From: Macrostomum lignano
Taxonomy: Eukaryota
Direction: 5' to 3'
Length of the DNA: 64,000 nt
Assembly: GCA_002269645.1 (NCBI GenBank)
Contig: NIVC01000544.1
Coordinates: 62,001 to 126,000 of the forward strand
Shown here in pieces: positions 1 to 64,000 of this stretch. The first letter of the stretch is position 1, and each line of letters opens with the position of its first letter. The position numbers were made by a program, and so were the translations under genes. The notes beneath the pieces are model-generated. The model was not told the origin of the DNA and made no database searches. It saw nothing but the letters and a program-made list of their open reading frames with translations.

Positions 1-667
1 CAAAGAAGCAAGGACAAGGGGGCAAAGAAACAAAGACAAGGAGGCAAAGTAACAAGAGGTAAAGCAGTAGTTACAAAGCCACCAGGGATAAAAAAAGTAG
101 GAATAGAGGAATAGAGGATAGAGGAGCAGGGCTATAGCCAAGATAGAGAGATAAAGTTGCAACAAGAATGAGTAACAATAAGGCAATGGAGCATAGGGTA
201 AAGTAGGCTTAGCATAGGTTTGCATACAAATGACCCCTGTCAAAGTTGGCATACAAATTCTGGTATACAAAATTAGGCAATTTTTTGACATACAAATTCA
301 TGCCAATTTTTTGCATACAAACTTTGGTGAATAAATTTAGCTGTGCATGAAAATTATAATGTAATAAATTAACATTTTTACATAAAATAAAGGGTAACTT
401 GTATAATCTATAAAGTCAATACAGTGATTAACTTTTTTGCTTCTGTAAATTCAACAATAAAAAATTAGTAAAAATTATTGCTAAAATATAAATTTTGCAT
501 TAGTTTTAATATAGTTTATAATTTAAGTAATTTAAAATGAAAATATTTGTAATCATATTTTAAAAAGACTTTTCGTACAAAAGCCTTTCATAGAAAACTC
601 AACTTGTAAAAACCAAATTACTTTTTTAGGAGAAATTTTTGGCATACATTTTAGGGATTTTTTGCTC

Positions 668-1435
668 TTGACATATATGGTACAAACTAAATTGTAAGAA
701 TGGATGCGGATTACTTTTTTGGAATCAATACAGATATAAATAGCAAATGCAGAAAATCTCCAGATTTAGTTCTGCTGTTATAACATGGATTTATATTCTG
801 CTTTATTTCTATTTCTCTTTAAGCCCTATTTTCAGATAAATTGTTCTCATTTAAATTTATTGTAAAATAATAATGGAAAATCATTTTCTCTGTTTTCAAA
901 AGTAAAGCTGCTTCAAGATATGCTGCTAATATTAGAAAATACAAAATTTGATTAGGTTTGAAGTTATTTTTGTCACTAGATATAATAGAAAAATGTACGC
1001 ACATAACATGTGTACTTCCAGAGACCACAAGTGTATAAAGTTTAAGTTTGGATTCTAAATAGTTCGACTAGATAGTTCAAGTCTAGATTGACTAGTTTCT
1101 TGTTTTCATGTACTTATGCCAATTCCATAAAGTACATGTAAATCTCTTGATGATTTCCTCATCATGATTTGTTTTTGGAAATAGAGAATGATTTTCAGTC
1201 ATTATTTGCAATAAATTTAAATAATAAAAAATTCTAAAAAGTAAATAGAAATAGATAAAAAGCAGAATATAAATTAATGTTTTGACAGAACCTAAATCTG
1301 GAGATTTTTTGCATCTGCTATTTATATCCGCTTTGATTCTATAAAATAGTAATCTACATCTGTATCCGCATTTTAGTATGCGAATCCATTCCATATCCAT
1401 ATCTGTTTCTGCAGTTTAGTTGGTACTGACATATA
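668..1435. mobile_element. Degenerate foldback / MITE-like long inverted repeat
   Basis: About 668-902 is an imperfect reverse complement of about 1170-1435. For example GCAAATGCAGAAAATCTCCAGATTTAG pairs with CTAAATCTGGAGATTTTTTGCATCTGC, and ATTTAAATTTATTGTAAAATAAT pairs with ATTATTTGCAATAAATTTAAAT. No TSD resolved. Confidence 0.55.
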
Positions 1436-2679
1436 CTGGTTTATCATAGTCAGGATCATGCTATGTGTCCACCAGAAGCCAACCCAAATTTTTTGTCGGT
1501 ATGCACCAGGTACTCCAGCCAAAATAATGCACAAGTGCACTAGGTACACCAGTCCTAAATCCTAATCTTAATGTAAAAAAATGCACGATATACACAAAAT
1601 CACAATATATTATAAACATACATGCCCAACCTCAAAATTTCACCCGTCCAGTGCAACTTAGATTTATGACTTACCTATGCACCACCACACTGAAAGACCG
1701 GGGGGGGGGGTGGCATGTGTTGCTACCTGTGAAAAATGAAAGTATCTCATTTCTCTTCTCTTTTCCTACCTTCACTCTCTTTCCTGATTGATTTATCAAT
1801 TACTTATTCACTTATGCAGTACTAAACTGCACTGTAGCCTGTACCCTGTAGGCTATACTCCCTATATACTGTACTATATGTCTGGCAAACTAACTTGTAT
1901 TCATATATATAGGTGTACATTCTTTGAGTCATTATATACTTCACTTAAAGATAGACCTGCACCTGACTATGTATTGAATCTTGCACATGAATGGGATGAA
2001 AATGGCCATGAAGACTATTCCATCAACTAGTGTCCCCTTTCTGCAGCTGAAGAGCGAAAGCCATTGCTCTTTACACGATGGAGTTGTGGTGCACATTGGA
2101 TATTAGAAGAAAATTACCAGCAATCCTAAGTGCAGCCTGCGGGATCAGGTGATAGTGCAGCTGCAGCACATTCAAGGGAATTAGAAGCACCACCATCCCA
2201 ATGTTCAGCAAGCTTACACAGAGAGGGACTGTTAATGGCAGTGCATAATCCAGAGGTTGTTGCTTTTAATAGAGATCTATCTATGCAGAATGCAAAAAAT
2301 TGAAATTCATGGTGCAGATGCAACAACATTACTCTTCTCGAGTAATGTCAGCTGAAAGAGAAGCTGTTTTTGAAATAAAGAAGAAACTAGAAGTCTTGAG
2401 ACAGAATTTGTATGACAGTGCATTGCTCATGCTGAATCTATTGCTATAGAATCTTGACCATCAACTGATGCTGGTACTGAAGCGCGGATCCAACCACAAC
2501 ACAGCCATTCATTTGGACAGATTTGGAGACTGAGACTGATGGCCAAAGAAGTGAGAGTCCTCCAAGTAAAAGATATATTTGTAGTTTATCAAAAGGGATT
2601 TTGATGAAGTTCAGTCTCATGAAGAGATTTTGATAGAGTTCATTTTTATGGAGATGGATTTGGCACATTAAATGAGTCA

Positions 2680-3420
2680 GAGAAGAGAAAGTATAGAGAA
2701 GAGTGAACAAATAGAGGAGAGATGATAGAAAAGAGAGTAGATATGAGAGAGGACAGATTAGAGATGACAGATGGGAGAGAAGAAGGGAGTAAGGCAGGAA
2801 TGAAGAGGGAGAGAGAAGAGAAAAGGAGAGAGGAGATGAGAGAGGAGTTATGAGATAGCAGAGAGGAGACAGGAGAGATGAGAGAAGAAAGGAGGGATAA
2901 GAGCATACAGCTGAAATAAAAGAGAGGAGAGAGATGAAAGATCAGAGATGAGAGAGTTAAGAGAAGAAAGAAGTGAGGAGAAAGAAAGAGGGTAAAGGTA
3001 AGAGTGCAGAGAGGACAGATGAAAGATGCGATGAGAAAAGATATGATTGAGAAAATAAGAGAGAGAAGATATTAGAGATTAGAGAAGAGAAGAGACAAAG
3101 GGGAGAAGATAGAATCGAGATAGTAGAAAGGAAGCAAGAAAGATGGGAGATAAGAAAGGAGAGGGTATACGAGATATGATAAATGAGAGCAGAGAGGAGA
3201 GAGAAAAGAGAAGAGAGAGGGTATAGGACAGACGATAGATAAGTGAGTAGAGATGAGATATGAGAGAGGAGAGAAGAGGGGAGAAATAAGAGAGAAGAGA
3301 GGAGACAGGAGACAGGAGAGGGTACAGACGAAACACGAGGGAGAAGAGATAAATAAAGAGGTAGAGGAGGAGGGAGAAGAGAGTAACGGCGAGAGTGCAG
3401 AGAGGAGACATGAGAGTCTG
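2680..3420. repeat. GA-rich (polypurine) low-complexity tract
   Basis: Almost purely A/G on the + strand. The Leu/Ser-rich and Arg/Glu-rich ORFs here are compositional artefacts. Confidence 0.85.
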
Positions 3421-3526
3421 AGTCTGGACAATGGAAGTCAGTTTTTGCAAACAGGGAAAAAAAGATATAGTATTTGAAAGGCTTTACAGAGGATTTTAAG
3501 ACAATTTAGAATATGGGATTCAAGAC

Positions 3527-4055
3527 AACTTAGTTTCTCTCGACTGCAACTTAGTTTCTCCCGATTGCGACTTAGTTCCTCCCGATTGCGACTTAGTTCC
3601 TCCAGATTGTGACTAAGTTCCTCCTGATTGCGACTAAGTTCTTCCCAATTGCGACTAAGTTCCTCCCGATTGCGACTTAGTTCCTCTCGATTGCGACTAA
3701 GTTCTTCCTGATTGCGACTTAGTTCCTCTCGATTGCGACTTAGTTCCTCCCGATTGCGACTTAGTTCCTCCCGATTGCGACTTAGTTCCTCTCAATTGCG
3801 ACTTAGTTCCTCCCGATTACGACTTAGTTCCTCCCGATTGCGACTTAGTTCCTCTCAATTGTGACTTAGTTCCTCTCAATTGTGACTTAGTTCCTCCAGA
3901 TTACGATTTAGTTCCTCCCGATGGCGACTTAGTTCCTCTCAATTGCGACTTAGTTCCTCTCAATTGCGACTTAGTTCCTCCCGATTACAACTTAGTTCCT
4001 CCCGATTGCGACTTAGTTCCTCCCGATTACAACTTAGTTCCTCCCAATTGCAACT
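3527..4055. repeat. 21-bp minisatellite (GATTGCGACTTAGTTCCTCCC)n
   Basis: Period of 21 read directly from the sequence, about 25 copies. Confidence 0.95.
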
Positions 4056-4079
4056 TAATTTCACTTTGTAAATGAATTT

Positions 4080-4200
4080 TCTTGCCTTTTTCTCTTTCTT
4101 TCTCCTCTTTCCCCTTCTCTTTCTTCCCTCCTTTCTTTTCCTTTTCTTTTTCTCTCCTTTCTTCTCCCAATTTTTCGTTTTTTGCGTTTTTGATTTTGCG
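4080..4200. repeat. CT-rich low-complexity tract
   Basis: Polypyrimidine run on the + strand. Confidence 0.7.
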
Positions 4201-7200
4201 ACTTATCTTGGCCAGCGGCCATTTCACCTGTCCAGTTCGGACAGGTCGGACGGGTGTTGGGCATGTATGATTGTAAATTGTAATGTTTTGTGTAATTGCA
4301 AGTAAATATTAGGCTTATAAAATGAAAATTTGAAGATTCATGTTTTTAATATCAAAAATAAAGAATAAAAAGGAGAAATAAAACACGATTTAAAGAATAT
4401 TTCAAATGAAACAATGGTTTTCAATTGTCATAACAATATATTTGCAAAATCATTGTTAAACTTTGTGCAAAATTTCACACTTCATGTACTTTATGTTCTT
4501 TAATTTTTTCTTTTGTAGTGGTCATGGCGTAGCCTTCTCTAGTGTGCCCCATGCATGTGCACCATGCAGTGTGTGCCATGTATGTGTGCCATGCAGGGTA
4601 CGCCAATTTTATATACACCAAGGTGTACACTAGAAGATCCTTTCAAAAATTTTGTGCACCAAGTGTATGCCAGCTATCCCGAATGTGTGCCAGAAATTTC
4701 CAGCATACATGACATGATCTTGATGAGTATGGCTGGTTTGTATTAAGCTAAGATAGGATTTTTGTTCAAATGTATATTACCACATAATCAAGACCTTAGG
4801 GGCATAGGAGCAGGACAAAAAATATTTATTACCTAGTCAACCTATCTTATATTACTTCCCCCCCCCCCAATAGAAAATCCTATATCTGACACTGAGCCAT
4901 ACTTACAGAGCATAGTTAAAAAGAAAGGGGAATATTTAATAGCCAATAAGCTTAAATTATCAATATAAATAATAAAATGTTGAAATACAATATTTGCCCA
5001 AGCCAAAGCACTTAAATCAAACTAAAAAAACAAATGTTCCAGCCAAAGAGCCCATAGTCAGTCAGGAAGGTGTCCGTACGCAAGAATATTCCCGCGTACA
5101 CTTGGCCATTAGAATCAGTTTCAGCATACAGATCTTCAGAGAACTGGTGTATCTGCGTATCTGCGTACATACACAACAGAACAACAAAATCGGCGTACCA
5201 ATTTTACTGGCAGCATCATAACCACTGTCCGCATACATAAGCAAGCACTGTGACCTTTTTTACAAATCATATTCAATCTCATTTGCATTGTATTGTGTCT
5301 TTGCTGATTTATAGATCCTGACTATGGCAAAGAGCCAAATATATCAACATTTTTTAGGCCTATCAAAGTTTACCATTACCAATCAATACCTTCTGGATTA
5401 TATTGCATAACAGTAACATAGCTAACACTACATATGAAAACATATTCAATTTTAAAATGTAAATCTATTTAAAAAATTGAAGATTAGATACTCATATACT
5501 ATAAAACATTTTGGGCATTCAAATGATTCAATATCAGATGAATGGAATAAAAGTACAATAACAATAGCAATGAAATAGATCATAGATGCCAATCATCAAG
5601 ATAAGATCCAATGGACAAATACACCTTTCTCTTTAGTATATCAATCACCATAGCTTACAAATACGATATAGCCTATGATATTTCAAGATTAAATAGTTTC
5701 GTTAAGTCTAATTTGCAATGGTATTTATTTACATAAGAGTTTTATATCAATGATATTCACTGTGTATATGGAGCGGAGGGTTCGATCGTTTCCTGCAAAT
5801 TAATTTGAAATGCTTTTTAAATACCGAACATTATTAACAAATCTTTAATTTCTGAAAACAGGCACATTTAAAACAAAACGTCCTTTTCGTCTCTCCTCTA
5901 GCATCGTACTCCCACAATTTTATGCATTTGTGAAAGCTGCGCTTTTCAAATCATTAAATCATTAAATCATTAAATCATTAAACAATTTCACATCATTAAA
6001 GCGCGAAAGCGCAGCTTTTTTGACCAGGCTATACGAGTAAGCCTGGACTTTTTGAGCTTTTTCCCAGCCTAGCCTATTGCCGTCGGGTGGCATTCTCCGT
6101 GTTGTAATGTATTTTTTCGGTGAAACTTACCTATTTTAAACATTTTTCAAATAACGTAGTTTCCTGACATGTTTGAAGTTTAAAAATCTAGCATATAGTA
6201 AAGAGCATTTTTATAATAGGTTTGGAAATTGATTTTGGATGATAGGGAGATTCGGGTTGTTCTGATTAATTTCGTAATTTTAATTCGCGCACTTCAATTC
6301 TAATTTCGAGCAAAACATCCTTGCGGGGTCCTCCGGCCATTCCGGGATAGGGGTCTGGTAAGCTTTTTCGCTCAAATGTTCGCTTGTGTTTGCAAGGTCT
6401 GTATACACCACCAAGATAGATTGAATGTTTAAACCATCGACAATCTATCATCTATCTATCTATCTATCTAAACAGTCTTCTGAGAAAAAAATAAGTAACT
6501 GACAACACCAAAACACCCGCACTGGAGTTGCACCAGCACCGCTCTCGCGTGGCCAAACCGGGACCTCCAGACGCTGATAGACGGACGTACCAACAACAGG
6601 ACAGGTCCCTAGAACTACCACCGTAACCGCACTGTTTCTTTTACCGTACTCGGGATGAGACTCGAGGTATAACAACTTTAAGTCTCGCCCGCAAGCACAA
6701 CCGAACCTCGCCGGACTATGAATTGCAACGACGAGCGACGTGATTCTCGACAAAAGAAAGTTGACCCAATTGCGCTCTTGCCGTCGAGGCTCTACCGAAT
6801 GATGCGTCCCAACAAGTCACTCGATCGCCTAGCTGGAAAGAAACAATCTTTCGGTCTGCCCTGCACCTTGGGTATAACGTACTGCATGGCGTATGTGCCG
6901 AAGAGTGTGACCCACAAAAACCCGAGCAGCTAGAATCTTCATCCTACCAGCTGAACCATTCATGCGAGTTAAAGAAAATGCGGCGGCCTGGGACACGTAC
7001 TGGACACAGCACACAGGACACAATGGAGAGCCATGCACATGCTACTGCATGTACGTACGCATGCTCAAAACTGCGGATAAACTTTATGTACAAAAGATCT
7101 CCATCAACGACGTCGATCAAGCCCCCCCCCCCTGAAGAAATGCTGGCAGCTGGGCTACCGCGCTGTGCCTCGATGGACCATGCAGGGGAAGCGGTTCTTC

Positions 7201-9314
7201 AACATATCTACGGGTGGACGTCAGGAAGAGTTTGCGAAGGCTGAACCACCAACTAAAGAAACCTACTGGATTCGAGAACACTGGTGAGCTCCTTCATGCC
7301 TGTACTTTTCTTACTGTAGGGTCACAAAACCCACAAAACAACCCTCATGGGACCAATGTTGTCATAGACTTTCAGTCTAATGCCCATGCAGCCCATTGAT
7401 CAGATCAGTGACAGTCATCGGAGCAGTTAGGTGACAAAACATATGGGGCAATGCATCCTTGCTGAGGACGCAAAGTGCGCTACATGCATGACACATGCGA
7501 TTTTAATGAGGCACCAAGGATGTTTAGCCACAGAGAAATGACGGCAAGCAGCGAACCAACGTCTTTGCCTACCGTTAGCGTTATCATTAGGGCATACAAG
7601 ATGTCCAAAATCAGGATCAAGCTGCTTTGTGTTCAAGAAATTGATACGGGAGTGCATGGTCTGTGACCAGGCATTTCCACCTCAAAAGCAACAAATGAAG
7701 ACATCGCATGCTTTCTGTACATGCAAGTACCTCCCTCACTTCTTAGGAGAGCTAAGCCAGATGAGTCGCAGGGTCGGGATGCATGTGCTCAGGAGCTCAA
7801 CACGGATGGGGTCTGCGATCAGACATATCCCCACCTGCTACTGCAGCATCAATTCAGGTGCCAGCCTACAGTGCTCAATCACTGATCTTACATGACACCC
7901 TCGAAAAAATAGTTCAGATGCATTCGCGGTTCAACGAGGCCACTAGAGACCGACGCACATGCGGTCGACTCCAGCCTTGATGAGGGTCAGCCTGACCAAC
8001 CCTAGCAGTCTTCAGACAAGCCACTAATTACCACACCACCATCTTCTGTGGTCATCCACAAAGGAAAATTGTAAATTGTCCTCCGTGGTTAAGCAGACAG
8101 TAGCGATATTAGATGAAACCCTGTCATAGCCAGCACCGGAGCACCCGGAGATCCATTTTTAAATCTTTCCTAACTTGAGAGCTGAAAAATTAATCAAGAT
8201 TCCTATGGGACCAGGAGTCCAGGACCTTCTAAGACAGTTTGAAGGCGTTATCGACAAGCAGTTGACCACAATCTTCAATCATTGTGGTACTCGTAGAGCC
8301 TTTCCCAAAGCCAAGGTCTACACGGCAGATCAGGTAGTTGCTACATGACGATGCACCTCACAACCTCCGGCAAGCAGCGCAAAAAGTAAACCGCCACCTC
8401 CGCACTCTCAACAAGAACATCCATACTGTTCTGTCAGCAGGTAGTCTATCCTTCTGTCCCAACCATATCTTCACAAAAGCGTTCCGTACTGCCTAAAAGA
8501 GCCTAAAAAACTAAACAGGACAGAGACTGTCAGCAGCAGCTCTGTGCTCAACCTATCTACATGTACGCTCGTATAGTTGCACTCTGTCTTAAAACGAAAC
8601 TTAAGTTTTAGAAATGGGGAAAAATTTTGTGCCAGCCTCTTTGCGGATGGATTCTGAATCTCTTTTTGAGGTCCGTCAGGAACTTCAAACAGCAAATCGC
8701 GTTGAACTCCCTTCTTCAGCGCCGAACCTGTGCTTTCACACTGCACGCAACAGGACGCGCCTCAATTCCTAACATCAATCTGGAGAAGTGGCAGTCACAC
8801 AAACAGGCAATGGACAAAGTCAGAATATAACAGGCTTTATTTCCCCGTTATCTTCTGCTCACATCATGCCAGAAAGACTTTCCAACACACTGGCGTCCAG
8901 GGGCCCTATAATGAGTGCTGAGGCTCACATCTCCGAATTCTCTGTACCGCAAATCATTCAAGACAGTGTATTTTATAGTCAAGCAAGCAAACCGGTTTAG
9001 TTGACAAAATGCAGAGCCATGCATTGTTTAAGCGGGGCGCAGGGTTATCGCCGAGCAGTTTTTCTCTGTCTCTTTGCTAGGCAGCCATTCCCCCCCCCCA
9101 AAGCATTGCTGCGAGTCTACTGTGTCACGCGTTCGCAGGCTGCTAGCTTGGCCCTCAAACCTCGGCTTTTGTTATTTGTTCTTTAGTGTAAAGCTGGTCT
9201 GGCTGGATAGCCCCGGTCGAGACGAGAGGAGGTAATTGCTTTTCGCTTCGATGTAAGCACTTTTCCTGTGCTTACACAGAATCCATGAACTCCTGAAGTC
9301 GTCTTCAACAAACC

Positions 9315-10290
9315 AAATTTGCCACAGGACCTTCGACATGCACTGCAAAGTCTCCGCAACAACAAAAGTATTGTCATTAAGCCTGCCGACAAAGGCAGTA
9401 ACCTGGTAGTTCTAAACCGCGAAGATTACATAGCTCGTAATAGAAGCCAACAGACAAATTTCTAATTCAAACCTCAGCAAATTACAAAGGAACAAAACTT
9501 CTTCATTAGAGACACTACTGATCACTTCCAAGCAGTTCTTCATGACTTGACGTACGGCAAAGAGGAGAACGTTTTCCAGGTCACAATTATGGATGTAGAA
9601 TCCTTGTATACGAACATCCCTACGGAATTAAGTCTGTTACAGACGCTTTTAAAAATTTTCCTGAACAATTAAGCCTGGCAAGAAATTATTGGAGCTCCTT
9701 GACATCAACCTGACTAAAAATGACACAGTATTCAATGAAAAACGCTTTTTCAGGTTAATTGCACAAGCATAAGAAAATCAATTTCGCCCTCCAATGCCAA
9801 TATTTTTATGTCTGATTGGGACTCTAAAGCTCTGAACACAGCTCCATTTGCCCCGCATATCTTTACAAATGCTAAATTGATGATATATCATCATGACTTT
9901 CATCGGGACGGAGGCACAGCTGGAGCAACTGCACAGATTGCAGACATCTGAACAGCTGTGATAATAACACGCCTCACGATGCAGTACAGTAGAGACAAAA
10001 TCAACTTTTTGGACTGCAGTGTCTCTCTGACTAACGAAAACAACAGGAAGAGATTGATCTGCTCGGTCTACTTCAAGCCCTCGGAATCCCACCTTTATTG
10101 AACCCGAATTAATTTCTTGCCAAACACACCTTTAAAGGTAACATGAATTCCCATTTTCTTCGTTATGCTCGCCGTTGCACCTTCAAAGAGCTGACTTTGG
10201 TCGGGCCATGCAGCAGCAGCCTGATGAGCATCCTAAAAAAGCAGGACATTTTATCCATTCGATCCGAGACGGTAAAAAGTCAGCTCTCAC
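9315..10290 (+). pseudogene. PLE reverse transcriptase, disrupted
   Basis: KPADKG, IRDTTDHF, MDVESLYTNIP, a degenerate IDDI catalytic region, INFLDC and VYFKP. Contains many stops, frameshifts and deletions. Confidence 0.85.
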
Positions 10291-10391
10291 ACAATTTGGA
10301 TTTTACATAGATTTTCTGTGAGATTTCGGCTTCCAAGACTGCACGGCTACTTTGGCCAAGTCTGTCCGGGTTCCGTAGCAACTAAAATGGT

Positions 10392-12635
10392 TTACAACAA
10401 CAATAACAACAACAACAAAATACGCGACCCCGCATGCAAAGTCACAGTGAGAGCAGGGCGCGTCAGATGGCGCGCCGCAGAGCCTGGGAGCGAACAAAGT
10501 CCGCTCCGTTGGCAGTGTCGGGCGCCCTGGCGTCGCACAGCAGGCAGTCCACGTATCGACGGGTTCGGGCCTGACCCCGCCTGAACGGACCCTGCAAGGT
10601 GAGCAGCAGGACGTCCTGAACAGGTTGGGGGCAGTAGCCCTCGGCCCGGATCACGTGGCCAGCCAGTTGAAGTCGCCGCCGGCGCAGGATGGTGGACGGG
10701 CGCTGCAGTTTGGCCCGATCGTACAGGGCCTCGGTCCCGACGCTCTCGTCAGCTCGAAAGGCCGCACGGAGCAGCCCTGAGTGCGCCGAGTCCAGCTGCC
10801 GCTCCAGCGTAGCCGTCAGCGTCCACGTCTCGGCGTTGTATAGCAGGACGGTTTCGACCACCGCCTGCCACAGCCGAGCCCTCTGGCGGTCGGGCAGCGC
10901 TTCGGACTGGAGGACGGCTCGGATTGAAAAGTCCTCTGCGCCGTTGGAGGTCCTCTTCCACGTGGGGCACCAGACCGCCGAGGTAGGTGAACCGCTGGCA
11001 GCGTGCGAGCCTGGTCGTCTGCCCATCTGCGCCGCGGCACGTCAGGTCCGCTGTGATGCCGGCCGGCACAGTCAGCACCTCGGTCTTCAGCGTGTTGACG
11101 ATCAGACCGACGCTCGATGCCACCTCGACCAGCCTGTCGATCTGGCGCTGGGCGCCTTCAACGGATTACAGTCGTTTCGGTGACAAGACGTTTCGGTGAC
11201 AGTCCTTTCGGTGACAAGCAAAAGTCATTTCGGTGACAAGAAAAATACAATTTTAGTTATAGCCATTCTGTCTTTAAACAAAAAATTACTTAGAAAATCT
11301 TAAGGGATATTGAGCCTAAATTTTTATATTCTTTAAACAGTTAAGTATTTCTGTATTTAATTTTGTTTATTTACAATTATAGAGTTGCGGTCTTTTGAAT
11401 TATGTTTTCCAATTTAAACATGCAAAAGCGTCGACGAGTGAATATCTCCGCCTTTCTCGTGGTCTGCATTTCATGAGGATTCTCTCTAGGTTTATGGTTT
11501 ATGTGTCTGAACACTCTGGGACAATTCAAAACGATCTGCACAGGAAGAAAACAATAAAATTAGTTTGCTTTCTTTTCTTAAATATATTCTTTCGACGAAA
11601 CTTTTTAAATATATTACGAAACATAAATCTTAACAAAATAACTACAACTGAATATTATGAAACGCCTCTTATCACTAAAATAACAATACTCATGAAATCT
11701 TTGATTTTTCATTGAAAATGAAGTGTGTCTATCACAATTGCAACTTGTCACCGAAACGACTATTTGTCACCGAAACGTCTGTCACCGAAACGTATTGTCA
11801 CCGAAACGACTGGTACCCCCTTCAACGGACGAGGACAGGAGGGCGAGGTCGTCGGCGTAGCCAAGCACGCTTAGGCGCTTTTCGCCGTGGCGGCGACCGA
11901 TGCGTCTGCGCAGCAGGAAGCCGTCATTAGCCGAGGGGAGTGCGGTCCGAAGCACCCAGTCCAGCAGCAGCACGAAGAGGAACGGCGCTAGCATGTCGCC
12001 CTGCAGAACTCCTGATGAAGTATCAAACAGGTCAGACAGGCCGTCCGCCGTCACCACAGCAGCTCGAGTATCGCAATACAGCGCCATGACAGCGTTGATT
12101 AGCTGCTGGGGTACCCGGTAGGCTCGAAGGACAAAGGGGAGCGCGGCTCTCAACACCGAGTCAACGAAGACAATTATCAGCGTAGACTGGCGGATACGCG
12201 CCTCCTCGATGACACGGCGGAGTGCGAGGATCTGTGTCACTGTACCGCGTTGCGGCCGGAATCCGTTCTGCTCGTACCGCAAGTACGTGTCCAGCACCGA
12301 CTGCAGACGATCGAGCAGCAGCCGGTTGAAAAGCTTCACGGTGCAGGACATCAGCGAGATCCTGCGGTGGTTTTTCTTCCGCGTTGTCCCTGCCTTCGGT
12401 ATCGGCACGATGTGCGCGACGGTCCACTCGGTAGGCGCAGGAGCGCCGGCGAGCACGCGGTTCATGACGCCTGTGACCTGGGAGGCCACACAGCGGAGCC
12501 GCAGCGCTTCAACCGGGACTTCGTCGGGGCCGAGCGCCTTGCCGCCTGATGTTTTCCGAGCGAACAGCACAACGTCCTCCGTGGAGACTGGTCTGGTGCA
12601 GAAGTCCTCCTCAGCCTGGAGCGGCGTGTCCAGTG
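10392..12635 (-). mobile_element. 5'-truncated RTE-clade non-LTR retrotransposon, split by a DNA transposon
   Basis: RT motifs GPDEVP, WTVAHIVPIPK, QNGFRPQR, GVLQGDMLAPFLF and YADDLAL (ORF 11782-12570). They continue after the insert as VGLIVNTLKTEV...FTYLG and LLYNAETWTLT...QLAGHVIR. A (TTG)n-type 3' tail lies at ~10392-10416. GC content is much higher than the flanks. Confidence 0.9.
11163..11818. mobile_element. 656-bp non-autonomous DNA transposon with 8-bp TSD
   Basis: Direct repeat CCTTCAAC at 11155-11162 and 11819-11826. Ends read GGATTACAGTCG... and ...CGACTGGTACCC. Four TTTCGGTGACA units sit at each end in inverted orientation. Removing the insert restores the RT frame (SSSVEG|AQRQIDRL). 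Confidence 0.9.
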
Positions 12636-12649
12636 GGAGCGCAAAGCTT

Positions 12650-12990
12650 TACAGAACTTGTCAGAAGATCCTCTGCGACTCCAGGTGCGCGGTCTACACT
12701 ATTCTTTGCAACACCTGTAATGGCCGTTGCAACTATGTCGGCGTAACAGGTAAAGCAATCAAGGTCAGACTTTAGGCGCACTTGAGTGATATCAGGCTTG
12801 CTAAGGACACCCCTGTTAGCAGGCATTTTTGCTCTCCCAATGACTGCCTCGATAATCTTGGCTTCATGAGGCTCTGGTATCTATAGTACCTAAGAGCAAG
12901 ACCAGCAAAGAAGGAGCGAAACGCAGACGCAGGGTCAAGGAACAGAAACTCATCTCCCTGCTGAGCACGCAGTCACCTGCTGGCCTCAAC
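12650..12990 (+). pseudogene. PLE GIY-YIG endonuclease, disrupted
   Basis: CDSRCAVYTILCNTCNGRCNYVGVTGKAIKVRL*AHLSDIR...PVSRHF...KEQKLISLLSTQSPAGLN matches the PLE VYxIxCxxC..YVGxT..R..H...GLN pattern. Confidence 0.85.
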
Positions 12991-14479
12991 GCGATGGACA
13001 GTAGCAACACAGGCGCTTGCATCCCAATAGTCATTCCTTTTACGGACAGGTCGTCAAATATTGTACACGAAATTCGTACTGTTCTCTCAAAACCATGCAC
13101 AAGGGTTGTACACTGTTGCTGCGTACACTCGAGCACACTCTCTAAAGGACATTTTCTGCCCCTCAAAACTGCCTGCCTTAATTGATGGTATTGATTAAAT
13201 CTTTCAGAGTAAGCACTATAGAGCAACGTGCGACAGGGGCGCTGATGACTTTGTAGACTAGCTAACTCCGAAAATATTTTATTTCCCACTAACAATATAG
13301 ATTCGTTGCATTTTGTTATCCACCTATACTAAATCTCTAAAGTTATTTATACTAAAAACCATGACGAAAGCCAATCCACGACCGAAATATCGGTTCACTA
13401 CATTCATATTTGTTGTGACCTCTGTGTCTATCTTATAGATATTATAGATATCTTATAGATATTTCTTAGCTAACTTAATTAGAGCTGCTACTGTGTTTGA
13501 GTAGTCTTTACAAACGTCTATCTATCTACGAGTATCTAGCCTAGCTCGTATATCTGCCCAGTTTTTGTGGGCTTGTAACACTGAATGTTGTTACCCTTGA
13601 CTACTGTATTGGTGGTAGCTATAAAGGGCGTTGTATCTGAGAGCAAAAGAGGCAATCTTAGCTGGGGTGGGTGCGTGCGCATGTGAGGCTGGTGTGTTAG
13701 AGGCTGTACACTTTGTTAGATGCTGAAGCTGAGACACTTTAAAGTTTAAACGGTCGAAGTGTCTCAGCTTGGGAGCCTAGGCGTCTTGGTTGCTAAGTTT
13801 TTCTTTCTTTTTTCTTCGACCGTTTAATGTTTTGCAAAAATAAATTTGCCTGCAAGCTTTTGTTTGCGCAAAGGTTTTGTTTCTTGGCATCGCTAGTCTT
13901 GCTATTTTTCCTTTCCCCGCAGTTTAAGGAATTTTGCATGTACATCTACATGTACGAGTACATTTACAGCTGCAGTTGCACTTTTAGATAGCGAACTTCA
14001 GTTTCTTAGTAAAAATGAGTGGTCTACATCATCGGGAATGAAGTTCAATTTCTGCGAGCAGAGTTTGGTGACGAGATTTTTTAGACAATACCAGCGTACA
14101 TTTGTTCTGCCTTTTTTCTTTCCCACAGTGTAATAAATTTTGCATGTACTTCTGCATGTACATTTGCATGTAAATTGACAGCCACTATTGTACTTTTAGA
14201 TAGCGAAGTTCAGTTTCAGAGTACATCATCTGCTAAATCATCGGGAGGGAAGTTCAGTTTCTGCGAGCAGGGGGTAGAGTGAAGATATTTTTTCGGCTAT
14301 AAATTTTGTAGATTTTTTTTCAAAAAAGGACCATGCACTTCCTAGCTGACATCATATCGTTTTCTGCATAGTGTAAAGAAAACGGACAGCTACCTGGAAG
14401 CTTCAGCAAGTGACTATAAGTGAGCAGCAATTTCTTAGCTCTATAATCGAATTTTAGTTTAAATTCTGGTTTAGTTATA

Positions 14480-14820
14480 TTTATTATATTTATATATATT
14501 AAGACTCAGAGGGGAAGACCCTTGCGCGCACGCGCTCGCAGAACAGGCGGGAGGAGCAGGCAGTAGCCTGAGGTGTCAGCTCTAGCGCCTGCAAGTCAGA
14601 GGTGAGGCAGTCCGTTAGAGTGGCAGTGCGGGCCTGGCCGCGGCGCAATTGCTCGGTCGGCCGGTGCAGCATGGCCAGGGCCAGAGGGACGGGCGCACCG
14701 CGACCCAGGGTCCGTAGGCAGTGGCCCAGCAGCATCTGGCGGCGGCGGCGCTGGGTAGCGCTCGGGGGCGGAGTTCCAGCGCGGGCCATCAGAGCGTTGG
14801 TCGGCAGGCGATCCAATAGA
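14480..14820 (-). mobile_element. RTE-like LINE 3'-end fragment
   Basis: ORF 14499-14816 (RRRRQMLLGHCLR...LHRPTEQLRRGQART) resembles the C-terminus of the RTE at 10463-11026. GC-rich, with an AT-rich tail after the stop. Confidence 0.75.
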
Positions 14821-16315
14821 AGATTATTATCATAGAGACATTAAAGAGCCTTTCTATTAATGAAAAAAGCTAAATGAAGTTCAATGCAATTCAACGATTC
14901 ATAAGCAAACTACTTTTTCTTTGGTAGGTCCGTGTTTCACTAACCGAATTCGGCGGCTACAGGGAGTTGTCTCGGGGCTTGCTTTCAGCTGTGTGGCAAC
15001 AGCACGATTTGTACGATTGTAAATCATCGTACACATGCGTGAGACTAACTGAGCGGCCATCAGTGACTGTGAGTATCTATTTTCTACGCTTGTTTGTTAT
15101 GGATTGGCTGAGCAATCAACCTGTTGTTCTACTGCTCCTATGTATAACAAAAAAGTTCATTGCTATTAAAAGCCAATTTCATTCAAAGCAATTAAGTTCG
15201 ACTGAACTAGTTATAAGAAACATCTATTTCTTCCTTTAAGTGCTTCGTTGGCAAAATATGATTAAAATGTCCCCTCAAAAAATAGAAACTATAGAGTCCA
15301 CGACCAAGCCACGGCACGGACAACTGAAGTGTCGTTTATATATACTTTCTTATCTTGTCACTTGACCAGTCTTGAACACGAACAGGCAACTGCGTCATCG
15401 TTCATTAGCTTGGCTCGTTACTCATATTCAAACTTGCACCAAAATGTGACTGATTTAGCAATATCTCTCAACTCGTTAAAATACTTTACCACCTGAATGC
15501 ATTTTATAACTTTTAAAGAATTTTAATGCTAAAATCCTATTTTATAATTTTTCTCCTTTGGATTAAATGTGAATGCTTTACTTTCAAATTGGAATCATGA
15601 ATCGCCCCCGAATGTCGTCAGCATATCTATGAACTAGCTACTCCACTTCTCGAAAAAATCAAACTCGTCGAATTCTCAGTCAGACTCTGGTGGGTAGTAA
15701 AATCGTCTCAGACCAATTTATTTGTTTTGAAATCCACCGAAAGTTTAAAAACGATTGAGCCAACACAGCTTGAACAGATAAGGATCGGGCATGCTATCTG
15801 GTAGAAGTGATTAAATTCCAGCCTAAAAGCAAAGGGGTGTCATTTTAAGCAGCTCAAAAGTGAGCTCGGGACCGAATTGATAAACCATCCCAGCTGAATG
15901 GGATGGTTCAACATGGTAGATTGGTGGTGGAGTAGCTGGTCCAATGATTTTCTTGGCTCAGATCGGTTAATTTGTTCGCAGTCAGATTTTGGGCTCCGCT
16001 CTTGTTCTGATCGATACGTTTACATTATATTGCCTTATTTAGTGATAAAAATAGTTTCTTGTGCAGATTTTTAACAATGATCATTAGAAGTTACAACGTT
16101 CGTGATACAATGGTAACTTTCAGAGGTCCTTGATTTTTAACTTCAGATCCTTACTCTAATTAACCAATTTTTGCCTCTTTATCAATCAACTTATTACCCA
16201 GTTCCGTATTAGCACTTATATTTGCTATTTTGCGTTAAATCAATACTACAGACAGAAGACTGAAGCCGAGAAACTTCAATTACAATCAAATAGTCTGTTC
16301 TGTTCGAGTGAAGAA

Positions 16316-19300
16316 ATGGAACAGCAGGTACCAGCTGAAAATCCGATGAAGCAGCAACAAGAAGGCATCCAGCAGTCCGTGGAACAGCAGGGAACAGCTG
16401 ACGATCAAATGAAGCAGCAACAAGAAGGCACCCAGCAGTCCATGGAACAGCAGGGAACAGCTGACGATCAAATGAAGCAGCAACAAGAAGGCACCCAGCA
16501 GTCCGTGGAACAGCAGGGAACAGCTGACGATCAAATGAAGCAGCAACAAGAAGGCACCCAGCAGTCCGTGGAACAGCAGGGAACAGCTGACGATCAAATG
16601 AACCAGCAAAAAGAAGGCATCCAGCAGTCCGTGGAACAGCAGGGAACAGCTGACGATCAAATGAAGCAGCAACAAGAAGGCACCCAGCAGTCCGTGGAAC
16701 AGCAGGGAACAGCTGACGATCAAATGAAGCAGCAACAAGAAGGCACCCAGCAGTCCGTGGAACAGCAGGGAACAGCTGACGATCAAATGAAGCAGCAACA
16801 AGAAGGCATCCAGCAGTCCGTGGAACAGCAGGGAACAGCTGACGATCAAATGAAGCAGCAACAAGAAGGCACCCAGCAGTCCGTGGAACAGCAGGGAACA
16901 GCTGACGATCAAATGAAGCAGCAACAAGAAGGCATCCAGCAGTCCGTGGAACAGCAGGGAACAGCTGACGATCAAATGAAGCAGCAACAAGAAGGCATCC
17001 AGCAGTCCGTGGAACAACAGGGAACAGCTGAAGAACAAATGAAGCAGCAACGAGAAGGCACCCAGCAGTCCGTGGAACAACAGGGAACAGCTGAAGAACA
17101 AATGAAGCAGCAACGAGAAGGCACACAGCAGTCCGTGGAACAGCAGGAGCTGAAAGATAAAAAACGTGTAAATAAATCTTCAGCGGAACAGCACCTGGAG
17201 CAAGCTACACAGGAGGCGAGACGGCAACAACGAGTGAAGGAACCCATAGAAGAACAACACGAACAAGAGCAAGATGAGATTTACAATGAAGAACAAATTG
17301 AACGGGCGACTGAAATCCAGGATGTTGTCAAACATCTAGGATTGCAAGACGTGTTTCCATCTAAAATTTCTTTCCACGAGATTATTAAAATTTATAGTCC
17401 GATCACAGAGGCCAGTCAGTCTCATTCAGATAAAGAAGAAGATAGACACGATCGTCAACTTTCCGTTTCAACAAGAAGGGCGTGGAGACTGCTGCACGGA
17501 CTGATGGCCAACCGAGCTTCTTTCAGCGAAAACTCAGAGGACCAGGACGCTGAGCAATCACAGGAAACGGAACTTCATCCCACAGACATTTTGCTCGCCT
17601 GCTTCCTGTGCAGTGACAAGGAGCTGCAGCAAATCCTGTGCCAGCGGCTATTTACTTGCAAAATCGCTTTTCCCTTCGTCTACCCTGGAAGCGATGGTCA
17701 ACTTATCAGGAACCTGTGGAGCATGAGAGACATAGTGGTCGAGTACCGTGATGAGAACGACAAGCACGTGGAAGCGAATCTCGTGTCAGAAGGTCACTCT
17801 TTGTTTACTATTTGCTTTGCTAGAGTCGGAGAGCTCAAACTGTCCAAGTCTAAGATTGTAAACGGCTTGCTGAGCAGCAGCGGACACGACAGTTTCATTC
17901 ACCGCGACTGTGCTGATGGTGATATTGACAGGAGAATCTCCAATGGCGTCGTGGAAGCAACCATAAGTCTGCCGACGGGTAATCGAAAAAAGGAATTGAG
18001 CAGACCAGCGCTTGTGCTCAATCTCAGAGGAGACCTGGCATATTGCGAGCAGCAGATGCAGTTTATCTCTGAGGTTTCTCAAATTTCGGTTGTATTTGTC
18101 GAATTCGAAAGCCTACAAGAGCCATCATCACTTGATGTCATTGAAATGCTTTCAAAGACCACTAACGTCGTTCTTGTTGTTTGCAAACAAAAAGCGACGC
18201 AAAATCTAAGCAATGTGACGTCACAGAGGCTTCAGAAAGTTGTCAGTTCCACAGTCGACACGTTCAAGGCAAAGCGTCGCAAGAATCAAGCAGATTTGCT
18301 AAGCGACATTCGAACCTCAATTAATCAACTCATGTCAATCGAATTGCTGCAGAAGGATACGTGCAGCACCCCAATGGCGGCAAATATTTTAATGGATGAA
18401 GATGAGCCAGTGCTGGAGCTAAAAAAGCAGGCTGAACTGGCTTTCAAATTTATAAATGACACCGAAATTTCGCAATTCAAGCAGAAATTCCTGCCACTAC
18501 AGGACATCTGGCGGGAATACAGTCAGCTTCATAAAGAGGAAAACTCGTCGAAACAGTACCAGAAAGGTCTAGAACAGCTACAGTCTCAGAAAGCGAAACT
18601 CCGAGAAAAACAGTTTCAATGTTGCACTCAAATGAGCGAATTCGTCAAGATATTCATCGAGCTCCTGCAGAATATTTCGCAAAATTCTAAGTCTTCGACT
18701 GGACTGGAAAGTCGGCTCTTTCTGCAGTGGATGCGAATTTTTTTCGACCAGACTTCTCGAAAGCATCTACCGCTCATTTCAAAGAAAAGAAACGAGCTTA
18801 GAACTCAGCTGCAGGAGGCTGAAGGCAGGAGTGACAAGACGAAGGTGGATGAAATTAAAAAGCTGGTTCAGCAGGTCGAGCATAAAATCGTGAACTCGTC
18901 AGTCGGGTTGGAGAACGTATTCCGAGAGATCGGTCAGATGTTCGAGGCTGTGAAGGAGAACTCGAGTTCTGTCTCTCAAGGTCTTGCAGACGTGGCTCAG
19001 CGATTGCCTACCATGTTTGCTCAGCTGCTTTTATGGGGGATTCCGCTAGAGATTCTTGATGGAGATGCCAGCAACATCGCAACTTCGTGGGTGACAGCAG
19101 TACTAAAAGCGTGCCAAGATATGGTCGGTCAAAAGAGAATTTTCGTAATATCAGTACTTGGACTTCAGAGCTCCGGCAAGTCCACTTTGCTGAATACCAT
19201 GTTCGGTCTGAAGTTCCCAGTGAGTGCCGGTCGCTGCACCCGTGGGGCTTTCTTACAACTCGTCACTGTCGATGCATCTTCAGATCTGCCTTTTGATTAC

Positions 19301-22162
19301 GTTGCCGTCATCGACACCGAGGGTCTCAGAGCTCCTGAACTCGCATTGGAGAAGCATCAGCACGACAATGAGCTCGCCACGCTTGTCATTGGTCTTGGTG
19401 ACGTCACACTCATAAACATTAAGGGAGAGAATACAGCAGAGATGAAGGATATCCTACAGATTGCGATTCACGCATTCATTAGAATGAAGATGGCCAACAA
19501 AATGCGAGATCTGCACAGAAAATGCATTTTCGTGCATCAGAATGTGCCAGCTGTCGGAGCAAAAGAGAAAATGAGCGACGCTACCTTTAAGATGGAGCAG
19601 AGCCTCGACGAGATCACGAAGGAGGCTGCTGAAGGTGAAGGACTTAGTAACATCACGAGATTCTCGCAGATACTCGAGTTTAACAGAGATACTGACATAT
19701 ATTATATGCCCGATCTGTGGCACGGTGACCCTCCTATGGCACCTGTGAATCCAGGATATTCCTTCAAAGTCCAGGAGGTAAAGAATTCTCTTCTCAAGCC
19801 ACAGAACGCGCAAATGAAATCATTTCTCAGCTTCAATGACTTCTCTCTGCGAGTGAATGACATGTGGAAAGCCATCATGTCAGAAGATTTCGTCTTCAGC
19901 TTCAAAAACAGCATCGAGATGAAGGCCTACAATCAAATGGAGGCAGCTTACTTTGAACTTATCAATCAAATGGAATCTGAAATGAAAGACTGGCTGCATA
20001 AGACGGCGACAGTTGAGGTAAAAAAGTGTCAGTCTTCTCAACAGGTTCAAGAAACGCAAAGGAATCTGCAACGCCAACTTCGTACCCTGAGTGACAGTCA
20101 AGTTTCAGAAGCAGTTCGAAAGCTCGATAATTTTTTCAAGGAAAATCAGTACAGCGAATACACCATTCAGTGGAAGGAGAAGAAGATGAATTCCATCAGG
20201 AACTCTGCAGACGATAAGCAGAACGACATCAAAAAGAAGATCGATGGCTTGTGCAGAGTCCAACAGCTGCAGGCAAGTCAAAAAGAGAGTCAGACAGAGT
20301 GGAGGAAAATGATTATTACAAACGCAAAGCAACTTGCAGAGACTCTGAAGCCCGATGAGAATGAGCAAACGCTAAAAGATAAATTCGAGTCAATGTGGAG
20401 TACTGGGACTCAAGATCTGCCACAACACCAGGATGAGACAGTCACGTCTGTTGAGAACATAGTGATTGAGTTACTTAGAAAAAAATACCAGAAGGAATAT
20501 GAGACCATGAATTTTTACGTGGAGTGTTTTCCTTTTACAGCAAAAGGCAGCTCAGTGACACTCACAGGTGAGGAAGTCTTCAAGAAGATTGAGGTTAGTG
20601 AGATTCTTAATACAGAGCAACATAATTTTGCAAAAGACAAGAAGAAAAGAGGAGCTTCAAAAACAACTGATAAATCAGAATCTGAGCGAAAGACTGAGCC
20701 AAGACTAGTGGAACTCGATTTTTCTGCACTAGAAAAATGTGCCAATTTTTTTGGACTAAGCTCAAAAAAGGAAAAAGAGGCTGCAGCTGCACAGAAGGTC
20801 GCTCGCACTTGTCAGGATGCCATCGATTTAGTCAAAGTTGAAGTTGAACAACTTACCAATCAAAATCGATGGTTTGACTCAACTGACGCTACAAGAATTA
20901 TCGAGACAGTTTGCAGAGTACTGCAAGGATCCGCGGTGGCTCTCAGATCTGAAGGAATCAGCACGACTACAGCACTCGAAGTGAAACTCGTGGTCATGAG
21001 TCTCTCCTTTGCATATCCTACATTCGAGGCAGTTGACAAGAAGTTCAGAGAGGACCACAGCGTAAAGTCTGAGTTGCAAAAAATGAAGCAGCAGGTGTTC
21101 AACATGTTTAAAAACATGGTAAAGCAGCAGAAAGCCGCCAAGATCGCAGCCGACTTCTGCAGGGATCACGTTGCCAAGTTGACGAAGGAGGCCATTGCTA
21201 GGCAGATAACTGACAAGCTGAGACCCCACATTCTCAAGGAGATAGGCAACACTAAGTACTACCTTATCGTGAAGATGCTCAGTGACATGGCTAATCGAGA
21301 AGACTTTGGCGGAATATTACATTACGTCAAAGACTCTTATTCTGCTGCTCAAAAGTGGCTTCTGCCAGTGGTCAACAAGATGACATTCCATGACAAAAAA
21401 GAACTGGGAGGAGAATCGGTGACTTTCTATAGTCATGTCATTGAAGTTGAGCTGATGCACCCTATCTCTAAATGTGTTAAAGAAGCGGCTGTTGATGCTA
21501 AGAAATCAGATACCTCTCTCAAGTCATGGATTGAGAAATTTTGTGGCAGTGTGCAAAAAGAGCTGCCTATCACACAGGACGATCTGGCGCCCATGCTCGA
21601 ATACGACATCCAGAAAGTAGACGATGTAGTTGAGTTTCTCACGAAGGGAATCGCTGAAGTAGAGAAGCAGCTAATGGGTGAATATCGTCAGATGAAGGCG
21701 AACGACATTGATTGCCAGGGAGATTTGTGTTCAGGTCTTCTCAGCGACATGTGGGGCTGCAAGGAGCAATGTCCCTTCTGCAATGAGCCATGCTCGAAAA
21801 CATCGGCCGATTCCGACCACCACTGCATTCAGCACCGACCACAAGCAGTAAATGGCGTAAGGGAGCTTGGAACTTGCGAGGCGACGTTTGGAACTTGCGA
21901 ATACTATGTCAGCTCCGACTATGGTTTCCTCAATTTTCACGGAAAGAGTGGACAGTACAAAGAGTACAGAAAATATTTCTCGGATTGGACGATCAATCCG
22001 GATGCATCAAATACAGGTTCGAAATTCTGGATGTGGTTCTGCTGGCGCTTTGAGGATGAGATCAAGTCTAGACATGTTTTTAAGACGAACAGACTGCCTG
22101 GCCAGTGGAAAAATGTATCTAAGCAAGACGCCATCGATAGTCTAAGATTGTTGCTAAATTGA
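16316..22162 (+). CDS. GVIN1: Very large inducible GTPase (VLIG; GVIN1/URGCP family), 1948 aa in one large exon; may have an upstream exon
   Basis: G1 motif ISVLGLQSSGKSTLLNTMFGLKFPVSAGRCTRGAFLQL (~19150-19260), G3 motif IDTEGLRA, HDNELATLVIGLGDVTLINI, LWHGDPPMAPVNPGYS, FVFSFKNSIE, an N-terminal HPTDILLACFLCSD..LQQ..CKIAFP block, and a C-terminal GCKEQCPFCNEPC..HHCIQHRPQAVNG block. All are characteristic of VLIG/URGCP proteins. Confidence 0.93.
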   Translation: MEQQVPAENPMKQQQEGIQQSVEQQGTADDQMKQQQEGTQQSMEQQGTADDQMKQQQEGTQQSVEQQGTADDQMKQQQEGTQQSVEQQGTADDQMNQQKEGIQQSVEQQGTADDQMKQQQEGTQQSVEQQGTADDQMKQQQEGTQQSVEQQGTADDQMKQQQEGIQQSVEQQGTADDQMKQQQEGTQQSVEQQGTADDQMKQQQEGIQQSVEQQGTADDQMKQQQEGIQQSVEQQGTAEEQMKQQREGTQQSVEQQGTAEEQMKQQREGTQQSVEQQELKDKKRVNKSSAEQHLEQATQEARRQQRVKEPIEEQHEQEQDEIYNEEQIERATEIQDVVKHLGLQDVFPSKISFHEIIKIYSPITEASQSHSDKEEDRHDRQLSVSTRRAWRLLHGLMANRASFSENSEDQDAEQSQETELHPTDILLACFLCSDKELQQILCQRLFTCKIAFPFVYPGSDGQLIRNLWSMRDIVVEYRDENDKHVEANLVSEGHSLFTICFARVGELKLSKSKIVNGLLSSSGHDSFIHRDCADGDIDRRISNGVVEATISLPTGNRKKELSRPALVLNLRGDLAYCEQQMQFISEVSQISVVFVEFESLQEPSSLDVIEMLSKTTNVVLVVCKQKATQNLSNVTSQRLQKVVSSTVDTFKAKRRKNQADLLSDIRTSINQLMSIELLQKDTCSTPMAANILMDEDEPVLELKKQAELAFKFINDTEISQFKQKFLPLQDIWREYSQLHKEENSSKQYQKGLEQLQSQKAKLREKQFQCCTQMSEFVKIFIELLQNISQNSKSSTGLESRLFLQWMRIFFDQTSRKHLPLISKKRNELRTQLQEAEGRSDKTKVDEIKKLVQQVEHKIVNSSVGLENVFREIGQMFEAVKENSSSVSQGLADVAQRLPTMFAQLLLWGIPLEILDGDASNIATSWVTAVLKACQDMVGQKRIFVISVLGLQSSGKSTLLNTMFGLKFPVSAGRCTRGAFLQLVTVDASSDLPFDYVAVIDTEGLRAPELALEKHQHDNELATLVIGLGDVTLINIKGENTAEMKDILQIAIHAFIRMKMANKMRDLHRKCIFVHQNVPAVGAKEKMSDATFKMEQSLDEITKEAAEGEGLSNITRFSQILEFNRDTDIYYMPDLWHGDPPMAPVNPGYSFKVQEVKNSLLKPQNAQMKSFLSFNDFSLRVNDMWKAIMSEDFVFSFKNSIEMKAYNQMEAAYFELINQMESEMKDWLHKTATVEVKKCQSSQQVQETQRNLQRQLRTLSDSQVSEAVRKLDNFFKENQYSEYTIQWKEKKMNSIRNSADDKQNDIKKKIDGLCRVQQLQASQKESQTEWRKMIITNAKQLAETLKPDENEQTLKDKFESMWSTGTQDLPQHQDETVTSVENIVIELLRKKYQKEYETMNFYVECFPFTAKGSSVTLTGEEVFKKIEVSEILNTEQHNFAKDKKKRGASKTTDKSESERKTEPRLVELDFSALEKCANFFGLSSKKEKEAAAAQKVARTCQDAIDLVKVEVEQLTNQNRWFDSTDATRIIETVCRVLQGSAVALRSEGISTTTALEVKLVVMSLSFAYPTFEAVDKKFREDHSVKSELQKMKQQVFNMFKNMVKQQKAAKIAADFCRDHVAKLTKEAIARQITDKLRPHILKEIGNTKYYLIVKMLSDMANREDFGGILHYVKDSYSAAQKWLLPVVNKMTFHDKKELGGESVTFYSHVIEVELMHPISKCVKEAAVDAKKSDTSLKSWIEKFCGSVQKELPITQDDLAPMLEYDIQKVDDVVEFLTKGIAEVEKQLMGEYRQMKANDIDCQGDLCSGLLSDMWGCKEQCPFCNEPCSKTSADSDHHCIQHRPQAVNGVRELGTCEATFGTCEYYVSSDYGFLNFHGKSGQYKEYRKYFSDWTINPDASNTGSKFWMWFCWRFEDEIKSRHVFKTNRLPGQWKNVSKQDAIDSLRLLLN
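16346..17150 (+). repeat. Coding 63-bp (21-aa) tandem repeat, 12 full units plus 1 partial
   Basis: Unit MKQQQEG(T/I)QQSVEQQGTADDQ. Unit ATGs run from 16346 to 17102, which is 12 x 63 bp. Confidence 0.97.
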
Positions 22163-22170
22163 CACTTGCG

Positions 22171-22176
22171 AATAAA
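22171..22176 (+). promoter_or_regulatory. Possible polyadenylation signal
   Basis: AATAAA 9 bp after the VLIG stop. Motif match only. Confidence 0.25.
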
Positions 22177-24084
22177 TGGTTTCGAGAGACGTTTACAAAG
22201 TGCGTAAGAATTTTTTCTCTTGGTGAAAGCTTTTTCAATGAAATTTTCTGATGAACTGACATTAACCAGCAAATGCGCGTAGAGGAACATGCAGTTCATT
22301 TTTAGAATAACACTTAGACATTTAGTATTTGTGGATTAGAGATTCAGTAGCTACAGGACAGTGGGAAAACAAGATCGAAACGTTGCTATTTAGCCTGACG
22401 TGATAAACTGTAGAACAATGGATTTAGATTCATTTAATAAGATTTAAATATTAATACAATAGCTTCATTGCATGTTTTTCATGCAGCAGGATCGATTCGT
22501 ATATCCACTAGCTAGCTCGTAATTGACGTTATTTTTGTTTCTGGCTGACATTTTTAGCTTCTCACTAACATTTTCGTGTAACATATAGTTTTTTCCCGCG
22601 TTTTAGATCGATAGCTAGCTATCTTTAAATCAAAACAAAAAGGCAAAGAAGCATAAAAACCAAGTAAATTTCCTTAAACTTCACGGATGTATCAAGTTTC
22701 CGAGTTTAGATTACCGTATACTTTTAAGTTGCTAACTTAAAAGCATGCAATTTAGGCCGGTATGAATAAATTAATTGAGCAATTGCTCAAACTCGACGAA
22801 AGTCTCAATTCAGTAAGAATAAATTGAGTGCTTGCTACTGAGCAAATTCTCAACATAAATTTTTCAAGAGTATAGCGATTGCTCAAACTCCGAGCTAGCT
22901 ATTTCAGACCAGGACAATTTACTCGTGAGCACTCGCTTACTTTTATTTATACGGTCTTTTGGATTTTTTAAAAAGCTAACAAATACTATTTTAGTATTTT
23001 GCATACCTTTGATAGCTAATGTCCTATTGCACAATATAATCTTTTTTCTCGACCTAGATATACTGTTTTGCTATGCTGACCCCTGCAGTTTTCAATAAAA
23101 TTGGTATTTTTAAATAATTTTTGTTCCTTAGCGCAAGATAGGCTGTAGCCAGCCAATTATATAACCGACACTAGTTCGTCTTTGTTCCCCCTCCTTGTAC
23201 TCCTTTTTTACGATACAAATTGGAATATTTATTCAGTGTTTTGTATTTTTTTACACTTTTATTCGCTTTAACGCAATCATTTGTTACTCAAGCTTATCTA
23301 ACTACCTGAAATAATTTCAATTTAATAACAATAACAAACTAATGAAAAAGTAACTGCTATATTTAGTTTTCAACGGCTTAAGGCAAATAAATAAATGATC
23401 TATTTGCCAGACAATTTAATCTATTTATTCAAGAATTTGTGTGAAATTTGTGATAATATTTATCCAACCACATTTATCTATTTTACTCTTTTCTGTCGTA
23501 GTTTTTCGTGTTTTATGCAACTAGCTAATTATAACTAAGAGTTACTAGGAATACCTTTTCCAGTTATTCAGTTAATTACTCAATCATTTTTATATTTTTT
23601 ATTAGAATACATCGAAGTTGGAATTAATTATTTTTTTCCTCTTAAATCATTACTGTATTATTTTCTTGTCATTATTTCCAGCTGAAGTACTCTCGATACC
23701 TACGTATAAGCCGGTAATCGTTGCTTTAAAGTACACAAACGTGACTGACTACATCGATATTAATGTGAGATATATCAGCTCACTAACACACAAATATTGA
23801 CGACAAAATATATAATAACCATCCAGATACATGCAAAAGCAGGAAAGTACCGGCTCTGATTAATTAAAAACCCGTCTCGAGAAGAAAACTATATGTACAT
23901 GTAGCTATGAAGAGCATTCAGATGGATCTAAAAGGTAAAGATTGATGTACGGGATACATACAAAGACATTATTTTGTCGCTTAAAATCAATTCTTCGATT
24001 GAAGTGCAGAAGTTGGTAAAAAATTAAATAAATTTCAGACCAGATATACAACTATTTTTTTCATTTTATCTCTCTGCGCCTTGG

Positions 24085-24200
24085 GTGCTGGCCCTCATGG
24101 GTGTACAAGCCCCAAATAAATGTGGTCGCACACGGAATCGAACCAGCTGGGGTCGGGGCGCAAGAATCAGCTGCTCGACTGGCTTTTTTTCAACATGGAC
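24085..24200 (-). mobile_element. tRNA-derived SINE head remnant
   Basis: The minus strand has a B-box context, GGTTCGATTCCGTGTGCGACCA. The rest is degenerate. Confidence 0.4.
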
Positions 24201-24773
24201 TCAGCTACTACCTACTTGCATGGCCTATGCTTTTGGATTGTTTATTTTAGATTGGCGACTTGGCTGGGCCAGCATATACTTATTTGGGGCGTCAAATTAT
24301 AGTATAGTAACCGCAGGAATTAGCACTGTATATACTCAGCAACGTCGAAAAGTCGGCATCACAGAAGATTCCGTCTGTAGTCTTCACTTTTGAGAGTGCA
24401 GGTAAAGTCTTTCAATCTTTGCGAGCGACGCAACTTAGCTACGCCGCGGCAGACTTGAGTTGAGGAATGAAGTGAGGGGAGCGTTGATTAAAGCTACCCC
24501 GATCAGTTTTCTCGTATCATTTATTTCAGAATAGTCCAAGAGAAATTGCTCACTGGCGCATAATAGAATAGCAACTTTTCAATTTGGCCGAATATATTTG
24601 AGGTTGCAACTTTGATATTCATATTTTTCTAACCCGCAAATCGATCAGAACAATAGGATTGCTACCAAAACTCTGTTGATCATTAGGAGTATGTAACCAT
24701 GAGAATTTCAAACCAAGTTTACTCTGGGATGTTGATGATAAATTAGCATCATTAGGACGAATCTTTAAGCTCC

Positions 24774-27486
24774 TCAATTCTGCTCCTCCAAGTCTGCCAG
24801 CGTGTCCTGCGGCAGCTCGCGGAGCTTCTTCAGTCTGTTCAGCACGTCATCGTCGCTGTCACCGAGCGCCTGCACTACCAGTTTGAAGGAGAAATCCCAG
24901 CAGCGCGTCACCAGGTCCGAGTCCAGCACGGGTTTGTGCCAGGGCTCGCTGCGGCATTTGTTGAAATATCTTCCGCTCTTGCCGCTGTCCGTTTCCAGGT
25001 CTGCGGCCCGGAGCAAAATGCCTTTGCAGCCTGGGTGGATTGAACAAATGGCAACAGATAATTCCCCATCCTCAACAAGATGATTCCCCATACTCAACAA
25101 GATGATTCCCCATCCTCAACAAGATGATTCCCCATCCTCAACAAGATGATTCCCCATACTCAACAAGATGATTCCTTATCCTCAACAAGATGATTCCCCA
25201 TCCTCAACAAGATGATTCCCCATACTCAACAAGATGATTCCTTATCCTCAACAAGATGATTCCCCATCCTCAACAAGATGATTCCCCATCCTCAACAAGA
25301 TGATTCCCCATCCTCAACAAGATGATTCTCCATTCTCAACAAGATGATTCCCCATCCTCAACAAGATGATTCCCCATCCTCAACAAGATGATTCCCCATA
25401 CTCAACAAGATGATTCCTTATCCTCAACAAGATGATTCCCCATCCTCAACAAGATGATTCCCCATCCTCAACAAGATGATTCCCCATCCTCAACAAGATG
25501 ATTCTCCATTCTCAACAAGATGATTCCCCATCCTCAACAAGATGATTCCCCATCCTCAACAAGATGATTCTCCATTCTCAACAAGATGATTCCCCATCCT
25601 CAACAAGATGATTCCTTATCCTCAATAAGATAATTCCCCATCCTCAACAAGATGATTCCCCATCCTCAACAAGATGATTCCCCATCCTCAACAGGATGAT
25701 TCTCCATTCTCAACAGGATGATTCCTTATCCTCAACAAGATGATTCCCCATCCTCAACAGGATGCTTCTCCATCCTGAACCAAATTATTTCCCATCCTGA
25801 ACCAGATAATTCCCCATCCTGAACCAGATAGTTCCCCATCCTGAACCAGATAATTCCCCATCCTAAACCAGATAATTCCCCATCCTGAACCAGATGATTC
25901 CCCATCCTGAACCAGATGATTCCCCATCCTGAACCAGATTCTCCATCCTAATCCAAAATCTACATTCTGAAGTTCATACATTTGTTCAATTCACCATATT
26001 CTACAGTAAAACTAATTATGTTGACAAGCACAAGGTACGCAATTATTGTGACACAATCTACCTTGTCGCGGCGACAGCATCATGCAGCGCATGCAGCACC
26101 TGAGACAAGGCCGACACGGGGCAATGCAGCCTCGAACAACGTGCCGGCCGATGTCGGTGCAAACCACACCGGGGTGCACAGCGTACACCATGGCCGTAGC
26201 GCTGGACAGCCGCCTCAGTGCGCTCCGGAGCCACAGGGCAAACAGACAGACCGCCAGCTTGCTGTTGCTGTAGGCTTTCATCTTCTTGTACGACTCCTCT
26301 GTCCAGTTGTTCCATTCGGACACTTCAAAGTTGCCGCGTTTGTAGACGGCGCCTTTGGTGAATTTGGGTTTGCACAATGCGTCACAGAATTTCAATAGAG
26401 CGCTGGATCAGAGCTCGTGATGCGAAAACGCTTTATTCCGCTAAACTCATATTAATAATCTTAATATATAATTGATTACACCTCCCGAAATTGGGCTAGA
26501 TGTGCAACCGACAGCTCAGCCGCAGCTATTTGCGCGGCGCATCTGAAGGCTGCGTACGGCTGTTCAGTTCAAGGGCTGGGGGGTCGCCACACACACCCTC
26601 AATTACCCCAGCTAATGCTGGCACCCAGGTGGATGAATTGAAGCAATGCAGAGTTAAGTGTCTTGCTCAAGGACACAAACTGTTTCAGTGGAATCGGGAA
26701 TCGAACCCCCGACCTTCAAGTAGTGAGTCCGATCGTTAACTACTAGGCTACAACCCCCTAGCTCAACTCACACACACGCTCACACAGGGTGCACAGCAGC
26801 ACTGACTTTCTAATCGTCAGGCATGTACACTCCCTGTGCCTTTGGGATTGGCTCCCAAGAGGGAGTGAGTCGCACGAAAACCCCGGCAAATGTTTGCTCA
26901 CAGCAAGTCTCAAATAACATCATAAGTAGTGTAAAATAAATTAAGATGTAATGCAATATTGTTTTCGGTAAAACGGTTCAATAAAACTTAATGTAATGGC
27001 TTTTTCACGGTTTTGTTCTCCCCGTTACTCACCTGTCACCAGAATGACCTTGGCACCCTGGCTGAGTTGACCCTTGGATAGAAGCATGCAGGTGAGCACA
27101 AAATGGCCCAAATGATTGGCAGCCAGCGTGGACTCCACGCCCTCTTTCGTCAGCTCAAAGGGCGCCCCGAATATGCCGGCATTGTTCACCAGGATGTCGA
27201 TGTGGGGCTCGGAGAAGCCTCGACAGAAGGCTGCAACGGATTTCACAAGCGATATGTCAGCGGAAACCAGGTGCAAATCGGCGGCAGGATGCTTCTCCCA
27301 GATTCGATCGCGGGCCAACTTGCCGCGCTCTAGCGATCGGACCAGCATGATCACCTTGGCCTGACGACGGGCGAATTCAAGGGCGGCCGCCTCACCGATG
27401 CCGCCGCTGGCTCCGGTGATGAGGACAACTTTACCGCTGAACTCCGTGTCAGTGAGGTCAGCCAGGGAGCGCGCTTGTTTGATCAT
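24774..27486 (-). CDS. Short-chain dehydrogenase/reductase, RDH11/12/13/14-like, 3 exons
   Basis: Model complement(join(27486..27033, 26352..26062, 25030..24774)) gives 1002 nt (333 aa plus stop) with phase-1 GT-AG introns. Motifs: TGASGGIG (TGxxxGxG), DILVNNAGI, ANHLGHF, YSNSK (YxxxK), VHPGVVCTDIGR, SPRQG|CKGIL, SGRYF. The exon-2 acceptor is inferred from homology and phase. Confidence 0.9.
25060..25945. repeat. 22-bp minisatellite (GATGATTCCCCATCCTCAACAA)n in SDR intron 2
   Basis: Period 22. The unit shifts to a ...CCTGAACCA variant after ~25770. Confidence 0.95.
26474..26762 (-). mobile_element. tRNA-derived SINE, family A
   Basis: Reverse complement of the copy at 44945-45220. Has A and B boxes and a central CCTTGAGCAAGACACTTAAC. 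Confidence 0.85.
26770..26890 (-). mobile_element. SINE fragment related to family B
   Basis: Shares TCGT(C/T)AGGCATGTACACT..CTGTGCCTT with the copies at 30688, 57343 and 59588. Confidence 0.5.
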
Positions 27487-28184
27487 GTTTTTTGTAAAAA
27501 AGCGTTTGTGATCTAGCAATAAACTCTAACTACAATTGTACAAAAGCAATTCAATCTATTTATAAGCGATGTTAATTTCCATCATCTTGGCAGTAGCGAA
27601 TTGCTGACGATATTCTACGGCTTAGTATTGTCTATGGTCAAGTTAACCTCAGCTCTTTGGTCAAGTGGCTCTATATACAGCAGACTAAGAGGTTGCTGGA
27701 GTATAGGCAATCTTTTGGCCATAGACGTTGGCCATCCTTTGTGGAAGTGTGTGGGAAGTGGGCTTGCAGCATGCAGCATGGATTTCTCCACCTATCATCT
27801 GGACCGGAAAACTCTTGCCCATAGTTTATAACATGACGTGAGGGTCGTAGATTTCTCGTCAGATGAAATCAACATGCATTTCTCCCTGGCTACTGCCTGT
27901 GAGTGGAATTTAGCTCTTCTGCTGCACATATCGCTGTATCTATAGCTATTCTTTGTTTTTTGTTTGTCATGTGTAAATAGCAATATATCACTAATATTTC
28001 TAACTTTAAGTTACTTCTTAATAAAAGAAAGTTTTTCTTAGTTTAAATAATATTATAGCACTAAAATTCGCTGCTTGCCTACTAGGATCTTACGTGGAAA
28101 GAGTGGTATATATGTAACTTTTTTGTTGACAAGTGTCATTCAGAATGCATTCTATGGTTTCCTACTATGGAAAGAGCCGAATAT

Positions 28185-29915
28185 GTGATTAGTCACTGTT
28201 GAACTGGAGTGATTAGTCACTGTTGAACTGGAGTGATAAGTCACTGTTGAACTGGAGTGATTAGTCACTGTTGAACTGGAGTGATAAGTCACTGTTGAAC
28301 TGGAGTGATAAGTCACTGTTGAACTGGAGTGATTAGTCACTGTTGAACTGGAGTGATAAGTCACTGTTGAACTGGAGTGATAAGTCACTGTTGAACTGGA
28401 GTGATTAGTCACTGTTGAACTGGAGTGATAAGTCACTGTTGAACTGGAGTGATAAGTCACTGTTGAACTGGAGTGATAAGTCACTGTTGAACTGGAGTGA
28501 TTAGTCACTGTTGAACTGGAGTGATAAGTCACTGTTGAACTGGAGTGATAAGTCACTGTTGAACTGGAGTGATTAGTCACTGTTGAACTGGAGTGATAAG
28601 TCACTGTTGAACTGGAGTGATAAGTCACTGTTGAACTGGAGTGATAAGTCACTGTTGAACTGGAGTGATATTATAAGTCACCATTGAACTGCACTAATAA
28701 GTCACCATTGAACTGGAGTGATAAGTCACCATTGAACTGGAGTGATAAGTCACCATTGAACTGGAGTGATAAGTCACCATTGAACTGGAGTGATAAGTCA
28801 CCATTAAACTGGAGTGATAAGTCACTGTTGAACTGGAGTGATTAGTCACTGTTGAACTGGAGTGATTAGTCACTGTTGAACTGGAGTGATAAGTCACTGT
28901 TGAACTGGAGTGATAAGTCACTGTTGAACTGGAGTGATAAGTCACTGTTGAACTGGAGTGATTAGTCACTGTTGAACTGGAGTGATAAGTCACTGTTGAA
29001 CTGGAGTGATAAGTCACTGTTGAACTGGAGTGATAAGTCACTGTTGAACTGGAGTGATATTATAAGTCACCATTGAACTGCACTAATAAGTCACCATTGA
29101 ACTGGAGTGATAAGTCACCATTGAACTGGAGTGATAAGTCACCATTGAACTGGAGTGATAAGTCACCATTGAACTGGAGTGATAAGTCACCATTGAACTG
29201 GAGTGATAAGTCACCATTAAACTGGAGTGATAAGTCACTGTTGAACTGGAGTGATTAGTCACTGTTGAACTGGAGTGATTAGTCACTGTTGAACTGGAGT
29301 GATAAGTCACTGTTGAACTGGAGTGATAAGTCACTGTTGAACTGGAGTGATAAGTCACTGTTGAACTGGAGTGATTAGTCACTGTTGAACTGGAGTGATA
29401 AGTCACTGTTGAACTGGAGTGATAAGTCACTGTTGAACTGGAGTGATAAGTCACTGTTGAACTGGAGTGATATTATAAGTCACCATTGAACTGCACTAAT
29501 AAGTCACCATTGAACTGGAGTGATAAGTCACCATTGAACTGGAGTGATAAGTCACCATTGAACTGGAGTGATAAGTCACCATTGAACTGGAGTGATAAGT
29601 CACCATTGAACTGGAGTGATAAGTCACCATTAAACTGGAGTGATAAGTCACTGTTGAACTGGAGTGATTAGTCACTGTTGAACTGGAGTGATTAGTCACT
29701 GTTGAACTGGAGTGATAAGTCACCATTGAACTGGAGTGACAAGTCACCATTGAACTGCACTAATAAGTCACCATTGAACTGGAGTGACAAGTCACCATTG
29801 AACTGCACTAATAAGTCACCATTGAACTGCACTAATAAGTCACCATTGAACTGGAGTGATAAGTCACCATTGAACTGCACTAATAAGTCACCATTAAACT
29901 GGAGTGATAAGTCGC
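28185..29915. repeat. 24-bp minisatellite (AGTCACTGTTGAACTGGAGTGATA)n with higher-order structure
   Basis: Period 24. A variant block GATATTATAAGTCACCATTGAACTGCACTAAT recurs at ~28668, ~29057 and ~29470. Confidence 0.95.
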
Positions 29916-30687
29916 TGTTAAACCAGAATTTCCTAGAATTCGTAAAGAAAAATTCCTTTAAAAAATTCATACAGTACTTCCATCCCGAAGAAAGTATTAA
30001 TTACAGCTCGCATATATTCTGACCCCTAAAGGCAAGCCTCAGTGTGCTAGCATATTGATAGAATAATTAACATAAATTCCATGCTAGCCTACAGAATTCT
30101 ATCTCCTGATCTGAAACAGGTCCTGCCGGTCCCACCGCAGTCAAATCCAAAGAAACTGAAACTATATTACCAGACTTCCGAAAAATATACCCAGCTTCAT
30201 TCCAGACTTTTGCAAAGACTCTATTTGACTTATATTATTTCGTAAAGTTGGCTTGAAGCCAAACTTTCAAGTCTTTTACCAGTTTTCATTCGAGGTAGGA
30301 GAGACCGAAATTTCATCGGCTAATCCTAGAGGCTTACAGCGGCAAGTGGGACAACCAATGACCACGTTTTTGTGGAGATACAGAGAGAGACGGAGAGCTG
30401 GTGGCATTCTCTGGCAAGTGCAGCATACAAGCTGTTCCTCAAAGCTGTCTCTGTCAACGATAGTACATCAGATCTGATATTGTCTGCTGCTCAAAAAGCC
30501 TGAATAAAAGTGCGCATGCTCGTAAGTGAAGTTTGTTGTAATTTTTTATCAACATCCACCGAAACAGATAATTTGCAGCAAAATACTAAAGTACTTCCGG
30601 AGATTATGAACTTTCGTGCAAAATGAAAATGGTCAACAGTTTTAGTTTCGAGTTTTTGAAGTTTTCAGCTTTTTTATTCATAGTAGA

Positions 30688-31040
30688 GGCAAGGGGCTGT
30701 GTGCACCATTTGGCGCACTTTAAGCGACATTGTCACACAACCGGCGAGAGGCATCACTGCCCCCATTCCGCCGACTCCCCTGAGAAGGCACACAAGCGCG
30801 CGGATACGTACGCAGGCACACACTCACACAGGAGTGTACAGCGGCCCTAACTTCATTTATCGTTAGGCATGTACACTTCACTATGCCTTGGGTGGTTGAC
30901 CCTCAAGGACGTTAGTTGCACGAGCAGAGCCAAGCCGAGATTCCAATTTATCCACAAAAATTAATGTGACTGCAAATGGAATCGAGCCTGGGCCACTGGC
31001 ACATCAGAGCGTCCTGGAACACTCACTGGGCTACCCCCCT
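30688..31040 (-). mobile_element. tRNA-derived SINE, family B
   Basis: The minus-strand head is GGGGTAGCCCAGTG...GGCTCGATTCC. Highly similar copies at 59588-59915 and 57343-57495. Confidence 0.8.
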
Positions 31041-32087
31041 AAACTTAAAAAGTTAGTCTCATGACGTTAAGTTTTAAGATTTTATCAATAAAAATGACCC
31101 ATTTGAAGAGTCTGGCACGTCCTTTTACTTTAAATGTCCACGATATCCAGCTTATTCGAAATTCAAGTGCTTTTTCAGAGGACAATATAAAGGCCAAGGT
31201 AGTAACTCGTTGACATGTTTAGGTAGAGGCGGTTGAATAGTTTGATGCAAATTGATGCTTGTTGGATCAAATTGCATACTGCCGTGCCAACCTTGCTACC
31301 ATAGACAAAAGCTACATCACGTTGGCAAACGTATCTTGGATTAAATTCAACGCGTGCAAGTCCAAATGGGCTGCGAAAAGCTATATTAAAAAGTTTTTTA
31401 AGTTTACGTTGAACTTTTTTTTGCGGTCTTGCGGTCGATCGAAAAATCCCTACTTTTTGCGCAGGCTACCCAACTCGTAATTGGCATCCATATATACGCT
31501 GAAGCATTCATCGATCAAGTTTTTGAAATCTCGCGTATCTGTCAGCGCCTGTCCATCACATGGCTACGAGAGGCTCCAGTATTACGTACATGGCTAGCTA
31601 TTATAGTTGCTATGCTCAACCCTGAGACCAGACTGTGGAATAGAGAGAGGGGTAGAGGAGAGAGAAAGTATAACTTAGTAATCGCTAGGTTGGCTGCGAA
31701 GTTGTAAAACTATTCGATAAAGCATATGCATGTGAGAGTATTAATACTGTACAATTATAAGCGATTACACTGCAGCCATTCTGGTGGCTCAGTGGATGGA
31801 GTCACCAGTCAATCAATCATTTTTTCGAGGCCAAGTAATTGCTTAACCTTCTGGTCCAACTGACTGGCTGATTGGCGAGTTTTATGCATTAATTTCTACC
31901 CACATATTTAATCGCCAAAGGCAGATGATGGATAAGCCAAGAATATTATCATCGGTTGATTTGCACTTATATTTGTATCTAATCCTCTAACAGTAATATA
32001 TGATGATGCAGACTTGGGTTGCATATATTTTTATTTATTACGAGTGATCGACTTTAGTCATAACAAGATTAGTTTGGATCAGTCAGA

Positions 32088-32628
32088 CATAGATCTGACA
32101 GTATAGATCTGACAGTATAGATCTCAGTATAGATCTGACAGTATAGATCTGACAGTATAGATCTGACAGTATAGATCTCAGTATAGATCTGACAGTATAG
32201 ATCTCAGTATAGATCTGACAGTATAGATCTGACAGTATAGATCTGACAGTATAGATCTCAGTATAGATCTGACAGTATAGATCTGACAGTATAGATCTGA
32301 CAGTATAGATCTCAGTATAGATCTGACAGTATAGATCTGACAGTATAGATCTGACAGTATAGATCTCAGTATAGATCTGACAGTATAGATCTGACAGTAT
32401 AGATCTGACAGTATAGATCTGACAGTATAGATCTCAGTATAGATCTGACAGTATAGATCTGACAGTATAGATCTGACAGTATAGATCTGACAGTATAGAT
32501 CTCAGTATAGATCTGACAGTATAGATCTGACAGTATAGATCTGACAGTATAGATCTCAGTATAGATCTGACAGTATAGATCTCAGTATAGATCCGCCAGT
32601 TATAGATCTCAGTATAGATCTGACAGTA
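32088..32628. repeat. 14/12-bp minisatellite (AGTATAGATCTGAC / AGTATAGATCTC)n
   Basis: Read directly. Each unit carries the AGATCT palindrome. Confidence 0.95.
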
Positions 32629-32685
32629 CAGTCATCTGACATTGTAATAACACCATTGCTTTTAACCTTCCTTTTCTTTCAACAG

Positions 32686-44657
<11,972 letters not shown>

Positions 44658-44944
44658 TTAAAAACTGCTTTTGTTGCATGGTTTTGACGAAGGCTTTAGC
44701 GAAAACAAAATTTTTATGCTTTAGTTTTTTAATAATCAAAAAGTGAGCTGCGATGCATGCACGCTAATCGGTATATTTGTGTAAACAATGAACTCTCGGT
44801 GTAACTAAGGAATTCTCCTTGTAACTAAGGAACTCTCGGCGTAACTAAGGAAATCTCTGTGTAACAAGATCGTTCGACTAGGGGGTGGAAATCGACTATA
44901 AAGTTAATTTTTTACACTACTTGATAGCATATATAGCAATAGGC

Positions 44945-45220
44945 TAGGGGGTTGTAGCCTAGTGGTCAGAGCGTCGGTCTCACAACTTGAAGGTCGGAGG
45001 TTCGATTCTCGACCCACTCGGAACCATTTTTGTCCTTGAGCAAGACACTTAACTTTGCATTGTTCACCCAGCAGTAAAATGGGTGACCAGCATTAGCTGG
45101 GGTAACTGAGGGTGTGTGTGGCGACCCCCAGCCGTACGCAGCCTTCAGATGCGCCGCGCAATAGCTGCGGCTGAGCTGTCGGTTGCACATCTGGCCCATT
45201 AAGGCAGGTGTAATCAATCA
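44945..45220 (+). mobile_element. tRNA-derived SINE, family A, near full length
   Basis: A box TAGCCTAGTGG, B box GGTTCGATTC, central GTCCTTGAGCAAGACACTTAAC...GTAAAATGGGTGACC, and 3' tail GTGTAATCAATCAA. Confidence 0.88.
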
Positions 45221-46084
45221 AGACTATTTTTAATTACTACTTGTAAATAAGCTTTACCGGAATATCTATCGCTAGTTTTTATGCCTCCACTTAAACATAA
45301 AATTTTCCCGCAATGGTACCAGTGCAGTGTAATCATAGTAGTTATGAATGATCTGGATAAATATACGAAAAATATACGAATGCACACAGCTTGTCAATTA
45401 AACTTTGATTCATAAGCTGTGCAATTATATTATTACAGAAAATGAATTTCAATTTTGTTTTAACTTATCCGGGAGCAGACTTAATTTGTTTGTGAAGATT
45501 TCCACGAAGAAAATAATCATAAAAATATTACGACTAACATAATTAGTGTTAGAAAATGGCCATCTTCCCGCGTCTCCTGCAGGGGAGGGGTCAGAAAGAC
45601 GGAGACAAAGGACATATAATGAGGAGAAGAAAGAAGGTGGTTACAAAGTCATGATCAGTTCATCAACATCAAAATATGTCGATTCGTTAGAAAATGCAGA
45701 CAGCATCATCGCGAAGCTAAAGACAAAAAATCGTTGAGCGCGTTGGGGCCTACTATAAGTAAGATAAATCTGCTTTCTTATATCACCGACATAGTATTAG
45801 CAGACTACTGATGTACTCGTAAAATAGAAGGAGTTGATTTTACTGTTTATTTCTGCCAACTGCCTGCATTTCTGTAAAATGATATTTTTGTTCGGGTATA
45901 TAGCTAACCATTTTTACAATTGAAACAAGTTCTTTTCACTAAAATTCGAATTATTTATTTCACCCAGCAACATGTTCAAGTTTTTGACTCGAATTAATAT
46001 CACAAGTTTATCCATAGGATGCCTGATGGCTCTATCCCTAGTGAGTGAGCGTTCTAGTGAGCTAGTGTGACAAGGTATTTCTAT

Positions 46085-46720
46085 TTCTAAGTGCAGAAAG
46101 ACAGACGCCATGACAAACAGACACCAAGACAAACAGACACCAAGACAAACAGACACCAAGACAAACAGACACCAAGACAAACAGACACAAAGACAGACAG
46201 GCACCAAGACAAACAGACACAAAGACAGACAGGCACCAAGACAAACAGGCACCAAGACAAACAGGCACCATGACAAACAGACACCAAGACAAACAGACGC
46301 CATGACAAACAGGCACCAAGACAAACAGGCACCAAGACAAACAGGCACCATGACAAACAGACACCAAGACAAACAGACGCCATGACAAACAGGCACCAAG
46401 ACAAACAGACACCAAGACAAACAGGCACCAAGACAAACAGGCACCTAGACAAACAGGCACCAAGACAAACAGGCACCAAGACAAACAGGCACCAAGACAA
46501 ACAGGCACCAAGACAAACAGGCACCTAGACAAACAGACACCGAGACAAACAGACGCAAAGACAAACATACACAAAGACAGACACCAAGACAAACAGACAC
46601 CGAGACAAACAGACACCAAGACAAACAGACACCGAGACAAACAGACGCAAAGACAAACAGACACCAAGACAGACACCAAGATAAACAGAGACCGAGACAA
46701 ACAGACGCTAAGACAAACAG
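46085..46720. repeat. GACA-derived ~16-bp minisatellite, same family as 43155-44245
   Basis: Read directly. Variant units AGGCACC and GCCATG are present. Confidence 0.95.
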
Positions 46721-47170
46721 ACTATATATCTGATGATATAGACCATCATTCAGACACATAGCGGTATATAGCTACACATATTTTACAATTGATCAAGTCT
46801 GTTAACTCTGCAACATGTTCAAATTTCCACCCCGAAAGCATGCTGCGGTTAACAAGGTGGCAGCTATAATTTAACTCAAGCCATAACTCTTCCACTCTCT
46901 CCACAACCAGTTTAAGCTGGGGCATTGTGACGCAAGTTTGCATCACCCACAGAGAGCTGTGAATTACGTCACTTCGGGCTGGGATCTGAGCCACTTTAAC
47001 GTGTTGCTGAGTGCATGTTTCAACTATGTACATCGTCACCGGATGAATATTGTCCTTCAGCGTCCTTCTATTTCAGTAATCTGTTAGATTTTATGTACCA
47101 CGGAAGGCAAGTAACGTATTCAGGTGTACATGTTGCAAAAAGATCATCGCTTTTAGGATTTCGGAAGTTG

Positions 47171-50100
47171 TCAAAGGTCTGTCACAGGCCTAGTATCGAG
47201 TGCCTTCAAGTGGCTAAGACTCAACTCATCATCATTTGTATCTGGCGCCACTTCAAACGCTCCAAGACGAATTTCCGAGTAGCGACGGCGCTTCTTGTCG
47301 GCCGATGATGAGTCGGCCGACAACGAGTTTTGTCGATCGTAAATCGACGAGAGACGTCGCTCGATCAGTCGGTCAGAGCACGAGATTCGGCAGCTTTGGA
47401 TTATTGGACTAGTGACTTGGTTGCTTTCGTGCTCCACTAGAAAAGTCTGCAACTGCGGTTGCTGCTTCTGCTGTTGCTGCTCGTCAAATGCGTAGGCTGA
47501 CAAGGATTCCTGCGACTTGTTTGATGAGGCGGATAGTGCAGTATGTTGCTTAGATATTGGCTTATTTACTAACTTTTCAAGACTTTTTTAACGGGGTATA
47601 CAATTTGAACCTACATGTAACTGTGAAACTTCCACGAATTCTAATATCTAAGCAAACAGACACCAAGACAAACAGACACTAAGACAATTAGGCACCAAAG
47701 ACTACAGTTTCACAAGTCTATTTTTATTGTAAATTAGTTACCTCTTTTCTTTCGCGTTCCTGCCTCTCCATCTGTCGTTGATTTTCTCTATTCTCTTCCT
47801 CTAGCTCGCGTCGGATCTCCTTTTCTAGTTCTTCATCGTCGGACATCATTTTGTGCGATTCCTGGAATTTTTGGAAACGGTCATCTCATAAATAACCATA
47901 GTGGATAGTCCGAAGCCACAAAATAATCAATTGAAGCCACAGAAATCAGTGAGAAGTTGGGCCATAGAATAATTATTGATAAGTTGAGCCATAGAATAAT
48001 GATTGAGGAGTTGAGCCATAGAATAACCAGTGAGGAGTTGGGCCATAGAATAACCAGTGAGGAGTTGGGCCATAGAATATTCAGTCCGGGGAGGCGTTAC
48101 TGGGGGCCATAGAATATGTAGCAGGGAAAGTTGCTGGTGGCCATAACATAGCAATGGGCATATGTAATAATAAGAAACAATTTTCAGACAAACCTCAAGG
48201 TGCTTCATTAAAACAGCGACCACAACGTTAACGAGAACAAACTGGGCCATGAGAACAAAGACCACAAAGTAAATTGGCGCAATAATTGGCGATACGCAAC
48301 AATTTTTTATGCAATCATCGCTCCAATCGCATTTTTCTCGGAGGGTATCCTTCATAATGCCGTTCCAATTGTCGCCTGTAGCAATACGAAACAGAGTCAA
48401 AAATGCCATGCCAAAGTTCTCGAAGTGAGCGTGTCGACTCAGTCCGACGCACGGGTTGTCCAAGGAGCATTCTGAATTGATTGAAGCAATTCGACTTTTA
48501 AACGAATGTACTGCTGCTCCTAACAACGGCCCTGACTTTGGCATTGTCGAGCGGCAAATTGTGCACTTTATTTTAAGATCTATTTTACCAGACTAACGAT
48601 TCAGGCTCAATACATGTATAGTTAAAGTATCTAACGTGTTTCAAATATGCCGGTATACATTAATAATAGTATAATTGAATAACACATGCCCTATTGGGCA
48701 AATTTGCACCCGATAGCTCAGCCGCAGCTATTGCGCGACGCATCTGGAGGCTGCGTACGGCTGTTCAGTCCAAAGACAGGGTCGCCACACACACCCTCAA
48801 TCACCCCAGCTAATGCTGGCACCCATTTTACAGCTGGGTGAACTGAAACAATGCTTCAGTAATATCTAGGTTTCATCACAGTAAAACTCACGGGAGCTAA
48901 ATTCGCTTCTAAGTAACCTTTGTCGTTTCCCGTACTAGGTATTGAGTAGTCCCTGGACACAAATTGTTCCGAGTGGGTTGAGAATCGAACTCCCGGCCTT
49001 TCAGTCATGAGTCCGACGCTCTAACCATTAGGCTACAACCCCCCAGGCTTCAAACATTCGGGGATTGTCTAAATAAGAAGCGTTTTCAAGTATCTCCAAG
49101 CACTGGCTTATGCAACTGCAGACTTTGTTAGTTCATCAAAACCATAAAAATATTTCCCCACACCAAACCTGCAGCTCACCCAATCGACCGAACAGCTCGA
49201 CGCCCAGAGCGGCAAAGATGAAGAACAGCAGGAAGAAGAGCAGGCCGAGATTGCCAACCTGAGGCAGAGCCTGAATAACCGTGTCCAGCAGAGCTCTGAT
49301 GCCTTTGGCCATCTTCAGCAGCTTCAGGACTGCGGATTGATTGAAAGCGGAAGTGGTTTTGGTCGCTAGGTTGGTTAGAATGACTCCATATTATTCCAAA
49401 TCCGTGCTTTGCCAAAAATCAAGTAGAAAATGAGAAAAGCAAGCATTACCTCTGGCAATTCGAAGCACTCGCATAACGCGAATAATTGTCGGATTAATTG
49501 GAATAATTTTCGCTTCCATCTCTTCCAGGACAATTCCACTGACGGATAGAATAACTATGATGACGTCAAGCTGATTCCACCTGTAGAGCATATTTCGGAT
49601 GGCTTACAAGTGCGTTGTTTTGCAACTGCATAATTGGGCATTTGCTCGTCAAATAAATCACTCGTTGCAGTAATAACAAAATATCGAAAGCTAAAATTAT
49701 GGGTGAATTCGTTAACCTAGGTTTTTGCGGCTCATTTCCAGGATCTTGGAGCTTGGTACATAATTGTTGGGCCAGCCTGCATGCCTTTGTTGTCTTGAAA
49801 ACCTATTCAACAACACAAATTTGTGCCAAAATTTTCTGGATAGACCACATTAATTAAATGTGCAGTAGTTATAGATTATTATAAAACGTTTAAACAAAAT
49901 TCAGAAATTCTATTTTTTAGAGGCGGCTGTTGTGGAATTATTTACACTCAAAATCAACAACTTTTTAATTAAAAAAACTTTCAAACCGTTAATTCTGTTT
50001 GCTGCGCAAAATTAAATGCAATAAAAGTCAATATTATCGAAACGTCAAAGACGTGAAAGAAAGATCTAACCGTAGGAAGCAAGCAGGCAGAGGTGAAACA

Positions 50101-53100
50101 ATAAGAATTTTTTGTTGGCATTGCTAAAGAAAAATATTTAACTTACCTGCTGAACATTCAGCAATCAAACAATTGGCGTTTACGAGATAGCGCATCAGAA
50201 ACGGGGAACGGGTGGTGTACGTTAAAGCAATAAACAAATGTATGAGAGGAACATTAATTGAAGATAGGTGATTCAAATCGGGTGTATTCTCGAAGTCTAG
50301 ACTCGAAAAATTAGGGAACTTTTTGGAGAGAGAAAAAAACACAAATATGCTTCATACAGTGGTAGTAATAAATTAAAGCTCGAAGACAAATACAAAGACA
50401 AAGCCGGAACGTATTGTTTTAAATTTAAACAAAAAATATAACAAATCTGTTTCTAATTATTTATTATTGAATAATAGTGACGATTTTATTTGTCTCAATT
50501 GTTAATTATAATATAAACTATTATAATTAGCTATTTATTTATTATTATCTTAATAAGCCTTACCTGTCCATGAAGTACCGCTTGAAGCCGAGTGCGATAA
50601 TTTTAAAAGCCGCCTCAATGATGAAGACAGTTGTGAAAAAGTAGTTAGTAGCCTTCAAACCGAGTTCTAGTTCCTAAAGTTATAAAATTAAAAAACAGCA
50701 TGTTGATGGAAGTCTTTTAAACAATTCAAATTTCCTTGCTCCAACAAGACCGACCTTTGGCATTAGATAGAACTCCATCGCCATTGTGATAACATTCAGA
50801 CCAATTATGGTTGCAATTACCAGATCGAAGTACTTGCTATCTACCAGTTTGTGTATTCTGAGTCGCCATGGCGGGTAGGAACTCCAGTAGGGTCGTTCGC
50901 GGATTCCTGCGGTGTGTCAAGTGAGTAGATTTTATTTGCAACCCGCGTGCAAAAGCAATTGCATTTGCATTATTCTAATACACACTTAGTAGCTAAATGT
51001 TGAAATCAAGGAAATTTTTGTTTCAATCACACAAAAACCAGGCGCTTCTTCTGAGGTCATGACATCGCGGAAGCTAAATCAACGTACACTAGTAGACTAC
51101 TTCTGTTGCAGTCGAAGTTAAAACTTCCTTTTCAATCATATTCCAACTCGAAACGATATATTACGCCTCCGTCAGATCACAATGAAGAGTTTTCTAATCT
51201 CAGCACAAATTATAAATTTTCAGTAATTGCTCATTTTTAACAATCATTTATCACACTCCTTAAGACAGCCATTCCTGAGACAGCCATTCCCTAAGAGAGA
51301 CATAAGACACTCCTAAGACAGATATTTCCTAAGACACACCCAAGGCACTCCTAAGACATTTTTAAGACACACCTAAGACACTTCTAAGACACACTTAAGA
51401 CACTCCTAAGACACACTTAAGACACTCCTAAGACAGCCATTCCTGAGACACTCCTAAGACACTCATAAGACAGCCATTCCTGAGACACTTCTAAGACACA
51501 CCTAAGACAGCCATTCCTGAGACACTCCTAATCCTAAGACACTCCTAAGACAATAATTGCAAACAAATCAGATCAAACCCTAAGCTTTAAACGCAATAAA
51601 AGCTACTCACTTTTCCGTCGTTTCTCCATCCTTCTGGCCCTCTTAGCGGCCCGTCTGGCCTTCTCCTCTTTCTCCTGGCTAGCGCGGCACTTGTGAAAAT
51701 TTTCAACCACGACGCCGACGAACATGTTAAGTACAAAGAAGCCGACAAGTAATAGGAACGAGATGAAATACAATAGCAACCATTCGTTGTGGTTCTCCTT
51801 CGGTTGCATGTTCTCGCCCACAGCGTCTAAGCCAGTGTACATAATCTGCACCCAGCCATCTTTGCTAGACAGCACAAACAGAGCCATGAGTGCTTGGCCT
51901 AGATTGTCGAAATTGTACTTGTGCTTTATCCATTTGTTGCGCTTGTCAGCTAAACAGTCGGTGATGTTCATCACGTTGGATACGTCTGGTCCGTCGCAGT
52001 AGTAGAACTTGCCTTTGAATAGTTGGACGCCTGCGAATGTAGGGAAGGTAAAATTTTTAGACACGCATTAACAGAATATTACTGCGTGTATTCTCGATTT
52101 GAAACTTGTGTCTTCAGTTCAATGGTTCTTGGTTTAACTTCGTGTCTTCAGTTCAATGGTTCTTGGTTTAACTTCGTGTCTTCAGTTCAATGGTCCTTGG
52201 TTTAACTTCGTGTCTTCAGTTCAATGGTCCTTGGTTTAACCCCCGTGTCTTCAACTCAATGGTCCTTGGTTTAACTTCGTGTATTCAGTTCAATGGTTCT
52301 TGGTTTAACTTCGTGTCTTCAGCTCAATGGTCCTTGGTTTAACTTCGTGTCTTCAGCTCAATGGTTCTTGGTTTAACTTCGTGTCTTCAGTTCAATGGTC
52401 CTTGGTTTAACTTCGTGTCTTCAGTTCAATGGTCCTTGGTTTAACTTCGTGTCTTCAGTTCAATGGTCCTTGGTTTAACTTCGTGTATTCAGTTCAATGG
52501 TTCTTGGTTTAACTTCGTGTATTCAGTTCAATGGTTCTTGGTTTAACTTCGTGTCTTCAGTTCAATGGTTCTTGGTTTAACCTCGTGTCTTCAGCTCAAT
52601 GGTTCTTGGTTTAACTTCGTGTCTTCAGCTCAATGGTCCTTGGTTTAACTTCGTGTCTTCAGCTCAATGGTTCTTGGTTTAACTTCGTGTCTTCAGTTCA
52701 ATGTTTCTTGCTTTAACCTCGTGTCTTCAGCTCAATGTTTCTTGGTTTAACCTCGTGTCTTCAACTCCATATTTGATTGGGTATTTGATTAAATACTCTT
52801 TACTCAACCGGCCCATTACCGTTTTCCCCATTTTTCAATCAGACCTAAATATAGACTTACCCAGAATGCCGAATATGATGAAGAATGTGCAACAGATGAG
52901 CACAATATTGCCAATAGGTCTCAGCGAAGACAGCAGAGTCTGCACTACCAGCTTGAGTCCTGGCGCTCTACTAATAACCCTCAGTGGTCGCAAAGTTCGT
53001 AACAAACGAAACACCCTCAGAATACCGAATATTCTATTGCTGCTCCCAGCAATTAGAGTAATGAGGGCATCGATTAGGGACACGGCCACCAGAGCGCCGT

Positions 53101-56100
53101 CCATGATGTTCCAGCCGCTCTTCAGATAGGCGTGCTGGCCCAGCACGAGGCCCTTGGCGGCCACCTTTAGCGACATTTCGACCGTGAAAATCCAAGTGAA
53201 TATGTTGTTGCTAATTCTTAGAAATTGCCGCTCCTAAATAACAGTTTCGGAATTAAATAATCAATTGTAATTAAAGCAGTTTAAGTATGGAAAAACTGAT
53301 AAAAAGATTAATCTGATGTACGATTGGAAGTGAATTTTTCATATACGAGCCAAGGACCACTAGAAGTTACCGTTGTATCAGGACTTTTTGACAATGTGAC
53401 TTCATTGATATAAAAGTTCAAGTTTAAAATACATTGGCTTACTGTTAGTTTTTTACTTGTTTTCTCATTTCGCATGCATTTTTTCTGAAACTAGATAGGC
53501 CTGTTATTATATCGAAAGTGAACTTAAATAAAAAAAAAGTTGTGATACTGTACAAGTTTTATTTGACTGCTACTGTTCATTTAAACAGCAAAAGGAAGAT
53601 TATGAATGTTGGAGTCCTTGTTGGGCAGGTGTGCCAAGATTTCGGAAATATTGCGCCTTCCTGATTTTGATTATACTGGTTTTTGATAGTGAAGTGTATA
53701 ACGCCTTTGCAGCCTACTCAACTCTGTACAGATTATCTGCTTTATAAAGCTTCCAAACTGGAGGATATAAAGTATTGTCTGCTACTTTATCGAAACTAGC
53801 AGGCAATGATTGAAATAACTGAAACTTTATTCATTTTGACTGCAATGAAATATTGCGTATTGACGTTACTTTACTGTACGCCCGCCGCTCCTACATGTAA
53901 ATATAGCGCCAAACTGTGCTTCATGTTAAAGAAAACAAAATTTCGAGCAACCTGGCGAAAAAATTGTCTTTCTAAGTGCAACCAGTCCGGAGTTATGAGC
54001 ATTTAAGTTTAGCTGCAATGCAAACAAGCGGGCCTTCAAATAATTTTGCAATATTTACGAGTGTTGCGTCCTGATACAACGGTAACTTCTAGTGGTCCTT
54101 GATACGAGCCTATGCACATTCACAAAGAAAATCAAACAGTCAACAATAGCAAAATGTAAAATAATAAAATGGTCTAAATGTACTCTATAAATAGCCTAAA
54201 TGTACACTATGGGAAGGAAAGAATCTACATGAACACCAGGGTAAGGAAAACAGCCTAGATGTACACTAGGGGAAGGAAACAGCCTAGATGTATATTAGCG
54301 GAAGGAAAACAGCCTCAAGTACACACTAGAGGGAAAGAAAATAGCCTAGATGTACACTAGGGGAAGAAAACAGCCTAGATGGAAAAAAAATAGCCTAGAT
54401 GTACACTAGGCGAAGGAAGATCCAAGCCCCAGGAAGGAAAATTATCTGGTTAGCTGTACGAGATAGTATAATTCAGCTAATAAGAGGCAATGAATCAGGA
54501 TTTAAAATAACAATTGCAGTAAAATTTCGCTTACAATGCTATCGAGAGGAATGGACGGCCGCTCCATTGCCAGTGTGATGCAGTTCAGCGCTATAAAGAA
54601 TAGCACTGTGTAATCAAATGACTTCAGCGTTACAATCCTTTGGCACAGGATTCTTAGCCTGAAATAAAGTGATTATAAATGAAGATCGGGTCAAATAAAT
54701 TAATGCTCTAACTGACAGCTTTTTCTTAATGATTCTCACCTGTTATCAGGTCCTAACAGATACAACGCGTAATTTTCGCGTTCTTTAAAGCAACCGTGCG
54801 GAGCAGGGAGCCACCTGGCTAGCCATGGTGGCTGAAATTAAATTAATAAACTTCCTTTTATTTATGGTATGCAAATTGAGCAAAGAAAACGCTAGACTGT
54901 ACGGTATAGGTACAGAAAAACTGGTCTGTGCCCAGCAAAGTGCAATCAGTCAAACAGATGTACATTCGAGGGTAGGAAAATCAGTCAAACAGATGTACAT
55001 TTGGGGGTAGGAAAATCAGCCAAATAGGTGTACATTCGAGGGTAGGAAAACCAGCCAAATGGATGTACATTTGAGGGTAGGAAAATCAGCCAAGTAGATG
55101 TACATTTGAGGGTAGGAAAACCAGCCAAATGGATGTACATTTGAGGGTAGGAAAATCTGCCAAATGGATGTACATTTGAGGGTAGGAAAATCTGCCAAAT
55201 TGATGTACATTTGAGGGTAGGAAAATCAGCCAAACAGATGTACCCTTAGAGGATAAAAATTAACTGCTGGCTCTTACTCACCCAGAAGGCGTCGTCGCGC
55301 TTGTCCTGACACCGCACAGATCCAGTCGGCAGCGCGTCCGCCTGCTCAGCTTTGTTCCAACAGCTGCTAATTGAATCCTGCGGCGTCACAGTCCGATAGC
55401 TGCCGCTGAAACTGCCTCGTCGATGCTGAGATTGGCCAGGCGGCTGACGTCCGCTCAGCGATTGAGGCGTCACTGGACGGAATATTCTGCCGTTTGGACC
55501 GCAGGTTGGCGGGAGCGGCGATGCCGGGTTGCCGTTGCAGCTGCCGCTTTTATGAGGGTTGACGAATTAGGAGGCTTAGTTAGATAAACTACGAGTTCTA
55601 AATCATTAGTAAAATGTATCGTAATTTTATATAAACTATATTTAAACTGATATGGTTTACACTTCCAGCCTTAGAAAAACACTTTTAGGGCTGGAAGTGT
55701 GATATGTTGTATTGGGGATTTCAGAGGCCAGGGAGTGAGGTGGATGTCTTGAGGGTGTAGAGAACCTGCCATAGAGTGAGGTGGATGTCTTGAGGGGGTA
55801 GAGATACTGCCGTGGAGTGAGGTGGGTGTCTCGAGGAGGTATAACGTTATACTGCAATGGAGTGAGGTGGGTGTCTCGAGGGGTAGAGATACTGACATTG
55901 AGTGAGCTGGGTGTCTTGACGGTTGGCAATATATGAATTTAGTTAATAAATATTAACTTAATTAGCTGTTACAAAAGCAAAAAACCAAGACATTTCGTAG
56001 CGTGGGATCAATCAGCAATAAAATAATTAGTAAGAGCGAGACAATAGGCTCAATAATGTAAAGGAATATATAAGCTATACTTATTTTCAAGCAGATAATC

Positions 56101-59100
56101 ATAAAAGGGGACAATAGCTTAGGGTGTATAGGTTAATTGCGAATACCTGAGCGCAGACTGCTTTCTGCGATAAACAAACGTCAAAGTTTGCGAGCCCGAC
56201 AAGCGACCAGAAGCCAGTTTAACTACAATTTCACCAGCTGAATCATCATCCGATTCGCTGGGACAAAAAAGTTTTTAAAACCATTTACTGAGAGTTTAGC
56301 ATGCTATTGTGCCAGCATTACTGCTATATATGTGTTTAAGTATTATTTTATTTGCTTAGCTAATAGCGCATTATCCGGGGCCGAAAATAGATTAGAAGTT
56401 AAACAGCGCATGCGCACGATATACTACTTGATATAGTTAATAATGCAGCTATAGAGTATGCCATAATTGAATTGCAGTTGCAGGGATTGTAGGGATTGAA
56501 GTGCGGTGGGTGCGGGGAGTGAGGTGGGTGCGGGGAGTGAGGTGGGTGCGGGGAGTGAGGTGGGTGCGAGGAGTGAGGTGGGTGCGGGGAGTGAGGTGGG
56601 TGCGGGGAGTGAGGTGGTGCGGGGAGTGAGGTGGGTGCGGGGAGTGAGGTGGGTGCGGGGAGTGAGGTGGGGGCAGGGAGTGAGGTGGGTGCGGGGAGTG
56701 GGATGGGTGCTGGGAGTAAGGTGGGTGCAGGGAGTAAGGTGGGTGGAGGAGTGAGGGGGGCAGGGAGTGAGGTAGATGGATTCTGACATTGAAAACTCTG
56801 TCCTCTCAAGTAGCGAATAAAAAATTAATTTAATTCACAGCGCGGCAATGCGGAACGCATTATATTCAAAGTGCGGCGACCGAAACAGTTGACAAGGAAT
56901 GCACATATGTTTGTAGCAGAGCAAAGCCTAGCGTAGGGTAAGGCAGATGTCGTTTATCTACTGCTACGAAGGTTAGAGATGCTAATCAGTTCTCGCGAAT
57001 GCATAATGGCATAAAAACTTTTTTATCTCAGTTTAGGATCTGTAAAATTGCTACACTTTCTCTTATTTTGAAGCTTCTTACCTGTAAAAACTTTCGCCCT
57101 GGGAAGTTGAGCGCACCTTACGTACCGGGGAACCCTCAGATACGGACTTGTCGTTCTGCTGTTGTGGGGGTTGATTGGTATTTATTTTTAGTTAATTAGA
57201 CTAGCAATCTTGTGCCCCCCTTCGGGGCGGCCAATAAGCAATGAGCAAAAATTATTTATGCAAGTCCATTAAAAAGCACACTTTGTTAAGAACCAATACA
57301 ACTCCTTCTTCAGTTTTACAAATCACCTTATTTGAGGAAATTTCGTTAGGCATGTACACTTCACTGTGCCTTGGGGGTTGGCCTTCAAGTTGGGCGTTAA
57401 TTGCACAAGCAGAGCCAAGCCGAGATTCCAATTTAGCCCCAAATTAATGCGACTGCACTTGGAATCGAGCCTGGGCCGCTGGGCTACGGTCTTCAGAAGC
57501 TACAAGTACATTGCAAAGTGTCTCAGATACTCGTTAAAGATAATTATCCACGAGCTACTCACAGACAATGACCGATCAATGGAAGCAATGCTAGTTGAGC
57601 TGAATCGAAATGCACTGGAAAGATCCAACTGTTGCTTTTGCTGCTGCTGCTGCTGCAGCTGTTGTTGTTGCTGAAGCAGCTCCGCTGTTTCTGTTGCCCT
57701 GTATTTGGCGACAGCGGTTTCCGCTGCAGCAAAAGTGGCCTCAATAGCGGGACTGCCCTGCGGCGGTGTGGGCTGAGGCGTTGCTGCTGTGTGGGTGATG
57801 ATTGGAGGGATCAGTGCTGATGATGGCGGCTGCGGCTGCTGCTGCTGCTGGTCTGGGCGGCCTGCGGCTGCTGACGGCTCATCTGATTGGATAATTTATA
57901 ACTCGGTGAGTTTCAGTAGGCTTTTTGCCAGGTTTTGAGTATTTGAGTTTGCAATTTTTATAAGCATTGATAGACTTTGAGTATAGGCTTTAGATAGGCT
58001 GTGAGTAGGCTTTGTGTAGGTTTTGAGTAGGCTTTGGGTAGGTTTTAGGTAGGTTTTAGGTAGGTTTTGGGTAGGTTTTGAGTAGGCCTAGTGTAGGTTT
58101 TTAGTAGGTTTTGGGTAGGCTTTCATCTAAGCTTTAAACAGGCTTTGAGTAGATTTTGAGTAGGTTTTGAGTTGGTTTTGAGCAGGTTTTGAGTAGGTTT
58201 TGAGTAGGTTTTGAGTAGATTTTGAGCAGGTTTTGAGTAGGTTTCGAGTTTGCTTTGATGGAATCTATATAGGAATCGAGATTTATCGCAGTCCTTAAGC
58301 AAGTTCTCATCATTTCGCTCTGTCAGTTTAAATGGATTTGAATCAGACTAAACCTATCGATCGCAACAAAACTCTCACCGAACAGTCGACTGGGCAGGCG
58401 TCGCTTCGACAATTCGACGGTGTCGGGCGGCTCCCCGTCCTCGGCGTCCTCGGCGTCGCTGCCTGGCCCCAGGCCGGAGTCGGCGCCGTGAACTGAGTTG
58501 AGCTGGACAGAACTGGCCGCTTTCTGCGCTCGCAAAAATTGTCAGGTAATTTTTTAGGGTAATTAAAACTCTGGTTCACCGAATTTGGGCATTAATTCCT
58601 CTTTGAAAAAAACAGTTTTTAAGTTGCGTTGGGGTCAATTAAAAGGTTGGACAACATTGAAGAGTTCAACTGTTGAATATTGGAGAATGTCTTTTAGCTA
58701 CTAAATATTTTGCAATACAAAATGCGACTTATACGAGTAAAGTAGCAATGAAATATTCGTACTGCGAGAATTGAAGTTTAAAAGAAAAACAGACAAACTA
58801 TAATATAATACCTTTTTCGATTAGCGATAGGAATGAAAACTTAGGCGGCTACGTGTAGAAGACACAATGTTAAAATAAGCGATAGACTTTTGATCCTGCG
58901 ACTCTATATAGTCGTATCCACATTGCCAAAAGACAAATAAAAATTAACGCATAAAATTCGAATATATGGCTTGTGTACAGCGACCCTTGACTTTCAAACA
59001 AATCAATGTGGCCACGCAGGGATTCGAACCCAGGGTCGTGTATCGCGAGAGTCAGACGCGTTCACCGCTGGACTACATTAATTCTGATTGTAAAGTTTCA

Positions 59101-62100
59101 GCCAATTTTTTTTATAAAAGCCTTGACGACATTGTAAATTAACGCAACTCTTTTTAGTTTCATAAATGCAAAAGTCTGCTCAGTATAGCAAGCGTCAAAA
59201 ATACAACTTTTTTTCATTACCTTTTGCAGTCGGTACTTTTCCATGATATAATATTTTCTCTGTTGAGAGAAAGATTAAACGCGTATATAGGTGCAAAAGT
59301 TCTCGAAAGCAGTAGTGACGAATTGCATTTGCATATCACAAATACTACTTAGATTAGCTTTAAAAGATTACGAAGCATTATTAGAGAGCTGTAATGCAGT
59401 TCTGTTCTAAACGGATTTTGCAAAGATTTACTTTTTTTGCACAAGCACTGATGGTGTTTCGTCATAAAAAATTTGGTCGCGAAAAATCTTCGAAAATCTT
59501 TAATAAAGCTGCACTAAACAGACAGGAACGGCTGAAACTAACTTAGCTTCCTTGGCAGTCAACTGTATTTTTTATTTTTCAATTAAAGGCAGAAGCTGTG
59601 TGCATCCTGGCACACTTTAAGCGACATTGTCACACAGCCGGCGAGAGGCATTGCTGCCACTTCCGCCGACTCCCCTGAGCAGGCACACAAGTGCGCGGAT
59701 ACGTACGCAGTCATACGCACAGGCACACACTCACGCAGGAGTGTACAGCGGCCCTAACTTTATTTATCGTTAGGCATGTACACTTCACTGTGCTTTTGGG
59801 GGTTGGCCCTCAAGCTGGGCGTTAATTGCACGAGCAGAGCCAAGCCGAGATTCCAATTTAGCCCCAGATTGATGTGACTGCACTTGGAATCGAGCCTGGC
59901 GCATCAGACACTCACAATTGCTCCGTTAGCCCAGAAGGAGGGATATTGTGATTGAGCTTGCGGAAGCACTGGTAGGTTTAAACATTAAAAATTACGTGAA
60001 AAAAGTTTGTATAAAGTTTCGTATTGGTTAATTATAGGTTAAAACTTTGTGATATGGCAACAGTGGGCAAGTATGAGTAGGTTACAAGTTCAGCTAGCAA
60101 GCAGAGCCGGTGCATCATGGGGTCCATAATGTCCATCGCTAATAATGCTTACTAGCATGGAATTACTCTACAGCTGAAGTATGATGGCTAGCTCGAAAAT
60201 TTCACATGATATTCCTGATGTTTTCAAATGCCAGGCTAAACTCCATGAAACATATAAAGTAATTGTGCTCAAAGGAAGTTTGGTTAGCAATTTAAAATCA
60301 TTTCTAATAAAACGCAGGCAGAGTTTATTGATGACGTCATTCTCACCTCGCTGGAAAATCCTTCAACGAGGATGGCAACCAGCAGATTGAATAGCACATA
60401 GTTGCCAAATGTCATTAGAGCAATAAAGTACAGAGCCGCCCAAGGCGAAGTTCTCGCCATGCCATTGTAGAGGACCGTGTTCCAATCCTCCTGGGTCAGG
60501 ATCTGCCAATGGTTGACGTGAAAGTTGTTGTACAGTTTAGTTCATTATTCATAGTCATAAATATCCACCCATATAGACAGTGAATATCCAACCATATAGA
60601 CACTGAATATCCGCCCATAAAACACTGAACATCCACCCATATAGACACTGAACATCCACCCATATAGACACTGAATATCCACCCATATAGACACTGAACA
60701 TCCACCCATATAGACACTGAATATCCACCCATATAGACACTGAACATCCACCCATATAGACACTGAATATCCACCCATATAGACACTGAACATCCACCCA
60801 TATAGACACTGAATATCCGCCCATATACACACTGAATATCCACCCATATAGACACTGAACATCCACCCATATAGACACTGAATATCCACCCATATAGACA
60901 CTGAACATCCACCCATATAGACACTGAATATCCACCCATATAGACACTGAACATCCACCCATATAGACACTGAATATCCACCCATATAGACACTGAACAT
61001 CCACCCATATAGACACTGAATATCCGCCCATATACACACTGAATATCCACCCATATAGACACTGAACATCCACCCATATAGACACTGAATATCCGCCCAT
61101 ATACACACTGAATATCCACCCATATAGACACTGAACATCCACCCATATAGACACTGAATATCCGCCCATATACACACTGAATATCCACCCATATAGACAC
61201 TGAACATCCACCCATATAGACACTGAATATCCACCCATATAGACACTGAACATCCACCCATATAGACACTGAATATCCGCCCATATAGACACTGAACATC
61301 CACCCATATAGACACTGAATATCCGCCCATATACACACTGAATATCCACCCATATAGACACTGAATATCCACTCATATGCACACTGAGTATCCATTCATT
61401 AAACACTGAAAATCTAGCTCCTAAAAATTAATATACAGTAATCGGGTTTTAGCAAAAAACAAATGAATGTAGCTACTCAATACGCAGTACGTAATAGCAT
61501 GCCTCCTAAAAAACCCAAATAGTAAATAAAAAAGCCACACTTTAATAAGCCAGACACAGCACAACATCCACTGGAAAGTGAAAGAAAAATACGAAACAGT
61601 CAATAGACTTTCCTGCTGATTAATGGTGCTAGTGGGTATTTGCAATGCAGTATATCAAAAACATCAAGGATTAAGAAAATATAATTATTAATTTGTGACA
61701 ATATAACGCTGTCAAAGGCTTCTTCCTAATTCAGTAGACAGACATCGGTAACTGTAGGAATTTCAGCTATCAACCCAAGCCAAAAGGGATTCCAACTACT
61801 CATTCTGATCAAATGTATATACATGTATATATATATATATATATTTATGGATTTCAATTGCCTAGCGTGGTCTTTCTACTGTTAACCAGACTTACACTGT
61901 ACAAAGGTTAGTTTTATAGTAAAGATTAATTAGCTATAATCTAATCTAATAAAATCATTTTTACACAACGTTTAAATTTCCTTTTTATGCTGCAACAATG
62001 GCTTTCTACAAGCAGACCCATTAAACCCTGTTTCACCTACTCCAAGCTGTCTCAGACTCGTTTTTTAAAAAAGAATAAAAGTAAGACTGAATGAAGATTG

Positions 62101-63250
62101 CATGAAAACCCCAAATCCAGTGCGTGTGCATAGCCAGCAAGAAAGAGAAGGAGAAGGGCTAGGCCGATAAGCAAACAGTTAGGCTTTCCTCTTGCCCGCT
62201 TGTGTCTGACTTTGACCTCTCTCCTTACCTGCTCTCTCATTGGCTGAGACCGATTGGGCCTGCCCCCTAGGCTGAGTTTCGTCCGTCTTACTTAGAACTC
62301 TCTCCTTACTGCTCTCTCATTGGCTGAGCTAGATTGGGGCTGCCCCGCCCCTAGGCTGAGTTTCGTCTGTCTGACTTTGACCTCTCTCCTTACCTGCTTC
62401 TCATTGGCTGAGACCGATTGGGCCTGCCCCCTAGGCTGCGTTACTTCCGTCTTGCGTTCACTTGTGTACATTGAGTTAAATGCTTTTTGTTCATTAATAA
62501 CTCCTACGCTCCTGAGGCCAAAAAACCCAAGGAAAAGAAGATGGCAAATTTAAGTGACATTGGGCTGATACTGAAAGAAGTGTAGACACTAATATTTCAC
62601 ACGTTGAATTGTGATTGTCACATATAGTTATTCCAGTATGTGAAGATCCAATAAACAGCACTTCTTAAAAAGCACGCGAGATCAGCCCCTTAGTATCCTA
62701 AACTATAAACCAGACGAGTCAAATCTAATTGCTTTCTAGCTCTTCTCAAGAATTCTTTTTGATGCTCCATGGCGATATGAGTTGACAGCCTCGACAATTG
62801 GCTTGATTTTACAGGCGTAGAAGATCAAAACTGACGTTTATAAGACTAAATTAAATGTTGCAATGGCAGACTTTGAGATCATAGAGAATTGAAATCAACC
62901 CTTCGTCTCTTTTGCAAATCTGGCATGGATTAAATGTCATAATGCTACTGTGAATTGTTGACAAGTGTACATTTCTAATTTAAATCTGCTGGTTGAATAA
63001 CCAAACTTGCACTTCATCCAAAAAGGCAATTTCGCCTCCCCTAATCTGCAAGCAATTAGAAGGCGGATGATTGCTCCGTAAAGCTAGCCGTTCTACCTGG
63101 AATACTGTCACCAGCGACCACATGATGCTGTCGAAGTTGGCCCTGTCACACTCGCAGTCCGTGTCAGGATCGGCGCGCTCTGAACAAGTGCACGTCGAGC
63201 CGTCGGGATGCCAGCAGAACTTACCACCAAACAGGGTCATGCCAAGGACG
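47171..63250 (-). CDS. CACNA1G/H/I: T-type voltage-gated calcium channel Cav3 alpha-1 subunit, 3' part (domain II S5 to C-terminus); 5' exons lie beyond 64000
   Basis: Eighteen GT-AG exons with consistent phases: 63250-63097, 60502-60347, 58523-58379, 57882-57563, 57155-57082, 56257-56147, 55546-55282, 54831-54740, 54658-54535, 53233-52861, 52030-51611, 50906-50755, 50673-50564, 49580-49450, 49329-49180, 48471-48194, 47861-47742 and 47560-47171 (TGA). Filter residues are DII TQEDW, DIII SKDGW and DIV TGDNW, fitting the EEDD-type T channel. S4 segments [13 protein letters not shown] and [18 protein letters not shown]. The Cav3 II-III loop motif [10 protein letters not shown] is present. Confidence 0.96.
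47930..48115. repeat. ~27-bp tandem repeat (GAGTTGGGCCATAGAATAACCAGTGAG)
   Basis: About 6 degenerate units in a Cav3 intron. Confidence 0.8.
48695..49045 (-). mobile_element. SINE family A copy with a 100-bp internal replacement
   Basis: Matches family A except at 48855-48954. Confidence 0.82.
51250..51552. repeat. Degenerate CCTAAGACACT / GACAGCCATTCCT tandem repeat
   Basis: Read directly. Confidence 0.85.
52105..52765. repeat. 34-bp minisatellite (TCTTCAGTTCAATGGTTCTTGGTTTAACTTCGTG)n
   Basis: Period 34 (units at 52111 and 52145). Confidence 0.95.
53351..54101. mobile_element. 751-bp non-autonomous DNA transposon, P-like (or hAT-like), in a Cav3 intron
   Basis: Perfect 34-bp TIR CAAGGACCACTAGAAGTTACCGTTGTATCAGGAC at 53351-53384 and 54068-54101. 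The 8-bp TSD ATACGAGC lies at 53343-53350 and 54102-54109. No ORF. Confidence 0.92.
54195..54420. repeat. ~30-bp degenerate minisatellite (CAGCCTAGATGTACACTAGGGGAAGGAAA)
   Basis: Read directly. Confidence 0.8.
54950..55250. repeat. ~36-bp minisatellite (GATGTACATTTGAGGGTAGGAAAATCAGCCAAAT)
   Basis: Read directly. Confidence 0.9.
55720..55920. repeat. ~40-bp degenerate repeat (GAGTGAGGTGGATGTCTTGAGGGGGTAGAG)
   Basis: About 5 units. Confidence 0.75.
56500..56775. repeat. 18-bp G-rich minisatellite (GGGGAGTGAGGTGGGTGC)n
   Basis: Read directly. Strongly strand-asymmetric. Confidence 0.92.
57343..57495 (-). mobile_element. SINE family B, partial copy
   Basis: Matches 30860-31030. Confidence 0.8.
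57980..58255. repeat. ~11-bp repeat (GTAGGTTTTGA)n
   Basis: Read directly. Confidence 0.9.
59009..59078 (-). pseudogene. tRNA-like remnant (tRNA pseudogene or SINE head)
   Basis: Minus strand reads GTAGTCCAGCGG...GGGTTCGAATCCCTGCGTGGCCA. A and B boxes and a T arm are present, but the 5' acceptor-stem strand is missing. Confidence 0.55.
59588..59915 (-). mobile_element. SINE family B copy
   Basis: Aligns along most of 30688-31010. Confidence 0.82.
60555..61410. repeat. 23-bp minisatellite (CATATAGACACTGAAYATCCACC)n with alternating variants
   Basis: Period 23. GAAC and GAAT units alternate, giving a 46-bp dimer. Confidence 0.95.
62201..62450. repeat. Triple ~85-bp tandem repeat rich in CCAAT and GC boxes
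   Basis: The core CTCATTGGCTGAG..GATTGGG(C)CTGCCCC..TAGGCTG occurs three times. Confidence 0.85.
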
Positions 63251-64000
63251 CTGAGATGGGCATAGCATAGAGTAAGGGGAGGATTGGATACGGGAGAGAT
63301 GTACATCAGTGCGGATGTCATGGCAACTGTGGACTTTACGTGAAAACAAACAACTTGCAATGACGAGCGGTGGAACTGTTTCTTTGGCGCAAAAACTGGG
63401 CATATTACTTATTAGTAGAGTATACTACAAAACATTTCTGTGGTAAACTACAAGATTACTGGAAAGCTGCCAAGAAGGCAGCAGCGTCTCAAAAGAAGTA
63501 AAATTTAGTGCGAAGTTGTGCTACAATTGCTACCAGTTTGCAAGCTACAGTAGTTGACAAGAGTTCGACAATACGCTAAATATTTACTAAAACGTTTCAC
63601 AAACGACCACGTAGTCAAAAATGGCTGCTATTAAAAATCTTTCCTAATTATCTGAAAAAATCGATAGTAAACTTATTATTCGATGTTATTTCAAAGAGAA
63701 GTTACACCGCTTTGTTTGATTTTAATAGTTGTTGAATAGAAAAGTCACTACAATACTACGAGCGTACATTGAGAACGTTTCATGCGGTGCAACATTAGGC
63801 TGAGTTAGTTCTATAACAGCCAAATTTTGATCTAAACAGCAATCTAGTCGCTTGAAGATTGCTTAAAAACATGAAAATATTTCATATGGATTATTAGTTT
63901 GATCATACTTCTCAAGTTTTTCAATCGCTTTTTCCCCAAAGCGACTAGGTTGCCGTACTTAATTGAACTACCAAAAGACGAACGAATAAAAAATGCACAC

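Follow-up and report, generated by a model that had tools for sequence, protein, structure and literature searches.

A probable coding minisatellite at the 5' end of an apparently intact giant GTPase gene (VLIG/GVIN family) in the flatworm Macrostomum lignano

The flatworm Macrostomum lignano appears, as judged from sequence, to possess an intact member of the VLIG/GVIN family of giant GTPases, whose N-terminus is occupied by a head of Gln-rich tandem repeats. The gene lies on contig NIVC01000544.1, in a stretch of 64,000 nucleotides (positions 62,001 to 126,000 of the contig; hereafter the window, to which all coordinates refer), where positions 16316-22162 of the forward strand form one unbroken reading frame of 1948 codons. 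The head is probably a coding minisatellite, translated in frame with the GTPase, and most likely gives a disordered acidic Gln-rich extension; this extension would be at most a length-tunable spacer and may be nearly neutral. We found nothing that would mark it as a folded interaction domain, an amyloid signalling motif or a new signalling module. The features of the gene are as follows.

16316..22162, + strand: ORF of the VLIG/GVIN-family giant GTPase, single exon, 1948 codons plus stop (ORF list, Pfam, NCBI/UniRef).
16316..16345, + strand: diverged half-unit MEQQVPAENP with the first ATG inside it, in the strong Kozak-like context gaagaaATGg.
16346..17101, + strand: twelve complete 63-bp (21-aa) units MKQQQEG(T/I)QQSVEQQGTADDQ (TRF, unit dissection).
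17102..17146, + strand: truncated 13th unit MKQQREGTQQSVEQQ, 15 aa, whose ATG is the last in-frame one ahead of the conserved body.
17147..17305, + strand: highly charged non-repeat linker, aa 278-330 (46% charged residues in the measured 48-aa stretch).
17306..17572, + strand: N-terminal part of the VLIG body, conserved (VVKHLGLQDVFPSKISF...); from this segment onwards the protein is homologous to the paralogue and to vertebrate VLIGs.
17573..18430, + strand: URGCP-like domain, aa 420-705 (Pfam PF25496, E 5.9e-60).
18533..19762, + strand: URGCP-like / VLIG-type GTPase domain, aa 740-1149 (Pfam PF25683, E 9.2e-126).
19160-19186, + strand: P-loop GLQSSGKST, intact, within the VLIG-type GTPase domain.
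19313-19324, + strand: G3 motif DTEG, intact, within the VLIG-type GTPase domain.
21770..21841, + strand: conserved C-terminal Cys/His motif CPFCNEPC...HHCIQHRP, present by eye in all full-length relatives.

The original prediction of an invertebrate VLIG/URGCP-type GTPase was borne out by the two Pfam domains (PF25496 at 203.6 bits, where the cutoff is 27), by precomputed matches of the protein to the GVIN1 and GVIN1_C regions (PF25974 and PF26772) and by the homologues of the body. These relatives were collected with the body alone as a query; the full-length query was swamped by Gln-rich words and gave 10 matches. Two invertebrate-like relatives come from Logan run SRR25445034 and from a TARA metagenome scaffold. 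In BLASTP against protein P0011 of the M. lignano paralogue BOX15_Mlig002402, the first aligned residues are aa 332 in the window protein and aa 16 in P0011, and the LGLQD.YP.KLSL motif of the conserved segment is found near the N-terminus of vertebrate relatives as well. A deposited NCBI/UniRef protein is identical to the 1948-aa protein of the window, and the annotated CDS, a pipeline product, starts at 16316; the GenBank annotation of NIVC01 was built from a genome-guided RNA-seq transcriptome (PMC5730564). The neighbouring features in the window are a fragment of a reverse transcriptase and a gene for a short-chain dehydrogenase.

TRF reported one array at 16317-17147, with a period of 63, 13.2 copies, 96% matches, 0% indels and a score of 1501; the period is thus a multiple of three, and the 831 bp of the array are free of indels. 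A 39-nt core of the unit occurs 12 times at up to 3 mismatches (0 expected in shuffles), and was found nowhere else in the window. Unit dissection confirmed the consensus MKQQQEG(T/I)QQSVEQQGTADDQ as it had first been stated, and refined the number of repeats: the predicted thirteen 21-aa units are approximately right, but more precisely there are twelve full units plus a 13th that is truncated, and in addition a diverged half-unit, which shares 23 of 30 nucleotides with the 3' half of the unit (counted by hand). Likewise, of the interval 16316-17330 ascribed to the repeats, the array fills the part up to ~17147, and 17147-17330 holds the charged linker and the first residues of the body. The tryptic peptide expected from the repeat unit is QQQEG(T/I)QQSVEQQGTADDQMK, and the N-terminal peptide of the ORF protein is MEQQVPAENPMK.

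The near-identity of the units agrees with the recent expansion proposed for them: eight of the twelve full units represent two haplotypes, with a single-nucleotide difference in the T/I codon. The centre of the array is homogenised, while the 3' units 11 and 12 have diverged, with changes of DD to EE and of Q to R; diverged edge units around a homogenised centre are expected for homogenisation by unequal exchange. Among the variable sites of the full units, 7/8 are non-synonymous, so the unit bears no signature of purifying selection and may be neutral. Length polymorphism of the array is plausible. Furthermore, tandem arrays cover 25% of the window, and simple and tandem repeats make up 15% of the M. 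lignano genome (PMC5730564), which is unusually rich in tandem arrays.

Several observations point to the translation of the array. Of the three forward frames, the VLIG frame alone runs through it without a stop, and the codon usage of the unit, scored as a log-likelihood ratio trained on the gene body, favours this frame (+10.9 bits per unit; the other two forward frames score -5 and -12). The linker at 17147-17305 is open in the VLIG frame only (+13.6 against -30 and -38). The ORF list and codon usage thus agree that the repeat is in frame with the VLIG body, as predicted. Frame openness inside the array is by itself weak evidence, because 3/6 frames are open across it. We do not count as genes two antisense ORFs of 305 and 275 aa that span the array; both terminate within ~110 bp of its edges and owe their existence solely to the absence of stop codons from the unit in those frames. 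The head contains 15 in-frame ATGs, after which none is present between 17102 and 17504 (134 codons, including the ATG-free linker), and the ATG at 17504 sits inside the conserved body segment. For the body to be complete, translation must therefore begin within the array or ahead of it. Positions -3 and +4 are both G around the first ATG, but C and A, a weak context, around those of the units, and we infer that translation starts at the first ATG, 16316.

Alternatively, the array could be mostly or wholly untranslated, being a 5'-UTR or leader or being bypassed by a spliced-leader acceptor or an internal transcription start, with a protein that begins at a late unit ATG and has little or no head. 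Indeed, an in-frame ATG at the head of every full unit was predicted and is present, so that any 5' end within the array would still give a complete body. M. lignano trans-splices 38.8% of its annotated genes (PMC5730564); a stop in the array has removed the head from the one paralogue copy whose body is intact, the model of this copy starting just after the array; and with three of six frames open, an open frame within a 63-bp repeat is not a rarity. We nevertheless regard an untranslated array as rather unlikely, as the RNA-seq-guided deposited CDS starts at 16316, the sole open forward frame is the VLIG frame, the unit codon usage fits the gene body best in this frame, the best initiation context is that of the first ATG, and the period is a multiple of three with zero indels over 831 bp. 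The unit ATGs might also be used for a ladder of N-terminally nested isoforms with differing head lengths. The 15 ATGs followed by 134 codons without any make such isoforms possible in principle, and to this extent the earlier suggestion stands. However, the context is strong at the first ATG but weak at those of the units, and under the general Kozak rule, if it holds in flatworms, a strong first ATG permits little leaky scanning. Leaky scanning should accordingly be minor, and we think a ladder of isoforms very improbable.

For the translated array, the composition suggests what kind of head would be formed. It contains 37% Q and 24% charged residues, with a net charge per residue of -0.13 and a net charge of -35; each unit has a net charge of about -3, two Gly, one K and no aromatics. 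With a mean normalised hydropathy of 0.29, the array falls on the disordered side of the charge-hydropathy boundary, and the body on the folded side. AlphaFold2 in single-sequence mode returned no confident fold for the head (pLDDT 55-69, pTM 0.22), drawing residues 10-148 and 174-284 as continuous helices of low confidence, and Pfam found no domain in aa 1-419. In a HMMER search of the head against 1.84 billion representative proteins, the window protein matched only itself (E 3e-159); the next matches reached at most 98 bits at 15-37% identity, and the three that we inspected are unrelated repeat proteins. Thus, no homologue of the 21-aa unit was found among these 1.84 billion representatives. 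Matches of the head in the PDB were designed symmetric beta-trefoil proteins (E 2e-5 or weaker), which we read as repeat-on-repeat artefacts. Because of the 37% Gln, the charge of about -3 per unit, the lack of aromatics and the two Gly, the composition appears to suit an amyloid or a canonical coiled coil less well than a disordered acidic extension.

Both of these other readings had been put forward originally. A Gln-rich helical or coiled-coil oligomerisation module, whose length would tune multimerisation or reach in a stalk-like manner, is suggested by the period of 21 residues (three heptads), by the helices that AlphaFold2 draws at residues 10-148 and 174-284, and by the head of a Prochilodus VLIG, a clearly coiled-coil-like E/K/R-rich 35-aa repeat; Gln-rich coiled coils do exist. 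However, the low helix confidence (pLDDT 55-69, pTM 0.22) is usual when low-complexity Q/E sequence is modelled with no alignment, the a/d positions of the best register are filled by M, I/T and A only (at most 3/6 hydrophobic, the others being Q or S), and each unit contains two Gly. Furthermore, a unit charge of about -3 with a single K leaves no compensating salt bridges. We therefore hold the coiled coil to be unlikely; of the earlier proposal of a coiled-coil or disordered spacer, the disordered spacer is the better half. The head was also likened to the 21-aa HET-s-type repeats at the N-termini of fungal NLRs, that is, to a polymerising amyloid or prion-like signalling motif. A unit of 21 aa with 37% Gln, in a head N-terminal to an immune-type NTPase, would agree with this analogy. 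Against it stand the 24% charged residues, the net charge of -35 over the array, the lack of an aromatic or Asn-rich core and the 12.7 copies of the unit in one head; composition gave no beta-solenoid-compatible pattern (hydrophobic core, low net charge) in the unit. In HET-s-type systems, one motif is carried by the sensor and a matching motif by a neighbouring effector. In the present case, no second protein with the unit was found among the 1.84 billion representatives, nor a second copy in the window, the neighbours being the reverse-transcriptase fragment and the dehydrogenase gene, and Pfam found no NACHT or NB-ARC domain. With its composition, the missing partner motif and the missing NLR speaking against it, an amyloid signalling motif seems hardly credible.

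A premise of the original prediction, that the N-terminal slot of animal VLIG/URGCP proteins often holds a CARD, found no support here. A CARD or Death domain is listed in none of the ~30 retrieved relatives, and the literature search returned nothing on a VLIG with a CARD or a URGCP with a Death domain (nor anything relevant on a Macrostomum very large GTPase or an amphioxus VLIG). At the N-terminus of the window protein, neither a Pfam match in aa 1-419 nor a confident fold indicates a Death-fold domain.

Tandem heads recur in the family. The paralogue BOX15_Mlig002402 (P0011 and P0035; loci L002 and L005-L007) is 41% identical to the window protein over the entire body. Like the window gene, it has a long single ORF and an in-frame array, acidic and hydrophilic, directly before the same conserved N-terminal motif. 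However, its unit is unrelated (ETEGKGEDVVKDSSHE, 48 bp or 16 aa, in 4-5 copies), and it possesses, unlike the window gene, an upstream mini-exon with a 68-nt GT-AG intron. The paralogue array consists of 5 units with a nonsense codon in L002, versus 4 open units in the three other copies. In L002 the body is intact and the head is lost via the nonsense codon, which implies that such heads can be dispensable; the body frames of the other three copies are broken in the assembly. Unrelated tandem heads are found in this paralogue (16 aa) and in the VLIGs of a catshark (8/16 aa), a loach and Prochilodus (35 aa x 7), and because of this recurrence the N-terminal slot of VLIGs looks evolutionarily permissive.

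Taken together, the coding minisatellite could have arisen as follows. A 63-bp unit would have expanded recently, through replication slippage or unequal recombination, at the 5' end of the coding sequence. The array would be translated together with the GTPase, adding ~330 residues before the conserved N-terminus, namely 12.7 orphan 21-aa units and then the 53-aa charged linker. The resulting head, strongly acidic and rich in Gln, is predicted to be intrinsically disordered; unless it is nearly neutral, its role might at most be that of a spacer or "bristle" of tunable length, through which solubility or self-assembly of the GTPase would be modulated. For the undescribed innate-immune or allorecognition module first suggested, family membership is the one hint. 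A bolder reading is that the independently born, copy-number-variable heads of the flatworm VLIG paralogues are a tunable and switchable module through which an ancient GTPase of cell-autonomous defence would have its polymerisation or its target specificity controlled, the length of the module being set by unit number and its on/off state by nonsense mutation or start choice. We consider it improbable. Flatworms are not known to have an interferon system, and if this reading were true, the repeat slot would serve for diversification in an animal lacking that system.

The first biological function of GVIN/VLIG GTPases was described only in 2025, namely that human GVIN1 coats cytosolic Burkholderia (bioRxiv 10.1101/2025.03.24.645074). 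An apparently intact VLIG in a free-living flatworm that is amenable to transgenesis could serve as a model for the roles of giant GTPases outside the interferon system. The repeat head is a modest addition to this; together with the four other unrelated cases, it suggests that the N-terminal slot of the family readily takes low-complexity tandem extensions, and it offers a natural length series with which an influence of such extensions on assembly can be probed. Should the head be neutral, the locus merely shows the tandem-repeat load of M. lignano spilling into coding sequence.

Three known systems can be compared with the flatworm gene. With the HET-s-type amyloid motifs of fungal NLRs it has in common only the 21-residue periodicity and the N-terminal place on an immune-type NTPase; its units are highly charged and present in many copies, and have no sequence similarity, partner motif or NLR. 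With vertebrate GVIN/VLIG proteins (mouse VLIG-1, human GVIN1) and URGCP it shares the domain set (URGCP-like, VLIG-type GTPase, GVIN1, GVIN1_C), and the P-loop, the DTEG motif and the C-terminal CPFC...HRP motif of the vertebrate GVIN/VLIG proteins are also kept. The coding sequence of mouse VLIG-1 is one very long exon, as in the flatworm gene, and the flatworm protein is 29-35% identical to its vertebrate relatives over about half of the protein. GVIN genes have been described as occurring in the genomes of most vertebrates, and induction by infection or interferon, GTP hydrolysis and the pathogen coat are known only for human GVIN1 (bioRxiv 10.1101/2025.03.24.645074). For the latter protein, a folded N-terminal domain with an unstructured linker to the GTPase is predicted (bioRxiv 10.1101/2025.03.24.645074), whereas the flatworm head is an orphan 21-aa repeat. 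Coding minisatellites are the third system. Copy-number variation is shown here for the array of the paralogue alone, the window gene being represented by one copy in the collections. The features in common with coding minisatellites are a period that is a multiple of three, high unit identity, a homogenised centre with diverged edges, a low-complexity hydrophilic product and a host genome rich in tandem repeats.

A single uninterrupted ORF of 1948 codons (window 16316-22162, + strand) encodes a protein with Pfam matches to URGCP (aa 420-705, E 6e-60) and URGCP_GTPase (aa 740-1149, E 9e-126); precomputed hits include GVIN1 and GVIN1_C as well. The protein has an intact P-loop (GLQSSGKST), DTEG motif and C-terminal family motif CPFC...HRP. 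The identical protein was found on NIVC01000544.1 of assembly GCA_002269645.1 (NIVC denotes the Macrostomum lignano assembly Mlig_3_7; PMC5730564), the contig whose positions 62001-126000 make up the window. Its nearest relative is the product of the M. lignano paralogue BOX15_Mlig002402 (model P0011, 41% identity across the full body), followed by vertebrate "interferon-induced very large GTPase 1-like" and URGCP-like proteins (29-35% identity). Domains, motifs and matches together identify the gene as a genuine flatworm member of the VLIG/GVIN family, in line with the VLIG-type GTPase of the original prediction. As homology to the paralogue and the vertebrate relatives starts at residue 332 (VVKHLGLQDVFPSKISF), and short vertebrate members of the family begin just a few residues ahead of this motif, residues 1-330 are an accessory head.

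Tandem Repeats Finder revealed a single array in this head at 16317-17147 (period 63, 13.2 copies, 96% matches, no indels, score 1501), with the following parts:

16316-16345, + strand: diverged half-unit MEQQVPAENP, the source of the first ATG
16346-17101, + strand: 12 full units, consensus MKQQQEG(T/I)QQSVEQQGTADDQ
17102-17146, + strand: 13th unit, truncated

The half-unit is identical to the 3' half of the full unit at 23 of 30 nt (manual count). The 39-nt unit core occurs 12 times with up to 3 mismatches (none expected in dinucleotide-preserving shuffles) and, at this threshold, nowhere else in the 64-kb window. The repeat head had been placed at 16316-17330; the array is indeed there, but 17147-17330, the tail of that interval, holds a non-repeat charged linker and the first body residues. 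Five full units are mutually identical, three others are identical to each other and lie 1 nt (Thr/Ile) from the first group, and the 3' units have private changes in common (DD to EE, Q to R). Such homogenisation at the centre with divergence at the edges is the pattern expected of unequal exchange and thus points to a recent expansion of the array. Of the 8 sites that vary among the full units, 7 are non-synonymous, so the comparison shows no trace of purifying selection acting on the 21-aa unit; this variation fits weak constraint on the recent expansion.

As three of six frames stay open across the array, openness of a 63-bp repeat is weak evidence by itself; on the + strand, the VLIG frame is the only open one. 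Two antisense ORFs stop no more than about 110 bp from the ends of the array, but the sense frame runs on for 5 kb. The log-likelihood ratio for codon usage, with the gene body as training set, is +10.9 bits per unit in the VLIG frame versus -5 and -12 in the others. The non-repeat stretch of 159 bp that links array and body is open in the VLIG frame only and is strongly coding-like (+13.6 in frame versus -30 and -38). Furthermore, the in-frame ATG at 17102 (the last unit) is followed by none until 17504, a position within the conserved segment; a complete body hence needs a start in or before the array. This start could be the ATG of a late unit, leaving the array mostly as an untranslated leader, which we regard as unlikely; that the array yields nested isoforms is highly improbable. 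At positions -3 and +4, the first ATG is flanked by G and G, the unit ATGs by C and A. A protein with exactly this 1948-aa sequence and a CDS beginning at 16316 has been deposited in NCBI/UniRef, and the GenBank annotation of the assembly was derived from a genome-guided RNA-seq transcriptome (PMC5730564). Translation of the repeat head is predicted with good confidence.

Gln accounts for 37% of the array and charged residues for 24%; its net charge is -35 and aromatics are absent. The charge-hydropathy boundary puts it clearly on the disordered side and the body on the folded side. Of the physical forms suggested originally, a disordered spacer agrees with these values. A helical or coiled-coil oligomerisation stalk is quite unlikely: AlphaFold2, run without an alignment, did draw the head as long helices, but at pLDDT 55-69 and pTM 0.22 the model is not a confident fold, and the coiled-coil case is weak because the best heptad register has core positions filled by only M, I/T and A, with two Gly per unit. 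An amyloid signalling motif, proposed by analogy with the HET-s-type 21-aa repeats of fungal NLRs, would match the unit length, but we consider it extremely improbable. The composition is charged, with neither a hydrophobic nor an Asn core, the copies number 12.7 instead of one, and no partner protein with the motif was found in the window or among 1.84 billion representative proteins. In the same set, HMMER matched the head only to itself (E 3e-159); the next-best matches reached at most 98 bits with 15-37% identity, and three that were inspected are unrelated repeat proteins. The 21-aa unit is an orphan. In our view the array is probably a young coding minisatellite that extends a VLIG/GVIN GTPase at its N-terminus by a disordered, acidic, Gln-rich stretch; the head may tune solubility, spacing or self-assembly of the enzyme, or be nearly neutral.

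The M. lignano paralogue possesses its own in-frame array immediately before the same conserved N-terminal motif, with a 48-bp/16-aa unit (ETEGKGEDVVKDSSHE). Four genomic copies are present in the assembly. Three of them (L005, L006, L007) have 4 open units each and body reading frames broken in the assembly; the NCBI model of the fourth (L002) begins just past its array. As L002 has 5 units rather than 4, one with a nonsense codon, the head arrays of this family change copy number and can be lost. The proposed comparison among paralogues bore out length variation for the paralogue array, whose unit is unrelated in sequence to that of the window. The paralogue gene model also includes a small exon upstream and, after it, a GT-AG intron of 68 nt. 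In L002 (about 9517-9640) this exon reads ATGGCTGAGGGT...GCTGCAG, followed by the 68-nt GTGAGT...TTCTAG intron; it agrees with the N-terminus of UniRef model P0035, and no obvious equivalent is seen in the window gene. The unannotated M. lignano gene just upstream of the paralogue is called as 350 aa in L002 and L006 and 688 or 700 aa in L005 and L007, and could be length-variable or inconsistently modelled.

Unrelated N-terminal tandem heads occur in three fish VLIGs (P0007, P0026, P0030) among about 30 retrieved relatives. With that of paralogue copy L002, the heads are:

L002 (NIVC01003103.1) 9762-10000: paralogue array, 5 units, GAG-to-TAG nonsense codon in unit 3, body intact
Catshark VLIG: 8/16-aa units, TKSGTRQC-type
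Loach VLIG: SPQKDE-like units
Prochilodus VLIG: 35-aa E/K/R-rich unit, about 7 repeats

Some of the fish and shark heads could be gene-model artefacts. Other relatives carry AIG1 or FN3 domains N-terminally; the CARD that had been given as an example of the N-terminal domain of many animal VLIG/URGCP proteins is listed for none of the about 30. The N-terminal slot of VLIGs thus looks evolutionarily permissive, the window head being one more case. That such heads act as modules, tunable and switchable, that diversify an ancient defence GTPase is very unlikely.

Tandem arrays make up about 25% of the window (16.0 kb); simple and tandem repeats account for 15% of the M. lignano genome (PMC5730564). 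Many window arrays have 20-100 copies of 14-35-bp units, and most other long ORFs are artefacts of arrays. A retroelement (reverse-transcriptase) fragment lies about 4 kb upstream of the VLIG gene and a short-chain dehydrogenase gene on its other side, with ion-channel exons farther downstream; no second VLIG gene or gene with a related motif is found nearby.

11782-12570, - strand: reverse-transcriptase fragment (262-aa ORF, RVT_1, E 3e-17)
24774-27486, - strand: short-chain dehydrogenase (adh_short) gene
28185-29923: tandem array, 24 bp x 72
34417-36566: tandem array, 22 bp x 97
37032-38552: tandem array, 15 bp x 101
47927-48544, - strand: Ion_trans ORF (Pfam, E 3e-16)
51603-52064, - strand: Ion_trans ORF (Pfam, E 1e-23)

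Mini-arrays at 11168-11245 (CGTTTCGGTGACAAGA) and 11745-11812 (TTGTCACCGAAACG), about 500 bp apart, have units that are mutual reverse complements; beside the reverse-transcriptase fragment, they are possibly the ends of an element. A 22-bp x 40 array (25052-25939), presumably intronic, lies within the dehydrogenase gene span. The Ion_trans ORFs are probably exons of one voltage-gated cation channel gene with array-filled introns. The 16-bp unit ACAGACACCAAGACAA recurs in three separate arrays within 4.5 kb (43154-44244, 46101-46722, 47653-47698), apparently intronic to this - strand gene.

Our literature search found no study of this flatworm gene; the protein itself is already deposited. The repeat head, a lineage-specific orphan, belongs to a common evolutionary type. 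GVIN genes were described as occurring in the majority of vertebrate genomes, and a 2025 study showed that human GVIN1 forms a coat on Burkholderia (bioRxiv 10.1101/2025.03.24.645074). The window gene belongs to the same family as these vertebrate GVIN/VLIG genes, but its host is a flatworm.
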